A DNA stretch of 64,000 nucleotides from positions 2,816,001 to 2,880,000 of the forward strand of contig OY761159.2 in NCBI GenBank assembly GCA_963664395.2, written 5' to 3'. The stretch is from Candidatus Binatia bacterium. GTDB lineage: Bacteria; Desulfobacterota; Binatia; Bin18. Below, piece after piece: positions 1-64,000 of this stretch. The notes beneath the pieces are model-generated. The model was not told the origin of the DNA. It worked only from the letters and a program-made list of their open reading frames with translations, and searched no databases. A program made the position numbers and the translations under genes. The stretch's first letter is position 1. The number at the start of each line of letters is the position of its first letter.

Positions 1-56
1 GCGGCACCGGACCCCAGCAGCAGCCCTAGCAACACCCACACAGCCATCCGCCCCAT
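1..56 (-). CDS. 5' end of a probable secreted protein running off the window
   Basis: Minus-strand reading MGRMAVWVLLGLLLGSGAA looks like a signal peptide; start position uncertain. Confidence 0.3.
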   Translation of the reverse strand, partial: MGRMAVWVLLGLLLGSGA

Positions 57-316
57 GTTTCCACCAGATACGAAACGCGATGCATAAGATAACTCTTCTC
101 TCCTGCTCCCCATTACTCCTCCTCCACCTGGGTCACGACAAAGTTCTGGCTGTTCTGTTGCCACACCAGCGTCACCGTCTCCCCCACCATCGGAAAGTCC
201 GCCGCCGTACATTCTCCCCCAACGCCACGCAGAAACTCTTCTCCCGTGGATGGTGTAGTCCCCGACCCCTGGAGAAGGGTCCTATACTGCTACAGCAAGG
301 ACGCGGTCCTTGTCCC

Positions 317-330
317 CTATCAGATGATAG
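317..330. promoter_or_regulatory. Palindrome CTATCA-N2-TGATAG, copy 1 (putative operator)
   Basis: ctatca-ga-tgatag just past the LuxR stop codon; a second copy lies at 1660-1673. Confidence 0.45.
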
Positions 331-351
331 AAAAATAACCCTGTCCGGGGG

Positions 352-1488
352 TCAGGCGAACGCGGCGACCGACAGCACCAGCCGCACCAAGTCCACCTGC
401 CCGGCGAGGCCCTGCTTGTGGTAGATTTGATGCAGGTACCACCGGACCGAGCGTTCCGTATACTCCAGTGCCACGGCAATCTCGCGTACGGTCTGGCCTT
501 CCGCCACCCAGGCCGCGATCTGGCTCTCCACCGGTGTCAGCCCCAGGGTCACGGCCACTAGGGCAGGGTCGATGTGGGACACCAGCCCCCGCTCGACCAG
601 CAGCACCTGGGCAGCCACGCGCCCCGCCCCAAAGTCCATCTGCCGGACCCCCACCGGTTTGACGTGCACCACGAACGGTGGCAGCGCGGACGCGCGGTGG
701 AGCCGCATTGACCCACTGACGGCGGGCGCACTGGAGGTCGGCAGTGCGGCGGCGACCAGCCGCTCCAGGCAGGCATGGTCAGCCGGCACGCGGGCGGCCA
801 GCACGCCGCCCCGGTCCATCAGCCCGTCGCCCTGCCGCAGGATGGCACGGGCATGGTCATTGGCCTCTACAATCCGCCCGCTCCGGTCCAAGCAGATGAC
901 CCCGATCCGAGGGGTGTCGAGCAGGGCGGTCATGGACGCGCCCAGTGCTTCGGCTTTGGCCAGCGCCTGCCGGATGCGGACAAATTGTCGGATATGGGGC
1001 AAAAGACGTTCGATCAGCGCGAGCTGCGAGGACGCCCAGCCGTTCGGGGAGACGGGGTCAAGGGGGTGCCAGGCGATGTGGGAGCCGTCCGGCTCGCCCA
1101 GGCGGACATTCAAGCCATCCTGGGCATTCCCCCGGAGAAACGCCTCGTTGTAGGTCGGCGAGGTCCTCAACTCTTGGGGGGTGTACAGGGCGGGGGTGTG
1201 CATCACGCGGCTGTCGGGCAGTTGCCGGAAACGCGGTATGCTTTCGTTGATAGGGTAGTAGACTTCCAGGTACTCGCGCTCCCAGTCCTCGCGGCGCTCC
1301 CCCCGGAAGTAGAGCCCAACGTAGAGGACCCGGCCATCCTCCTCCAGGCTATCACGAATCATCAGGGCATTGCCCACCATGCCGCAGGCATCATCAATCA
1401 GCGCCGAGGTGGCCGGCCATAAGGTATCGTCAAGCATGGCGTCGTATAACGACGCCAGGATCCGCTCAAACGCGTCTTGGTCACTCAT
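352..1488 (-). CDS. LuxR-family HTH transcriptional regulator with PAS-like domain
   Basis: C-terminal LTPVESQIAAWVAEGQTVREIA...VRWYLHQIYHK..GQVDLVRLVL (LuxR HTH); PAS-like GVICLDRSGRIVEAN. Confidence 0.9.
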   Translation of the reverse strand: MSDQDAFERILASLYDAMLDDTLWPATSALIDDACGMVGNALMIRDSLEEDGRVLYVGLYFRGERREDWEREYLEVYYPINESIPRFRQLPDSRVMHTPALYTPQELRTSPTYNEAFLRGNAQDGLNVRLGEPDGSHIAWHPLDPVSPNGWASSQLALIERLLPHIRQFVRIRQALAKAEALGASMTALLDTPRIGVICLDRSGRIVEANDHARAILRQGDGLMDRGGVLAARVPADHACLERLVAAALPTSSAPAVSGSMRLHRASALPPFVVHVKPVGVRQMDFGAGRVAAQVLLVERGLVSHIDPALVAVTLGLTPVESQIAAWVAEGQTVREIAVALEYTERSVRWYLHQIYHKQGLAGQVDLVRLVLSVAAFA

Positions 1489-1639
1489 GCCGGTGCGTCC
1501 TTGTCCGGTTCTTCCAGTGAGGCGCAGTCATGGGATCTGGACAGGAAAAGAAGAGCTGCTCTCGAACGGAGCGCCCCCATATGCCTTCAGCGCTTCACAA
1601 GAGAAGTTCATATACATGCTGTTCGTATGCAGATACCAA

Positions 1640-1755
1640 ATCCTGCGCGCCCCTGTCTCCTATCAAATGATAGAAAAATGATTCCGGCCGGGGGGCAGAC
1701 GAGCACGGCGACCGACCGCACCAGTCGCACCACGTCCCCCTGCCCAGAGAGACCC
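1640..1755 (-). pseudogene. 3' remnant of a LuxR paralog plus its downstream region (diverged copy of ~300-412)
   Basis: GLSGQGDVVRLVRSVAVLV aligns with GLAGQVDLVRLVLSVAAFA; stop TGA changed to TGC; downstream palindrome conserved. Confidence 0.8.
1660..1673. promoter_or_regulatory. Palindrome CTATCA-N2-TGATAG, copy 2
   Basis: ctatca-aa-tgatag about 170 bp upstream of the LuxR start. Confidence 0.45.
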
Positions 1756-1912
1756 GGAGAGCAGGTGCGGGACAGGCGGCCTACCAGCGAGGACGCGCGG
1801 CGGAGCGGACGGGAGCAAGGGGGACAAGGGCGGGCCGGGAGGGAAGCCGAGGGCACCGTGAGGGGGAGCGCGCACGAGCCGGGTCCTGCTCGCCTTTTTC
1901 CGCACTCATTCC

Positions 1913-2080
1913 TCACGTCCAGTAGCCATCGTCCACAAAGCTCACATAGCGACCTTTGCCAATAATAAGATGGTCCAGAATGTGGACGCCCATGACCTCT
2001 CCACCCTCTCTGAGCCGTTGGGTGATCGTGAGGTCTTCCTGGCTCGGCATAGGGTCGCCGCTGGGGTGGTTATGCACCAG
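1913..2080 (-). pseudogene. radC: RadC (JAB/MPN domain) C-terminal remnant
   Basis: Not in ORF track; minus frame reads LVHNHPSGDPMPSQEDLTITQRLREGGEVMGVHILDHLIIGKGRYVSFVDDGYWT* with the RadC HNHPSG and LDH motifs; no N-terminal part. Confidence 0.9.
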
Positions 2081-2422
2081 TCCACACTGCAAGAAATAGA
2101 AGAGATGTACGATCTCGCGGCGGCTGGATACCTATCTCCTGAAGGTGCGAGGACCTTGGTTGGGCAAGCCCTGGAACGCATTCAGAATATCAGGGAAGAC
2201 GCAGAGACTTTGAATGGCTACACTGAAGAATATGTTGAGAAGTTGGGCGGTTTGGAGCGAAGATTAGGCAGCTTCCAGGCGAATGGTAGTCGTCTGCCGT
2301 TTGAAGGTATGGCGGCGTCGGAAGTTGCGACCTATCGAAAAGTCTTCCAAGCTCTGGCAGAGATATCGCCGTCGCCCCGTACTGCAAAGGAATTGATGGA
2401 AGCTGTTCTGGCCCGCATCTAG
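2081..2422 (+). pseudogene. C-terminal fragment of an unknown helical protein
   Basis: The first ~37 codons of ORF 1970..2422 are antisense radC; only the part after ~2080 looks protein-like. Confidence 0.5.
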
Positions 2423-2519
2423 TGCAATTACACAGATTGCGTCCCGTCCTTATCTTGCCGTATTTTGAATACGAGTCGGACGCTGTGGTCGGTGTAAAAT
2501 TTCTCCTAGGACGGGAGCA

Positions 2520-2810
2520 ATGATGAGATCGTATCATTCCTTCCGTTCAACAGTTGAAGTCACCGACATCTCGGGGCATGGGATTTGGCTCGTGACGGGT
2601 GACCGGGAACTGTTTCTGTCCTACGAGGATTTTCCGTGGTTTCGGGACGTACCCATCAGCCAGATAGCCAACGTGGAAGAGCCAACGCCGGGGTATTTCT
2701 ACTGGCCTGGTTTGGATGTGGACCTTGGCTTACAGACGATTGAACGCCCCGAACGATTTCCTTTTAAAGCAGGGAGGATAAATATACGGTGGAACTCCCT
2801 AACTTTGTAG
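2520..2810 (+). CDS. DUF2442-family protein (antitoxin-like), orphan, termini possibly damaged
   Basis: VEVTDISGHGIWL...LFLSYEDFPWF...FYWPGLDVDL...ERPERFP; no DUF4160 partner upstream. Confidence 0.75.
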   Translation: MMRSYHSFRSTVEVTDISGHGIWLVTGDRELFLSYEDFPWFRDVPISQIANVEEPTPGYFYWPGLDVDLGLQTIERPERFPFKAGRINIRWNSLTL

Positions 2811-2820
2811 TCAACTGTCC

Positions 2821-3348
2821 TTGCCAACACTGGGAACCTCCAGAACCCGACCTGGTCTATCAAAGTGTGGGAGTTTTGATGTAGAGGCTTCCAAGTCAGA
2901 ATCGTCCGGTGTCGCATTCGAGGTTAAATACTTAGCCGAAGAGGAGTTGCTTTTTGAAATGGGAGTTGCGGCTGCTGTGTCACCAGATGGGGTGGCCGCG
3001 GGTCATCTGTCTGTTTACTCTCCCATTGATTATTTACTTTTTCGGCTTTTTAAAGCTGCTAAGCAACTTGAACGATCTCCCAACCGAAAAATAGCAGCGG
3101 CAATAATTGAGGACTACGAAGCCTCCTTTCATGTCCCTCTATCGGACTCTTGGATTGATTGGACTCACCCAGAGCTTTTTCTCAGAGACAACATGATAGT
3201 CCCATTCATCAAAGATAGGAAACGAGAGACCCCTAATCTTGAGTCCGAAATTATACGAAGAATCCCAGACCTGGATGAAATTTGGGTTTTTAGTGTCGGG
3301 AACAATTTCGACATTCATCGGAAGCATGTAATCAAGCCGGGAGTATGA
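2821..3348 (+). pseudogene. Hypothetical protein, probably 5'-truncated (possible PD-(D/E)XK-like)
   Basis: AT-richer ORF with TTG start; FDVEA...AFEVK motif; LDEIWVF near the C-terminus. Confidence 0.4.
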
Positions 3349-3459
3349 TTTCCATTTGAAGGTGGCATACCGCTTTGCATTCTACTGTTTACCACTACCT
3401 TTTCATCCTTCTTTAGGACTTGACCCTCCTTCAAGCTTTGGGCATCACGAAACATCCCC

Positions 3460-3567
3460 GTGACCTCCCGCCTGCGCCGGACGCTCAGCCTTGCCCTGCC
3501 CATTGTGGGTGGCATGATCTCCCAGAACATCATGAATTTGGTAGACACGGATTTCGTGTTCCGCTAG
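3460..3567 (+). pseudogene. N-terminal remnant of a MATE efflux transporter
   Basis: Not in ORF track: VTSRLRRTLSLALPIVGGMISQNIMNLVDT, then DFVFR*; typical MATE first helix LALP...NLVDT. Confidence 0.75.
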
Positions 3568-4187
3568 GGGAGACAGGAGGCTCTAAATTATTCCTAGAAG
3601 CACCGGTCTTAACGGGCCGGTGAGGAGTGAAATTCGGAACCGTGGGGGGAGAGTCGTATCTACCTAGCCGAACATCACGCCTCACCGCGGTCCGATGGAT
3701 ACAGCGCGGCGTGGGGGGTAACGCCCGGCCCGGAGCCCCCCTAGCGGGGACCTTCCGTGGGAGTAGTTGGGATTTTGGAGGGTGGGAGGGGTATACCCCC
3801 CCTAGCAGCCAACCGTAAGCCTGTCCGCTGACGCTATGACCCGAAAAAGAAAACCCAACTTCTAAAAAATGCTGAAACAATTTTCACGGGAAAAATTCCG
3901 GGAAAAGTGTCTGGATAGTCTATCCCTCTTGTTTGGAGAGCACGTCTCAGCAGGTCCGAGCTGTTCCCCTCTCTCCTTGCTCGGCATCTGCCAAGCGAGT
4001 GGGCTGGCCACGACCACCCCTTCTTCACCATCTGAACGTCAGGGTCGGGCTCAGACAGTTGTACCAGTCTCAGTATCAATCTCACGCTGGTTGGTAAAAA
4101 CAGATTTGCGCCCAGCCACATCTCTAGCTTCTCGGTCTTAGACGACGAGATGAGAGCCTGGTACCTAGCGTACCGATCCGACATGGT

Positions 4188-4403
4188 GTCCTCTTTGTCG
4201 CGGAGCTTTGCATCGGCACCCCGGTCAAGCAGCAGGGCAGCCACCGCCGGGTTGTCGTTGAACGCAGCCGCCAAACGCAAGGGCGTATCGCCACGATTAT
4301 CTCGCGCCTGGAGGTCAGCACCCCAGTCAAGCAGCAGGGCGACCACCGCCGGGTCAGGAGACTGCGCCGCCCGGTGCAAGAGTGTCACATCGTTCTCGTC
4401 CCG
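4188..4403 (-). pseudogene. Ankyrin-repeat protein fragment (2 repeats)
   Basis: RDENDVTLLHRAA...LLLDWGADLQARDNRGDTPLRLAA...LLLDRGADAKLRDKED. Confidence 0.85.
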
Positions 4404-4453
4404 GCTGCTGCATCTTTCTCCCTCAATACCTTACCTTAAGCCACTAGCAAGCC

Positions 4454-4777
4454 CTTCACCATCTGTTCCTTCTCAGCCTTAATCTTCTCCACGAAAACAG
4501 ACGCTGGTTCATCTTTCGGATCTTGCTCGACAAGTCTCCCCCGAACAGCAAGTTGCAGAATAGTCCGCCGGAGATGTTCAATTGTTTCAGGAGTGTCGTA
4601 CAGCAGATCAAAATTCTCACACATGTGTTGCCAATGTTCGGCGAACTCATCTGGATCACTGGCATTTAGGAGCTTGTCGAGGCTAGCGTTGTTGAGCTTG
4701 ATACGGCTGTCGTTACGCTTCTGCTGTTGGGCTTCCAGCTCATCGCATAACGCCATGAGTTGATCGACTTTGGCGAC
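4454..4777 (-). pseudogene. hsdS: Internal fragment of a type I R-M specificity subunit
   Basis: VAKVDQLMALCDELE...LRRTILQLAVRGRLVEQDPKDEPASVFVEKIKAEKE, the conserved HsdS coiled-coil region. Confidence 0.88.
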
Positions 4778-4796
4778 ACTGCTTAGCCCCACTAGC

Positions 4797-4825
4797 GTCT
4801 TCCCCACGCATGTGGGGGTGAACTG
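4797..4825 (+). CRISPR. Single orphan type I-E-like CRISPR repeat (not an array)
   Basis: GTCTTCCCCACGCATGTGGGGGTGAACTG, 29 nt with CCCCAC/GTGGGG stem; no second copy or cas genes seen. Confidence 0.7.
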
Positions 4826-4852
4826 GGCGTACTCTCGACTGCCATCACCCAG

Positions 4853-4906
4853 TCGGCCGTGCTTTTCTACGACCACGGGCTCGGCGCGAGCGAGGTCGAT
4901 CAGGAG
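4853..4906 (-). pseudogene. Phd/YefM antitoxin fragment
   Basis: LLIDLARAEPVVVEKHGR, the Phd-family core. Confidence 0.6.
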
Positions 4907-5121
4907 TGGCACGGATTGTGAGTGAAGCGGTCCCGTCGGAGAGAATGTGGCAGATTCTACAAGAAAAACCCTCTTTAAGTCATCTTCTTTAGACAAGTTC
5001 ACCGTTCCGTGTCCCGAACGGCTTCAGGCTACCAGGAGCTAACGGCAGTCGGTGGGGTGACTTATTGGTGACTCAGCGTTTTCTTCCCATTTCATCACCC
5101 CACCTAACTACCTGAAAAGAT

Positions 5122-5197
<76 letters not shown>

Positions 5198-5257
5198 GCG
5201 GCAGTTGTTGTGGAGATTCTACCAGTGAGGTGAACTGCGGGGCAAGCCCGATGCCTT

Positions 5258-5869
5258 TCAATCAATCTGTTGCAATACATCTCGCGCGGCTTGAGCAGGG
5301 TCGGTCGCCGCGCTCAGCGCCGAAATCATAGCAATCCCGTGGGCGCCGGTCTCCAATACTTCGGCAACACGGTCAGCCTTGATGCCACCGATGGCAAAAA
5401 CAGGAACCGCACTTTGGGATACAGCCTCCCGTAAGCGGTTGAGCCCCTGTGGCTCGCCATAGGCGGCTTTTGAGGGCGTATAATAGACCGGTCCGAAGAC
5501 GATAAAGTCGGCCTCCCGGGCCGCAGTAATTTCTTGCTGAGAATGGGTTGAAACGCCGATGAGTTTCTCGGTTCCCAAAAGACGGCGTGCGTCTTTCACA
5601 GAGAAAGAGTTGTGTCCGAGATGGACGCCGTCCGCTTCAACGGCGAGGGCGACATCTATGCGGTCGTTAATCAGCAGTTGAGCCTGGTAGCGCATTGTCA
5701 GCGCACGAAGCTGCTCGGCTCGCTCGTACAGCTCGCGTCCTTCGAGATCCTTTTCTCGCACTTGAACGGCCCGTACCCCACCGTCAAGGGCAGCCTGAAC
5801 GACGTCTACGAGTGGCCGGTTGGCGGTTTGTTTGCGGTCGGTGACGAAATACAGGCGGAAGTTGAGCAT
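5258..5869 (-). CDS. thiE: Thiamine-phosphate synthase
   Basis: LYFVTD, VQVREK, INDRIDVALA..ADGVHLG, GPVYYTPSK, AIGGI. Confidence 0.95.
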   Translation of the reverse strand: MLNFRLYFVTDRKQTANRPLVDVVQAALDGGVRAVQVREKDLEGRELYERAEQLRALTMRYQAQLLINDRIDVALAVEADGVHLGHNSFSVKDARRLLGTEKLIGVSTHSQQEITAAREADFIVFGPVYYTPSKAAYGEPQGLNRLREAVSQSAVPVFAIGGIKADRVAEVLETGAHGIAMISALSAATDPAQAARDVLQQID

Positions 5870-5887
5870 CGGTAATACGGTCTGAGA

Positions 5888-5934
5888 AACCCCACCCCGG
5901 CGCTACACGCCACCCCTCCCAAGAGGGGATTTTC
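5888..5934. repeat. REP-like palindromic element (ccccaccccgg...cccctcccaagagggg)
   Basis: Intergenic hairpin; same family as the element split at 15448/18525. Confidence 0.65.
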
Positions 5935-5983
5935 TGAACGGAACGGGCCACCACGGGAACCTGGGTGATTGACCTCTACTGCT

Positions 5984-6766
5984 CTAGGCGATCATTCCGT
6001 CGAGCGGGCTGGAGGCTGTTGCATACAGCTTTTTGCCCATGCGCCCGGCCCGATACGCTTTGCGGCCGGCCTCCACGCCTTGCCGCATGGCATCGGCCAT
6101 CAGAATCGGGTCTTTTGCCGCGGCAATAGCCGTGTTCATCAGCACCGCGTCACAGCCCATTTCCAGGGCAATCGCGGCGTCTGAGGCCGTACCCACTCCG
6201 GCGTCAACGATCACCGGCACGGTACTGTGTTCGAGAATGATACGGATGTTATAGGGATTGCGGATGCCAAGCCCGGAACCAATGGGCGCAGCCAGCGGCA
6301 TGACGGCTGCGCAGCCCATGTCTTCGAGCTTTTGGCATGAAATCGGGTCATCGTGAATATAGGGCAGGACAATAAAGCCATCGTCAACCAGCGTCTTGGC
6401 CGCCTCAAGCGTGCCCGGAATGTCAGGAAAGAGGGTCTTGCTATCTCCAATGACTTCCAGCTTGACCATATTGCCGACTCCAGCCTCGCGGGCCAGTCGG
6501 CAGGTTCGCACCGCGTCTTCGGCGTTATAGCATCCGGCGGTGTTGGGCAGGATGGTGTATTTTTTTGGATCAATGTAGTCGAGCAGATTTTCCTGGTTGG
6601 GGTCAGTAATGTTCACGCGACGGACCGCAACGGTCACAATCTCGGCTCCCGAGGCTTCAATCGCCCGCTTGGTTTCCGTAAAATCCTTATACTTTCCCGT
6701 GCCGACAATAAGCCGGGAGTGGTATTCCTTCCCTGCGAGTATAAATGGATCTATTGGACCTGGCAT
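5984..6766 (-). CDS. thiG: Thiazole synthase
   Basis: [46 protein letters not shown]. Confidence 0.97.
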
Positions 6767-6817
6767 GGCATCCTCGCTCTAGCGATCTACTTCCAATCTG
6801 ATTCCGCTCTTATTGCC

Positions 6818-7018
6818 CTAGCCGCCGCCGACAAAGTGCACGATTTCAACCTCATCATCCGGTTTCAGTCCGCAGTTGGCGTACTCGTCGCTCGGGATAA
6901 TATCCCGGTTGACTTCAACCGCAATCCGCTTGTTTCCAAGGCCGAGTTCTTCGACTAAGTCTGCGATAGTTATGCCATCTCGGCACTTCCGCACATCGCC
7001 GTTGAGCCTCAATGTCAT
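6818..7018 (-). CDS. thiS: Sulfur carrier protein
   Basis: IAVEVN...EIVHFVGGG C-terminus; upstream of thiG. Confidence 0.95.
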   Translation of the reverse strand: MTLRLNGDVRKCRDGITIADLVEELGLGNKRIAVEVNRDIIPSDEYANCGLKPDDEVEIVHFVGGG

Positions 7019-7132
7019 TGCGGCCTACCATATGCCCACGGGTTTCCCTTTACAACCCAGGAAGCTTCTGGTATCTCCGTCTGCCTATCCAGATGGAGAC
7101 CGTTCCAACCCGCTATACTCAAGGAGTACGAC

Positions 7133-8728
7133 ATGGCTACCGTCACCCGCGCCCTTATTAGCGTGAGCGACAAACGTGGCATCGTTGACTTGGCTCGCGG
7201 CCTTGCCGAACTTGGTATCGAAATTCTCTCAACCGGCGGCACGGCAAAAGCGCTGACCGAAGCCGGGATTGCAGTCACGCCTGTCGAAGATTTTACCGGC
7301 TTTCCTGAAATGCTCGATGGTCGAGTGAAGACCCTCCACCCAAGAATACACGCCGGGATTCTGCATCGCCGGAGCGACCCTAGCCATCTTCAGGCCCTGG
7401 CCGAGCATGACCTCAAACCCATTGATCTGGTTGTGGTCAACCTCTACCCGTTTGAACAAACGGTTGCCAAGCCGGACTGTCGCTTTGCCGATGCGATTGA
7501 AAATATCGATATTGGCGGGCCGTCTCTGTTGCGCGCTTCAGCCAAGAATCACGCCGACGTTGGCGTCGTCGTTGAGCCGGACGATTATCCGGCCATTCTG
7601 GCTGCGCTCAAAGAGCACGGCGAACTCTCCGCCGGGCAAAAGCTCGACTTGGCCAAAAAAGCGTTTCGATTAACCGCCCGCTACGATGGGGCCATTGCAG
7701 ACTACTTGGGCAGCCTGAATGGACCAGATGGAGAAGAGCGACTGCCTTTTGGCGAAACGCTCCACCTGCACTACATCAAGGCTCAAGATCTCCGGTATGG
7801 AGAAAATCCGCACCAGTCCGCGGCTTTTTATCGCAGCCCGGTCATCCAGGAGTCGTGTATTGCCAACGCCAGGCAGCTCCAGGGCAAGGAGCTGTCGTAT
7901 AACAATATCGTTGATGCCAATGCGGCGTTTGCCCTGCTCCAGGAGTTTGATGAAATTGCGGCGGTTGCCATTAAACATACCAACCCGTGTGGCGTGGCAA
8001 CGTCGGCAGATTCCCTGGCCGACGCCTTTCGTAAGACGCGTGCGTGCGACCCGGTTTCGATTTTTGGCGGCATTGTTGGGTTGAATCGCGCCGTTGATGC
8101 AGCGACCGCGCAAGAAATCCTGAACCTGTACGAGCAGGGCTTTCTTGAGATTCTGATTGCCCCGAGCTATTCAGCCGCTGCCCTGAATATGCTGGCGTCG
8201 TCCAAGCGACTCCAGAACATCCGTTTGCTGGAAATCCCGGAGATCGTCGACGCCCAGCCGGCCCGCTATGAAGCCAAGCCGATTATTGGTGGATTGCTGT
8301 ATCAGGAACGCGATACCGGCCAAGTCAATGTGCAAGACTGCGAGGTCGTGACACAACGTCAGCCGACTGACGCTGAGTACCAAGCCCTGGCCTTTGCCTG
8401 GCGGATATGTAAACACGTCAAGTCCAACGCCATTGTGCTGACCTCAAACGATCAGGTCATTGGCGTGGGCGCCGGCCAGATGAGTCGGGTTGACTCTGCC
8501 AAGATCGCCGTTTCCCGAGCGCAGGACTTGGGATTGGACACACACGGGGCAGTGGTCGGCTCGGATGCGTTTTTCCCTTTTCGTGACGGGCTCGACGTGG
8601 TGGCCCAGGCCGGCGCAACCGCCGCGATTCAGCCCGGCGGCAGCCTGCGCGACAAGGACGTTATCGCTGTCGCGGATGAGCACGGCATGGCCATGCTTGT
8701 CACTGGCATGCGGCATTTTCGGCATTAA
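7133..8728 (+). CDS. purH: Bifunctional AICAR transformylase/IMP cyclohydrolase
   Basis: [45 protein letters not shown]. Confidence 0.98.
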
Positions 8729-8730
8729 CG

Positions 8731-10002
8731 ATGAAAGTGCTTGTGATTGGCAGTGGCGGACGGGAACACGCCCTGGTGTGGAAGATCCGTCAGAGCCCGC
8801 GCGTCTCGCAAATCTACTGCGCTCCCGGGAATGCCGGGATTGCTGACCATGCCGAACTGGTTGGACTTGCCGCGGACGATATTGATGGTCTGTGTGCCTT
8901 TGCTGAAAAAGAACACATTGGGCTGACTGTTGTCGGTCCTGAGTTGCCCTTAAGTCTCGGGATCGTCGATCTGTTTGAGTCGCAGGGCCTGCGCGTGTTC
9001 GGCCCGAATCGGGCGGCCGCCCAGCTCGAAGGCAGTAAAGCCTTTAGCAAAGAACTCATGCGGCAGCAGGGCGTTCCAACGGCCGCCTATGGTATTTTTA
9101 ACGACCCGGACGAAGCCAGCCGTTATCTCGAAAAAGTCGAGGCGCCGATTGTGGTCAAAGCCGACGGACTGGCCGCGGGAAAAGGCGTCCTGGTGTGTGC
9201 AACCCAGGCCGAAGCCCAAGGCGCACTCACAGCAATAATGCGCGAGCGGCAGTTTGGCGTAGCGGGCGACCGAGTGGTGATTGAAGAGTTCCTGCACGGC
9301 GAAGAGGCCTCGTTTCTCGCCTTGACAGATGGAACCCATATCCTGCCCCTGGCCTCTTCTCAGGATCACAAGCAAGTCTTTGACGAAGACCGGGGGCCGA
9401 ATACCGGTGGGATGGGAGCCTACTCGCCGGCGCCGGTCGTTACGCCGGCGTTGACTGCTCAGATTGTTCAAGACGTGCTCACGCCGGTCGTCCGGGGGCT
9501 CAAACAACGCAATATTGTGTATAAAGGCGTCCTCTACGCCGGCCTGATGATCCGTGACGGCCAGGCGAAAGTCCTCGAATTCAACGTTCGCTTTGGCGAC
9601 CCGGAATGTCAGCCGCTCATGCTCCGCCTCAAGTCAGATATCATAGAGGTCATGGAGGCCGTGATTGATGAACGCCTCGACCGGGTGACCCTCGACTGGG
9701 ATGACCGCTCCGCGGTGTGTGTCGTGCTCACGGCCGAAGGCTATCCCGGCAGCTATGAGAAGGGGCGAGAGATTGCCGGGGTAGAGCAGTTCGCGGCCTG
9801 GCAGGACGGGGCGGTTTTTCATGCCGGCACAAAACGACAGGCGAACACACTTGTCACAAATGGTGGCCGCGTGCTGGGCGTGACTGCGACCGGTACGGAT
9901 ATTAGTCAGGCAATTGCCGCGACGTATCAGGCGGTGCAACGCATCTCGTGGCCGGGCATGCACTATCGTCGGGATATTGGCCAGCGAGCAGTGGGACGCT
10001 AA
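8731..10002 (+). CDS. purD: Phosphoribosylamine-glycine ligase
   Basis: GSGGREHAL, KADGLAAGKGV, GPNTGGMGAYSP, EFNVRFGDPE. Confidence 0.98.
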   Translation: MKVLVIGSGGREHALVWKIRQSPRVSQIYCAPGNAGIADHAELVGLAADDIDGLCAFAEKEHIGLTVVGPELPLSLGIVDLFESQGLRVFGPNRAAAQLEGSKAFSKELMRQQGVPTAAYGIFNDPDEASRYLEKVEAPIVVKADGLAAGKGVLVCATQAEAQGALTAIMRERQFGVAGDRVVIEEFLHGEEASFLALTDGTHILPLASSQDHKQVFDEDRGPNTGGMGAYSPAPVVTPALTAQIVQDVLTPVVRGLKQRNIVYKGVLYAGLMIRDGQAKVLEFNVRFGDPECQPLMLRLKSDIIEVMEAVIDERLDRVTLDWDDRSAVCVVLTAEGYPGSYEKGREIAGVEQFAAWQDGAVFHAGTKRQANTLVTNGGRVLGVTATGTDISQAIAATYQAVQRISWPGMHYRRDIGQRAVGR

Positions 10003-10051
10003 TCCAGCTACTCATTCTTTTACAGCCGCCTATTCATGTAGAGGACAATAC

Positions 10052-11329
10052 ATGGTACAGATTCGTCCCTTTCGCGCGCTGCGTTATAATCCGGACGTTG
10101 TTGGAGATTTGAAAAAAGTCGTCTCCCCGCCGTATGACGTGATCAGTCCGGAACAACAAACGCTTTTACATCTTCAGAGTCCCTATAATGCAATCCATCT
10201 CGATTTCAATAAGGCAGAAGACCCCTATACGGTAGCGGCCCAGACTTTTCAGACCTGGCGGTCTCAGCGGGTTGTGCAGCCAGACCCGGAGCCGGGCTTC
10301 TACTGCTATACACAGGATTTTACGCTCACGGACGGCCAGCCACGTCGCCGCACCGGTATTTTTGCCGCGCTGCGGGTTGAAAATTTCGAGTCCGGGGTCA
10401 TCCGCCCGCACGAGCGCACATTTGAGCACGCCAAAAAAGATCGCCTCGCCCTCCTGCGGGCCTGCCAAGCGCATCTGAGTTCGATATTCTGTTTATACGC
10501 CGGTTCAGGCTGGTCTCTCGAACACACGCTCCGAGATGCACTCGCCCAGCCGGCTTCGGTTGAGATAGCGGACGCCGCGGGTGTCACCCATCGGCTGTGG
10601 CCCATTGCAGACCCGGTGGCCATTGCAGACATTACGGCCCAACTGTCAGACGCGTCGCTGATTATCGCTGACGGCCATCACCGCTATGAAACCGCGCTGC
10701 AATACAGCCGCGAGCGGACCGCAGAAACCGGCGCAGGCGAAGACAAGCCTTTTCATTACGTCTTGGCGTATTTGACGAATGCCGAGGATACAGGCCTCAC
10801 CATCCTCCCAACGCATCGGCTGATCCGGCAGACCCGTCTCCCAAATCCGACCAGTCTGCAAGCTGTCTTAAAGCGCGACTTTCGACTGGCCCGCTATGCT
10901 CCTGCCCAACGCCAGGCATTTCTCAACGCCCTTTCGGCACCCGGCCCGGAGCGGCGCATCGGTTGCGTCATGGCAGGAGCCGAGCATTACTGGCTATTAT
11001 CCTTTGATGACCGCGTGACGCATGGCCTGCCGGCATCGGCAGCACTGCGCGCCCTTGATGTCACGGTGTTACACGACGTTCTCTTCGAGCGTTTTCTCGG
11101 CTTGCCGCCGGCCGTCCAAAAGCAGGCCGTCTCGTATACGAGCGACACTGACGAGGCGCTGCAACGCGTTGCCGCAGGAGAGTCTCAGGCCGCCTTTCTC
11201 CTCCGGTCAACAACGTTTGAGCAGATTAAACAGGTGTGTGACGGAGACGAGACCATGCCGCAGAAGTCAACCTACTTCTACCCAAAGTTGTTGACCGGTC
11301 TCGTATTCTATCATCTGGGACAGGGCTAG
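10052..11329 (+). CDS. DUF1015 family protein
   Basis: IRPFRALRY, PPYDVI, PHERT, IADGHHRYETA, MPQKSTYFYPK; start reassigned to the ATG after GAGGA. Confidence 0.9.
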   Translation: MVQIRPFRALRYNPDVVGDLKKVVSPPYDVISPEQQTLLHLQSPYNAIHLDFNKAEDPYTVAAQTFQTWRSQRVVQPDPEPGFYCYTQDFTLTDGQPRRRTGIFAALRVENFESGVIRPHERTFEHAKKDRLALLRACQAHLSSIFCLYAGSGWSLEHTLRDALAQPASVEIADAAGVTHRLWPIADPVAIADITAQLSDASLIIADGHHRYETALQYSRERTAETGAGEDKPFHYVLAYLTNAEDTGLTILPTHRLIRQTRLPNPTSLQAVLKRDFRLARYAPAQRQAFLNALSAPGPERRIGCVMAGAEHYWLLSFDDRVTHGLPASAALRALDVTVLHDVLFERFLGLPPAVQKQAVSYTSDTDEALQRVAAGESQAAFLLRSTTFEQIKQVCDGDETMPQKSTYFYPKLLTGLVFYHLGQG

Positions 11330-11345
11330 TTGCAGGAAGAGTCGC

Positions 11346-11978
11346 TTAGAATCGTCCGCCGCCTCCTCCTCCGCCGCCGCCGCCAAACCGACGTCGTTCC
11401 GGCGGACGCGCGGCGTTGATCTTCAAGATCCGCCCAAGGATTTCTTGGCCGTTGAATTTTTCAATGACCGCGTCAGCCTCTTCTTTCGAGCCCATTTCAA
11501 CAAACGCGAAGCCCTTCGATTGCCCGGAGAATCGGTCAGACACAACGCTCACCGAACTGACCGTACCGACCTCGGCGAAAGCTTTTTCCAAGTCGGTGTT
11601 TCCGGCAGAGTAGGGCAGGTTGCCGACAAAGAGCCTCGTGCCGGATGAAGACCGGGGTTGGGAGGGCGGGCGGCCCGCAGGTGTGAAAGGTCTCCCACGG
11701 CCGCTATCACGAGCCGGCATGGAACCACCGCGACCGGGTTTTACCTCATTGACAGTTAAGGCTTGTCCGTCGACTTCTTTGCCATTCAGACCTGTGATTG
11801 CAGCCTGAGCTGCTGCTTCCGTCTCCATTTCGATAAAGCCGAACCCCCGAGACAAGCCGGTGGCGGGGTCGGTTATGAGTTCGGCAGACTGAAGGCTACC
11901 AAATGGAGTGAATAAGTCTTCGATCTCAGGGAAGCAGAGCAAAGGGGATAAATTACCAATGTACAGTTTAACGGCCAA
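11346..11978 (-). CDS. RNA-binding protein with two RRM domains and Gly-rich tail
   Basis: KLYIGNL/SRGFGFIEM and RLFVGNL/SKGFAFVEM; TTG start. Confidence 0.9.
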   Translation of the reverse strand: MAVKLYIGNLSPLLCFPEIEDLFTPFGSLQSAELITDPATGLSRGFGFIEMETEAAAQAAITGLNGKEVDGQALTVNEVKPGRGGSMPARDSGRGRPFTPAGRPPSQPRSSSGTRLFVGNLPYSAGNTDLEKAFAEVGTVSSVSVVSDRFSGQSKGFAFVEMGSKEEADAVIEKFNGQEILGRILKINAARPPERRRFGGGGGGGGGGRF

Positions 11979-12254
11979 AAATGGATCTCCTCTCTTCTCG
12001 TTCCGTCTCGCTTCTCTCTATACGTCCTGTCGCGCCTGAGGCATACACAAAGGCCCCGCAAACCCAGGGGTGGGCTCTCGCCCTCGAACAATGCTCGGAC
12101 CAGTTTTCCTGTTATAACATTACGTAGGCGAAAAGGAAGGTAGCAAATTCTCGTTTTGATTACAATGAAAAAGAAAAAAGAGGAATTTATTGTCCCCCTA
12201 CCCATGAGATGATAGCATCCTTATTCTCGGCATAACAATACGCTTTGGCATAAC

Positions 12255-13178
12255 ATGGACACACAAGATCCGACCCATAGCCCCGCACTCTCGGCGGTTA
12301 TCCTGAGCGGTGGAAAAAGCGCGCGCATGGGGAGGACGAAGGCCCTTCTCCCATTTGGCGAAAGGCCCCTTATCGCTCACCTGATCCAGCGTCTGTCCCA
12401 ACGCTTTTCCGATATCGTTGTAGTCGCCGCGCCGGACCAGACACTTCCGTCCTTACCGGTCACTCTCGTTCATGATGAAGTGGCCCATCAGGGGCCGGTC
12501 GGAGGCATGTACTACGGCCTGCGAGCGATACGCGGCACGGCAGCCTTCGTCACGTCGTGCGATACCCCCTTTCTCCAGCTTCCTTTCATCGACTATCTCA
12601 TCTCGCAGCTTGACCACAACAGCCATGTCTATGATGTGGTCGTCCCCTTTTGGCAAAACCGGCTTCAGCCGCTTCACGCCGTGTATCGCCGGCGCGTCGT
12701 CCCCTATTTACAAGAACAACTCGCTGCCCAACGCCTCCGCCCGGTCTATTTGTATGACGCGGTGCCAACCCGAAAAGTGGTCCCGGAGGAGATCAAACGC
12801 TTTGACCCCGAGGGGCTCAGTTTCCTCAATATGAATACGGAGGCTGACTACCAAGCGGCGCTGGTTCGTTGGCGTCATCTCTATACCCGAATCTCCTGCA
12901 CAGTTGAGTTATTCGGTGTAGCGCGCCTCAGAGCAAACAGCCCACACGTCTCGCTGACGCTCTCGGCTGGGGCAACGCTCGAGGATGCGCTGACTGTATT
13001 AGGGGCGGAATGTCCTGCGCTCTTGGGTTCGGTGCTGTCTGCGGATGACACGGGACACGCCCGCTTACAGAGCGGATATGCGTGTAATATAAATGGGAAA
13101 GATTTCGTTCGAGACGCGCACACCCGTATCCAGGAAGGGGACAATCTGCTGCTCTTGTCGAGCGATGCAGGCGGATAA
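12255..13178 (+). CDS. mobA: Molybdenum cofactor guanylyltransferase fused to a MoaD/ThiS ubiquitin-like domain
   Basis: ILSGGKSARMG..KALL, GPVGG, CDTPF, QPLHAVY, FLNMNT; C-terminal VELFG...SDAGG. Confidence 0.88.
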   Translation: MDTQDPTHSPALSAVILSGGKSARMGRTKALLPFGERPLIAHLIQRLSQRFSDIVVVAAPDQTLPSLPVTLVHDEVAHQGPVGGMYYGLRAIRGTAAFVTSCDTPFLQLPFIDYLISQLDHNSHVYDVVVPFWQNRLQPLHAVYRRRVVPYLQEQLAAQRLRPVYLYDAVPTRKVVPEEIKRFDPEGLSFLNMNTEADYQAALVRWRHLYTRISCTVELFGVARLRANSPHVSLTLSAGATLEDALTVLGAECPALLGSVLSADDTGHARLQSGYACNINGKDFVRDAHTRIQEGDNLLLLSSDAGG

Positions 13179-13181
13179 ACC

Positions 13182-14984
13182 ATGTACGGGTTCCACGGCC
13201 GTCTGCTCCATATAGACCTCACGACGCAGTCATATACCTGGCAGGATATCGCCGCGTCTCGTCTCACGGCAGTGCTGGGCGGTGTCGGCCTTGGCGCGGC
13301 TTTGCTGTACGACTTCGCACCACCTCAAGTGGAGCCGCTCTCCGCCGAGAATCCGCTCATTTTCACCAGCGCGCCGCTTGTCGGAACAGGCCTCACCACA
13401 ACCGCCAAGTATGCAGTTGTCACCAAGTCTCCCCTCACTGGCTTTATTGCGGATTCACTTTCTTCCAGTTTTTTTGCCTTGGAGCTCAAGCGGACCGGAG
13501 TTGATGCGCTCGTGATTACCGGCGCGGCCGAGCAGCCCACGTATCTCCAGATAACGGACCGCGGAGTTCAATTTAGAGATGCGGCTCATCTCTGGGGAAC
13601 GAGTGCAGCTGAAACGGAAGCCACCGTTCAGAGAGAACTCCACGCTGAAGAGGATACACAAGTCCGTGTGGCTGCCATTGGTCGAGCAGGGGAGAACCTC
13701 GTTCGTTTTGCAACCCTCAGCAACGAAGGTCGGCATGCCGGACGGGGTGGCATCGGGGCGGTTTTCGGCGCCAAGAAGCTCAAGGCCGTTGCCCTGCGTG
13801 GTCATCACCGCATTGCCGTGGCTGATAAAAATGAAGTGGAAAAGATCGCGGCCTCATTACGCGAGCGGAGTGTTGGGCCACACACGGCGAAGTACCGCGA
13901 AATTGGGACGGTCGCAAATCTGGCCGTCTTTAATCGCTTGGGCAGTCTCCCTACCCATAACTTTCAATACGCAACATTCTCGCAGGCAGAATCACTGAGT
14001 GGAGAAGCGCTCATCACAAACAGTTTCAGCCGCAGGCATGGCTGTGCCTCGTGCACGATCCGCTGTGAGCGCCTGTTTCGGTCCCTCGACGGAGAAGAAC
14101 AACGGCTTGAATATGAAACCCTCTTCGCATTCGGCCCGCTCTGCGGCATCGGCAAGCCGGACGATGTGCTGCGTGCCGCCCGGCTGTGCGATCAGTACGG
14201 CCTGGATACCATCAGTACCGGCGGCACCATTGCCTGGGCGTTGGAATGCGCGGAAAAAGGTCTCTTACCTGAAGGACACGCAGCGGGCCTGTCCTTTGGC
14301 AATGCCGAGGCAATTCTCGCCCTTATTCCAGACATTGCGCACAAAAAGGGACTGGGAGCGCTCTTGGCCGAGGGCTCGCGTCGGGCCGCGGCAGCCCTCG
14401 GTACTGAAGCAGAGGCGGTCGCCATACACGTCAAAGGCATGGAGCTACCAGGCTACGAGCCACGCAGCCTCAAGACCATGGCGCTCGGTTTGGCGGTCAG
14501 CCCACGTGGAGCCTGCCACAACCGCTCAGGGGCCTATGAGGCGGATTTCTCAGGACAAGTAGATCGTCTGCAAGCCGATGCGGGTCGTGGAGCGCTCGTG
14601 GCGGCGTCCGAAGATTTTTCTGCCGTATTGGACTCACTGATTGTGTGTAAATTTTTGCGCAAGTGTTTTGATGATTTCTACGCCGAAGCAGCTCACCTTG
14701 TGAGCGCAGTGACGGGTTGGGATTGTACCGGCGCAGACCTCAGGCAGGTTGGCGAACGTGTCAATACAATCAAGAAACTTTTTAATGTGCGTGCGGGGTG
14801 GCAATCCGAGGACGACTGGCTGCCTCCCCGCCTCTTAACGGAGCCGCTGTCTGGCGGCATTGCTCAGGGTGTGAGCCTGACAGCTGATGAGCTACGCCTG
14901 ATGATTCAAAGCTATTATGCAGCCCGAGACTGGAACGAGCAGGGGTTTGTCGGGGAGGAGAAAAAGCGAGCGTTAGGTCTCTGA
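13182..14984 (+). CDS. aor: Aldehyde:ferredoxin oxidoreductase family (W/Mo-pterin)
   Basis: KSPLTG, AIGRAGENLV, GRGGIGAVFGAKKLKA, CASCTIRC, EYET, GLDTIS, RGACH. Confidence 0.93.
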   Translation: MYGFHGRLLHIDLTTQSYTWQDIAASRLTAVLGGVGLGAALLYDFAPPQVEPLSAENPLIFTSAPLVGTGLTTTAKYAVVTKSPLTGFIADSLSSSFFALELKRTGVDALVITGAAEQPTYLQITDRGVQFRDAAHLWGTSAAETEATVQRELHAEEDTQVRVAAIGRAGENLVRFATLSNEGRHAGRGGIGAVFGAKKLKAVALRGHHRIAVADKNEVEKIAASLRERSVGPHTAKYREIGTVANLAVFNRLGSLPTHNFQYATFSQAESLSGEALITNSFSRRHGCASCTIRCERLFRSLDGEEQRLEYETLFAFGPLCGIGKPDDVLRAARLCDQYGLDTISTGGTIAWALECAEKGLLPEGHAAGLSFGNAEAILALIPDIAHKKGLGALLAEGSRRAAAALGTEAEAVAIHVKGMELPGYEPRSLKTMALGLAVSPRGACHNRSGAYEADFSGQVDRLQADAGRGALVAASEDFSAVLDSLIVCKFLRKCFDDFYAEAAHLVSAVTGWDCTGADLRQVGERVNTIKKLFNVRAGWQSEDDWLPPRLLTEPLSGGIAQGVSLTADELRLMIQSYYAARDWNEQGFVGEEKKRALGL

Positions 14985-15029
14985 GATAATGCCAAAAACA
15001 GAAAAACTGAAGGTAGTGAGTTCTTTATT

Positions 15030-15401
15030 ATGTACGAATCAAAAAATGTCTTAGGCGAAACGCTTCAGGTGTGTAACTCGCGCCCGTTAACCGGTTTTTA
15101 TCGGGATGGTTGTTGCAACACCGGCAAAGAAGACGTCGGGCTGCACACCGTGTGTACACAAGTCACCAAAGAGTTTTTGGAATTCTCCAAGGCCAAAGGC
15201 AATGATCTGAGTACGCCCCGCCCGGAGCTCGGCTTTTACGGACTCCAGCCCGGAGATTGTTGGTGTCTGTGTGCGCTACGCTGGAAAGAAGCCTATGAAG
15301 CGGGAGCCGCGCCAGTGATTCTACTAGCGTCCACCCACGCGACGACTCTCGAATATATTCCCTTGCAACTGCTGAAGGAGCACGCCCGGGACCTGCATTA
15401 G
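15030..15401 (+). CDS. DUF2237 family protein
   Basis: NVLGETL..C...PLTGFYRDGCC, GNDLSTP, GDCWCLCA.RWKEA. Confidence 0.93.
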   Translation: MYESKNVLGETLQVCNSRPLTGFYRDGCCNTGKEDVGLHTVCTQVTKEFLEFSKAKGNDLSTPRPELGFYGLQPGDCWCLCALRWKEAYEAGAAPVILLASTHATTLEYIPLQLLKEHARDLH

Positions 15402-15580
15402 AGCGAGTCTCCCGACGGGCGAGTGCTCGGTGGTAGCCCTGCCCGCTATCCCCTCCAGGGAGGGAATTATATACCACGTTACCCAGCCCCCGGAAGATTC
15501 GGATCACCCTCCATAGCCCAGCGTTATTTCTTGTCAAAAAGCCGCAAGAACTTCAGACGCTTACCAGACTAAGGGGGGAT

Positions 15581-15790
15581 ATGATGAGAGAAATACGACA
15601 AGTCCCGGACACTTCAAAGCAGGAACAAGAACCGGGGCATCTTCATCTTAGGATTCCGCCAGAGAGCGACCCGTACATGACACGCTCAGAGGTTGACGGT
15701 CTCATTACAGATCGGCTGATGCAGTTCCACAAGGGCCTTGTGGAACGAGGGCAAATTCCGCCTATTCGTCCAAAAACAAAGGATGATTAA
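15581..15790 (+). CDS. Small hypothetical protein (IS passenger)
   Basis: 69-aa ORF with AAGGGGGG RBS; no recognisable family. Confidence 0.45.
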   Translation: MMREIRQVPDTSKQEQEPGHLHLRIPPESDPYMTRSEVDGLITDRLMQFHKGLVERGQIPPIRPKTKDD

Positions 15791-15892
15791 ACCAGACCAG
15801 ATAACCGACTACGGGTCCTGCCCATTACAGCCGAGGGGGGATTCACACTCGGGGTTTCCCTCGATGATGTCATTCTCCTCCCGTAGGCGTTT

Positions 15893-16057
15893 CACTACGG
15901 CACCTATCACAAGATGAGCATTAAGCATTTGAGCCGGTATGTGAACGAATTTGCGGGGCGGTACAACGTCCGGCCCTTGGACACGATCACACAAATGGCT
16001 ATGGTGGCGCGGGGCTTGGTAGGGAAGCGGCTGCGGTATCAGGATTTGATTGGGTAG
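15893..16057 (+). pseudogene. IS1595/ISXO2-like transposase C-terminal remnant
   Basis: HYGTYHKMSIKHLSRYVNEFAGRYN...GKRLRYQDLIG*; DDE core absent. Confidence 0.9.
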
Positions 16058-16066
16058 CGAGGCGTT

Positions 16067-17560
16067 ATGGCAGAGCCGAACTGGAAAAATCAAACCATTT
16101 GGACGAGGGATTGTCTCGATATTATGCGGGGGATGAATGCCGAATCGGTAGACCTCCTTTACCTTGATCCCCCGTTTAATTCCAATGCGAATTATGCGGC
16201 TCCGATAGGGAGCAAAGCGGCAGGTGCGGCGTTTCGGGATACGTGGGGCTTAGACGATATTAACCTGGCCTGGCATGGCGAGATTAAGCACAATTCTCCA
16301 GGACTCTATGCGCTGTTGACGGCAACCCGTGAGATACATGGCGACTCCATGATGAGCTACCTGATTTATATGGCGATTCGGATCATGGAGATGAGAAGAT
16401 TGTTGAAGCCCACAGGTTCGATCTACTTACACTGCGATCCGACCGCGAGCCACTACCTAAAACTGTTGATGGATGCCGTGTTCGGAGCAGACAGGTTCCG
16501 GTCGGATATTAGTTGGAAGAGGAGTAGTGCACACAGTGACACCAAGCAGGGGCGGAAACAACACGGCAGAATTCATGACACCCTTTTGCATTACACTCGT
16601 GGAAAATCATGGACGTGGAACCCCGTATATACAGAATATGGCCGGGATTATGTTGAAGAATTCTACAAACACAGGGACCAAGAGACGGGGAGACGCTACC
16701 GTAAGGATAACTTGACTGCGGCCAAACCAGGAGGCGACACGAGCTATCACTGGCGCGTGAAACGGCCCGTTGGTGGCGAGTGGCAAGCCGATCTCGACGG
16801 GGAATGGAAAAATCCGCTTGCGGGATGGGAATACCGGGGGGCTCCACCCTACAAGAATCGCTATTGGGCGTATTCCAAGCAAAATATGCGTGACTTTGCA
16901 TACCAAGGACGGCTTGTCTATGCGCGGACAGGGATGCCGAACTATAAGCGTTTTCTGGATGAAATGCCGGGAGTCCCATTACAGGACTTTTGGGCGGACA
17001 TTAGACCGATTGGATCGAAAGCCCGAGAGCGGACAGACTACCCAACCCAAAAACCTAAAGTTCTCCTAGAGCGGATTATTCAATCAAGTTCCAACACAGG
17101 GGATATGATTCTCGACCCGTTCTGTGGATGTGCCACGGCATGTGTGGCCGCCCAAAGTTTAGGCCGACAATGGGTTGGGATTGATATTTCTTCAAAGGCG
17201 GCTGACCTCGTGCAGTCTCGCATGCGGGAAGAATTAGGATTGTTTTTTCAAGGCTCGCACCGCAAGGATGTTCCAACCCGCACGGACCTTGGCAAAGTCA
17301 TTCGATACAATGACCCGCGCAACAAGAAGTATTTGTATGGCGAGCAAGGGGGTTACTGTAATGGGTGCGAGGAGCATTTTCAGATACAGCATTTCCACGT
17401 CGATCATATTATTGCCAAGTCTCTGGGCGGGACAGACCATATCAGCAACTTGCAACTGCTGTGTGGGAGTTGCAACACGATTAAGGGAACGAAATCACAG
17501 GAAGCCTTGATTGTCGCCTTGACGGACAAGGGCTATCTCAAGCGGAAGATGGCGGCATAA
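16067..17560 (+). CDS. N6A/N4C DNA methyltransferase (beta class) fused to C-terminal HNH nuclease
   Basis: YLDPPF, YPTQKP, LDPFCGCAT; C-terminal CNGC...HVDHII...NLQLLCGSCN. Confidence 0.92.
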   Translation: MAEPNWKNQTIWTRDCLDIMRGMNAESVDLLYLDPPFNSNANYAAPIGSKAAGAAFRDTWGLDDINLAWHGEIKHNSPGLYALLTATREIHGDSMMSYLIYMAIRIMEMRRLLKPTGSIYLHCDPTASHYLKLLMDAVFGADRFRSDISWKRSSAHSDTKQGRKQHGRIHDTLLHYTRGKSWTWNPVYTEYGRDYVEEFYKHRDQETGRRYRKDNLTAAKPGGDTSYHWRVKRPVGGEWQADLDGEWKNPLAGWEYRGAPPYKNRYWAYSKQNMRDFAYQGRLVYARTGMPNYKRFLDEMPGVPLQDFWADIRPIGSKARERTDYPTQKPKVLLERIIQSSSNTGDMILDPFCGCATACVAAQSLGRQWVGIDISSKAADLVQSRMREELGLFFQGSHRKDVPTRTDLGKVIRYNDPRNKKYLYGEQGGYCNGCEEHFQIQHFHVDHIIAKSLGGTDHISNLQLLCGSCNTIKGTKSQEALIVALTDKGYLKRKMAA

Positions 17561-17668
17561 AGAGGGGAAGCATGAAGAAAAAGAAGGCACCTCTTTCAGG
17601 GCTTGAACCGATTGGCCAGACCCCAGCGAGCAGACACCATTTCTAATGAAGGTATAAGGTAAATACGT

Positions 17669-18406
17669 ATGGGGGAAAAAGAAAAGGGACTAAAAGAGTT
17701 GGAAATCTTTAATCATTTCGCCTCCTTATCTGGATTGCGCATTGTACCAGGTACAGCGAAGAAGAGAGAGCCGCCTGAGCCGGACATTGTTTGTGAGGTA
17801 GAGGGTTTTAGGGGAGCAAGAGAAAAAGTCGGGTTCGAGCTTACGGAGTTGAGAAGCGAAGACCTGAGTGAAATAGACGGCAGGCAAGAAAAATATACAA
17901 GGAAGTTTAAGGAGTGGAAGGAGGGGGGAAGGGTAGGGAAAGCTCCACAGTTAGAAATGAGAGAAAAACACACAAAAGCTTTCTGGATGGATGAGCAAAA
18001 TGATGTTGTGAAACGTCTTCTTACGGAGAAATTTAAGAAACCTTATGAAGGGGAGTATCCGAAGGAACTGATTGTTTATGAGATGGGGAACAGTTTTTTA
18101 CCAGTTGATGTGATGCTTCCGACCATTGGGGAGCATCTTGTTGAATGTCGGACCTTTGGAGTGTTTAGGAAAGTGTGGTTTTTTTGCCGTAAAAACAGTC
18201 TCGAAGAAAGGAGTCCTTTTTACGCAGATGTCAGTTCCATTGCACGGGACAAGATACGTAAGCTGGACCAAATTCCACCCGGTAAGAAGCCGTGCTCTTT
18301 TTGTATGACCCCTCTTGATCCTCCTTTGCCAGGTGCTCCAGCCTACTTTTGCAGCTCCTTATGTCTGGACAGGAAGAATCGTGGAGAAGATTGGATGCCT
18401 CACTGA
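17669..18406 (+). CDS. Hypothetical protein, PD-(D/E)XK-like motif and C-terminal Zn finger
   Basis: EPPEPDIVC...GFELTEL; CSFC...FCSSLC; AT-richer than backbone. Confidence 0.6.
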   Translation: MGEKEKGLKELEIFNHFASLSGLRIVPGTAKKREPPEPDIVCEVEGFRGAREKVGFELTELRSEDLSEIDGRQEKYTRKFKEWKEGGRVGKAPQLEMREKHTKAFWMDEQNDVVKRLLTEKFKKPYEGEYPKELIVYEMGNSFLPVDVMLPTIGEHLVECRTFGVFRKVWFFCRKNSLEERSPFYADVSSIARDKIRKLDQIPPGKKPCSFCMTPLDPPLPGAPAYFCSSLCLDRKNRGEDWMPH

Positions 18407-18524
18407 AAATTTGTTGAACTTGCGTCATAACTTACGCACTCTCCCCCATTTTTGCTATATTAAAGTATGAATAGGAAGAACGCCTGCTGCCTGTGGCCTG
18501 CGGGTAACGTGGTATATAATTCCC

Positions 18525-18560
18525 TCTCGGGAGGGGTGCCGCGTAGCGGCGGGGTGGGTT
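18525..18560. repeat. Right half of the REP element interrupted by the IS
   Basis: tctcgggaggggtgccgcgtagcggcggggtggg is close to the reverse complement of the 5888-5934 element. Confidence 0.7.
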
Positions 18561-18691
18561 CCTCTGGTGTAGTATCCGGCGAGAGGGGATAGCCGTAGAA
18601 GCTTTTCCGTTTTGTCTACTCATCTTCTATGACGGCTTGGGCCATTGTATAGAAGAGCCAACACCCCGACCTATTCTGCCCTTAGCGTCGA

Positions 18692-18722
18692 TGTCGGGTT
18701 ACGCTCCGCTAACCCGACCTAC
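18692..18722. repeat. GTAG-type REP hairpin
   Basis: Minus strand GTAG-GTCGGGTTAGCGGAGCGTAACCCGAC-A, an imperfect palindrome headed by GTAG. Confidence 0.7.
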
Positions 18723-18749
18723 TAGATTGCTGCTCAGTAAGTCGTTCGG

Positions 18750-20039
18750 TTACTCGTCTCCACCCTCGTCGCCTTCGTCCTGAGTTTCCTGCTCCAACTC
18801 AGGTGATTCTTCATATTGAGGTATAAACTCAGTTCCCTCCGTCTCCGGACGAGCGTTCGGGTACAATCGCAACAGATCCCATTCGTTTATGGCAGCCCGG
18901 ACCTTATACCGCATCCTGCCTTGATACCCTGCCCCACCTGCCTTTGCTTCCAATTGTGGTGCATCCCATCCATAGGCCGTGCCATGGATTTGTCTCAAGG
19001 TCTCGACTGTCGCATTCACATCTTCATCAGTCGGGGGCTTTAATTGAATAACGTCTCGTTCGAGGGTCCTCATCCCTGTTTCGGCTCTAGCCGCGGCAGT
19101 ATCGTCTCCTCGTGAGCGCAACCGTTGGGCTGCGTAGCGGCGGTCCTTCTTGCTATGCTCGTTATCGCTTAAAATAGCCGAGGCAAAGTCGCTCGTCACC
19201 GTGCCAACAACAATAAGACCTGGGTATTCTTCATTTTCGATCTTTCCCCACAAACGGGTCAACTCTGCATAAGACTTGGCTCTCTGCAAAACAGAGTAGG
19301 AACCGACCAATTCGATCTCGTCCAACAATATAACCCAGCCTTTGTAACCGGCGCCCTTCACCAGTTCTGTGGCAAAACGTAAATGTTGGGGGGGTAATTC
19401 CCTCGCCTTCGGGGCTCTGAAGGAGTAATTAGGTAATTGATCTATTTGCCTAAGCCCACCCTTTACGTCAGGAACCCGTATCTTTTCTCCTGACCAGAAC
19501 GCTCTGATTTTGCTCATAAGTTCAAAATCATTCGCCCTTTCATGAACCATCAGGGTTGCTGGAAATATGGCATGCAACCTGTTCTGCTCGGAGTTGGCCC
19601 ACTGAAAAAAACGGGTGTATGCCTCTGATGAGCCGTCAAGTTTGAGTCCCAGTTCTTCCATGAGCTGCCCGGTTCGGTCCGGCATCCGGCCGTGGTCTAT
19701 TGCGGACTTGAAAACCTTGTCCATGTTATACAGCGGTGTCTCTTTACTGATGGTTACTTTGCTGCACACAAAACCTTGCGACAGGGCTTGGTGTTCCAGG
19801 TATGAGAGTAAGTGAGACTTGCCCGTCCCAAAATCGCCGGAGACCAACATGCCTAATGAACTGGGAGGGGGATCGTCCGAATCGGCTGCCTTGGACAGCA
19901 GTTCTTTGAACTGGTTTTCTACTTGCGATTGATTACATCCTAGTATCTCCACAGCCTTTTCGTTAGGCACACCATTGCGGAGTCCCTCCAGGGCACGTCT
20001 GCAAGTCAATGCGTCTTTTCCGTCTATGTCGATATTCAT
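18750..20039 (-). CDS. BrxD/DUF2791-like P-loop ATPase (intact Walker motifs)
   Basis: RRALEGLRNGVP N-terminus, Walker A GDFGTGKSH, Walker B VILLDEIE, IHGTAYGW C-terminal motif. Confidence 0.85.
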   Translation of the reverse strand: MNIDIDGKDALTCRRALEGLRNGVPNEKAVEILGCNQSQVENQFKELLSKAADSDDPPPSSLGMLVSGDFGTGKSHLLSYLEHQALSQGFVCSKVTISKETPLYNMDKVFKSAIDHGRMPDRTGQLMEELGLKLDGSSEAYTRFFQWANSEQNRLHAIFPATLMVHERANDFELMSKIRAFWSGEKIRVPDVKGGLRQIDQLPNYSFRAPKARELPPQHLRFATELVKGAGYKGWVILLDEIELVGSYSVLQRAKSYAELTRLWGKIENEEYPGLIVVGTVTSDFASAILSDNEHSKKDRRYAAQRLRSRGDDTAAARAETGMRTLERDVIQLKPPTDEDVNATVETLRQIHGTAYGWDAPQLEAKAGGAGYQGRMRYKVRAAINEWDLLRLYPNARPETEGTEFIPQYEESPELEQETQDEGDEGGDE

Positions 20040-20055
20040 GGGGCCTACCTTTTCT

Positions 20056-21012
20056 TCAGGATATGCGTACCAAGGACGCCAGGGGATTCACTAGGTTTTC
20101 ATCCCGAACATCATCCATGATTCTTGTCCTAAGGGCCTGATAAATTCCAAACCCTCTGGAACGGGCGTCGGGATCGGGGAATGTGCGATCAGTCATGATG
20201 AGCAGCAACGCTCCAGTCAATTGGTCTGTTCCATCGACGAACTCTCTCAGAAGCTCGTAATGGTCCATGACCATTGCTTTTGTGTAATACCTCAGACCGT
20301 CTCTTGGATTCCGAGGAATCGCCACGCGGGAGTTGTCGATCAATATCACAGTTCCCCCACATCCTGTGTGTCGGAACCAGAAGAGGGCCGATTCAATGAA
20401 ATGCCTCGCGGTAACACGGTTTATAGCGGTGTTGATGGAAAACGATCTCACACTGCTCACTTTTGTATTCGTTCCTGTGAGCCAATCAATCAACGGTTGA
20501 CCTCCATATTGATTTGGACGACTGTTCTCTGACCAGCAAAGGTGGGTCATGGCGACTCTGAAATCTTTGGTCATGCGGTATTCTTTGAAGACCTCGTCTT
20601 GTATTTTTGGCCGTAATTCCTGAAGTACAAATTGCGGGTCAAGATTGTTGACGTTTGCTACAGTTTCAAAGATGTTATCAGCCGTTCCGGGGTCGATATT
20701 ATCGACCTGATAGCCTCCCTCTTCGGCCAAACGCAAAATCAGGCGTCGGGCCAACCGACGCCAATCTACTTGGCTCGCCATCTCGGAAAAAATATCCTGC
20801 GGCATATGGACTCTGGTCTCCGCTGCGTCAAGTTTCACGACAACGTAATCCAGGTCTCTGCACCGGCTCCCTATCGCTTCATATAGTGCCGGTTTCCGGC
20901 TTTCTGGCGTCACGGCAAACTTGATGGACGCACCACCCTCTGCGATAAAAGTCGATAAGTATTCGTCATCAAGAACTTTGAGCCAATCGTAAAGTGGTAT
21001 TTCGTTCGCCAT
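20056..21012 (-). CDS. BrxD/DUF2791-like paralog with degenerate Walker motifs
   Basis: GGASIKFAV followed by no GxxGxGKS; DWLTG; VILIDNS in the Walker B position; GIYQALRTRI. Confidence 0.75.
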   Translation of the reverse strand: MANEIPLYDWLKVLDDEYLSTFIAEGGASIKFAVTPESRKPALYEAIGSRCRDLDYVVVKLDAAETRVHMPQDIFSEMASQVDWRRLARRLILRLAEEGGYQVDNIDPGTADNIFETVANVNNLDPQFVLQELRPKIQDEVFKEYRMTKDFRVAMTHLCWSENSRPNQYGGQPLIDWLTGTNTKVSSVRSFSINTAINRVTARHFIESALFWFRHTGCGGTVILIDNSRVAIPRNPRDGLRYYTKAMVMDHYELLREFVDGTDQLTGALLLIMTDRTFPDPDARSRGFGIYQALRTRIMDDVRDENLVNPLASLVRIS

Positions 21013-21812
21013 TATTCACTCCTGGAAAACTGGATTCCGTAATACGTGATAAGCTGATCGTCTGGGCCTATAAACTGGAAGGTGCCGCGGGCTCTTTTCG
21101 TGCCTGTTGAAGACGGGAAAGATACACGCGCCCCTTTCTTGGTATGGGACGGACCGTTCGCTTCCAAGGAATAAATGTCCCTGGCAAAATCTATATTGTG
21201 ATACTCACGCTTACTTCCGGGCAAAGAGGTAAATGCCTTATACACCTCGGCCAAAGGGACGACAGGACCATATCCACCGTTGATTAAACGTGTAGAAGAC
21301 TGTTCTCTCGATATGAGTAAGTACATCTCGTGCAACGCCTCTAGGAAAGCATCTGACTTGAATCGGGGCGGTTTTTTCTGTCTTTCAATTAGGAATTCTA
21401 CCAAGCGGGATGGTCTTAAAGTCGAGACCTTCTTTCTGTCAATTCTGACAGCGCGGTCCCCAGGCAAGATTTGAGCTATGGACGGATACGAAATCAACCG
21501 GCCATCTCTTTCATGGATGCTCAATTTCTTTTCTTTTGCTGTATGACACAGCTCGTTTACATAGTGTTCTTTGAGATAGTTTTCTTCTTCCTCATCCGTA
21601 AATGGCCAAGTTTCAATAGCGTTCGCAACTTCCTGCCTCAGAGAACCCAGCGCGGGATCAAGCCTTGAACAAACCCTTTTAATTGCGTTGATGTTTCCGT
21701 CCTGGGCTGCCTTCTGCAATGCCCTGGCAATTTTTACCAAGTCTGTTGCAGACTTCAGAGTCGAAGCCGCAGCTTCTTCCACGTCGTCGAATGCTCGTTC
21801 AAAGCTTGCCAT
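21012..21812 (-). CDS. Hypothetical protein, first gene of the ATPase cassette
   Basis: 266 aa, GGAGGG RBS, TAATG overlap with the next gene; helical N-terminus. Confidence 0.85.
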   Translation of the reverse strand: MASFERAFDDVEEAAASTLKSATDLVKIARALQKAAQDGNINAIKRVCSRLDPALGSLRQEVANAIETWPFTDEEEENYLKEHYVNELCHTAKEKKLSIHERDGRLISYPSIAQILPGDRAVRIDRKKVSTLRPSRLVEFLIERQKKPPRFKSDAFLEALHEMYLLISREQSSTRLINGGYGPVVPLAEVYKAFTSLPGSKREYHNIDFARDIYSLEANGPSHTKKGARVSFPSSTGTKRARGTFQFIGPDDQLITYYGIQFSRSE

Positions 21813-21885
21813 TAATTAATGCCCTCCGTCTGTCATCTGAGCCCTAGTCCGTGTTCTTCGGCGTCCACATACGCTTAGAGTTGAC

Positions 21886-21901
21886 TGAGAAAATTTTCTC
21901 A
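21886..21901. promoter_or_regulatory. Perfect 16-bp palindrome TGAGAAAATTTTCTCA (putative operator)
   Basis: About 75 bp upstream of the cassette start, overlapping a minus-strand TTGAGA (-35-like). Confidence 0.5.
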
Positions 21902-22205
21902 AGGGATTCGTTGCCGGTTAGTTTAGGATAGGGCTCTATCTGGAATACCGGACCGGGGGGAAATCTAGCGCTAGAATCTCAGACACACAACCCCAGAGTA
22001 AGGATAGGTCGTATATCTGATCGAATTTTTCTCCTGAGAGTACTAGGAGGCAGGCAGTAAGATTTCGTCTAGGTCGCTCAGGCAGTCCGATGGACCGTAC
22101 GCGCAGCAAGCGTATGTCACTGGAAGGTGTGATAGCGATAATGTTGGATTATGCTCCGCTAGTCCGACTTACGGCTATCCTAGTGAAACGACTCTTGGGC
22201 AGGAC

Positions 22206-22763
22206 TCACCCGAACAGCCGCCGCACCGCACACCGAAAGCCCGGCAGCACGTCCGCTCCGCTCAGCTCGTCATCTTCCCCCAGCGCCTGAACGTCATGCG
22301 ACGAGCGATAGATGTAGATTGTTCGGGTTGCGGGTTCTATAACCCACACCAAACGAGTCCCGGCCGAGAAATACTCGGCGATTCTGGTTTGTACGGCGCT
22401 GAAACGGTCTGAAGGCGAGGTGACCTCGACTGCCAGGTCCGGCGCAAACGGCCAATAGGTTTTGGGAATACCGGTCTCGGGAATACGCGCCTTGGCAATA
22501 AAGGCGGCATCTGGGGCGCGGACGATATCGGGGACGCGCTGCAAGATAAAACCGGTTTCCGCGCCGCTGCAGATGCCCAGGTCGTGCGCTTCAACGTACT
22601 CATCAAGTATACGACCGATCCGGACTGTCAAAACTCCATGCTCTCCGCCGGTCGGTGCCATACGAATCAGCTCTCCTGCGACGAGTTCGTATTTGTAATC
22701 GTCATCGGGAAGGGCGAACAGCTCTTCGGCGGTCATGAGTGCGTGCTGGGCGAGAGTGGTCAT
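22206..22763 (-). CDS. Uma2 (DUF820) family endonuclease-like protein
   Basis: YELVAGEL, VRAPDAAF, APDLAVEVTSPSD, EYFSAGTRLVWVIEP, VLPGF; start after AAGGAG. Confidence 0.93.
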   Translation of the reverse strand: MTTLAQHALMTAEELFALPDDDYKYELVAGELIRMAPTGGEHGVLTVRIGRILDEYVEAHDLGICSGAETGFILQRVPDIVRAPDAAFIAKARIPETGIPKTYWPFAPDLAVEVTSPSDRFSAVQTRIAEYFSAGTRLVWVIEPATRTIYIYRSSHDVQALGEDDELSGADVLPGFRCAVRRLFG

Positions 22764-22797
22764 CGACTTCTCCTTCTTACGTGTCTCTCCACTCCAC

Positions 22798-25578
22798 TCA
22801 TCCTTCAAATCCAGGCGCGGTTCGGTTTACGCTCACCTGAACCGCGCAATACTTGAACTCGGGAATTTTCCCGTAGGGGTCCAGCGCTTCGTTGGTCAGC
22901 AGGTTGGCGGCTGCCTCCTGATAACAAAACGGAATAAAAATATCACCCCGCCGCAGGCTATCATCCGCGCGTGCGTAGATCGTGATCTCGCCGCGCCGTG
23001 AGGCAATGGTTAACAGGTCTCCCTCCGAACCGTCCACAGCGGCCAAGTCCGCGGGATGAATGCTGATCACCGGGTGCGGTTCTATTGCGTTCAGAACACT
23101 GGCGCGGCGGGTCATGGCGCCGGTATGCCAGTGTTCCAACTGACGACCGGTAATAAGAACAAACGGAAACTCGGCATCCGGCAACTCGTCTGCCTGAATC
23201 AGACGCGCGGGGACGAACCGGGCCGTACCGTCCGGGGTCGGAAAGTTCGCTTGAAACACGACCGACCGGCCCGGGTCGTCTTCGGTCCAGCAGGGATAGG
23301 TGATGGAGTCCAGGCGTTCGAGCCGCTGCCAGCTTATGCCCTCGATGCCGGGTATGGCCCAGCGCATCTCTTCGTAGACCGCCGCGGTATCGGGATAGCG
23401 CCAGTCCAGTCCCATCCGGCGCGCCATATCTTGAATGATGTCCAGGTCCTGACGGGCGTCGCCCGGCGTGTCGAGCGCTTTGCGGCCAAGCTGTACGCGC
23501 CGGTCGGTGTTGGTGAACGTGCCGGTCTTCTCCGGGAGGGCGGACGCCGGCAGGACCACGTCGGCAAACGCCGCGGTCTCGGTCAAGAACAAGTCCTGCA
23601 CGACCAGATGATCGAGCCGTGCCAAAGCCTGCCGCGCGTGATGCAGGTTGGGGTCGGACATGGCCGGGTTCTCGCCCATGATGTACATCCCGCGCACTTG
23701 GCCGTCGAGAATGGCATCGATAATCTCGACTACGGTCAAGCCGGGCCGCGGGTCCAGGGAGACGCTCCACAGTTCCTCGAAGCGTCTGCGCGCCTCGTCG
23801 TCATCGACCCGCTGATAGGCGGGGAACATCATCGGAATCAAACCGGCGTCGGACGCGCCCTGGACATTGTTCTGGCCCCGCAGCGGGTGCAATCCGGTGC
23901 CGGGGCGACCAATCTGGCCGGTCATCAGCGCGAGCGCAATCAGACACCGCGCATTGTCTGTGCCATGCACGTGCTGCGAGATGCCCATACCCCAGAAAAT
24001 CATTGAACCAGACGCGGTTGCGTAACGGCGGGCCACCTCCCGGATGGTCTCGGCCGCTATCCCGCAAATGGGTTCCATCTCCTCAGGGCTAAAGCCGGCC
24101 ACGTTTTGTTTGATAAGGTTAAAGCCTTGGGTGCGCTGCTCGATAAATTCCTGATGAACCAAACCCTCCTCAATGATAGTGTGCATCATGGCGTTGAGCA
24201 GGGCCACGTCAGTGTCTGGCTTAAACTGGAGATAATACGCTGCATGGCGGGCCAGCTCTGTCCGACGTGGGTCCATGACTATCAGCGTCTTGCCGGCTTT
24301 GGCCGCATTCTTCATAAAGGTCGCCGCAACCGGATGGTTCTCCGGCGTGTTGGAACCGATGATAATAATGCACTCCGCCTCCGCGACGTCTTCGACCTGA
24401 TTGGATACCGCGCCGGACCCAATGCCTTCTAAGAGGGCAACGACCGACGAGGCATGACACAGCCGCGTACAGTGGTCTACATTGTTCGTCCCAAATCCGG
24501 TCCGAACCAATTTTTGAAAGAGATAGGCTTCTTCGTTGCTGCCCTTTGCCGAGCCAAATCCGGCGAGCGCTTGGCCGCCTCGTTCGTCGCGGATTTTTTT
24601 CAGGCCGCCGGCAGCACGGTCGAGCGCTTCTTCCCAGGATGCCTCGCGGAACACGCGGGACACAGCGGCCGGGTCGAGCGTGGCGTCTTCTGCCGACTTG
24701 GGCGCGCCCGACTTGCGGATTAGCGGTGTCGTGAGCCGCTGCGGATGGTTCACGTAATCGAAGCCGTACCGGCCTTTGACACACAGCCGGCCGTGGTTGG
24801 ACGGACCGTCACGCCCGGTGACGTGGAGAATCTTGTTGTCTTTGATGTGATAGGTGAGCAGGCAGCCCACCCCGCAATAGGGACAGACAGAATCCACCGT
24901 TTTGTCCGGCTCAACCAGTCCCACCCCGCCGGCCGGCATAAGCGCTCCGGTCGGACAGGCCTGGACACATTCACCACAGCCAACGCACGAACTGGCCCCC
25001 ATCGGGTCGTCCACATCAAAGACGATCTTGGCCTGACTGCCGCGCAGGGCGTACCCAATGACATCGTTCACCTGCTCTTCACGGCAGGCACGCTGACAGC
25101 GGGTACACTGAATACAGGCATCAAGATTAACGGCAATGGCCGGATGCGACCCATCCGATTTTGGCTGCCGACGTGGTGCGAAGCGCGGCTTTCCGACTGC
25201 GAGCGCACGCGCCCAGGTGTCCAATTCCGAGTCTCGCGTATAGGCGGTCTCGACAACGTCCGAAAGCAGTAGTTCAAGGACCATCTTTTGGGAATGGCGG
25301 GCGCGCTCACTCGTCGTTGCAACGTCCATACCTTCCTGTGGCGTCCGGCAGCATGAGGCAGCAAGGGTACGCTCGCCCTTCACTTCCACCACACAGGCGC
25401 GGCAATTGCCGTCCGGCCGGAGCCCGTCTTTGTGGCACAGGTGAGGAATGTCAACCCCGTGACGCCGGGCGGCCTGTAAAATTGTTTCACCGGGGAGCGC
25501 ATCGACCGCCTGTCCGTCCAAAAGAAAAGACATCGGATTTGTGATTTCAGGATTTGCGACTTCAGAAATGGCAGCCAT
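22798..25578 (-). CDS. fdhF: Formate dehydrogenase alpha subunit (Cys ligand)
   Basis: 2Fe-2S and 4Fe-4S motifs, CPYCGVGC, DHCTRLCH, PLRGQNNVQG, KIPEFKYCA; TAATG coupling to the beta subunit. Confidence 0.95.
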   Translation of the reverse strand: MAAISEVANPEITNPMSFLLDGQAVDALPGETILQAARRHGVDIPHLCHKDGLRPDGNCRACVVEVKGERTLAASCCRTPQEGMDVATTSERARHSQKMVLELLLSDVVETAYTRDSELDTWARALAVGKPRFAPRRQPKSDGSHPAIAVNLDACIQCTRCQRACREEQVNDVIGYALRGSQAKIVFDVDDPMGASSCVGCGECVQACPTGALMPAGGVGLVEPDKTVDSVCPYCGVGCLLTYHIKDNKILHVTGRDGPSNHGRLCVKGRYGFDYVNHPQRLTTPLIRKSGAPKSAEDATLDPAAVSRVFREASWEEALDRAAGGLKKIRDERGGQALAGFGSAKGSNEEAYLFQKLVRTGFGTNNVDHCTRLCHASSVVALLEGIGSGAVSNQVEDVAEAECIIIIGSNTPENHPVAATFMKNAAKAGKTLIVMDPRRTELARHAAYYLQFKPDTDVALLNAMMHTIIEEGLVHQEFIEQRTQGFNLIKQNVAGFSPEEMEPICGIAAETIREVARRYATASGSMIFWGMGISQHVHGTDNARCLIALALMTGQIGRPGTGLHPLRGQNNVQGASDAGLIPMMFPAYQRVDDDEARRRFEELWSVSLDPRPGLTVVEIIDAILDGQVRGMYIMGENPAMSDPNLHHARQALARLDHLVVQDLFLTETAAFADVVLPASALPEKTGTFTNTDRRVQLGRKALDTPGDARQDLDIIQDMARRMGLDWRYPDTAAVYEEMRWAIPGIEGISWQRLERLDSITYPCWTEDDPGRSVVFQANFPTPDGTARFVPARLIQADELPDAEFPFVLITGRQLEHWHTGAMTRRASVLNAIEPHPVISIHPADLAAVDGSEGDLLTIASRRGEITIYARADDSLRRGDIFIPFCYQEAAANLLTNEALDPYGKIPEFKYCAVQVSVNRTAPGFEG

Positions 25579-27266
25579 TATGCAAGCTCCTCTGGAAAGT
25601 ATTGGATGATACAGCGCAGGGGGTTGGGCGCGGCTTGGCCTAAGCCACAAATCGAGGCGTCGCCCATGACCTGGGCAAGCTCCTCAAGCAAGGGAACATC
25701 CCAGTGGTTTTGCGCCATCAGTCCGGCTGCTTTCTGTGTACCCACCCGACACGGTGTACATTTTCCGCATGACTCATGCGAAAAAAAACGCATCGCGTTG
25801 AGCGCTGCGGCCTTGGCGCTGTCTTTATCAGATAAAACGATAATCGCCGCGGAACCAATGAAACCCCCATGGGGTTGAAGGGTGTCGAAATCGAGCGGTA
25901 CATTGGCAAGCGCAGCCGGCAGAATACCGCCGGACGCGCCACCGGGAAAGTAGGCGTACAATTCATGTCCGGGGAGCATTCCCCCGCAATACTCGTCAAT
26001 CAGCTCACGCAGACTGATACCGGCCGGGGCCAGGTGCACGCCTGGCTTTTGGACGCGGCCACTGACGGAAAACGAACGGAGCCCCTTGCGGCCGTTCCGG
26101 CCATGACCGGTAAACCAGGCCGCCCCTTTCTGCACAATATCGCGTACCCAATACAGCGTTTCAAAATTATGCTCTAAGGTCGGACGCCCGAACAAGCCGA
26201 CCTCAGCCACATACGGCGGGCGCAGCCGCGGCATCCCCCGTTTGCCCTCAATGGACTCCATCATGCCCGACTCTTCCCCACAGATATACGCACCCGCCCC
26301 GCGGCGGAGGTGGATAACGGGGAGCGACATTGGCGGGTCGGCCGCCAGAGCGGCAACGGCGTTCCGAAGAATCTGGAGACAGGCCGGATATTCATCTCGG
26401 ATATAGATATAGACTTCGCTGATCCCAGCCGCCCAGGAGGCGATCAACATACCTTCCAGGAAACGATGCGGGTCGCGTTCAAGATAATAGCGGTCCTTAA
26501 AGGTGCCCGGCTCGCCTTCATCAATATTCACCGCTAAGAGGCGCGGACCTTTATAACCACGCACGATGCGCCACTTGCGCCCGGCCGGAAAGCCAGCCCC
26601 ACCAAGACCGCGCAAGCCGGAATCTTCCAGCGCTTGCACGACTGAATCGATCTCACGTGTCCCGTTTATACACTCACGCAGGAGCTGATATCCGCTGTCC
26701 GCTCGATAGGCTTGATACTCAATAGTTCCCGCGGGCAGGCGGGCTTGGGTATCGTTGTGTTCGACCGCTTGTCTCACGCGTTCTACGCTGGCCGTCCCGA
26801 TTGGATTCTGGCCGACAACCGCAACCGGCGCGGTTTCACACCGTCCCACGCACGGCACGCGCTGGACCCGCACCGTTGTTCCAATCCCTTGCTCTAAAGC
26901 GGGGATCAACTGTTCCGCTCCGGCCAGCTCACAACTGACCGAGTCACACACTCGAACGGTGATTGTCGGCGGAGGGGTTTCGCCTTCTTTCACAACATCA
27001 AAATGATGGTAAAAGCTGGCAACCTCGTACACTTCAACTGGAGCGAGCTGCATTTCGTGGGCGAGGGCAACCAGGTGGGCCGCAGACAGATGGCCATAGT
27101 GATCCTGGATTTTATGCAGATGTTCAATCAGCAGGTCCCGGCGACGGGGCGTATCAGCCAGCAACACCTGCACCTCCCGGAGGGCCTGAGGGTCAACACT
27201 GCGCCCTTTGGGTCTGGTGCGGAGACCTTTCGGACGTTTTCTGCCGCGCTCTCCGTTGTGTTTCAT
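25578..27266 (-). CDS. Formate dehydrogenase beta subunit (NuoE-NuoF-like fusion)
   Basis: VCDSVSC..CVGRC; LRGLGGAGFP, DEGEPGTFKDR, GAGAYICGEE, ESCGKCTPCRVG, SICGLG. Confidence 0.93.
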   Translation of the reverse strand: MKHNGERGRKRPKGLRTRPKGRSVDPQALREVQVLLADTPRRRDLLIEHLHKIQDHYGHLSAAHLVALAHEMQLAPVEVYEVASFYHHFDVVKEGETPPPTITVRVCDSVSCELAGAEQLIPALEQGIGTTVRVQRVPCVGRCETAPVAVVGQNPIGTASVERVRQAVEHNDTQARLPAGTIEYQAYRADSGYQLLRECINGTREIDSVVQALEDSGLRGLGGAGFPAGRKWRIVRGYKGPRLLAVNIDEGEPGTFKDRYYLERDPHRFLEGMLIASWAAGISEVYIYIRDEYPACLQILRNAVAALAADPPMSLPVIHLRRGAGAYICGEESGMMESIEGKRGMPRLRPPYVAEVGLFGRPTLEHNFETLYWVRDIVQKGAAWFTGHGRNGRKGLRSFSVSGRVQKPGVHLAPAGISLRELIDEYCGGMLPGHELYAYFPGGASGGILPAALANVPLDFDTLQPHGGFIGSAAIIVLSDKDSAKAAALNAMRFFSHESCGKCTPCRVGTQKAAGLMAQNHWDVPLLEELAQVMGDASICGLGQAAPNPLRCIIQYFPEELA

Positions 27267-27381
27267 GTTGCGTCCTGCCTGACAAAGGCTCTCTCAAAAA
27301 AGGATTGGAGTAAAGATAAGAAGGATAGCCTATTTATCGGCTAGGGCTCAAGGGTCCTTTCACTATCGGATGTCCTTGTGA

Positions 27382-27472
27382 GCACCCTTGACACATGTGG
27401 GTTCGACTCCCTGAGAAGATAGCCCCATAGCGGATGGCTGCTGCGCACCCTTGACACACGTGGGTTCGACTC
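27382..27472. repeat. Two 28-nt direct repeats (1 mismatch), 63-nt period
   Basis: gcacccttgacaca(t/c)gtgggttcgactc at 27382-27409 and 27445-27472. Confidence 0.85.
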
Positions 27473-27479
27473 TTACTTT
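27451..27479 (+). promoter_or_regulatory. Sigma70-like promoter of the moxR-bat operon
   Basis: TTGACA-N17-TACTTT. Confidence 0.55.
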
Positions 27480-27618
27480 TCCGCATCAGAGACGTTCAGT
27501 CTCAGACAAACAACAGCATAAAATCCATAAAATCAATGAAGAAAGTCAGTCTTGTCAACGTCTATTACCGTCTACAGTGTCCTCTCTACGGCCAAGACTG
27601 AGGAGAATACTCAGACAC

Positions 27619-28608
27619 ATGGATGGAGATATTTCGGCTCTGAACGAACGGGTGAAAGAAGAAGCCGTGTCGCTGGCACGCTTACGAGACGCTATTGGCC
27701 AGGTCATTATCGGTCAGCATTATCTCGTAGACCGCTTGATTGTCGGTCTGTTGGCGAACGGCCACGTTCTGCTGGAAGGCGTCCCCGGCTTAGCCAAGAC
27801 ACTATCAGTCAAGACGCTTGCCCAAACCATCAGCGCCCGCTTTCAGCGTCTCCAATTTACCCCGGACCTCCTCCCCGCAGACCTCATAGGCACGCTGATC
27901 TACAATCCTCGCGAGGGCACCTTTACGACCAAGAAGGGGCCGGTTTTTGCCAATATTATTCTGGCGGATGAGATTAACCGGGCGCCGGCGAAGGTCCAAA
28001 GCGCCCTGCTCGAAGCCATGCAGGAACGTCAGGTGACGATAGGTGAGGAGACCCATCTCCTGCCGGATCCCTTCCTGGTTTTGGCCACCCAGAACCCCAT
28101 TGAGCAGGAAGGCACCTATCCCTTGCCGGAGGCCCAGCTCGACCGCTTCATGTTGAAGCTCTGGGTGACCTATCCTTCAAAGGAAGAAGAGCGGCAGATC
28201 CTGGATCGCATGGCGTCCACCACTCCGCCCGCTGCCGCCAGTCCGGTGCTGAGTACGGCTGACATTGTGCGTCTGCGCAGCCTGACCGACCAGATTTATC
28301 TGGACGACAAAATTAAGGATTATATAATTGATCTGGTCTTTGCCACACGCGATCCCGCAGCCTACAACATCGATGTCCAGCACTTTATTCAGTACGGCGC
28401 TTCACCGCGGGCCACCCTGTCACTGGCCGTCGCCACCAAAGCCTATGCCCTGCTCCAGGGACGCGGATACGTGACTCCTCAAGATGTGAAATCCATTGGC
28501 CCGGACATTCTGCGCCACCGGGTCATTATTACGTATGAGGCCGAGGCCGAAGAACTGACCGCAGATACCGTCCTGCAATACATCTTTGATGGCGTGCCCG
28601 TGCCCTAG
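27619..28608 (+). CDS. moxR: MoxR AAA+ ATPase
   Basis: GHVLLEGVPGLAKT, QFTPDLLPAD, ADEINRAP, ATQNPIEQEGTYPLPEAQLDRF. Confidence 0.96.
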   Translation: MDGDISALNERVKEEAVSLARLRDAIGQVIIGQHYLVDRLIVGLLANGHVLLEGVPGLAKTLSVKTLAQTISARFQRLQFTPDLLPADLIGTLIYNPREGTFTTKKGPVFANIILADEINRAPAKVQSALLEAMQERQVTIGEETHLLPDPFLVLATQNPIEQEGTYPLPEAQLDRFMLKLWVTYPSKEEERQILDRMASTTPPAAASPVLSTADIVRLRSLTDQIYLDDKIKDYIIDLVFATRDPAAYNIDVQHFIQYGASPRATLSLAVATKAYALLQGRGYVTPQDVKSIGPDILRHRVIITYEAEAEELTADTVLQYIFDGVPVP

Positions 28609-28611
28609 GCT

Positions 28612-29487
28612 ATGCTCACTTCGGAACAACTCAAAGCGGTCCGTAAGATTCATATTCGGACCAGCCATCTGGTCAGCGATGTCTTTGCCGGCCAATACCA
28701 GAGCGCGTTCAAAGGCCACGGCATGGAGTTTGCCGAGGTACGGCAATACTTCCCCGGTGATGATGTACGCGCCATTGATTGGAACGTCACCGCCCGGACG
28801 GGCATCCCACACGTCAAACGGTTTAGTGAAGAGCGCGAACTCACGGTTATGCTCTTGGTGGATGCCAGTGCCTCGACGCAGTTTGGGACCGTTTCTCAGT
28901 TGAAGAGTACTATGGCCGCGGAAATGGCGGCCCTGTTTGCATTCTCGGCCATCACCAATAATGACAAAGTCGGTCTGGTGATGTTCAGTAACGAGGTCGA
29001 GTTGGCGCTTCCACCCAAGAAGGGCACGCGGCATGTCCTGCGTGTTATCCGTGAGGTGCTCTCATTTCAGAGCCGCCAGCGCGGCACAAATATCGCCGCC
29101 GCCCTGGAACATCTGAGTCATGTCAGTAAGCGCCGGGCGGTTGTCTTTCTCATCTCTGACTTGCTCGATCCTCACGCCGCCCTGGCGCTGAAAATTGCCA
29201 ATCATCGGCATGACGTGATTGCTATTGTGTTAGACGACCCCCGCGAGCTGAGCCTGCCAAACATCGGACTGATTGAGCTTCAGGATGCGGAAACAGGAGA
29301 GCGAGAGCTGGTTGATACCGGTGACCGACTGGTTCGGGAAGAGTTTGCCCAGCGGGCAGCCGCGGCCCGAAACGACAGAGACCGCATGTTGCGTCGCGCA
29401 AACGCAGACACCATTACGGTTCGTACTGACCAGCCATATGTGGAAGCTTTACTGCGCTTCTTTCGCATGCGCGAGAAGCGGCAGTAA
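28612..29487 (+). CDS. DUF58 (VWA-like) protein
   Basis: GMEFAEVRQY.PGDDVRAIDWNVTAR, EEREL, DASAS. Confidence 0.93.
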   Translation: MLTSEQLKAVRKIHIRTSHLVSDVFAGQYQSAFKGHGMEFAEVRQYFPGDDVRAIDWNVTARTGIPHVKRFSEERELTVMLLVDASASTQFGTVSQLKSTMAAEMAALFAFSAITNNDKVGLVMFSNEVELALPPKKGTRHVLRVIREVLSFQSRQRGTNIAAALEHLSHVSKRRAVVFLISDLLDPHAALALKIANHRHDVIAIVLDDPRELSLPNIGLIELQDAETGERELVDTGDRLVREEFAQRAAAARNDRDRMLRRANADTITVRTDQPYVEALLRFFRMREKRQ

Positions 29488-29501
29488 GTGCTGAATTTCT
29501 C

Positions 29502-30527
29502 ATGATACGCCCCCCTCTTGTCGCCCTCAAGACGCCTCTGGCATTGCTGCTCGCCGCGTGGCAACTGCTCATCCTCCCTGCCCCGGCCCGGACGGCTTCG
29601 GACGCAGCTGAGCCGGCGGGTCCGGTTCACATCCGGACCAATGTCGATCGGGCTGAAATCACTATCGGTGATTACATCCGATACACCATTGCGATCGGCG
29701 CGGAGGCAGGGATAGACGTCTCTGTCCCGCTGTTGCACGACCGCGCCGGCGATTTTGACATTATCGACTTTGGTCAGGAGCCAGCGCAGTCGCAGGCTGG
29801 GCGCACCACACTCACACAGTGGTACACGCTCACCATTTTCACCACGGGCTACCACATTGTCCCCGCACCCAGCGTACCCTATACCACGCCGGACGGGACA
29901 CGGCACGAGGCCGCCGGCGAGGCAATCCGCATCCATGTGGCCAGCTTGTTCACGCAGGAAGGGCAACCGACCGACATTCGCGATATCAAACCACCGGAAG
30001 ACATCCCCTTTAACTGGCGCCCGTATCTCCTGGGTGGAACTCTCCTGGCCGCTGTCCTCGGCATTGGGGTCGCCCTCTACTCTTTTCTCAAGCGCTTTCG
30101 TCGGACGGCGACCGCTCCACCCCGACCAGCCTATGAGGTCGCCCGTGAGGCCCTGTCTCAATTGCGGGCCAAGCAATTACCTCAAGCCGGTCAGTTCGAG
30201 GTGTATTATGTTGCGCTGTCTGCTATCGTCCGGACCTATCTGGAAGATGGACTCAACGTGCGCGCCCCGGAAATGACAACAGAAGAATTCCTCTCCGCAG
30301 TCACACGCGATACTCGCCTCAGCCGTCTCCCTGCGGCCCAACAGCGCCTACTCGGCGCATTCTTATCCCAAGCGGATTTAGTTAAATTCGCACGACATAT
30401 ACCGAGCCTGGATGACAGCGATGCGGCCCATGAAGCTGCCGGACGGTTTGTGGACGAAACGCGGCAGTCTGAGACGCTCTCTCACGAGGAAGACCGGCCG
30501 CGGGAGGATCGCTATGCGGCTGCATGA
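29502..30527 (+). CDS. Bat-operon membrane protein
   Basis: Signal peptide, IRDIKPP, TM helix, APEMTTEEF, ADLVKFA. Confidence 0.85.
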   Translation: MIRPPLVALKTPLALLLAAWQLLILPAPARTASDAAEPAGPVHIRTNVDRAEITIGDYIRYTIAIGAEAGIDVSVPLLHDRAGDFDIIDFGQEPAQSQAGRTTLTQWYTLTIFTTGYHIVPAPSVPYTTPDGTRHEAAGEAIRIHVASLFTQEGQPTDIRDIKPPEDIPFNWRPYLLGGTLLAAVLGIGVALYSFLKRFRRTATAPPRPAYEVAREALSQLRAKQLPQAGQFEVYYVALSAIVRTYLEDGLNVRAPEMTTEEFLSAVTRDTRLSRLPAAQQRLLGAFLSQADLVKFARHIPSLDDSDAAHEAAGRFVDETRQSETLSHEEDRPREDRYAAA

Positions 30528-31503
30528 CCCATGGTTGCTGCTTGTCCTGCTCTTCATCCCGCTTGTCTTTTGGCTCCGGCGCAAAGATGAGGCGGCAGTC
30601 CGCTATTCCAGCCTGACTCTCCTGCGTTCCCTGACGCATACCGGGAAGCGGCACTGGCGTTGGATTTTGCCTGTTTTCCGGGGGACGGCCCTCTTTCTGC
30701 TCGTCCTCGCTCTGGCCCGCCCGCAGCTCGGCAAGGCCGAGAGTCAGTATTACGCCGAAGGCATCGATATTGTGCTGGCCGTTGACATTTCGAGCAGCAT
30801 GTTGTCCGAAGACTTCAGCCTGGACGACGGTCGAGCCAACCGGCTGGAGGTTGTGAAGTCTGTGGTCAGAGATTTTGTGGCCGCCCGAGGCGGGGACCGG
30901 ATTGGCCTCGTCCTGTTTAGCGCCCGTCCGTATACCCAGTGTCCGCTCACACTCGATCACGGCTGGTTGTTGCAAAATCTGGCGCGGGCCGAGATCGGGA
31001 TGATTGAGGATGGCACGGCTCTTGGCTCTGCCCTGGCAACTGCGGCCGGTCGTTTGGAGCACTCGGCCGCGGACAGTAAGATCGTGATTCTACTCACCGA
31101 CGGGCAGAACAATGCCGGCCGGATATCTCCACTCACCGCGGCGGAGGCGGCGAGCGTGCTGCGCATCAAGGTGTATACCATTGGCGCCGGGACGCGCGGC
31201 ATGGCTCCCTATCCGACCCGGGATATGTTTGGCACTACAGTCTATCGTCCCATACGGGTTGATATCGACGAAGAGATGTTATCGAAAATTGCCAAGACAA
31301 CCGGCGGCCGCTATTTTCGCGCAACAGACACGGCCAGCCTCCAGTCCATTTACGAGACTATTGACCAGTTGGAGCGAACGACTTTTCGCGCGCCCGACTA
31401 TCTTGATTATTATGAACTCTACCCCTGGTGCATCGTGTGTGCGCTTGCTCTGGTCGGCCTGGAAGCAGGTCTGAATCACACCATCCTGCGAAAGCTGCCC
31501 TAA
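30514..31503 (+). CDS. batA: VWA domain protein BatA
   Basis: LALARPQ, DISSSM (MIDAS), DRIGLVLF, LLTDGQNN, GGRYFRA. Confidence 0.9.
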   Translation: MRLHDPWLLLVLLFIPLVFWLRRKDEAAVRYSSLTLLRSLTHTGKRHWRWILPVFRGTALFLLVLALARPQLGKAESQYYAEGIDIVLAVDISSSMLSEDFSLDDGRANRLEVVKSVVRDFVAARGGDRIGLVLFSARPYTQCPLTLDHGWLLQNLARAEIGMIEDGTALGSALATAAGRLEHSAADSKIVILLTDGQNNAGRISPLTAAEAASVLRIKVYTIGAGTRGMAPYPTRDMFGTTVYRPIRVDIDEEMLSKIAKTTGGRYFRATDTASLQSIYETIDQLERTTFRAPDYLDYYELYPWCIVCALALVGLEAGLNHTILRKLP

Positions 31504-32537
31504 TGGTTTGGCGTACTCCCCAGTTTTTGTGGCTGTTGGTGTGTGTCCCCCTTATTGCCGGTCTCCTGGTGTGGGCACTGCGGCGGCGGCGGCGGGCGTT
31601 AGAACAGTTTGCCCAAGCCAATCTCTTACCGGTTCTTACGTCTGATACGGATCCGCGCGGTCAACAGTGGCGGGCGGGTCTCTTGGTGGTGACGCTGGCA
31701 CTCCTTATTCTTGCCCTGGCAGGACCGCGTTGGGGGTTTCAATGGGAAGAGGTCCGACGTGAGGGGGTGGATATCGTTGTCGCGCTTGACACCTCCCGCA
31801 GTATGCTGGCAACGGACGTCACCCCGACTCGGTTGGACCGCGCTAAACTGGCCCTCCAGGATTTTGTGCAGCAGCTTCAGGGCGATCGGATTGGACTCAT
31901 CGCCTTTGCCGGTTCTGCTTTTGTCCAATGTCCCTTGACACTGGATTACGGTGCCTTTTTGGAAAGCCTGCGTTCCGTCACGGTCGGTATTATCCCCAAG
32001 GGTGGGACCGCGTTAGGCGCGGCAATTCGCACTGGGCTGTCGGCCTTTGAAGATCAGCCTGGCAAACATCACGCTCTTATCATTATCACCGATGGTGAAG
32101 ACCATGACGGACAGGTTCAGTCGGCCAGTCAGCAGGCGGCAGAAAAAGGGATTACCGTGTATACGGTCGGGGTCGGCACCCCGGAAGGCGAACTGATTCC
32201 CCTCAGCGTTGATGGCAGACGGACCTTTCTAAAAGACCGACAGGGGCAGGTCGTCAAGTCGCGTTTGGATACGGAAACCTTACAGCATATTGCGCTGACA
32301 ACTGGCGGCGCCTATGTCTACGATTCCGGACCAAGTCTGGGCCTTGGGGAAGTCTATACACGCTATCTGAGCCAGCTTGAAAAGCGAGAACTCACCTCAG
32401 CGCTGGAGCGGCGCTATGCAGAACGCTTTCAACTCCCTCTCACTTTAGGTCTCATCCTCCTCGCCCTGGAAGCATGTATTCGGGACCGGCGTTCTCACGG
32501 GAAGCTGCACCCAAGAGAGACGGGGAGAGATTCATGA
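31503..32537 (+). CDS. batB: VWA domain protein BatB
   Basis: LAGPRWG, DTSRSMLATDV.PTRL, IITDGEDH, VKSRLD. Confidence 0.9.
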   Translation: MVWRTPQFLWLLVCVPLIAGLLVWALRRRRRALEQFAQANLLPVLTSDTDPRGQQWRAGLLVVTLALLILALAGPRWGFQWEEVRREGVDIVVALDTSRSMLATDVTPTRLDRAKLALQDFVQQLQGDRIGLIAFAGSAFVQCPLTLDYGAFLESLRSVTVGIIPKGGTALGAAIRTGLSAFEDQPGKHHALIIITDGEDHDGQVQSASQQAAEKGITVYTVGVGTPEGELIPLSVDGRRTFLKDRQGQVVKSRLDTETLQHIALTTGGAYVYDSGPSLGLGEVYTRYLSQLEKRELTSALERRYAERFQLPLTLGLILLALEACIRDRRSHGKLHPRETGRDS

Positions 32538-33358
32538 AAATAGTGCATCACCTGCTGCTGCTGAGCTGTGCCCTCCCCTGTCTGGCCTGGACGGAGATTC
32601 CACGCGGCCAGGTTGTTGAAGGGAACCGCTTATTCCACGCAGGTAAATTTACCGACGCGACCGAACACTATGGCCAAGCATTAGTCGATCACCCCGATTC
32701 TCCAGTTCTCAATTTCAATATGGGAACTGCGCACTATAAAGCTGGAAAGTACACGGAAGCACTCTCATCTTTCTCACGCGTACAACCGAGCTCTGAAGAT
32801 TCCGAACGGACAGCGAAGACCGCCTATAATACCGGGAATGCCCATTATAAAATGGGCGTGCATGCAGAGGAGCAAAATCCTCAAGCGTCCCTTGCGGCCT
32901 ATACCGCCGCCTTGGCCTCGTATCGCCGGGCGCTAGGCGCTGACCCAACAGATCAAGATGCAAAGTTCAACTATGAGTTTGTGACCAAGAAGATCGAAGA
33001 GCTGCAAGACAAACTTGAGAACCAGCAGAACCAGCAGAACCAGCAGAACCAACAGGAACAAGAAGAGCAACAAAAGCAACAAGAGCAACAACAGGCCGAA
33101 CAGGACGCGCAGCAAGAGCAGCAAGAGCAGCAGGAGCAGCAAGAGCAGCAGGAGCAGCAACACGCCGGGGGACCGGCAGAGGAATCCTCTCGGGCAGAGC
33201 AGGAAAGGCACGCCGGCCAATCGCCCCAGGATCAACACAACCAGATGTCGGCAGACGAAGCGCAGTCTGTCATCGATACGGCTCGCAACGAAGAACTCAG
33301 CCCGGAGGAGTTTGCCCGGCAAGTCCAACGCGGAGCTGAGGCGTTACGAGATTGGTAG
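32534..33358 (+). CDS. batC: TPR protein BatC with Q/E-rich linker
   Basis: GNRLF, YNTGNAHY, DAKFNYE, Q/E tract, C-terminal RDW. Confidence 0.85.
   Translation: MKIVHHLLLLSCALPCLAWTEIPRGQVVEGNRLFHAGKFTDATEHYGQALVDHPDSPVLNFNMGTAHYKAGKYTEALSSFSRVQPSSEDSERTAKTAYNTGNAHYKMGVHAEEQNPQASLAAYTAALASYRRALGADPTDQDAKFNYEFVTKKIEELQDKLENQQNQQNQQNQQEQEEQQKQQEQQQAEQDAQQEQQEQQEQQEQQEQQHAGGPAEESSRAEQERHAGQSPQDQHNQMSADEAQSVIDTARNEELSPEEFARQVQRGAEALRDW
33020..33160 (+). repeat. Coding low-complexity repeats (NQQ/EQQ units)
   Basis: aaccagcag x3 and gagca(g/a)ca(g/a) runs. Confidence 0.8.
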
Positions 33359-33367
33359 GGAAGAAGG

Positions 33368-35224
33368 ATGGACAGGAGAGCGTTTATTCCCCCACTGTTC
33401 CTGGTGTTCGGACTTCTCTGGCCGGCTCCGTCCAGCGCGTCGGATGTGAGTGCGCTGGCCTCCGTCCGTCCGCAGCGTGCAACAGTCGGTGAGGCGTTGA
33501 CGCTGTCCATTGAAGTAAGGGGAGCCCAGAAAGCTCCTGCCCCTCCTCTCAACATTGACGGATTCGAGAGTCGTTATCTTGGCCCCTCAACACGAGTATC
33601 TATCAGGGATGGGCACGTTGCAGCGGCTGTCCAGCATCGCTACTCTCTCGTAGCGCTCAAGCCGGGACAGTTCACCCTGGGTCCATTTACCGTGGAACAT
33701 CAGGGGCAGCAGTATCACACCGACCCGCTGACCGTCACGATTGCAGCCGCCCAGGGCTCACCCCCGTCAACTGCTCCCCCTCCTTCCGGCAGACAGTCCT
33801 CCCCCGCTCAACCCCTTCCTCAAGAAGCGGACGGCCAAAACGGGCTGAGTCTTCAGCTCTCAATCCCACGCCAAGAAGTCTACCTGCATGAACGTATCCC
33901 CGTTCAGGTCAAGCTCTATGTGGGGGCCGCCCGCGTATCCGACGTCCAGTATCCAAAATTCAGCCCAGCTGGTTTTTCTGTTGAGCCTTTCCCGGAACCT
34001 GCACAGGATCGGCAGACGCTCAACGGTCAGATATTCACCGTTCTTCATTTTGACACGGAGGTCATTCCACTTCGTTCCGGGAGCTTGGCACTCGGTCCGG
34101 CGAGCCTCCAGCTCAACGTCCTCACGCGTCGCCGGGGCGGCTCGTCCTTTAGCGACCCGTTCTTTGATCGTTTTTTTCAGAATGACTTCTTTTCGACACT
34201 TTCTTCTGAGCGGCAGCAGCTCACGCTGCGTTCCGCTCCGCTCACCCTCACTGTGCTCCCCCTTCCGGAGGCAGGAAAACCAGACAATTTCTCAGGCGCG
34301 GTCGGCGCGTTTGACTTGGACGTAACAGCGGCGCCGCAGGACCTGTCTGTTGGAGACCCGATTACTGTCCGTATGCGCATTAACGGAACTGGCCATCTTG
34401 CGGATGCTGCCGCGCCCACGTTTGTGAATACCGACGGGTTCCGCACGTATGCGCCGATTGCCGGGAAAACGAACGGAGCAACAAAATCCTTTGAGCAAGT
34501 GCTCATTCCACAGGACCAGACGTTAGCCGCCGTTCCCGTGGTCCAGTTCAGTTATTTCGATCCTCAGACCCGGCGCTATCGGACACTCGAAAGCCAAGCT
34601 ATTGCCCTCGTCGTTCGCCCGCCGAAAACCACTCCAGTCATCACCGGCCACACAGATATACCGCGCAGTCAGGGCGATCAGGAAGCGCTCGGTCAGGACA
34701 TTGTGTATATCAAAGACGAGGCCGGCCCCCTCGTTCCGCAAGCCGGGCCGTGGTATCGCAGCGTTGGTTTTCTTCTGTGGCACCCCCTCCCGGTGCTGCT
34801 CTTTCTCGGTGCGTGGTGGTACGACCAGCGGCGCCGCCGGCTGAGTGGCGATAGTCGCTATGCCCGCTTTACAGCAGCGGGGAAACAGGCGCGCCGGGGC
34901 TTGGCTGAAGCACAGCGCCAACTCACACAAGGGGAGTATCAGGCATTTTACACAACGATTGCGCGCATGCTCCAAGCATATATGTCCGCCAAGCTCGGGC
35001 TGCCCCCAGGCGGTATTGAATCGGAGGCACTGCGAAATAGCGGCGTCTCTCCGGCATGTATTCAGCAGATCGAGAGGGTGTGGGAGACGTGTGAAAACAT
35101 CCGTTTCGCTCAAGGAACGGCAGAATCAATGAGAGAAAAAAGTCACGAGACCATGTCCTTCGTCCGTCATATTATTGACCGGCTTGAACACGATCATCGT
35201 CAGTTTCACACTCTTGCCACGTAG
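33368..35224 (+). CDS. batD: BatD family protein
   Basis: Signal peptide, FSGAVG.F, FSYFDP..RRY, single TM helix. Confidence 0.88.
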   Translation: MDRRAFIPPLFLVFGLLWPAPSSASDVSALASVRPQRATVGEALTLSIEVRGAQKAPAPPLNIDGFESRYLGPSTRVSIRDGHVAAAVQHRYSLVALKPGQFTLGPFTVEHQGQQYHTDPLTVTIAAAQGSPPSTAPPPSGRQSSPAQPLPQEADGQNGLSLQLSIPRQEVYLHERIPVQVKLYVGAARVSDVQYPKFSPAGFSVEPFPEPAQDRQTLNGQIFTVLHFDTEVIPLRSGSLALGPASLQLNVLTRRRGGSSFSDPFFDRFFQNDFFSTLSSERQQLTLRSAPLTLTVLPLPEAGKPDNFSGAVGAFDLDVTAAPQDLSVGDPITVRMRINGTGHLADAAAPTFVNTDGFRTYAPIAGKTNGATKSFEQVLIPQDQTLAAVPVVQFSYFDPQTRRYRTLESQAIALVVRPPKTTPVITGHTDIPRSQGDQEALGQDIVYIKDEAGPLVPQAGPWYRSVGFLLWHPLPVLLFLGAWWYDQRRRRLSGDSRYARFTAAGKQARRGLAEAQRQLTQGEYQAFYTTIARMLQAYMSAKLGLPPGGIESEALRNSGVSPACIQQIERVWETCENIRFAQGTAESMREKSHETMSFVRHIIDRLEHDHRQFHTLAT

Positions 35225-35236
35225 CACCACAGGATC

Positions 35237-36028
35237 ATGAGACCGCCCCAATTTTACCGACTGCGGCACTTGCCACGCTTGCGATTTTCTCTGCTCAGCT
35301 GTGTCTGTATTTTCTGGGCGGCTTCGATTTCCCTGGCAGCTCCAACGCCGCCTCAGACCGCTTTTTTCCGCGCCAATAGCCTCTACACCCAAGGGCAGTA
35401 CGCCGAGGCGGTCGAGGCATACGAAGCGGTGCTTCAGTCCGGCCTCGCCAGCGGCAATGTATATTTCAATCTTGGCAACGCCTATTTCAAGGCAGGCCAG
35501 GCAGGGAGAGCCATTCTGAATTATGAGCGGGCACGACGCTTCCTCCCCAGTGATCCGGATGTGGCAGCCAACCTGCAATTCGCCCGCTCGCGCACGGGCG
35601 CTGAGACCTGCCATCCCCTCCTCTGGCAGCGCCTTCTTTTTCCTCTTGCCCATATCCTCGCAACAGACCAATTGGTGTGGCTTACCAGTGTGGCTTATAC
35701 TCTGCTCTTCGCGGTTTTTGCCGCGTACCGTCTGTGGCGGCGGCCGCCGCTCCTGCACGCCGGCTGGGGATTGGCCGCACTCCTTGTTGTGCTGACGCCC
35801 TCGCTGCTGCAACGGCTCTGGACGAGCGATTGGCAGCGACACGCAATAGTCCTCGCACAAGAAGACAATCCGGTGCGTTTCGAGCCGGCTCCGAGTGGTA
35901 CGGTTCATTTCTCCGTCACCCAGGGCACGTTGGTACAGGTGCTCGATATCCGAGAAGACTGGTGGCAAGTCGCCCGCTGCGATGGGCGGCGCGGCTGGAT
36001 TGAGAAAGACGCGCTTGAAGAGCTATAG
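35237..36028 (+). CDS. batE: TPR + SH3 protein BatE
   Basis: YFNLGNAYFK...AILNYERA, two TM helices, C-terminal GRRGWI. Confidence 0.88.
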   Translation: MRPPQFYRLRHLPRLRFSLLSCVCIFWAASISLAAPTPPQTAFFRANSLYTQGQYAEAVEAYEAVLQSGLASGNVYFNLGNAYFKAGQAGRAILNYERARRFLPSDPDVAANLQFARSRTGAETCHPLLWQRLLFPLAHILATDQLVWLTSVAYTLLFAVFAAYRLWRRPPLLHAGWGLAALLVVLTPSLLQRLWTSDWQRHAIVLAQEDNPVRFEPAPSGTVHFSVTQGTLVQVLDIREDWWQVARCDGRRGWIEKDALEEL

Positions 36029-36039
36029 AGAGAGGAACC

Positions 36040-36147
36040 ATGACCGCTCTCGGCTGGATATTCTTCACCGGCACTATCGTTGTCCTTGCCCTCGGCCTGT
36101 ACATCTACATGCAGGATAGAATGGCCGACAAGCAGCACAGACACTGA
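36040..36147 (+). CDS. 35-aa single-TM small protein
   Basis: GAGGA RBS; MTALGWIFFTGTIVVLALGLYIYMQDRMADKQHRH*; below the ORF-track cut-off. Confidence 0.6.
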   Translation: MTALGWIFFTGTIVVLALGLYIYMQDRMADKQHRH

Positions 36148-36223
36148 TACGCCGACATTTCCGTATTGCCGGCTATTTTAGTCGTCTTTTCCCCTCTTGT
36201 CCCGTCTTGTCCCGTCTTGCCCC

Positions 36224-36634
36224 TCACTGTTCGGGCCGGAATTTGACCAGGGTTATTGCCTCGCTCACATCCTCAAAGGATGTCACAACCGGCATTCCAA
36301 TCGTCACCTGGTCAGGCTGGCAGCCGACGAGGTTTGTCGTGATATGCGGGCCTTCTGCCAGCTCAACAATGGCGATGACGTAGGGCACATCATTGGCAAA
36401 GGCCGGGTGCGTCGGAGCCTGGGCAATGGTGTAGGAATACAGCGTGCCTTTCCCGGACACGGGAATCCAGATGAGGTCGGCGGCTAAGCATTCCGAACAG
36501 GCTTCACGCGGGTAAAAGACATAGGTCCCACACGCATTGCAGCGCTGAATCTGGAGTTCATGCCGTTTGGCCGCATCCCAAAAGGGTTGAGAGACTTCAT
36601 TCGGATGGGGCAGGGGTTTGTTATAGTCACTCAT
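36224..36634 (-). CDS. DUF35 Zn-ribbon/OB-fold protein
   Basis: PFWDA...IQRCNACG..YPREACSEC; VPYVIAIVELAEG. Confidence 0.93.
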   Translation of the reverse strand: MSDYNKPLPHPNEVSQPFWDAAKRHELQIQRCNACGTYVFYPREACSECLAADLIWIPVSGKGTLYSYTIAQAPTHPAFANDVPYVIAIVELAEGPHITTNLVGCQPDQVTIGMPVVTSFEDVSEAITLVKFRPEQ

Positions 36635-36652
36635 AGTTTTCCTCTCCGTCGG

Positions 36653-37804
36653 CTAGGCACCCAATACCAGGCTGCACTGCTCAGCCATAATACCGCCGTT
36701 GCCGTTCACATAACCGATGGCGGCATCTTTGACCTGCCGCTCTCCCCCGCGTCCCATGAGCTGCCGCGCACCCTCAATGACATGACTCATACCCCCCGCG
36801 AGTCCCGGCTGCCCAAAAGACAGTTGGCCGCCGTGGGTATTGCACGGAAAGTCACCCGCGTAGGACAGGTCGTGGTCTGCAACAAACCGCCCGCCTTCGC
36901 CTTTTTCACAGAAACCCGCATCTTCGAGGGTGACGATAACGGTGATGGTGTAACAGTCGTAGGGCTGCACAAAGTCCATGTCCTGCGGTGTGGCGTCGGC
37001 CATGTGAAAGGCGGCTTCCGCAGCCGGTTTGACTAACGAGGTCGTCAGGCTGCGCGCATGGGTAATGCTGGAATGGCCGCCGGCCTCACCGGCTCCGAGT
37101 AAGACGACCGGCTTGTTCGGGCCGTCTTTGGCCCGTTCGGTGCTGGTGACAATAAACGCCCCACCCCCGGTACACGGACTGACGATCTCAAGCAGGTGCA
37201 AGGGATCGACAATCATGCGAGAGTTCAGCACATCATCAATTTCGATTTCTTTGCTCCCGAACAGGGCGCTCGGGTTTTTACAGGCGCTCTTGCGTTGATC
37301 GACCGCAACCTTGGCCATGTGTTCGGCAGTGGTGCCGTATTCATGCTTATGGCGTTGGGCAATCAACGCATAGCCGGGGTTGGCTGCAATCAAGCCATAG
37401 GGTGCATCGAATTCGGCCTCAATACTCGGGAAGGGCGGCATTTGCCGGGCGCGGGCGCGCCGGTCACCCAATACGCACAGCACGGTAGTGCACATGCCGG
37501 CTTCAATGGCCGCGGCGGCCCGCCAGACCATACCCGCGGCAGAGGCGCCGCCCAGTTCGACCTGGTTGAAATAGGTAGGACGGATTTGCAGGTAATCGGC
37601 CACCACCGACGGCCACAGCACGCTATAGTCACTCAGCGCCCAGCCGGTCAGCAGGCCGTCAATAGCGTTCTTTTCCAGACCGGCATCAGCAATGGCCTCG
37701 CGTGCCATATTGGCGATAATCCCCAGCGGGGTAATATCGCCCGCGCCTTTTTGTGGAGCCATTTCGGCAAATCCAGAAATTGCAGCTTTTCCCTTGATAC
37801 TCAT
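36653..37804 (-). CDS. Thiolase-like (SCP-x/lipid-transfer type) protein
   Basis: GGASAA, YDCYT, NTHGGQLS, EGARQLMG; paired with DUF35. Confidence 0.92.
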   Translation of the reverse strand: MSIKGKAAISGFAEMAPQKGAGDITPLGIIANMAREAIADAGLEKNAIDGLLTGWALSDYSVLWPSVVADYLQIRPTYFNQVELGGASAAGMVWRAAAAIEAGMCTTVLCVLGDRRARARQMPPFPSIEAEFDAPYGLIAANPGYALIAQRHKHEYGTTAEHMAKVAVDQRKSACKNPSALFGSKEIEIDDVLNSRMIVDPLHLLEIVSPCTGGGAFIVTSTERAKDGPNKPVVLLGAGEAGGHSSITHARSLTTSLVKPAAEAAFHMADATPQDMDFVQPYDCYTITVIVTLEDAGFCEKGEGGRFVADHDLSYAGDFPCNTHGGQLSFGQPGLAGGMSHVIEGARQLMGRGGERQVKDAAIGYVNGNGGIMAEQCSLVLGA

Positions 37805-37915
37805 ACGTCCCCTCCTGTGCATAACAAACGCCCATCCTTAATAGCGCAGTCGATGGGTGGGGGAAAGGAAAGGGAGAGATTTAGCGTACTCGTCTATTCC
37901 GCTAAAGAGGCGGAG

Positions 37916-38155
37916 TCATAGCCAACCACGAAACCCATCAGTCATCAGTGCTGAACCGGACAACGGACTGCCCAGACGCTGCCGAAAATCGTGACCAAGA
38001 AAGGCGTGCGCGGCAATATGCATCACTAATGGACCCAGGGTTGGAATAAGATCAAATGTCCCCTCCTCGCCCAGGCGTTTCATGAGGGCAAAGGTTTCGT
38101 CGGCCATGGTTGTCACATGCCGGTGCATCTTAGGAGGAAATGCGTGATCTGCCAT
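37916..38155 (-). pseudogene. Cytochrome P450 internal fragment (CYP51-like)
   Basis: MHRHVTTMADET...LGEEGTFDLIPTLGPLVMHIAAHAFLGHDFRQRL resembles the P450 D-E helix region; no heme-Cys motif. Confidence 0.6.
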
Positions 38156-38247
38156 AAACGCCCTCCATGAAGAAACGTGTGGATCGTTTCAAAACGACTC
38201 TAGCGCGGGGAGGAGGGCGGGGCAAATAGGGGGTGCGGAAATATTTT

Positions 38248-38715
38248 CTACGTCTCAGGCTTGCGGTAGAATTCAACGTAAAATCGCACTGCACCTTCGG
38301 GCTGGACATAATGGACAATTTCGGGCGCAATAATGCCGACATGATCAGAATCTAGGATGAATACTGCGCTGATGGGCTCTGCAACGACGTACCTGAGTTG
38401 TCCGGCCAGGACCTGAATCTTGGCCCATACACCCGGTTTCGTCGCGTGAGATGAGGTGAGTCCGGCCGGAACGGACTCAGCATGAAAGACAGCCGTTCTC
38501 TTGTAAGGAATGAAGTCGTCGGGCAGTTCGAGCTCGGCACACCGGATACAATTGAGCAGTACTCCAAGCTTTGACGCTCGCCCGTCTTCGGTGGCGACCC
38601 AGGGGCGGTTTTCAAAAGGCGGGTTGTGGCGCACATGTTGCCCATGACCACAGGCGAGGTCGGCGACCCAATCATTTTTCGGATCAGGATGAAAGCCTAT
38701 GATTTTTCTCTCCAT
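38248..38715 (-). CDS. DUF3565-DUF1971 (YeaR/TehB-N cupin) fusion
   Basis: IIGFH.D...WVADLACGHGQHVRHNPP; YKRT.VF...HATKPGVWAKI. Confidence 0.85.
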   Translation of the reverse strand: MERKIIGFHPDPKNDWVADLACGHGQHVRHNPPFENRPWVATEDGRASKLGVLLNCIRCAELELPDDFIPYKRTAVFHAESVPAGLTSSHATKPGVWAKIQVLAGQLRYVVAEPISAVFILDSDHVGIIAPEIVHYVQPEGAVRFYVEFYRKPET

Positions 38716-38729
38716 AGGGAATGAACGCT

Positions 38730-39332
38730 CTAGTTGTGGATAATCGCCCGTTGTGCTCGGAGGAAAAATCGGAGTCGCATACCCATTGCGAGCAATAGAT
38801 AGCCGAGCCACAAGAAGAGCACAGCCTGCTCAAGAGGGTAGGGAAAAAGTTGCTGCCGCAGCGCGGCGTGACATGCCATAATACCGGTACCGACGTAATT
38901 CAGCACGCCGGCCCAGTGCCCGATTGGATTGGACACGAGCGTGATAGACGTTTCTCGTTTGGATAACCACCACGAGTCAAGCGTATACTGACCAAAGGCG
39001 CACCCAACTGCACACGGAATCCACCACGGAACCATTCCGCTATACGCCAGGTAGGTCAGGGTCACGAGCAGGAAGGTAATATCCGCCAAATTATCGAGAA
39101 TTTTACCCCAGTCAGAACTCAGGCCTAACGCCCTCGCAACCGGGCCGTCATAGTAATCGCTGGCGCAGATAACCACAAAGAGCCCGCCCACACAGCCCGC
39201 CCGTAACAGCGTTGGCTGCTGTCTGCTGTATTCAATAGCGAGGAGAAATACCGGGGTCAGGACGAGTCGCACACCGGTGAGGAGGTGGGCAAAATTAAAC
39301 GGCCGGTGGTCTTCAATAAACAGCGTGGCCAT
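38730..39332 (-). CDS. CDP-alcohol phosphatidyltransferase family
   Basis: SDYYDGPVARALG..SDWGKILDNLAD motif. Confidence 0.9.
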   Translation of the reverse strand: MATLFIEDHRPFNFAHLLTGVRLVLTPVFLLAIEYSRQQPTLLRAGCVGGLFVVICASDYYDGPVARALGLSSDWGKILDNLADITFLLVTLTYLAYSGMVPWWIPCAVGCAFGQYTLDSWWLSKRETSITLVSNPIGHWAGVLNYVGTGIMACHAALRQQLFPYPLEQAVLFLWLGYLLLAMGMRLRFFLRAQRAIIHN

Positions 39333-39434
39333 ATGCGTACTCCCTCTTCCGGCAACCATGTCGCCCGCCCGGAAAAGCGCCGAAACGATAATGCCAAACT
39401 GAACGCTTCCCGCTCGTGCGGGGCGAGGGAATCG

Positions 39435-40016
39435 CTACTGTTGCGCCGCGGGTGCTGTCCCCGGCACCTCGACCTGTTGCGGATCACTTTTTTCAATCTT
39501 GAGGACTTTGACATCAAAGAAAAGCTTCTTTCCGGCGAGCGGATGGTTCAGATCAACAATAATAGTTTTCTCCTTCACCTCCGTGACCTGGGCAAACATC
39601 AGCTGGCCGTCCGGGCCTTGTCCCTGGAGTTTTTTTCCGACGCTCCGCGCCTCCTCGGGAATATTCTCTGTGGGCACTTCTTGGAAGCGATTCGGGTCAG
39701 CCTCGCCATACCCTTCTTCGGGCGAGACTTCCACTTTCTTTGTGTCGCCGGCTTTTAAGCCTGCCAGCTGTTTCTCCAGGCCCGGAACGATTCGCTGGGT
39801 GCCATGTGTATAGACTAATGGGGTTTTCCCCACATTCGTGTCAATAACAGTCTGATCTTCGAGGGTGAGCGTATATTCGAGCGAAACGCGCTTTCCGTCG
39901 CCGACCGTGTCTTGCGCGTAGCCTGAGGTCACCGCCAAGAGTCCAAGCATGAGTCCAAGACTGAGCGTGATAATAGAAATTCTCCGTTTCCCCTGCCCAT
40001 AGCGTCTAGTTCCCAT
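39435..40016 (-). CDS. SlyD-type FKBP peptidyl-prolyl isomerase with signal peptide
   Basis: VSLEYTL, PEEGYG, VDLNHPLAGKKLFFDVKVL. Confidence 0.9.
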   Translation of the reverse strand: MGTRRYGQGKRRISIITLSLGLMLGLLAVTSGYAQDTVGDGKRVSLEYTLTLEDQTVIDTNVGKTPLVYTHGTQRIVPGLEKQLAGLKAGDTKKVEVSPEEGYGEADPNRFQEVPTENIPEEARSVGKKLQGQGPDGQLMFAQVTEVKEKTIIVDLNHPLAGKKLFFDVKVLKIEKSDPQQVEVPGTAPAAQQ

Positions 40017-40074
40017 CGAGATTATCCCTCCCTATAGAGTCCACATTGGATTCAATTGCCCTGCAACAGAAGCC

Positions 40075-40611
40075 TCACGGTTGCTCAGGCGCGTTCTCCA
40101 TCTTTAATATCTTCACATCGAAGAATAATTTTTCCCCGGCCAGGGGATGGTTGGTGTCGATCCTAACCGTCTCCGCCTTGACCTCCAGAACCTCTGCATA
40201 GAGTGGCCTGCCCTCCGGGCTTCTGCCCTTAAGCTTCTCACCAACTTTCCTTCTGTCTTCAGGAATACTGTCTTTCGGCACTTCGATAATCCGTTCAGGA
40301 TCGTCCTTGCCATAGACGTCTTCAGGCGGCACTTCGAACTTTTTCGTCTCTTTCGCCTTGAGCCCAGCCAGGTATTTTGAGAAAAAAGGGACCCGTTCTT
40401 TTGAGCCATGGATATAAACCAAAGGCTCCTTTCCGACGTTCGAATCAAAAACCGTCTTATCTTCAAGTGTTACGGTGTATTCAAGCGAAACACGTTTCCC
40501 GTCAGCAACCGTCTCCTGTGCGTATCCGGGGGCATATCCAAGGACAAACACGAGGCTCAACGTCGTGAAGAAAATCCGCCCCTTCTCGCCCCCGTACAGT
40601 ATCGTCTGCAT
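40075..40611 (-). CDS. SlyD-type FKBP paralog with signal peptide
   Basis: VSLEYTV, PEDVYG, IDTNHPLAGEKLFFDVKIL. Confidence 0.88.
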   Translation of the reverse strand: MQTILYGGEKGRIFFTTLSLVFVLGYAPGYAQETVADGKRVSLEYTVTLEDKTVFDSNVGKEPLVYIHGSKERVPFFSKYLAGLKAKETKKFEVPPEDVYGKDDPERIIEVPKDSIPEDRRKVGEKLKGRSPEGRPLYAEVLEVKAETVRIDTNHPLAGEKLFFDVKILKMENAPEQP

Positions 40612-40690
40612 GTCCTTTCCTTCTCAAAAAAAAGGGCGCGAGGATACCTAGGTTTGATCCTCGTGCCCTGAATGCCGTTCCACAAACGTC

Positions 40691-40723
40691 GCTGACGGCC
40701 AGCCCGGCGGGCTGGCCGTCAGC
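40691..40723 (-). terminator. 15-bp stem hairpin after the SDR gene
   Basis: gctgacggccagccc-ggc-gggctggccgtcagc; weak U tract. Confidence 0.55.
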
Positions 40724-40751
40724 ATAGCATACTGCCCTGGGGAGTCGAGCG

Positions 40752-41648
40752 TCACTCCATGCGCGGCGGCTTCAGATTGGAGCCCAGCGTCCCCTTGAAA
40801 ACTTTGAAGAGATGGTCCAAATCCCATGGTCCCTGACTGTAGATCGTCTTTTCGGGCTTGAGATGTGAATACAGAGAGATTTTATAGCCACTCGCCCCAA
40901 AGGCTTGCCCATTAACATACTGGGCTTCATCGCTGGCCAGGAAAATAACAATCGGGGCAACATTAGAGGGATCAAGCGGACTCCCCTGGGCAGAACCACT
41001 GCTCTCCGACAAACCCATTTCCTGCGCAAAGTTGGCCGGAATCGTATCTGTCATGCGGGTTGCCGCGCCAGGCAATATGGCATTGCAGGTAATGTTGTAC
41101 TTGGCCAGGGCGTTGGCGCTGCTATATGTCAATCCAAGGATACCGGCTTTTGCCGCGGCGTAGTTCGGCTGCCCCGGAGCGCCCAAGGCAGACCCGGAAG
41201 AGAAGTTGATAATCCGTCCGCTCTTCTGGCGTCGCATCAGGGCCGATGCCGGACGAATCGTACAGTAATGGCCCTTCAGATGGACCGCCACAACAGCGTC
41301 CCACTCTTCTTCTGTCATATTGAAGATCATACGGTCGCGCAGAATGCCGGCACAGTTGACCAGGATGTCGAGTCTGCCAAACGAATCGACTGCGGTCTGA
41401 ATCAGGTTTTCTCCACCCTGCACCGTTGCAATATTGTCCGTGTTGGCAACGGCTTCTCCGCCCGCAGCCTGGATTGCTTCAACCACTTGCTGCGCCGGAG
41501 TTTTATCTTTACCTTCGCCATCAATACTGCTGCCCAAGTCGTTCACGACGACCTGCGCGCCTTCTCTGGCCATGAGCTGAACAATACCCCGACCAATGCC
41601 TCGACCCGACCCCGTAACGACTGCAACTTTTCCGTCAAGTTTTCCCAT
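40752..41648 (-). CDS. SDR family oxidoreductase
   Basis: TGSGRGIG, NCAGILRD, YAAAK. Confidence 0.95.
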   Translation of the reverse strand: MGKLDGKVAVVTGSGRGIGRGIVQLMAREGAQVVVNDLGSSIDGEGKDKTPAQQVVEAIQAAGGEAVANTDNIATVQGGENLIQTAVDSFGRLDILVNCAGILRDRMIFNMTEEEWDAVVAVHLKGHYCTIRPASALMRRQKSGRIINFSSGSALGAPGQPNYAAAKAGILGLTYSSANALAKYNITCNAILPGAATRMTDTIPANFAQEMGLSESSGSAQGSPLDPSNVAPIVIFLASDEAQYVNGQAFGASGYKISLYSHLKPEKTIYSQGPWDLDHLFKVFKGTLGSNLKPPRME

Positions 41649-41693
41649 TGTGCTGCCTCCTTGTGTACTGGTTCACGGCTCTGCCCGGTGCCC

Positions 41694-42878
41694 TCAGCCC
41701 TTTGGGAGTCCGAGCACCCGATCGCCCAAAATATTCTTTTGTATTTCCGAAGTTCCCCCACCAATCGTCAGTAAGCGGTGCCATAACGCGGCGCGTGGCC
41801 AGCGGCCATTATCGATGGTGTATGGCGAGCCTTGGGTGAGCTGCGCATACGGTCCGAGCAACTCGGTGGCAAACAGGGCAAGCCGCATATTGAGTTCCGA
41901 GCCGGCGAGCTTATTGACTGACCCTTCAGGTCCCGGCGGATTCCCTTTCAGACGTTTGCTGAAGCTGCGGAACATATTGTAGGTGATGGCTTTGCATTCG
42001 ATAGAAAACTGCGCCAGCCGCTGACGCACGGCAGGGTCTTCACAGGCTGGCCGACCGTTGATTTCTACTTCTTTGCTCACCTTGAGTAGCTCAGAGAAAT
42101 GACGGTGGACGGGCAATCCTGATCCAATCCCGGCCCGTTCGTGCATCAACGTGGTCACTAACACTTTCCAGCCTTCATTTTTTGGCCCAACCAGATTTGT
42201 TTTTGGAACGCGCACCTCCTCAAAAAAAACTTCATTAAACTCAGCATCGCCCGTAATCTGGACCAGCGGGCGAACCGTGATGCCGGGCGTCTTCATATCG
42301 ACCACCAGACAGCTAATCCCACGGTGCTTTGGAGCGTCCGGGTCGGTCCGCACAAAGAGTTGAATGAAATCCGCGCGGTGAGCATAGCTGGTCCAGACCT
42401 TCTGGCCGTTGATTACAAAATAATCGCCGTCTTCCACTGCGCGCGTTTGCATTGAAGCCAGGTCGGAGCCTGCCCCAGGCTCCGACAGCCCTTCACACCA
42501 GATTTCGTCAGCAGCCAAAATCCGGGGCAGATAGCGTTGCTTCTGCTCCTCGGTCCCCCAATGAATCAGGGTTGGACCTGACATCAGGAGTCCAAGCGTG
42601 TTGGCAAAGCGGGGCGCATGAGCCTGCTGCATCTCCTGGTTGAAGATGAACATTTCCATCAGGCTGGCGCTCCGCCCGCCATATTCCTCCGGCCAGTGGA
42701 TGCCTACCCAGCGGTTTTTATACGCCGTCTGCTGCCAGGTGCGCTGGTATTCAAAACGCGCGTCTTCATCAATGTCATCAAAATGCGTGGGGTCGTAGCC
42801 TTCAGGCAGGTTGTCTTGGAGCCACGAACGTAGCTCTTGACGGAAGGCATCTTCTTCCGGGGTGAAGTTAAAATCCAT
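41694..42878 (-). CDS. Acyl-CoA dehydrogenase
   Basis: SEPGAGSDLA, NGQKVWTS, FNEVFF, TIGGGTSEIQKN. Confidence 0.95.
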   Translation of the reverse strand: MDFNFTPEEDAFRQELRSWLQDNLPEGYDPTHFDDIDEDARFEYQRTWQQTAYKNRWVGIHWPEEYGGRSASLMEMFIFNQEMQQAHAPRFANTLGLLMSGPTLIHWGTEEQKQRYLPRILAADEIWCEGLSEPGAGSDLASMQTRAVEDGDYFVINGQKVWTSYAHRADFIQLFVRTDPDAPKHRGISCLVVDMKTPGITVRPLVQITGDAEFNEVFFEEVRVPKTNLVGPKNEGWKVLVTTLMHERAGIGSGLPVHRHFSELLKVSKEVEINGRPACEDPAVRQRLAQFSIECKAITYNMFRSFSKRLKGNPPGPEGSVNKLAGSELNMRLALFATELLGPYAQLTQGSPYTIDNGRWPRAALWHRLLTIGGGTSEIQKNILGDRVLGLPKG

Positions 42879-42970
42879 TCCAGTCTCCTTGGCGGCCCTA
42901 CCTTAACCGCTTCATATCTGAGGGTAAAGAGAGCGGAGATACGCGCGGGTTTTTTGATGAGAGCGGACCG

Positions 42971-43008
42971 GCCCTTCGACTTCGCTCCGCTCAGGGTGAA
43001 CGAAGGGC
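42971..43008. repeat. REP-like hairpin (cccttcgac...ctcagggtgaacg)
   Basis: gcccttcg...cgaagggc stem, intergenic. Confidence 0.5.
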
Positions 43009-43066
43009 TGAACGCAGATGCCGGCAGGCTGCCCGCGCTCCCAGGCTGGAACTCCTCCAGGCAGGG

Positions 43067-43303
43067 CTAGTCTTCGGGATACATCTTCTCCAGTTGAGCA
43101 ATGAGGTCAGACTGCGTGCCGAGCTGAATCCCTTCTCCTGTGGGGCTGGATATATTCTCAGCGTCCTGAGCCGGCTTTTCAGCGGCGGGCTGTTTCAGCC
43201 GGGCGATTTCCCGGTCCCTGGCAGCCAGTTGGCTGCGCAAATTATACACCAGCGCTACCAGCTCGCTGTGTGATAATGCGGTTATGTCAAACTCGGATTC
43301 CAC
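43067..43303 (-). CDS. Small coiled-coil hypothetical protein
   Basis: LSHSELVALVYNLRSQLAARDREIARLK. Confidence 0.6.
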   Translation of the reverse strand: MESEFDITALSHSELVALVYNLRSQLAARDREIARLKQPAAEKPAQDAENISSPTGEGIQLGTQSDLIAQLEKMYPED

Positions 43304-43401
43304 TTCTTTTTTCCATCACAGGCATGGAGGCTGCGCAACCGCGGCTTCTTGCCCCGCTCTCATTTTTGACAAGCCACCACACGCTTGCTACCTCGTCAGG
43401 C

Positions 43402-44481
43402 ATGGATGCAAAACTTCGACCTGCACTTGATGAGGCCGTCACTGAAAAGTGGGGACAAGAGACGCGGATTACTCAGGTTGAGTCATTGGCTGGAGACGCT
43501 TCAAGCCGCAGCTATGCCCGCTTGTCTCTCAGCGGTAGCGGACCGGCTTCAGCCGTGGTCATGATTCTAGCCGGAAGCGGACTGGCCGTATCGTCAGACG
43601 AGTTGGCCGTTTTTGATGAGCCCCTCAAGGAATTGCCGTATCTCAATGTGCATTATTTCCTTGAGCCCCTTGGGGTGCGTGTCCCGCAGCTCTATGTGGA
43701 TGGATACCAGGACGGCTTTCTCCTCCTCGAAGATATTGGTGATGTCCCGTTGCGGGACGCCGTCCAAGACGTGCCACACGCCGAGGTCGAACAGTGGTAT
43801 CGGCGCGCTATTGACCAATTGCTCCTGATTCAAATTAAAGGCACCCGTCAGAAGAACGAGCAGTGCATTGCCTTTCAGCAGCGCTTTGATAAGCGCCTCT
43901 TCTTGTGGGAGTTCGAACATTTTGTGGAGTGGGGCTTGGACAAGCCTGGCAACAAAGCCCTCTCTCACACAGAGATGCACACTCTCACCGCAATGTTTGA
44001 GGCTATTGCGACTCGTCTCGGTCAAGCCACATTTTTTCTCAATCACCGCGATTATCACAGTTGGAATTTATTCGTACAGCAGGACCGCATTCGGGTGATC
44101 GATTTTCAGGACGCCCTGCTCGCTCCGGCCCCCTACGATCTCGCCACGCTGCTGAATGACCGCGATACACCGGAAGTGGTTTCCCCGGATTTGGAAGAGT
44201 CTCTGGTCAATTACTACCACGAGGCGTGGAACCAGAATGGCGGTGACACCCTGTCATCTGAATTAGTGTGGGAAGAGTATAACCTGTGCTTGCTCCAAAA
44301 AGCCTGCAAGGTTGTCGGCCGCTTCTATTATCTGGAGCTGGAAAAAGGCAAGCGCGGCTATACACGCTATATTCCGCCGACACTGGCAACGATCCGCCGG
44401 GTATTGGATCGTCTGCCGCAGTATCAGCACCTGCAAGACATTCTTGCGGATCATTTTCCAGAGCACTTCTCAGGGTCATGA
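43402..44481 (+). CDS. amgK: Anomeric MurNAc/GlcNAc kinase (APH family)
   Basis: GDASSRSY, LLEDIGD, HRDYHSWN, VIDFQDA; coupled to a nucleotidyltransferase. Confidence 0.8.
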   Translation: MDAKLRPALDEAVTEKWGQETRITQVESLAGDASSRSYARLSLSGSGPASAVVMILAGSGLAVSSDELAVFDEPLKELPYLNVHYFLEPLGVRVPQLYVDGYQDGFLLLEDIGDVPLRDAVQDVPHAEVEQWYRRAIDQLLLIQIKGTRQKNEQCIAFQQRFDKRLFLWEFEHFVEWGLDKPGNKALSHTEMHTLTAMFEAIATRLGQATFFLNHRDYHSWNLFVQQDRIRVIDFQDALLAPAPYDLATLLNDRDTPEVVSPDLEESLVNYYHEAWNQNGGDTLSSELVWEEYNLCLLQKACKVVGRFYYLELEKGKRGYTRYIPPTLATIRRVLDRLPQYQHLQDILADHFPEHFSGS

Positions 44482-45224
44482 TGCGCGCGATGATACTCGC
44501 AGCCGGCCTGGGGACCCGGATGCGACCACTGACGGATACGATACCCAAAGCGCTGGTACCGGTCGCAGGCCGACCGTTGATCGAATATGCCTTACTGTTT
44601 GTAAAATCCCACGGCATTAAAGAGGTCGTGATTAACCTCCACCATCTTGGGAACAAGCTCAGAGAAGTGTTGGGCGACGGGAGTTCCCATGGCCTCCGGA
44701 TCATCTATTCCCCGGAAGATTCGCTCCTGGACACTGGCGGCGGGATTAAGAAAGCCCAGCCGTTTCTCGACGACGAACCGTTTCTGGTTTTGAATGCGGA
44801 CACCATTCTTGATTGCGACCTCGCGGCATTTCTGGCCGCCCACCGTCAGGCCAAAGCCATGGGAACGCTGTTGCTCAGACCCAATCCCAATGAGGAGCAA
44901 TACGGTCTGATTGAAACGGACCCACAGGGGGCTATTCGTCGCATTCGAGGCGAACCGAGCGAGGTTGGGGTCAATGCGCCTCTTTCCGCGTTCATGTTTA
45001 CCGGCTGCCAAGTCCTGGAGCCGCGTATTTTTGACGTTATGCCCAGGGGACGTGCCTTCAGTACAACCCATGAGCTGTATCCTCAGCTCATCCGAACAGG
45101 AGAAACGCTACAGAGCTTTGTTCATGCCGGTCCATGGATGGTTGTTGATGACACGGAGGGCATCGCGCGGGCGACCAAAGCGGTTGTCTCCGGCCAACTG
45201 CGCCTGTCCTACCTACGTCCGTAA
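44478..45224 (+). CDS. murU: MurNAc-1-P uridylyltransferase-like nucleotidyltransferase
   Basis: AMILAAGLGTRMRPLT..PK, LDTGGG, LNAD. Confidence 0.8.
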   Translation: MMRAMILAAGLGTRMRPLTDTIPKALVPVAGRPLIEYALLFVKSHGIKEVVINLHHLGNKLREVLGDGSSHGLRIIYSPEDSLLDTGGGIKKAQPFLDDEPFLVLNADTILDCDLAAFLAAHRQAKAMGTLLLRPNPNEEQYGLIETDPQGAIRRIRGEPSEVGVNAPLSAFMFTGCQVLEPRIFDVMPRGRAFSTTHELYPQLIRTGETLQSFVHAGPWMVVDDTEGIARATKAVVSGQLRLSYLRP

Positions 45225-45242
45225 TGAGTCAACGTGCCAGCA

Positions 45243-45276
45243 TCTGCATGTCTGCATGTCTGCATGTCTGCATGTC
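45243..45276. repeat. 8-bp tandem repeat (TCTGCATG)x4
   Basis: Read directly between convergent genes. Confidence 0.9.
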
Positions 45277-45291
45277 CGTTGGAGGGCGCGT

Positions 45292-46035
45292 TTACTCATT
45301 AAACCGTGCTGTGACCAGCGCGGCAAAGTTCGTAAGGCAGCGCTGTGCTGCCGGCGCATTTTGCACGGTCTTGAGCAACCAGTCCTGAAGCGACTGCTCC
45401 GCAGACGGCCAGCGCGGGAAGGATTCAGGGGGCAAAACGGCTGCGAGCGAGGCAATCAGTCCCGCCATAATCGCGGGAGTGAATTCCGGGTGGAATTGGG
45501 TTCCCCATATGCGCTCTTCAAGGGAGAAGGCTTGATAGGTACAGGACTCATTTCGGGCTAGGGCAGTCGCGCCCGGAGGCAGTTCCGTCACCAGTTCCCC
45601 ATGACTCTCCTGCGCCAAAAATGACTCGGGGACGGCTGAGAAGAGGGCGCTCCGTTTCCCTTCTTTCGTTAAGGTGACAGGCACCGTGCCGAGCTCCCAG
45701 CCATGAGGACTTTTTTCAATCGTGCCGCCAAACGTGCGTGCAACGTGCTGATGACCAAAACAGATGCCATAGATGGGGACGGACTGGTCGGCAGCCCGTT
45801 TAAGAAACTCTTCACTCTTGGCCACCCAGGCGTCGGTGTCGTTCGCCGAAGCAGGGGAGCCAGTTACAATGATGCCGGCCCAGTCCGGTTCGGGCAGCGT
45901 TTCCTTCCGTGCATCAACAACAGCACAACGATATTTGCCAAGGACATTGAGGAAGGCCTGCTCGTACCGGCCACACTGCGCTGTCACACCGCGGGGTAAT
46001 TCACCCGTTTTCAGAATGAGGAGTGGTTTCGTCAT
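45292..46035 (-). CDS. Class I glutamine amidotransferase
   Basis: GICFGHQ, QFHPE catalytic motifs. Confidence 0.92.
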   Translation of the reverse strand: MTKPLLILKTGELPRGVTAQCGRYEQAFLNVLGKYRCAVVDARKETLPEPDWAGIIVTGSPASANDTDAWVAKSEEFLKRAADQSVPIYGICFGHQHVARTFGGTIEKSPHGWELGTVPVTLTKEGKRSALFSAVPESFLAQESHGELVTELPPGATALARNESCTYQAFSLEERIWGTQFHPEFTPAIMAGLIASLAAVLPPESFPRWPSAEQSLQDWLLKTVQNAPAAQRCLTNFAALVTARFNE

Positions 46036-46218
46036 ACGTGAGTCTCTTCTTCCGTCTGGTGAAATATAAAGCCCACAGCTCGGATTGGGAACCCGGTAGA
46101 GGGAGGCAAGAATAAAATACGACAAGGGCTAGGCGACACCCCCCCACTCCGCTATTCCTGAGGGGAGCCGTGGCCCCCCAGGGGCTGGGCGCTGTTTCTA
46201 TCAAAAGGAGGGCAGATT

Positions 46219-47094
46219 ATGCGTGACTATACAGTAGACAATATCACCGAAGCGGTTGTGAAAGAGTATGCGAGCAAGACCTCGGACCCACGCATGCAGC
46301 ACATCATCACCAGCCTCATCAAGCACATACACGCCTTCGTGAAGGACGTTGAACTCACCGAGGCGGAATGGTTTGCCGGCATTCAGTTTCTGACAGACAC
46401 GGGCAAAATGTGCGACGCCAAACGGCAGGAGTTTATTCTGCTGTCCGACACGCTCGGGGTGTCCATGTTAGTCGATGCTATTAATCACCCTAAAGATGGT
46501 CTGGGGACCGAATCGACTGTCCTTGGTCCATTCTATGTCGAGGGGGCACCGGAGCATAAGAATGGCGAATCTGTCATCCGAAAAGACATTGGGGCGCGCC
46601 CCACGTTAATAAGGGGCAAAGTCACCGACGCTGAGGGTGCACCAATTGCAGGAGCAACCGTTGACGTATGGCAGACCTCAGCCAACGGCCTGTATGACAT
46701 TCAGGACAAGGACGCACCGGAGTGGAATCTGCGCGGCAGGTTCAAGACTGGGGACGACGGCAGTTATGCGCTCATCTCTGAAACTCCTGTCAGCTATTCG
46801 ATTCCGACCGATGGCCCGGTCGGCCGCATGCTGGACGCAACCGGACGGCACGGCATGCGACCGGCGCATGTGCATTTCATGCTCTCCGCTGACGGCTACC
46901 GGCCCCTGACTACCCATATCTTCGTCAAGGGTGACAACTATCTTGATTCTGACGCGGTGTTCGCCACCAAGCACTCGCTCGTGGCCGACTTCAAGGAATG
47001 CGAGGATGCCCCCTTGGCTGAACGCTATGGCCTCAAGACGCCATTCACCCTGCTGGAATACGACTTCGGTTTGATGCCGGACGCACGTGCGTAA
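46219..47094 (+). CDS. Intradiol ring-cleavage dioxygenase (hydroxyquinol/catechol 1,2-type)
   Basis: RQEFILLSDTLG, VLGPFY, YSIPTDGPVG, RPAHVHF. Confidence 0.93.
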   Translation: MRDYTVDNITEAVVKEYASKTSDPRMQHIITSLIKHIHAFVKDVELTEAEWFAGIQFLTDTGKMCDAKRQEFILLSDTLGVSMLVDAINHPKDGLGTESTVLGPFYVEGAPEHKNGESVIRKDIGARPTLIRGKVTDAEGAPIAGATVDVWQTSANGLYDIQDKDAPEWNLRGRFKTGDDGSYALISETPVSYSIPTDGPVGRMLDATGRHGMRPAHVHFMLSADGYRPLTTHIFVKGDNYLDSDAVFATKHSLVADFKECEDAPLAERYGLKTPFTLLEYDFGLMPDARA

Positions 47095-47104
47095 CCCGCG
47101 TCCG

Positions 47105-48208
47105 TTACCTTTTTCTGTGATCCCGCTCTTGGCCTGGCTCTTTGGGGTGAGCATACGGATGCGGGCGGTCCATTTGGACGTCAAAGGGGATATCGGCTAA
47201 ACGCTGCATACTGTCTGTATACGCGGCGATGAGGCGGTCTTCGGCCTCATAGTTAAACGGGTCTTGCAGGCGTTTTTCAATTTCCCCACCCCGTTCAGGC
47301 TGGTTGACCAGATACCACTCAACCGTTTTTTCTATGGCCTCTTCGACGGGGTAGAGATCCGCGTAACCCAGTTGGTTTTTGATCTTGGTGAGGTCAACAA
47401 CGCGGTGGTGCGAGGTTTCCTGCATGGTGTAGGGACGCGCCGGGCGCGCTAGGTCGTTGGGCATGCTGATAATGTCCCACTCATAATTCATGGCTTTGGA
47501 GATTACTTCGATCACCTGATGGATCGTGAGCTGACTTTCATCGCCGCAGTTGTAGAGTTGCCCGGCTGATGCCTCGGGCTGATCAACCGCCAGCAGAACG
47601 GCGTGGGCCAGATTTGCAGCATACCCATGCGTAAAAAGCGTCAACCCGCCATCGGCGACGATCATATGCGGACGCTTATCGAGAATACGCCGTATCACAC
47701 ACCACTCGCGTGGAACGAGCTGATAGGGACCGTAGACGTAGGGATAGCGGAAGTAGGCCGCGGTGGGATGGCGTTCCAACACGGCTTGTTCGGTTTGGGC
47801 GATCAGATAGGCAAAGCGGAGTTCTTCTTCACTCTCAACAACGGGTGCGTCTTCGGTAACCGCCACTTTGAGCCCGACGGGAGAGAGCACGGAGGGGTCC
47901 ATATAACCTCGATAACTGGCCACACCACCAACACCGACAAAACGTCCGATTTTGCCGACGAGCGCCTCGGCAATAAAGCGAATACGCCCGTAGGTGACTA
48001 CGGCAAGATCAAACGTTCGGCCAGCCAGGGCGTCGTCTATGGTTTCCCGGAAATGCGGATCACCGTGGATATGTTCGACTTCAGGCGGGGTCTCGGGAAT
48101 CTCGTGCGTCCCGCGATGAAAAATCGTGACCTCATAGCCCCGCTCCATCAGGCCATTCACAATAAAGGGTCCGGTCGGCCCCGTGCCCCCAACAACCAGT
48201 GCTTTCAT
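47105..48208 (-). CDS. NAD-dependent epimerase/dehydratase family
   Basis: GGTGPTG, RYPYVYGP. Confidence 0.85.
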   Translation of the reverse strand: MKALVVGGTGPTGPFIVNGLMERGYEVTIFHRGTHEIPETPPEVEHIHGDPHFRETIDDALAGRTFDLAVVTYGRIRFIAEALVGKIGRFVGVGGVASYRGYMDPSVLSPVGLKVAVTEDAPVVESEEELRFAYLIAQTEQAVLERHPTAAYFRYPYVYGPYQLVPREWCVIRRILDKRPHMIVADGGLTLFTHGYAANLAHAVLLAVDQPEASAGQLYNCGDESQLTIHQVIEVISKAMNYEWDIISMPNDLARPARPYTMQETSHHRVVDLTKIKNQLGYADLYPVEEAIEKTVEWYLVNQPERGGEIEKRLQDPFNYEAEDRLIAAYTDSMQRLADIPFDVQMDRPHPYAHPKEPGQERDHRKR

Positions 48209-48292
48209 AGTGCTCCTTATTCCCCTACCTCGGCATCACTGATAGTGTCGTGCGTGGGAAGATACGCGTGCGCTCCCCGCCTCCCTGACATC

Positions 48293-48628
48293 CTAGTACA
48301 CCCCTAATTTCTGCTGTTCTCGGTCGTATGCCTCATTTATCCGTTTCCAATGGTGCGGACGGATGTTCAGTCCTATGGGCTGCTCGTCATCCCCAAACCA
48401 CCCTTTTACGCTTCGAGTCATTTTTGAATACAGAGACTCTTGCTCTTTTTTCCCCTTCTTCGTCTTGCGAGTTGACTGCCAGCCAAACTCACGTTTTACT
48501 TCGGCCCATACACCTTCATCTTGCTGCGTCAGGTGCGGACGGTACGGCAAGCGTTCCGTGTGCGAGACACACCCCAAGGAGAGGCTCACACCGAGCAGGA
48601 GAAAGACACATCCCTTCGCAATGTCCAT
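48293..48628 (-). CDS. Putative lipoprotein
   Basis: LLLGVSLSLGC lipobox-like. Confidence 0.5.
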   Translation of the reverse strand: MDIAKGCVFLLLGVSLSLGCVSHTERLPYRPHLTQQDEGVWAEVKREFGWQSTRKTKKGKKEQESLYSKMTRSVKGWFGDDEQPIGLNIRPHHWKRINEAYDREQQKLGVY

Positions 48629-48906
48629 GGTATGGCAGCCTACCACATGCATCATTACGGACAAACTCTACGCTGGACCAATTCATGCGGCGCTCGGTCT
48701 CCGGTCTTGTTTTAAGACATATCCCCTCCATTCTGGTGTTACTTTTTATGACACCGTGAACGGATATTATTGTCTCGTACGGCCCTATCTAGCTAATAAT
48801 ACTCACATTTATTTTCTCTCTGCTGCTGGCATGCTTTCTGCTCTCCTTCATGATGGACCAGGAAGACACACGGCATTGCCTTCCTGAGCAGACGGAAGGG
48901 AGAAAC

Positions 48907-49344
48907 ATGGCTACAGAAGGGCAATTTGCACCAGCGCTCGACGCGGACATCATCGTTCCCTCACAGTATTTTGATCGGGTTCGGTCCGAGGAATCTGCCC
49001 AGCCTGAGAAGCGTCTGATGCTCGCAGTCATGGAAAACGCGATTGCGACCTTCCAGAATTCGATTTCCGGCGCAACCCGCCGTCAACGCCGTCTCCTCAA
49101 AGAGACGGAAGAATGGATGTACTCAGGCGACATCAGTTGGCCATTCTCGTTTGAGAATATTTGTGCTTTGCTCGGTATTGAGGCCGATTATCTCCGCAAC
49201 GGGCTCGCCAAGTGGAAAAAGACACAGCTTACGCAGGATGGAACGCAGGGAGAAGCTGTAGCCCACTTCCCACTCCGACGCATGAGTGGCCGGCGCCACG
49301 CGTTGTCGACCTACACGTCCTCTGCGCAGGCGAGGGCGGCCTGA
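48907..49344 (+). CDS. Hypothetical protein
   Basis: PEKRLMLAVMENAI...WPFSFENICALLG; GGGAGA RBS. Confidence 0.75.
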   Translation: MATEGQFAPALDADIIVPSQYFDRVRSEESAQPEKRLMLAVMENAIATFQNSISGATRRQRRLLKETEEWMYSGDISWPFSFENICALLGIEADYLRNGLAKWKKTQLTQDGTQGEAVAHFPLRRMSGRRHALSTYTSSAQARAA

Positions 49345-49352
49345 AAGTCCGC

Positions 49353-50129
49353 TTACGAGGGAGCCGAGAGCTGAGTCCCCACTGAGTCCTCGGCTTCGTC
49401 CTCAAGAAAAGACGTGGACTGTCCGGCAGCCGCGTCGTACTGCTGCTGGGTTATCCGACCGCGCATCAACTCGACGCGCAGAAAAAGAAAATAGGTTTGG
49501 ATGACATCGGAGCGACAATAGCGGTGAATGTCGTCCAAACGTCCGTCCTCCCATAATTGCTGGACCATCGAGCCATCAATGCCGGTTTTCCCCGGCAGTC
49601 CGATCAGCTTGGCCAGGGCGTTAAAGCCACCCCGCAGACGGTGGACTCCGTAGTTGGTCAGAAAATCGTACAGATCATAGTGGCCTTCGTCAGAGAAACG
49701 GTAGCGGGCCTTCCCATTAAAGTAGCGGGGAATGCGGCAGCCATACTTGAGCGCTTGCAGCTCCAACACGGACAGGTCGAAACTACGCCCGTTGAAACTG
49801 ACCAGAGCGCCTGAGAAGCGTTCCTGCCGTTCCCAGAACGCTCGCACTAAGGCTTCCTCGGCCGTATCTGCTTGAACGGTGTCCGGAGCATGAATCGTCT
49901 CGACTGCTGTCAGCACGCGCTCTTCATTCACCTGCCCAACCGCGATGGAAATGGGCAGGTGAAAAGACAGCGGGAAAAAATCATTGCCCTGCTCTTCACG
50001 CAGGCGTTGTTGCATCCGGCGGTAGACATCGTCGTCCGACAGGCCCTCTTCTGCCGCCTGCGGGAAATAGACGGCCTGCACCAGACTCTTGTCTATGCGT
50101 GTCTCAATATCGAAAACAGTGTAACGCAT
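49353..50129 (-). CDS. PolB-like 3'-5' exonuclease domain protein
   Basis: VFDIET (ExoI), FNGRSFD (ExoII), YCRSD (ExoIII). Confidence 0.9.
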   Translation of the reverse strand: MRYTVFDIETRIDKSLVQAVYFPQAAEEGLSDDDVYRRMQQRLREEQGNDFFPLSFHLPISIAVGQVNEERVLTAVETIHAPDTVQADTAEEALVRAFWERQERFSGALVSFNGRSFDLSVLELQALKYGCRIPRYFNGKARYRFSDEGHYDLYDFLTNYGVHRLRGGFNALAKLIGLPGKTGIDGSMVQQLWEDGRLDDIHRYCRSDVIQTYFLFLRVELMRGRITQQQYDAAAGQSTSFLEDEAEDSVGTQLSAPS

Positions 50130-50196
50130 ACGAAAAACCCACTCCGTGCAATCCGCCGCCGGGCTCGCTCCGGAGAACCAAACCCGTGACTCCGCC

Positions 50197-51192
50197 TCAG
50201 GCGATAAAGCGGATGGTTGGTTCGTCCTCGACCCGCCGAACCTTGCCGTCGTACATAAGCAGGTGCAGATGGGCTAATGTCTCAAACGTGGCCGCAAACA
50301 CGTGGAAGATCGGCATGTCTGCATTCAAATCAAACACCTTTGACGCGACTTCGTAGGCAGAATGCGCTTTCCCGTGAATGATGTCGTGCATCTCATCCAA
50401 ACGGTATTTGTGATGCTGAATAATCTGCTTGGCACGGTAACGGTGATCCTTAAACACGCCACCGTGTGCCGGCAAAACGAGCTCAACGTCAAAGCCCTGA
50501 ATTTTCTCCTGGGAATCAAGAAAATCCTGTAAGGGATTGTCCGGCCCGGCGTAGTACACGCCAACGTGGGGCGTAATCTTGGGGAGGAGATGATCTCCCA
50601 CGATCATGACCTTATCCTCGGGCAAGTAGATACAGCAGTGGCCTTGAGTATGGCCAGGCGTCCATACTATCCGGAGCTCACGTTTCCCTACGTATACAGA
50701 TTCGCCGTCACGAATAAAATGATCTGGTTTGGCCGGCATATAGCGAGAGCCGTAAAAGCTGCCTGGGGTTGGAAGCTGCTCAGGGGAGTCTAACGGGATG
50801 CCGTGTTGCTGAAAAAAAGCGAACGCCTCAGGCAGGCGCTCGGTAGACTGCAGACGTTCGACTCGGGACAGTTCCAGTTCATTCAGGTAGACTTCAGCAC
50901 CGGTCAATTCCTGGTATGCCTGCGACGTGCCAAAGTGATCGGCATGATGGTGGGTCGAGATGAGGGTGCGGATAGATGCCGGCTGACAGCCGACTTCGGC
51001 GAGAGCGGATTTGAGCGTGGCAATGCTGTCTTCCGTGTGCATCCCGGTATCGATCAACGCCCATTCATCATCGTCTCTGACAAGATAGACATTGACAATG
51101 CTCGGACGCATCGGGAGCGGCAAAAACAGTTGGTATACGCCTGAGGCAACTTCGTGGATCTTCGTTTCGGTCTTCACTTCAGTGTGATTCAT
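50197..51192 (-). CDS. MBL-fold metallo-hydrolase
   Basis: THHHADH, TPGHTQGH, GDH, LPAHG. Confidence 0.93.
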   Translation of the reverse strand: MNHTEVKTETKIHEVASGVYQLFLPLPMRPSIVNVYLVRDDDEWALIDTGMHTEDSIATLKSALAEVGCQPASIRTLISTHHHADHFGTSQAYQELTGAEVYLNELELSRVERLQSTERLPEAFAFFQQHGIPLDSPEQLPTPGSFYGSRYMPAKPDHFIRDGESVYVGKRELRIVWTPGHTQGHCCIYLPEDKVMIVGDHLLPKITPHVGVYYAGPDNPLQDFLDSQEKIQGFDVELVLPAHGGVFKDHRYRAKQIIQHHKYRLDEMHDIIHGKAHSAYEVASKVFDLNADMPIFHVFAATFETLAHLHLLMYDGKVRRVEDEPTIRFIA

Positions 51193-51401
51193 TCGTGTAT
51201 GCTGTCCTTAATGGGAAACGTTGCTTTTATTTTCACCTTCCAGCGGGCTATCACTCCATCTTCGACAATCGCGGTAATGTCTGAGACCTGGACCTCGTAG
51301 ATGCCACTAATCGTGACGGCTGCCCGGGAGACGGCAAGGGATACCGCGTCTTCAATACTGGTTGACGACAGACCTGTCAGTTCAATCGTTTTCTCGACCA
51401 T
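51189..51401 (-). CDS. Dodecin family protein
   Basis: KTIELTG.S..SIEDAV..AV.RA...WKVKIKATF. Confidence 0.85.
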   Translation of the reverse strand: MVEKTIELTGLSSTSIEDAVSLAVSRAAVTISGIYEVQVSDITAIVEDGVIARWKVKIKATFPIKDSIHE

Positions 51402-51442
51402 ATGCCCTCCTTGTGTCGTACTCACTGCATGCTCACTGATAG

Positions 51443-52093
51443 TTAGCGCTCCACGGCAGAGCGCGCTGCATCAACCGGACGACATGCTGCTGTGCGGACC
51501 GAAGGCGTATGCGCCTCGGGCGCGTGGAGTCGGCTCCGGAGCATCTTTTTGAAGCGTGCAAGCAGATGGGGTGCATTGATGCCACTTTGTACATCAACAA
51601 GTTGCTGGATAAGTAATCCGTTCAACATTGCCATAATCAAGGCCGCGTCTTCAGCCGGCTGAATATCAGGCACAAAGACCTTCGTTTTTCGGCCCTGATT
51701 CAGAATAGAGGTCAGAAGCTGCTGATACACGCGGTAGAGGTCGCTGACACGGTCAACAACCTCTTTTGCGTTCTCGTCCTCACGGACGACCTGGCCCAGG
51801 ACAAATTTGACTGACGATAAATGGTCAGTGATAAATCCGTAATAATCATCAATCAGTTTTTCAAATTGTTCCTGTTCACTCAGCCCATGCAAGCCGGTAT
51901 CATCGATAGAATACGGAGACAGGAAGTTCTGTAGGGCAGTACGAAAGAGGTCATCCTTGCTGTTGAAATGCCACAGGATGAGTGCTTTACTAACCTCCGC
52001 AGACCGGGCAACTTGAGCCAATGAGGTATCGGCATACCCCTGTGTGGCAAACAGCCGTCCGGCAACGTCGAGAATTTTCTCGCGCGTCTTCAC
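51443..52093 (-). CDS. TetR family regulator
   Basis: REKILDVA..LF...GY..TS...VA....VSKALILWHF.SK; GTG start assumed. Confidence 0.9.
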   Translation of the reverse strand: MKTREKILDVAGRLFATQGYADTSLAQVARSAEVSKALILWHFNSKDDLFRTALQNFLSPYSIDDTGLHGLSEQEQFEKLIDDYYGFITDHLSSVKFVLGQVVREDENAKEVVDRVSDLYRVYQQLLTSILNQGRKTKVFVPDIQPAEDAALIMAMLNGLLIQQLVDVQSGINAPHLLARFKKMLRSRLHAPEAHTPSVRTAACRPVDAARSAVER

Positions 52094-52188
52094 ACAGGCA
52101 CGGTAAGTAAAAAGTGTGAGACTGTCAAACACGCCGGAGTAACGGCCTCACACCAACCGAAAAAAAGAAAAGGACATCTTTCACCTGT

Positions 52189-53664
52189 ATGCGTGACAGC
52201 GGCCTTCGTTTGAGCATCCTCGTCTTGGTTCTGAGCAGTGTGCTCCGCGGGACGGTGCTCTGGTCTCCGCCCTCCGCACCTGTCCCACCTTCTCCCGCTG
52301 CCGTTCAAGCCCTTCACATTCAGCGTCCAACAGTCGCCGATATCCAACAACGGGGCGTGCTCACGGTGCTCATGCACCATGATGCAGCTTCCTATTTTCT
52401 CTACCGTGGTGAGGAACATGGGTTTGAATATGAGCTGGCGCTCGGGTTTGCGCAGCAGCTCGGTGTCACACTCCAGGTCCGGACCCCTCCCCCAGGCGTT
52501 GCTCTCACGCACTGGCTCGTTGAGGGCAACGGCGATATTGCAGCCGGTGTTATTGTCACAGCCGGTGGCTCGTCCGCTCGTGTCCGGTACTCTCACCCCT
52601 ATATTGCTACGGATATCCAGATCGTTACCCATGCAGACCATCCTCATATGCCGTCGCTGCCTCACAATGCCGACCAAGGTCCACAAGATGCGCTGCCTGC
52701 AAGCTCCGTTCCTCCTGCCGCGTCCGTTCGCCCTGACATTGTACTGAAAGATGCTCCGGCTCCCCTCCGGCAGGCCCTGCTGTCTGGTGGCTTATCCGGT
52801 CTCACCTTATCGGCAACGATGAAAAAGCAGGCCCTCTTTGCTCCAGCCCTGACACCAGTCGTAGAGCTCGTACATACTGTCTATCCAGAGACACTGCGTA
52901 GTGTGTATACCCTCCCGGAGTCGGCCCGAATAGGCTGGGCGGTCCGGCCGGAACAATTGGAACTCTTAGCCGCGGTGAATCAGTATCACGCCCAAACGAA
53001 GCGTTCCGGTCTACGGAAAATTTTGTACGAAAAATACTTTACAACCACCCGTTTTCTCCGTTCGGACGAATCAACCGTATTCTCCAACCGTTTGTCGCAG
53101 TACGACCCCCTCATCGCGCGGTATGCTGAGCAGGCCGGCTTTGATTGGCGTCTTATCGCGGCTCTTATTTTTGAGGAATCACGTTTTGACCCGAAGCGGA
53201 CGAGTCGGCGGGGCGCGCAGGGCCTCATGCAAGTCACGGATATTGCCGCGCGTGAGGTTGGAGTGAAAAATTTTCGCACCCCGCACGGCAACCTTGAAGC
53301 GGGGGTCAAATATCTACAATTTCTTCTTAAACAATTTCCTGACGGACGGGCCCAGGATCGTCTCGCCTTTGCCCTGAGTGGATATCTGCTCGGCCCGAGT
53401 CGCGTCAGAGCAGCCCAACGGCTCGCCCAAGTACTTGGCTACGACCCGCATTGTTGGCAAGACTCCGTTGAGCACGTTTTCCCCCTCTTGGAAGACTCCC
53501 AGTATTATCGGCAGATTGGCGCCGATTTTGTCCCCGGCAGTGCGGCAGTGCGGTATGCGAATGCCATTCTCAAGCGCTATGAATTATATACGCGCTATAT
53601 CCCGCGGGTGCTACCTGCTGCTGATAATGCAGCACTTCAGTCGGCACGGGCCACTAACCACTGA
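52189..53664 (+). CDS. MltF-like protein (substrate-binding + SLT domain)
   Basis: GFEYELA; DWRLIAALIFEESRF, GAQGLMQ. Confidence 0.82.
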   Translation: MRDSGLRLSILVLVLSSVLRGTVLWSPPSAPVPPSPAAVQALHIQRPTVADIQQRGVLTVLMHHDAASYFLYRGEEHGFEYELALGFAQQLGVTLQVRTPPPGVALTHWLVEGNGDIAAGVIVTAGGSSARVRYSHPYIATDIQIVTHADHPHMPSLPHNADQGPQDALPASSVPPAASVRPDIVLKDAPAPLRQALLSGGLSGLTLSATMKKQALFAPALTPVVELVHTVYPETLRSVYTLPESARIGWAVRPEQLELLAAVNQYHAQTKRSGLRKILYEKYFTTTRFLRSDESTVFSNRLSQYDPLIARYAEQAGFDWRLIAALIFEESRFDPKRTSRRGAQGLMQVTDIAAREVGVKNFRTPHGNLEAGVKYLQFLLKQFPDGRAQDRLAFALSGYLLGPSRVRAAQRLAQVLGYDPHCWQDSVEHVFPLLEDSQYYRQIGADFVPGSAAVRYANAILKRYELYTRYIPRVLPAADNAALQSARATNH

Positions 53665-53764
53665 AGACCTTCCATAAAATCACGCTTGTTAATGCGAGGT
53701 TAAACCCGGCCATCCATTTAATCACCATGAGTGGAGACGCGCTCGGCTGCCGCCTATCCACCCC

Positions 53765-54682
53765 TCACGTGACGTGATTGTTGAAGCGGTCGTTGACCTC
53801 TCGATGAATATAGAAAATGGCTCTCCCGATTTGATCCGCGGTCCAGGTAATGCACGGGAAGTCGGCATAGGTTATATACCCACCTGAGAAGACTTCATTC
53901 CGATTGCCGTTCGGCCCTAAGAAATAAATCGTTGTGCCGCGGGTAATCCCATGCCGAGCCGGGCCGAAATCGATATCCACATTGTTCCGCCCCAGGATAT
54001 CGCCGGCCCGCAAGATGTCATTCCAGCTATCCAGCCAGAAGGCGAAGTGGTGCAGCTTCCCGTTTGGGCCTTTGACAAACGCAATGTCGTGCGCCTTGTT
54101 CGAGCAAAACAGAAACGCCCCCAGGAGTTCTTCGTTATTGGGATCAGGGATAATCCGCTCGCTCATCCGAAAGCCCAGGACCTGGGTGAAAAAATCCACG
54201 TTGGTCTGCACATCGGCGGCCGTCAATAACAGGTGGTCCAACCGGTCCGGCCCGATGCTGCCGGCCGGCTTGTCCCTCGGCCAGGGGTCCGGGTTAAGCA
54301 CGCCCACCTGCGTGCCGCTCTGCTCCGCTTCAGCGTACAGTTCCAACACATGCTCGGACGGGAGCGTACAGCGCAGCGCTTGTCCGATACCCAGATTCTC
54401 ACCCGCCGAGACCCGGCTGACGCTGAGACCGAACTGCTCCGCTCCTTTCTCAATCCGGGCCAAGTCGTCGTGCGTAGCGACTTTATAGCCCATCTTCACC
54501 AAGCCCAGTCCACCATTTTCAACGACTAGGCTGTGGTGGTCATATTCGTCCCAACATTTGAAATAATGTTTTCCATCCTGGCGGGCGACTTCCTGTAGCC
54601 CCAAGACATTGGTGTAGTAGTCAACCGCTTTCTCCAGGTCCGATTCGCGGGTATGCACATACCCGAGTCGCATCACACTCAT
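53765..54682 (-). CDS. xylE: Catechol 2,3-dioxygenase
   Basis: VMRLGYV, CWDEYDHHS, LDHLLL, KAHDIAF, LHHFAF, RHGITRG.TIYF..P.GNRNE. Confidence 0.93.
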   Translation of the reverse strand: MSVMRLGYVHTRESDLEKAVDYYTNVLGLQEVARQDGKHYFKCWDEYDHHSLVVENGGLGLVKMGYKVATHDDLARIEKGAEQFGLSVSRVSAGENLGIGQALRCTLPSEHVLELYAEAEQSGTQVGVLNPDPWPRDKPAGSIGPDRLDHLLLTAADVQTNVDFFTQVLGFRMSERIIPDPNNEELLGAFLFCSNKAHDIAFVKGPNGKLHHFAFWLDSWNDILRAGDILGRNNVDIDFGPARHGITRGTTIYFLGPNGNRNEVFSGGYITYADFPCITWTADQIGRAIFYIHREVNDRFNNHVT

Positions 54683-55043
54683 AGGTCTCTCTCCTGCGTC
54701 GTATTCATCTCAGCTTTACATCGCTCATCTCGTACTGTCTAGGGTCAGGCCGCATGAATTGCTCCAGAAGAGGATGGGGGCCGCGAGGCAGAGGGCAGAG
54801 AAGACCGGGTGGGCACGGCGGTCAGAGCGGGTGGCACGGGGGGCAGGCAAGGGCGGATGCCGCGCCCGGTCAGGGCTGCGGGGCAGGAACGGGAGCAGCA
54901 CGGCGGCGCCCGGATGGTCGCTCCGTTGGCCTTCGGTCAGGCGCAGGACTCGGGGACGGCCTGCGCCGTCACACCCGGCGGGGAGTGTGGAGTTCCCCCC
55001 GCCCTCCCAGGAGATACGCTTCCGTCTCCATGGTGGCATCCGA

Positions 55044-56333
55044 TCAGACGATTGTCCTGGCTCCCATATTCCAGCAGGCAAAGGAACCCGGTGCGATGGC
55101 CTGTGGAGTAAAGGGCGGCGTGAGAGGCAGAGTATAGACCGTGGGAGAGGTCGTGGTACGCGTTGCAGCCGGTCCGGGAATATGGCCGGTAAAGGTCAGC
55201 ATTGTCCCATCCGGGGCGAGCAAGGGGTGAGAGCCGGTATACTGGTCAAAAAATGAAAACTGGAGCGTTTGTTCTCTGCTCGGCAGAAATCGGACCAGTT
55301 CCAGGCTTTCTCCCGTCAGCCGGTCATACCGATGCCACCTGAGCTGGCTGTGGTGTGTGTCTACACTCAGATAGAACAGACTGGTCCCCTGTGGAGCCCA
55401 CAGAAATCCTGCGACTGGCGTTTCGAGGAGGAGCGTGCTCCGACCAGTGGATAGGTCGAGCATATGCAGAGAGGGAAAGAGCAGAGAGCCCTGACGTTGT
55501 GTACTGCCAAAGGCCAGGGCCTGTCCGTCCGGTGACCACAGGGCGGAAGTCATACCGCTTGTGTGGCTAATGGGAGCGCTCTCTCCACTCTGGATATCGA
55601 AAAGCCGCAAGGTCTGGACGCCATCTGCATTCCGCTCCACATAGGTGAGTAAATCGCCGTCCGGGGACCAGACAGGAACGCGGAATGTCCCCGGACTGAC
55701 ACTGATCTCCCGTACGATGTCTCCTGTTGTGGTCTCAAGCAGCACAACCCGCCCGGCAGTTGCGTTGTCGCCTGCGTGCGCTGCCACAAGCTGCCCCTGC
55801 GGAGCCCACGACCAAAAGAGCGGCGCGCCGGTGAGCAGGGTGTTCGTCTTACCGGGCTGGGCCATGACAATCGTTTCCAGCGAAAGCTGGCGGTCTCCAC
55901 GCTGCACCAGGACGGTAAACATGTCAGCCTGTGGCGACCAGTTGCCATAAATAGGAGTTCCCTGCCCCAGGCCGGCCCGTTCCCAGGATTCAACGCCATC
56001 GGCTGAAACCGTATACACACTCGTCGGCCCGCCCTCACCGTGCCGGGCAAAGCAGGCGAGCTGTTCACTATCAGGCGACCAGGTCGGCCAGGTATAGGTC
56101 ATGGGGGGTGGGGCAGGCTGCGCCTCGGTAGGGTCCTGAGGAGCCTGAGGGTTCTGCCGCGTATGCTGAGCTTGCCAACTCCAAGTGAGTTGGTGGGCCG
56201 TGTCTGACGGGAAGCGGCGCACAAAAATTTGCCCGTCCGGCCCAATATAAGCAAGCTGGATAGGTTGAGTAGCACGAGAAGCGTTGGAAGGGCCAGACTG
56301 ACCGTGCTGACCCGGCGGACGGCTTTCACTCAC
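55044..56333 (-). CDS. TolB-like beta-propeller protein
   Basis: Repeated WSPD/WAPQ motifs. Confidence 0.8.
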   Translation of the reverse strand: MSESRPPGQHGQSGPSNASRATQPIQLAYIGPDGQIFVRRFPSDTAHQLTWSWQAQHTRQNPQAPQDPTEAQPAPPPMTYTWPTWSPDSEQLACFARHGEGGPTSVYTVSADGVESWERAGLGQGTPIYGNWSPQADMFTVLVQRGDRQLSLETIVMAQPGKTNTLLTGAPLFWSWAPQGQLVAAHAGDNATAGRVVLLETTTGDIVREISVSPGTFRVPVWSPDGDLLTYVERNADGVQTLRLFDIQSGESAPISHTSGMTSALWSPDGQALAFGSTQRQGSLLFPSLHMLDLSTGRSTLLLETPVAGFLWAPQGTSLFYLSVDTHHSQLRWHRYDRLTGESLELVRFLPSREQTLQFSFFDQYTGSHPLLAPDGTMLTFTGHIPGPAATRTTTSPTVYTLPLTPPFTPQAIAPGSFACWNMGARTIV

Positions 56334-57024
56334 GCTTGGCTCCCTCTAAAATCAGGATGGGCTTCTTCTGGCCTCGTTTTCGTCTCAGGAGGATATACAT
56401 AGCACCGGGTCCGCCATCATGGATACGTGCGCTGGAAAAGGCTAATATCATTTTGGCCAACCGGCCTCGGGTGAGCCACTGTTTCAGCTTATCCTTGAGG
56501 ATCGGGAATTGCCCAGGCGAGTTTTTGCCGCGTCCATGAATGATGAGGACGCAGCGGACGCCAGCCTGGGTGGCCTGACTGAGAAACTGCTCCAGCTCGG
56601 GCTTGGCCTCATCGGTCTTCATGCCATGTAAGTCCAAGGCCGCTTGGCGAGCAAATTTTCCTTGTCTGAGCTTCTGGACCAAACGCGTATCAAGGCCAAC
56701 GACACAGCCCTCGACATACTCGTCGGTATCCGTGACATCAAAGTCACTCCGCCCGGCGACGAGGTCATACAACTCGGTAATGGCTTCGTTCTCACTTTCC
56801 TGCAGAGAACGGCGGGTGACGGCGGGTGGCGGATTGCTGACACGCGAGTCCTGCTTGAGTCGGGTGACATCTCGCATTTCCCGCTGGAAAAGGTCCTCGG
56901 GGCTTTCCTCATTATTTCCAGCGGGATTGGGGGTACTCCGCGGCAAAGCCGATGCGGCTCGCTCCGCTATGGATGGCTTGACCGTCTTTTTGAGTTGGCG
57001 AAAAGGCGTATTGAAGCCCGCCAT
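56326..57024 (-). CDS. Smr domain protein
   Basis: LDLHG, IIHGRG, HDGGPGA. Confidence 0.92.
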   Translation of the reverse strand: MAGFNTPFRQLKKTVKPSIAERAASALPRSTPNPAGNNEESPEDLFQREMRDVTRLKQDSRVSNPPPAVTRRSLQESENEAITELYDLVAGRSDFDVTDTDEYVEGCVVGLDTRLVQKLRQGKFARQAALDLHGMKTDEAKPELEQFLSQATQAGVRCVLIIHGRGKNSPGQFPILKDKLKQWLTRGRLAKMILAFSSARIHDGGPGAMYILLRRKRGQKKPILILEGAKRE

Positions 57025-57130
57025 GGCTCTGCATGCTACACGGGAAACAGCCTGAGGACAAGCAACCGGGGGGGGCGAGACAACACGATTCGTTGCCTGC
57101 CCCGATTGCCTGTGTGTATAATTACAGGCT

Positions 57131-57919
57131 ATGCGGGGGCGGAGGTGGCAGGTGTGGATGCTGATGAGTATCTTGGCTGGATGCAGCGCTTCGCCGCGGC
57201 CCGTTCAGACCGCTCGGTTTTTTCCCGCCGCTCCTGTAGATACCCCTCTCCAGCCTGCACCTGAGTCCCCGACAGAGCTAAAGAACATGTCCGCCTCGCC
57301 GCCATCCGAGCAGAGAACCGAGGCACAATTTGAACCACGGCTTGTGGTTCGTTCTGCCCGCTCTGTGCAGACCGGAATCGCCTCATGGTATGGGCCGGGA
57401 TTTCATGGCAAGCGAACGGCAAACGGGGAAACCTATAATCAGTACGCCCTGACTGCGGCCCACCGCAGCCTGCCTCTGGGAACCCGTGTGATAGTGACAA
57501 ACATTGAGAGTGGACAGGCGGTTGAAGTCCGCATCAACGACCGCGGCCCATTTGTGAAAGGCCGTATTATCGACTTATCTTTTGCTGCGGCAAAAAGTAT
57601 TGGCGTGTATACCCCAGGGACCGCTCCGGTTCGAGTCGAGGTCCTCTCCGCTCCGACCCCTCGACTCTCTGTCCTATATGCCGTCCAAGTTGGAGCTTAC
57701 ACCGATGCGGACAAAGCCTCTGCCTTGAAGCACTTTTTAACAAAGCGGTTCTCGCCAGTGTATATCAGTCTGTTGTCAACCGGACGGTTTCGATACTATC
57801 AGGTGCGCCTCGGACCGTTCACTGCCCGCCCGCACGCCGAACACCAAGCGCGCTTCGTTGCCCAGGCTGGCCTGCAAGGCCTTGTGGTAGAAGAAGATGA
57901 TCGCTGGGCTGAGTGGTAA
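57131..57919 (+). CDS. rlpA: Septal ring lytic transglycosylase RlpA (DPBB + SPOR)
   Basis: Lipobox LAGC, ASWYG..FHG, TAAHRSLP, NDRGPF, SPOR VQVGAY. Confidence 0.93.
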   Translation: MRGRRWQVWMLMSILAGCSASPRPVQTARFFPAAPVDTPLQPAPESPTELKNMSASPPSEQRTEAQFEPRLVVRSARSVQTGIASWYGPGFHGKRTANGETYNQYALTAAHRSLPLGTRVIVTNIESGQAVEVRINDRGPFVKGRIIDLSFAAAKSIGVYTPGTAPVRVEVLSAPTPRLSVLYAVQVGAYTDADKASALKHFLTKRFSPVYISLLSTGRFRYYQVRLGPFTARPHAEHQARFVAQAGLQGLVVEEDDRWAEW

Positions 57920-57939
57920 ATGGTCCGTTGCGACTCTCG

Positions 57940-58197
57940 TCACCGCTCGCTAGGCAGAGGGCGGCTCAGACGACGGCGCAGGGCTCCGGCGGTGAGCCGA
58001 TATTTGAATGCCTTCCGGCCGTTGACAAAAAGCACGGGAATGTTCTGGCCAAAGCGGGCTTCGAGTTCCGGCCGGGTTGAAATATCGATTTCTGTCAAGG
58101 TGAAGGCTGTGTCGGTCCGGACTTTAGCCACAATCGCTTTCATGTCTTCACACAAACAGCAGCCAGGACGAGAATATAACGTCACCGAGATCGTCAT
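57940..58197 (-). CDS. Glutaredoxin-like protein (DUF836)
   Basis: LYSRPGCCLC, IPVL. Confidence 0.85.
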   Translation of the reverse strand: MTISVTLYSRPGCCLCEDMKAIVAKVRTDTAFTLTEIDISTRPELEARFGQNIPVLFVNGRKAFKYRLTAGALRRRLSRPLPSER

Positions 58198-59543
58198 GCT
58201 TCCTCTTCTGCCAGGGGGACGGAGGGGGCAGGCGTGACATCTGGCAATTTTTCTATTTTGACCTGGGCGACATGATGATTATCGGTTTTGAGGACGGTCA
58301 TGCGAAGAGTATCGTACTCAAATATCTCGTTGACCTCAGGGATGCGCCCGAGCCACTTGTTGATGAATCCACCCACGCTGGTGTAGTCGTTCCCCTCGGG
58401 CAGCTTAAATTCATTAATGTGATCGTTGACATCGGAAATAGAAAGGGCCGCGTTGATGATGTAGGTCTGATCGGAGACTTTTTCAATATCGTGATTTTCG
58501 CTATCGTGCTCGTCTTGAATTTCTCCAACCAGCTCCTCAAGAACGTCTTCCATGGTGACGAGGCCGGCCGTGCTGCCGAACTCATCCACAACGATTGCAA
58601 GATGTACCTTGCGGCGTTGAAACTCCCGCAGCAGATCATCGATTGGCTTCGTCTCCGGCACAAAGAACGCGGGCCGGAGGAGGTCGCGCAGAATGATCAG
58701 ATCACGATGTTCCATTAAGGTAATGAGATCTTTTGCATGCACAACGCCAATAATATTGTCGAGTGAATCTTCATACACCGGTATCCGGCTATAGCCGCCT
58801 TCCACCAGGAGATTGACCAAGGCACTGCGGGAGGAGGTGACCTCAATTGCTGCAATATTGGTCCGGGGAACCATGATTTCCCGTACAGTGGTCTCCCCAA
58901 ACTCAAAGACGTTCTCAATGAGTTCGTGCTCCTCTTCCTCGATAGTGCCGCCCTCGCGCCCCTGCTCAAGCAGGAAGCGCAGCTCTTCACCCGAGTGGTA
59001 GTGCTCCGCCTCGCTCGCCGGCCTGATGCCAAACAGCCGCAGCACCTGATTGGAGACCCAGTTCAGGGCCACAATCGCCGGCGAAAAGATCAGATAAAAA
59101 AACCACAACGGAAAGGCGATGGCCAGCGTTGTTGATTGGGAGTGCTGAATGGCGATCGATTTGGGGGCCAGTTCGCCAAAGACAATATGAAGAAATGTGA
59201 TCAGGATAAAGGCCACCGGCAGGGCGATACGATGCGCCAACTCCGGGTCGGCTTCCACGCCAACCAGGTGCATGATCTCAATAATGAGTTTGGCGACAAC
59301 CGGCTCGCCGATCCAGCCCAAGCCCAGAGAAGCCAGGGTAATGCCGAGTTGGGTCGCCGACAGGTAGGCATCCAGGTGAGAGATGAGATGCTGGCCCATC
59401 TTGGCCGTTCGGCTGCCGGACTGAACCAGGAGTTCGATCTGGGACGCACGAACCTTGACGATTGCAAACTCTGCCGCGACAAAAAAGGCGTTGGCCAGGA
59501 CCAGCAGGAGTGTGATCAGTAGACCGAGGGCGGGACTCTCCAT
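58194..59543 (-). CDS. HlyC/CorC (CNNM-CBS) transporter
   Basis: NAFFVAAEFA, QLGIT, GELAPK, MVPR, VVDEFG. Confidence 0.95.
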   Translation of the reverse strand: MESPALGLLITLLLVLANAFFVAAEFAIVKVRASQIELLVQSGSRTAKMGQHLISHLDAYLSATQLGITLASLGLGWIGEPVVAKLIIEIMHLVGVEADPELAHRIALPVAFILITFLHIVFGELAPKSIAIQHSQSTTLAIAFPLWFFYLIFSPAIVALNWVSNQVLRLFGIRPASEAEHYHSGEELRFLLEQGREGGTIEEEEHELIENVFEFGETTVREIMVPRTNIAAIEVTSSRSALVNLLVEGGYSRIPVYEDSLDNIIGVVHAKDLITLMEHRDLIILRDLLRPAFFVPETKPIDDLLREFQRRKVHLAIVVDEFGSTAGLVTMEDVLEELVGEIQDEHDSENHDIEKVSDQTYIINAALSISDVNDHINEFKLPEGNDYTSVGGFINKWLGRIPEVNEIFEYDTLRMTVLKTDNHHVAQVKIEKLPDVTPAPSVPLAEEEA

Positions 59544-59684
59544 GCGTGTGCTTCATACCTCCCGGCTGGCTGGGGGAAGCCGCAGTTGAGTCTCAGACCA
59601 CGGGCCATCAGATGGAGGGTCGTCCATACACGAGAGAGCATAATACGAGTCGGCCCTGTATTGCAAGTAGGAATCGGCCCGGCT

Positions 59685-61730
59685 TCAGTGCGCCGCTACA
59701 TTTTTACTGAGAAAGCGCTGAATCTCGGTGGCGGACAGCGTGACCCAGCGCTCGGCCACGCTCACGGCGGCTTGCACTGAAAAACGCTCACTCTCCCCCA
59801 CTATTTCACGCGTGACCGCATAACGCCGGACGTGGCTCTGGAGTTGAAGGCTGGTCCCCTCTTCCATCCACGCCGAGCGATGCAGGAGAAGAGGCGGCGT
59901 GGGTAAGGAAGCGATGACGTCACGGAGCAGGGGGTCATCGCCGTCAATAACAAAATGACAGCTGGCTCCGACCGCTAGACATAACACGTGCATTTCGTCC
60001 TGGAGCGTTTGGAGCACCTCAACATCGGTACTATAGCTCGGGGTCAACGTCGTCAGGATAGCAATATCCGGGGTGACAGTCCGGACAAGTTGCTGCATAT
60101 CACCCTGATGGCGGGTGCCGAATTCGAGGACGAGTACGTCTATCGCTTCGGTGTTGAAGAGCGCAGTCCATACCGCCCGCGCGAAACTGCGCGCGAGGTC
60201 CCACCCGCGGACTGAATCCAATTCGATGTTGAGGATGGCCAGGGGCAGGCCAATATCGGTATTATAGGAACGGGGATTGGGTTGTACCCGGTACCGCTGG
60301 GCCAATAGCTCGGTCACAATGCGCTTGATAACCGTCTTTCCGTGGCTGCCGGCAATGGCAATAACACGGGGATTCTTCCGCCACAGAATAATACGGGCGA
60401 GGACTTGCAATATCCGGACGGCGAAGCGACGGAGACGGTGGTGTGAAAAGAGGTCGAGAGAGAGACGTGGGGTGGACGGGACGCGCGATGGCGAGGGTCG
60501 AGTCGCTTGGCGCTGACGAGTATGAGCGCGCCGCGACGCTGCCGGACTGAAGTAATCGGTGAGACGCTCGAAGGCGGTTGTAATGGCGTCCGACTCGCGT
60601 CCAAAGTTCAGACGGATATGGGCTTCTCCGCTGGGCCCAAAGGCACTGCCGGGGACAACCGCCACTTTTGCCTTTTCCAGAATATCGTAGGCGAGGGCGT
60701 ACGAATCGCGGGCATGGACAACCACGTCTTTGATCCGGGGAAAGACAAAATAGGCCCCTTCCGGTTTTTGGTAGTCAAACACATGTGAGAGCTGATCGAG
60801 ATAGGTGAGCATCAGGTCCCGGCGTTGCTTAAATGCCTGCCGAAAGGCCGCAATATGGTCTTGCCCATATTCGAGCGCAGCTAAGGCTGCATACTGCGAC
60901 ACGACCGGCGCGCAGGTCACAAGGGCATCGTGCACTTTGAGAATTTCTTGGACATTCCTTGCATCGGAGTGGAGATAGCCGACGCGCCAGCCCGTCATCC
61001 CATAGGCTTTGGAGAAGGTGAAAATCCGCACAATGCGACGGCGGACAGCAGCGACCTGCGCCGGACTGAAATATGCCTCTGGAGTGTAGACAAAGTCTTT
61101 GTAGGCTTCATCAATAATAAGAAAGAGATCGTGCCGTTCGGCCAGAGCAATGAGGGCGCGCGTTTCCGTTTCTGAGAAGACCGTACCGGTTGGATTGTTC
61201 GGATTACAGTATAGGATCGCTCGCGTGTGTGGAGACAGACAGTCCTCAAACGCCTCTTCGTTAAAGGCAAAATTCTGCTCCTCGTGTAACGGGGCAAACC
61301 GCGGGGTACACCCGGCGATGCGGACGACCTCCTGGTACGAGGCGTAGCTGGGAGAGGGAAGAATGATCTCATCCCCCGGCTGAGTGAGGGCCAGCAGCGT
61401 AGCGGCAATCGCCTCAATCGAGCCGCAGGAAACAATAATCTCCTGGTCCGGGTCGTAGTGCATGGCCTCTTGCAGTAGCGACTCGGCAATACATTCACGC
61501 AGTTGGGGCAAGCCTGGGGTAAGCGAGTATTTGGCACACTCGCCCTCGGCGATCTTTTGCTGGACAAAGGATTTAATCGGTTCGGGCGTATCAAAGCTCG
61601 GGATACCCTGGGCCAGAGAGATCACGTCCGGAACCCGGCTGGCCGCCAGCTCTATTGCCTTAATAGGCGACAGCTTCACGTTGGCCGTGCGCGCAAATGC
61701 TCGTTTTTGCCCCCCGCCTCCGCGAGCCAC
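59685..61730 (-). CDS. Class I/II PLP aminotransferase fused to a Mur-ligase ATP-binding domain
   Basis: NPNNPTG, DEAY, SKAYGMTGWRVG; then IAGSHGKT, SYNTDIGLPL, VLEFG, PDIAILT. Confidence 0.85.
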   Translation of the reverse strand: MARGGGGQKRAFARTANVKLSPIKAIELAASRVPDVISLAQGIPSFDTPEPIKSFVQQKIAEGECAKYSLTPGLPQLRECIAESLLQEAMHYDPDQEIIVSCGSIEAIAATLLALTQPGDEIILPSPSYASYQEVVRIAGCTPRFAPLHEEQNFAFNEEAFEDCLSPHTRAILYCNPNNPTGTVFSETETRALIALAERHDLFLIIDEAYKDFVYTPEAYFSPAQVAAVRRRIVRIFTFSKAYGMTGWRVGYLHSDARNVQEILKVHDALVTCAPVVSQYAALAALEYGQDHIAAFRQAFKQRRDLMLTYLDQLSHVFDYQKPEGAYFVFPRIKDVVVHARDSYALAYDILEKAKVAVVPGSAFGPSGEAHIRLNFGRESDAITTAFERLTDYFSPAASRRAHTRQRQATRPSPSRVPSTPRLSLDLFSHHRLRRFAVRILQVLARIILWRKNPRVIAIAGSHGKTVIKRIVTELLAQRYRVQPNPRSYNTDIGLPLAILNIELDSVRGWDLARSFARAVWTALFNTEAIDVLVLEFGTRHQGDMQQLVRTVTPDIAILTTLTPSYSTDVEVLQTLQDEMHVLCLAVGASCHFVIDGDDPLLRDVIASLPTPPLLLHRSAWMEEGTSLQLQSHVRRYAVTREIVGESERFSVQAAVSVAERWVTLSATEIQRFLSKNVAAH

Positions 61731-61909
61731 AATCAGTCTTTTCCTTTCAGCCCGTTGTCAGCGGTACGGTATCCAGGCTCTCGGGGCTTTGCAATGGAGT
61801 GGAGAGTTAGGATATATCCCGGACAGGAGTTGTTACTCAGTGACGCGTCGAAGGTCGCAAGTCAGGACCTTCGACTTTCAGATTTTTCGACTTCACAGGA
61901 GGGGATCAT

Positions 61910-62593
61910 ATGAGCGAGCGCTTTTTTTCTGAAGAAGAGATTCGTGAAATGGGCAAACGCACCGTGGACCGTTTAACGGAAGCCATTGACGCCGGGGATG
62001 CCGAGCAGGCCAAGAAAATTGCGAACCGCATGTATAATGAATTCCTCGGGATGCACGACCTGTACCGCAACTGGACAACCGCGACGCTGAGCGAGGTTGG
62101 CAAACGCTTTGGTGATGAAGTTCTGGAAGAGATTATGACAGCAGGCGTCAAAGCCTGGTGGCTGCCGAATCTGGAAAAAATGCCGCAGGACCCCCAAGAG
62201 CTGCCCCGGAAGATCAAGATGTTTGTGGCTGGTCTGCGGGGTCATCTCCAGCCCATGCATATTGAAGAAGATGAGGACAAGGTCGTCATTCAGATGCGGC
62301 CCTGCGGCAGTGGGGGACGCATGGTCCTCGAAGGTAAATACGAGGGACCCGACGCATTTCATACCGTGGAAAAGCCGCAACGGATGACCTATAACCGCGC
62401 AAACTTTCCCGTGTACTGTGCGCACGAACCACCGATGGAACTGGTCGACATCGAAAAAAACGGCAAACCTTTTGTCGTGGTCGAGCCGGCGGCCGTCCTC
62501 GGAAAAGAGCACTGCTCCTTTATTATTTATAAAGACCCGGACAAAATCCCGGAGAAATATTACGAACGGCTCGGCCTCAAGAAACCGGAATAG
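61910..62593 (+). CDS. Hypothetical protein with Cys/His motifs
   Basis: AGGAGG RBS; MHD, LRGH, PCGSGG, YCAH, HCSF. Confidence 0.8.
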   Translation: MSERFFSEEEIREMGKRTVDRLTEAIDAGDAEQAKKIANRMYNEFLGMHDLYRNWTTATLSEVGKRFGDEVLEEIMTAGVKAWWLPNLEKMPQDPQELPRKIKMFVAGLRGHLQPMHIEEDEDKVVIQMRPCGSGGRMVLEGKYEGPDAFHTVEKPQRMTYNRANFPVYCAHEPPMELVDIEKNGKPFVVVEPAAVLGKEHCSFIIYKDPDKIPEKYYERLGLKKPE

Positions 62594-62613
62594 GCCGGTT
62601 GTGAGGAGACGTC

Positions 62614-63807
62614 ATGCTCGCTGCTGGAGTCGGTCTCTCAAAACAACAGGATACTGAACAGGCCACGCGTGAAGCAGCCCAGGCTGCGTTGCGCCAAGCG
62701 GGTGGCGATAGCGCTGACTTTGCCTTGGTCTTTGCAACCGCCCAGCATGGAGCTGCGTACGGGCGCGTCCTGCGCACTGTACGAGCCGAATTGCAAACGA
62801 GTCAGGTGGTTGGCTGTAGTGCCGCTGGAGTGCTGACAGCGGGTGGAGAAGTGGAACGAGCGCCGGGTGTTGCGGTGTTGGCCGTGAAGTCTGACACGCT
62901 GTCCGCCCATCGCTTCTTTGTCCCCCAACTGCGCCGCCGGGCGCGTACAGCCGGCCAGGATGTCGTTTCCAGCGTCACTCCCCACCTGGGTCCGGAAAAT
63001 CTCGCGCTTGTCTTCCCCGATACGTATAATTTTGACTCACAGGCTTTCTTTGACGGGATAGCCGAGGGGGGACTCTCGGATGTTCCTTTTGTTGGAGGTG
63101 GGGCGTCTGAGGACGGGAGCATTGGTGAGACGTTCCAGTTGTGTGGAGACACGGTCAGTAATGATGCAATAAGTGGTGCACTGCTGAGTGGTCAGTTCAC
63201 CTATACTATTGGCATCACCCAAGCCTGCCAACCGGTGAGTCCCGTGTATCGGGTCACGAAGGCCCACAACAATCTCATTCTTGAGCTTGACGGCCGGCCA
63301 GCGTTTGAGGTCTTTGCCGAACGCGTGAGCCCCCAACTCCGGGAGGACCTGCGCCGTGCCGCGGCATTTATCTTTGCCGGCTTGCCAGTTGACGCCGAAC
63401 GCCAGCATATCGCCCCTGGCGAATATGTCGTTCGTAACCTCGTGGGCTTTGATCCGGAGCGCGGGATTATTGCGGTAGCGGGCGAGATTGTCGAAGGCCA
63501 GAAGCTGGTTTTCACCTTACGCGACGGGAATGGCGCGCGGACGGACCTGAAACGTGAGCTGGAAGCGCAGGACCGGAGTTGGCAGCACAGCCGCCCGGCG
63601 TTTGGTCTCTATTTCAACTGTGTCGGACGTGGAAGCGGGCTGTACGGGATTCCCGATATCGACTCTTCCTATCTCAGCCAATACCTGGCCGATGTCCCGA
63701 TTATCGGGTTTTTTACCGGCTGTGAGATTGCACCTATTCAGCGCCAGGCCATCGTCCACCAGTATTCCGGCGTCCTGGTCCTCGTTGGCGAGAAGCCGCT
63801 GCACTAA
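62614..63807 (+). CDS. FIST N/C domain protein
   Basis: GCSAAGV, GGGAS, QACQP, FNCVGRG, GFFTGCEI. Confidence 0.9.
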   Translation: MLAAGVGLSKQQDTEQATREAAQAALRQAGGDSADFALVFATAQHGAAYGRVLRTVRAELQTSQVVGCSAAGVLTAGGEVERAPGVAVLAVKSDTLSAHRFFVPQLRRRARTAGQDVVSSVTPHLGPENLALVFPDTYNFDSQAFFDGIAEGGLSDVPFVGGGASEDGSIGETFQLCGDTVSNDAISGALLSGQFTYTIGITQACQPVSPVYRVTKAHNNLILELDGRPAFEVFAERVSPQLREDLRRAAAFIFAGLPVDAERQHIAPGEYVVRNLVGFDPERGIIAVAGEIVEGQKLVFTLRDGNGARTDLKRELEAQDRSWQHSRPAFGLYFNCVGRGSGLYGIPDIDSSYLSQYLADVPIIGFFTGCEIAPIQRQAIVHQYSGVLVLVGEKPLH

Positions 63808-63819
63808 GACAATCTGGGC

Positions 63820-63999
63820 TCAAAACGGGAACAAATTCCCGAAAAATCCCTCGTCGTCATCGCTTGAGACGCCCTGCTCGTCGTCATTGCCCAGAAAGCT
63901 CTTGAACGGATTATACTTCGAGAGCAGCCCCGGCTTGGTAATGGTTTCTCCCGCCCCAGGTTCGGTGTCACGGGCGCGGCCATAGGCTGGCGTCGCGGT
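63820..63999 (-). CDS. 3' end of an unidentified gene entering from outside the window
   Basis: Open frame TATPAYGRARD...DDEGFFGNLFPF*. Confidence 0.5.
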   Translation of the reverse strand, partial: TATPAYGRARDTEPGAGETITKPGLLSKYNPFKSFLGNDDEQGVSSDDDEGFFGNLFPF

Positions 64000-64000
64000 C

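Follow-up and report, generated by a model that had tools for sequence, protein, structure and literature searches.

A conserved cassette that joins a degenerate and an intact BrxD-like ATPase to an orphan protein family in a Binatia genome

Introduction

The pairing of a BrxD-type ATPase with a helicase recurs in type 2 BREX and in Shango. Shango consists of a TerB protein, an ATPase and a helicase, and its anti-phage activity has been measured (PMC10250203). In work on type 2 BREX, BrxD is described as an ORC/Cdc6-class AAA+ ATPase that is tightly linked to the helicase BrxHI and is proposed to be the BrxHI loader (PMC12839542).

Here we describe a locus with two genes for BrxD-type proteins, one apparently inactive and one apparently active, next to a gene for a member of an orphan family. 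The locus lies in a 64,000-nucleotide stretch of DNA from a Candidatus Binatia bacterium, which we refer to as the window.

Results

The locus comprises gene A (21012..21812; 266 aa, from the ORF list), gene B (20056..21012; 318 aa) and gene C (18750..20039; 429 aa), all on the minus strand. A first-pass annotation of this DNA had described three tightly packed, co-oriented genes that are AT-richer than the backbone, and that description was accurate in each detail that we checked. We found the three minus-strand ORFs at exactly these coordinates. The stop codon of A and the start codon of B share base 21012 in a TAATG overlap (..GAATAATGGCG..), and 16 bases separate the TGA of B from the ATG of C. 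The GC content of the triad (18750-21812) is 0.495, compared to 0.572 and 0.586 for the flanks.

The 393-bp intergenic region 5' of A (21813..22205, minus strand) is presumed to be the promoter region. A promoter scan found no consensus promoter on the minus strand in this interval. There were 3 promoter-like sites versus 3.8 expected, and the combined scan for promoters and terminators gave results at the level expected by chance. No Rfam family matched between 15000 and 23000 at E<=0.1. The cassette is bracketed by two REP-like hairpin repeats (family D1, 40 nt), one just 3' of C (18683..18722) and a second copy 5' of A, between the Uma2 gene and the cassette (22133..22172). A repeat search identified these as direct copies with 78% identity and a spacing of 3450. 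The repeat has two matches in the window versus none in shuffles, and 45 copies in the genome at <=3 mismatches. Contigs from an RNA library, about 90-97% identical to the window, span parts of A, B and C; a further run, X23, which may also be RNA, gave no such contigs. We treat these contigs as weak evidence because carry-over of DNA is not excluded.

Both B and C are related to BrxD. They match PF10923 (BrxC_BrxD, formerly DUF2791) with 36.2 bits (4.2e-9) for B and 84.3 bits (1.1e-23) for C, whole-protein scores that exceed the Pfam gathering cut-off of 22.2 bits. The PADLOC BrxD model also matched B (5.1e-6) and C (1.1e-19, 68.9 bits). C matched the PADLOC model for SngB (PDLC03959; 1.8e-11, 41.8 bits) more weakly than that for BrxD, with a best stretch that covers residues 219-358 only. 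Against the NCBIfam BREX_BrxD equivalog, C scored 70.9 bits and B scored 22.1 bits, and the cut-off of 350 was reached by neither.

The two proteins differ in their catalytic motifs, much as had been proposed from a first look at the sequence. C has a Walker A motif, GDFGTGKS (residues 68-75), a Walker B motif, VILLDEIE (residues 236-243), and an acidic C-terminal tail. The Walker A pattern G-x-F-G-x-G-K-S and the "DE" of Walker B are kept in all 61 aligned members of the C family. In contrast, B is a degenerate P-loop/AAA+ protein with neither a Walker A motif (no GxxGxGK, and no GxxxxGK[ST]) nor the acidic pair of Walker B, and a profile alignment sets its LIDN opposite the LLDE of C. At this pair, 49 of 61 members of the B family have DN and none of the 61 has DE. 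A direct alignment of B and C with hhalign placed ..VilLDN opposite ..VvLLDE and was weak (probability 16%), and the similarity between B and C was not significant by BLASTP. Taken together, the family membership and motif patterns support the view that B is a paralogue of C that became inactive long ago. B and C may form an active/pseudo-ATPase hetero-oligomer. A complex prediction for residues 1-400 of C together with B, and with A as partner, gave a score of 0.02 and a mark of 0.32, which speaks neither for nor against such an assembly.

The three genes had been put forward as a stand-alone system. We found that the commonest form of the cassette has a fourth gene. The gene next after C in 48 of 72 related loci encodes D, an SNF2 helicase of about 700 aa (SNF2-rel_dom, 1e-46; Helicase_C, 1.5e-20). 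D is absent from 22 loci and from the window, and two loci end at the end of a contig. Therefore, the window appears to hold a helicase-less derivative of a Shango-like cassette, and not a system that was built as a triad. The genome that contains the window has no orthologue of D elsewhere; its best match (7.9e-12, 34% identity) lies within a 1000-aa frame. Four of five other helicase-less genomes had no relative of D at E<=1e-5. A search of PDB sequences with the N-terminal domain of D (about 180-250 aa) found nothing at E<=10, a Pfam scan of 41 members gave no family consistently, and a search of the ESM Atlas with the ORF for this domain gave unnamed clusters only.

We compared the cassette to the described systems that it most resembles. 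Its operon logic is that of Shango, with the genes for a small non-enzymatic protein, a PF10923/BrxD-type ATPase and an SF2 helicase in this order, and C has the weaker, partial match to SngB given above. The differences are several. The cassette adds a second, inactive paralogue of the ATPase (B), and in the window no helicase follows C. Because A matched no PADLOC or Pfam model, there is no SngA or TerB family among its matches, which covers these sequence models only. In addition, D is of the SNF2 type, whereas SngC is described as a DEAD/DEAH helicase (PMC10250203), and SngC was not among the best 25 of the 44 PADLOC families that matched D.

The cassette shares with type 2 BREX a stand-alone BrxD-type, ORC/Cdc6-class ATPase that is tightly linked to an SF2 helicase, and the best PADLOC and NCBIfam matches of C are to BrxD. 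In contrast to type 2 BREX, the cassette lacks a context of PglZ, PglX, PglW or BrxC (of these, PglZ was the one searched for genome-wide), the score of C is far from the BrxD equivalog cut-off, and BREX has no counterpart of A or B. D is an SNF2 helicase, whereas BrxHI is described as Ski2-like (PMC12839542). Finally, D strongly matches the SNF2 helicase models of Zorya (ZorD, 8.1e-80), Dpd (DpdE, 4.2e-64) and DISARM (DrmD, 2.2e-37), its best PADLOC matches. However, these matches span only the helicase core (residues about 250-690) of a gene that is missing from the window, and the partner genes of the three systems are absent. With no PADLOC v2 model for A and only weak BrxD and SngB matches for B and C, the triad does not correspond to a system catalogued there. 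A search of the literature outside subscription journals and supplements found no description of the A-B-C(-D) cassette.

The gene neighbourhoods indicate that the triad is a conserved unit. The order and spacing of A-B-C are kept in 69 of the 72 loci (locus counts for the triad, D and breaks are from tblastn tables), and these loci span at least 8 phylum- or class-level lineages of uncultured bacteria. The distribution is patchy: in the genus, 1 of 27 other genomes carries the cassette, the figure for the family is 6 of 36 genomes, and 1 of 24 genomes has it in other families of the class. The closest copy, L001, has 92% nucleotide identity to the window over the ORFs only (18746-21826 of the window), and comes from another family within the order, where it sits at another genomic location. 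By comparison, L016, from the same genus as the window, is collinear with it, with flanks that are only 78-85% identical. Based on these relationships, we infer that the three-ORF unit moves horizontally. Homology to the non-syntenic loci L001, L002 and L003 stops at 21804-21826, no more than 14 bases from the start of A.

A triad without its helicase could be a decaying remnant; that is, it could be functionless, with the window copy not yet broken. The near relatives L001, L003 and L014 have a broken C, in L016 all three genes are broken, and none of the 27 other genomes of the genus has an intact copy. By strict count, 7 of 23 copies without the helicase are broken, compared to 4 of 48 with it (Fisher p=0.03); without a tail-only stop and a terminal stop, the count for helicase-less copies is 5 of 23 (p=0.14). 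In contrast, the three ORFs in the window are all intact, as are those in 16 of the 23 helicase-less copies. In a tree of concatenated A, B and C (60 loci and the window), helicase-less copies fall mainly in two deep clades, with three further isolated loci. Pairs of helicase-less copies have dN/dS values of 0.07-0.33, compared to 0.10-0.43 for pairs with the helicase, and the values for the window versus L001 are 0.15-0.43. That is, A, B and C in the helicase-less clades are under purifying selection. These values, and the transfer of an intact three-ORF unit between families, make decay an unlikely explanation for the window copy.

We found no match for A in Pfam or PADLOC (both at E<=0.1) or in NCBIfam. 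The protein belongs to an orphan family, with 598 homologues at E<=1e-3 and 884 cluster representatives (50% identity), and none of the representatives tested had a Pfam match. When 95 members were scanned individually against Pfam at E<=5, only weak helical families were matched, each by no more than 10 of the 95 members (best E, 0.0037), and a TerB family was absent among the best 25 of the 81 families matched. A profile search against PDB sequences gave coiled-coil noise only, and the ESM Atlas gave unnamed clusters only.

The AF2 model of A (pLDDT 88.4) has an antiparallel helical hairpin at the N-terminus (residues 4-68), a small beta domain in the middle (about 100-129), and a winged-helix-like domain at the C-terminus (about 149-266). 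A Foldseek search of the PDB with the full model and with the C-terminal model found nothing at E<=1e-3, and VIA with the full model found only generic coiled-coil matches to residues 1-112. With residues 149-266, nearly all of the best 50 VIA matches were proteins that contain winged helices, as judged by title, at Z values of only 4.5-6.1 and with an rmsd of 2.6-4.5 in most. The first-pass annotation had called A a protein of unrecognised fold. This stands for the searches of Pfam, PADLOC and NCBIfam, but not entirely for the structure, in that the C-terminal third looks like a winged helix and is predicted to be a likely DNA-binding domain. Conserved residues that go with the middle domain are E87, E101, D103, D125, K127 and R133, with E87 and D103 invariant and D125 and K127 present in at least 90% of 95 sequences. 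Read as a motif only, this pattern has some likeness to the E ... D ... (D/E)xK of PD-(D/E)xK nucleases.

The locus had been placed in a defence island, between an MTase-HNH element and a Uma2 gene. We found that the MTase-HNH element is a separate insertion of 3.1 kb, which a collinear same-genus genome lacks, and that the Uma2 gene reflects local synteny only. Among the 137 immediate neighbours of the 72 loci, 23 carry domains of defence or mobile type, 70 fall into other families, of housekeeping type, and 44 are without a Pfam match, by our own classification and as raw counts without a control set. The defence-island context is thus weak. None of the 137 belongs to a PglZ-type core BREX family or a TerB family.

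The cassette could serve DNA maintenance and not immunity, for instance on a cryptic mobile element, as its set for replication initiation or helicase loading, or else as a chromosome-processing or repair factor. BrxD-type ATPases are of the ORC/Cdc6 class (PMC12839542), and the VIA matches of the C-terminus of A include winged helices of ORC/Cdc6/Cdt1 proteins as well as replication initiators (RepE, RctB, ORC). The mostly housekeeping neighbours fit as well, and our domain and profile searches recognised no effector, nuclease or toxin domain in A-D. In contrast, no gene for an integrase, a transposase or another element function is conserved across the 72 loci, and any one neighbour cluster is found in at most 11 loci. 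Collections of 72,556 plasmid and 50,697 phage records contained no member of the A family. These results, along with the patchy, accessory distribution and the transfer between families, make a maintenance role quite improbable.

It is also doubtful, to a similar degree, that A-B-C is an autonomous, transferable immune module. The dead/live ATPase pair would then be an ATP-gated sensor, A would combine a winged-helix DNA reader with a minimal PD-(D/E)xK-like effector site (E87, D103, D125-x-K127), and D would be an optional booster. Finally, a broken piece of a known system, either type 2 BREX (Pgl) or a canonical Shango/TerB cluster, would account for the PF10923 matches of B and C and the BrxD and SngB matches of C, and is hardly credible given the low equivalog score of C, the lack of an SngA or TerB match for A, the lack of core BREX families (such as PglZ) and TerB families among the immediate neighbours of the 72 loci, the confirmed absence of BREX and ter partners from the window, and a whole 5.04-Mb assembly (95.9% complete) that has no PglZ (PF08665) and in which only B and C match PF10923.

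Discussion

On balance, A-B-C is probably the conserved core of an unnamed, horizontally spread cassette, most commonly accompanied by D, that has a role in DNA surveillance or defence; the lineage of the window would have lost D and kept A-B-C. Judged from architecture and distribution, defence against phages or other mobile DNA is the most likely role. Several results count against this reading: no effector domain was recognised in A-D, the neighbours are mostly of housekeeping type, the plasmid and phage collections contain no member of the A family, broken copies are commoner without the helicase by the strict count, the winged-helix matches have low Z values, and B and C align only weakly.

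How might such a cassette work? ATP hydrolysis would fall to C alone within an AAA+ assembly of the BrxD type (ORC/Cdc6 class), with B as a fixed inactive partner subunit and A, through its coiled-coil hairpin and winged helix, as the subunit that binds DNA or serves as an adaptor. Where D is present, the A-B-C complex might detect DNA that is foreign or aberrant and might load or activate the SNF2 helicase, in parallel to SngB-SngC of Shango and BrxD-BrxHI of type 2 BREX. Without D, the triad could be an ATP-gated DNA-binding module by itself, or it could borrow a motor from the host.

If so, the cassette would be a third, uncatalogued branch of the BrxD-type ATPase-helicase theme, one in which duplication of the ATPase has given a dead/live pair that is combined with a new protein family, A. 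The helicase-less lineages, which are under purifying selection and move between families, provide a natural test of the ATPase module without its motor, and so bear directly on the proposal that BrxD is a helicase loader.

Record titles and run labels suggest sponge-associated communities for lineages in which the cassette is common. In such communities, earlier work booked counts of PF10923 as Pgl genes (PMC5099237).

Conservation of the cassette and a fourth gene encoding a helicase

We found that the three-gene cassette in the window is conserved, and that in 48 of 72 related loci it is directly followed by a helicase gene. The cassette consists of genes A (21012-21812; 266 aa), B (20056-21012; 318 aa) and C (18750-20039; 429 aa), all on the minus strand. 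The layout described in the first-pass annotation was found in the ORF list and the sequence: three co-oriented ORFs, a TAATG overlap of the A stop and the B start at 21012, and a gap of 16 bases between B and C. As had also been noted, the cassette is AT-richer than the backbone, with a GC content of 0.495 compared to 0.572 and 0.586 in the flanks.

The 72 loci (L001-L072) came from a search of one genome per species and are all in MAGs, labelled as Dehalococcoidia and other Chloroflexota, Candidatus Binatia, Nitrospirales, Entotheonella/Tectimicrobiota, Latescibacterota, Alphaproteobacteria, Terriglobia, Vicinamibacterales, Thermodesulfobacteriota, Methylomirabilota and Acidimicrobiales. A, B and C kept their order and spacing in 69 of them (tblastn); the triad is thus conserved across gene neighborhoods, a point that the first-pass annotation had left to be checked. 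The exceptions were L053, which is cut by a contig end, and L070 and L072, which are remnants.

Gene D was absent from 22 loci and could not be assessed in two; the 48 loci with D include two cut at contig ends and two remnants. Because D follows C in 48 of the 72 loci, we take A-B-C-D to be the usual unit, and the window contains the helicase-less form. The product of D (~700 aa) matched SNF2-rel_dom (1e-46) and Helicase_C (1.5e-20), and its best PADLOC matches were ZorD, DpdE and DrmD. Its first 180-250 residues had no match in Pfam or PDB sequences. In some lineages, including the sister clade of the window's helicase-less clade, this N-terminal part is a separate ORF of ~180 aa; that is, the gene has undergone fission (L005, L008, L009, L012, L043, L052, L065 and L067, at about 12040-12640 or equivalent; also L007, L019, L022, L025, L027 and L051).

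Probable maintenance of the helicase-less form

A cassette without its helicase could be a wreck. The evidence is mixed, and leans towards the helicase-less form not being one. Broken copies were more common without the helicase (7 of 23) than with it (4 of 48; p=0.03), and several of the nearest relatives of the window are broken, in C (L001, L003, L014) or in all three genes (L016). Discounting a stop affecting only the tail (L002) and a terminal stop (L018), five of 23 were broken without the helicase (p=0.14). In contrast, a tree of concatenated A, B and C from 60 loci and the window (12 loci in which a gene was broken or missing were excluded) contained two helicase-less clades, one of the window, L015, L006, L011, L010 and L004, and the other of L028, L069, L032, L042, L040, L059 and L058; L013, L064 and L066 are helicase-less and fell outside both. 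Within these clades dN/dS (NG86) was 0.07-0.33 for A, B and C, which is no higher than the 0.10-0.43 of helicase-bearing pairs. Also against a wreck, D is not supplied from elsewhere in the genome: there was no orthologue of D elsewhere in the window's genome, only distant SNF2 proteins (best 7.9e-12), and no relative of D at E<=1e-5 in four of five other helicase-less genomes. The fifth has an SNF2 gene 38% identical to D, ~1 Mb away.

The BrxD-like proteins B and C

C has the intact Walker A (GDFGTGKS) and Walker B (VILLDEIE) motifs and the acidic tail first attributed to it, and both of its Walker features, the A motif and the DE pair, are retained in 61 of 61 family members. C matched Pfam PF10923 (BrxC_BrxD; 1.1e-23) and the PADLOC models of BrxD (1.1e-19) and the Shango protein SngB (1.8e-11). 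B also matched PF10923 (36.2 bits; cut-off 22.2) and, weakly, PADLOC BrxD (5.1e-6). As first described, B has no P-loop and has D-N where C has D-E; the Walker B pair is DN in 49 of 61 members and DE in none of the 61. B and C gave no alignment by BLASTP, and their profile-profile alignment was weak (probability 16%, E 0.0016), pairing the strand ..GtVilLDN of B with ..GWVvLLDE of C. Because even this weak alignment sets the LDN of B opposite the LLDE of C, we read B as an old, inactivated paralogue of C.

Protein A

Searches of Pfam, PADLOC, NCBIfam and PHROGs gave no match for protein A. Its family is sizeable and uniform, with 598 proteins at E<=1e-3 in a 90%-identity collection. A search of 1.84 billion clusters at 50% identity gave 884 representatives at E<=1e-3 and 650 at 1e-10. 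Length is nearly always ~255-280 aa, and there were no fusions among the 150 matches listed.

An AlphaFold2 model of A (95-row alignment; pLDDT 88.4, pTM 0.71) consists of three parts. The first is a long antiparallel hairpin of helices (residues 4-68), the second combines two short helices with a small beta unit (residues ~73-129), and the third, C-terminal and rich in helices, has a beta hairpin at its end. Residues 95-266 were modeled separately (pLDDT 82.6). The first-pass annotation had called the fold unrecognised, and this stood in part: neither the full nor the C-terminal model had a PDB match with Foldseek at E<=1e-3, and exhaustive VIA alignment of the full model gave coiled coils only. 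However, of the 50 best VIA rows for the 95-266 model, nearly all aligned residues ~149-266 to winged-helix-containing proteins (judged by titles), at Z 4.5-6.1, which is under the level of a safe match. These included RPC62, ESCRT-II, kleisin C-termini (among them a Wadjet JetA chain), ORC/Cdc6/Cdt1, RepE, RctB, forkhead and histone H1. The C-terminal part of A is likely winged-helix-like.

E87 and D103 are invariant among the 95 sequences, and E101, D125, K127 and R133 are present in at least 90% of them; the polar residues most conserved in the family sit in the small beta unit. As we read the motif alone, the E...D...DxK pattern may recall PD-(D/E)xK nucleases.

Relationship to known systems and a possible mechanism

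Shango is described as a TerB-like protein, an ATPase and a DEAD/DEAH helicase that protect Pseudomonas and E. coli against phages (PMC10250203). BrxD is described as an ORC/Cdc6-class AAA+ ATPase in a tightly linked dyad with the BrxHI helicase, which it is proposed to load or activate (PMC12839542). By analogy, C would be the only subunit to hydrolyze ATP in an asymmetric AAA+ assembly with B, and A would contribute DNA binding and dimerization. The four-gene complex might then load or license the SNF2 motor on target DNA, and in the window's form A-B-C might be active without a dedicated motor.

In its presumed way of working the cassette resembles Shango and the BrxD-BrxHI dyad, yet it appears to belong to neither. 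Unlike in Shango, there was no TerB or SngA family among the matches of A, because A had no match to any model in Pfam or PADLOC. C scored 70.9 bits against the NCBI BrxD equivalog, below the 350-bit cut-off, and the helicase of the full cassette, unlike those of Shango and the dyad, is SNF2-type. In contrast to type 2 BREX, BREX core genes were absent around the cassette: the window's genome has no PglZ and no PF10923 genes besides B and C, and no core BREX family was found among the 137 immediate neighbors of the 72 loci. PADLOC-DB v2 (2023) has no model for A and gives only weak BrxD/SngB matches for B and C. We found no description of the cassette in the main texts of openly accessible papers. 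We rate the cassette as joining the known class of ATPase-helicase surveillance modules (Shango, BrxD type); the added interest is a core that is naturally helicase-less, under selection and transferable.

Possible transcription, and sponge samples

In one metatranscriptome library, contigs with ~90-97% identity to the window covered segments of A (21061-21223, 21320-21791) and B (20408-20573) and the end of gene C (18693-18941), a hint that the genes are transcribed in a close relative or strain. The contigs carry neither strand nor expression level, and DNA carry-over may be an alternative source. A sponge survey reports PF10923, counted under Pgl, in sponge metagenomes and as missing from its seawater metagenome (PMC5099237). 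One run labelled 'sponge metagenome' contains 72% of the window's sampled words, and part of the sponge PF10923 counts may come from this cassette.

Horizontal movement and genomic neighbors

Locus L001, from another family of the same order, is 92% identical in nucleotides to the window over 18746-21826 only, that is, the three ORFs, at an unrelated site. Because identity is limited to the ORFs, we infer that the three-ORF unit moved horizontally without the helicase. The cassette is patchily distributed: 1 of 27 further genomes in the genus has it, as do 6 of 36 in the family and 1 of 24 that represent other families in the class. The A family was absent from plasmid and phage collections.

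A-B-C lies between two directly repeated copies of a REP-like hairpin of 40 nt (18683-18722 and 22133-22172; stem GTCGGGTTA/TAACCCGAC). This bracketing is suggestive of a mobility mechanism but not proof, because the hairpin has 45 copies (<=3 mismatches) in the 5.04-Mb genome. Depth at the hairpin positions in DNA runs was 30-75x that of genes.

The same-genus locus L016 is collinear with the window over 9752-30623, including Uma2, A-B-C and DUF2237, with 78-85% identity in the flanks and 86.8% in A-B-C. It lacks the 3.1 kb at 15402-18514, which encodes a fusion of an N6/N4 DNA methylase with a C-terminal HNH nuclease (16067-17560; 497 aa), as well as an orphan gene with no family match (17669-18406; 245 aa). 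Inverted repeats of 35 nt (15450-15484 and 18502-18536; 94% complementary) frame the stretch, and their core is present six times in the genome. One contig links the hairpin repeat straight to the 35-nt repeat. Because L016 has A-B-C without this stretch, and because of the inverted repeats at its ends, the MTase-HNH element was inserted separately and later, and is not a partner of the cassette; the defense-island context first proposed is weak.

Just upstream of the cassette, on its strand, is a Uma2-family (PD-(D/E)xK-type) gene (22206-22808), kept at this position only in L016. There, the 3' end of Uma2 is additionally present as two partial tandem copies (L016 8574-8694 and 8772-8842). 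No neighboring gene was conserved beyond small clades. By our own classing, made with no control set, 23 of 137 immediate neighbors have defense- or mobile-type domains (PIN, HigB, DUF4143/AAA_14, Uma2, restriction and methylase families, transposases, reverse transcriptase, GmrSD); 70 belong to other, mostly metabolic or transport, families and 44 had no Pfam match.

In all three Latescibacterota loci (L038, L053, L056), a 424-aa ankyrin-repeat protein is encoded directly 5' of A on the same strand (~7475-8750). In L070 (9001-13228), all that is left of A is its first 70 codons, and of the helicase gene its last ~160; between them, on the opposite strand, is a 1151-aa Type ISP restriction-modification gene; it looks like one defense-type gene in place of the cassette. 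The clearest defense-island setting among the 72 loci is L048, where the four-gene cassette lies between a reverse transcriptase (RVT_1) gene (7481-8794) and a 1311-aa MmeI-like restriction-modification gene (14421-18356).
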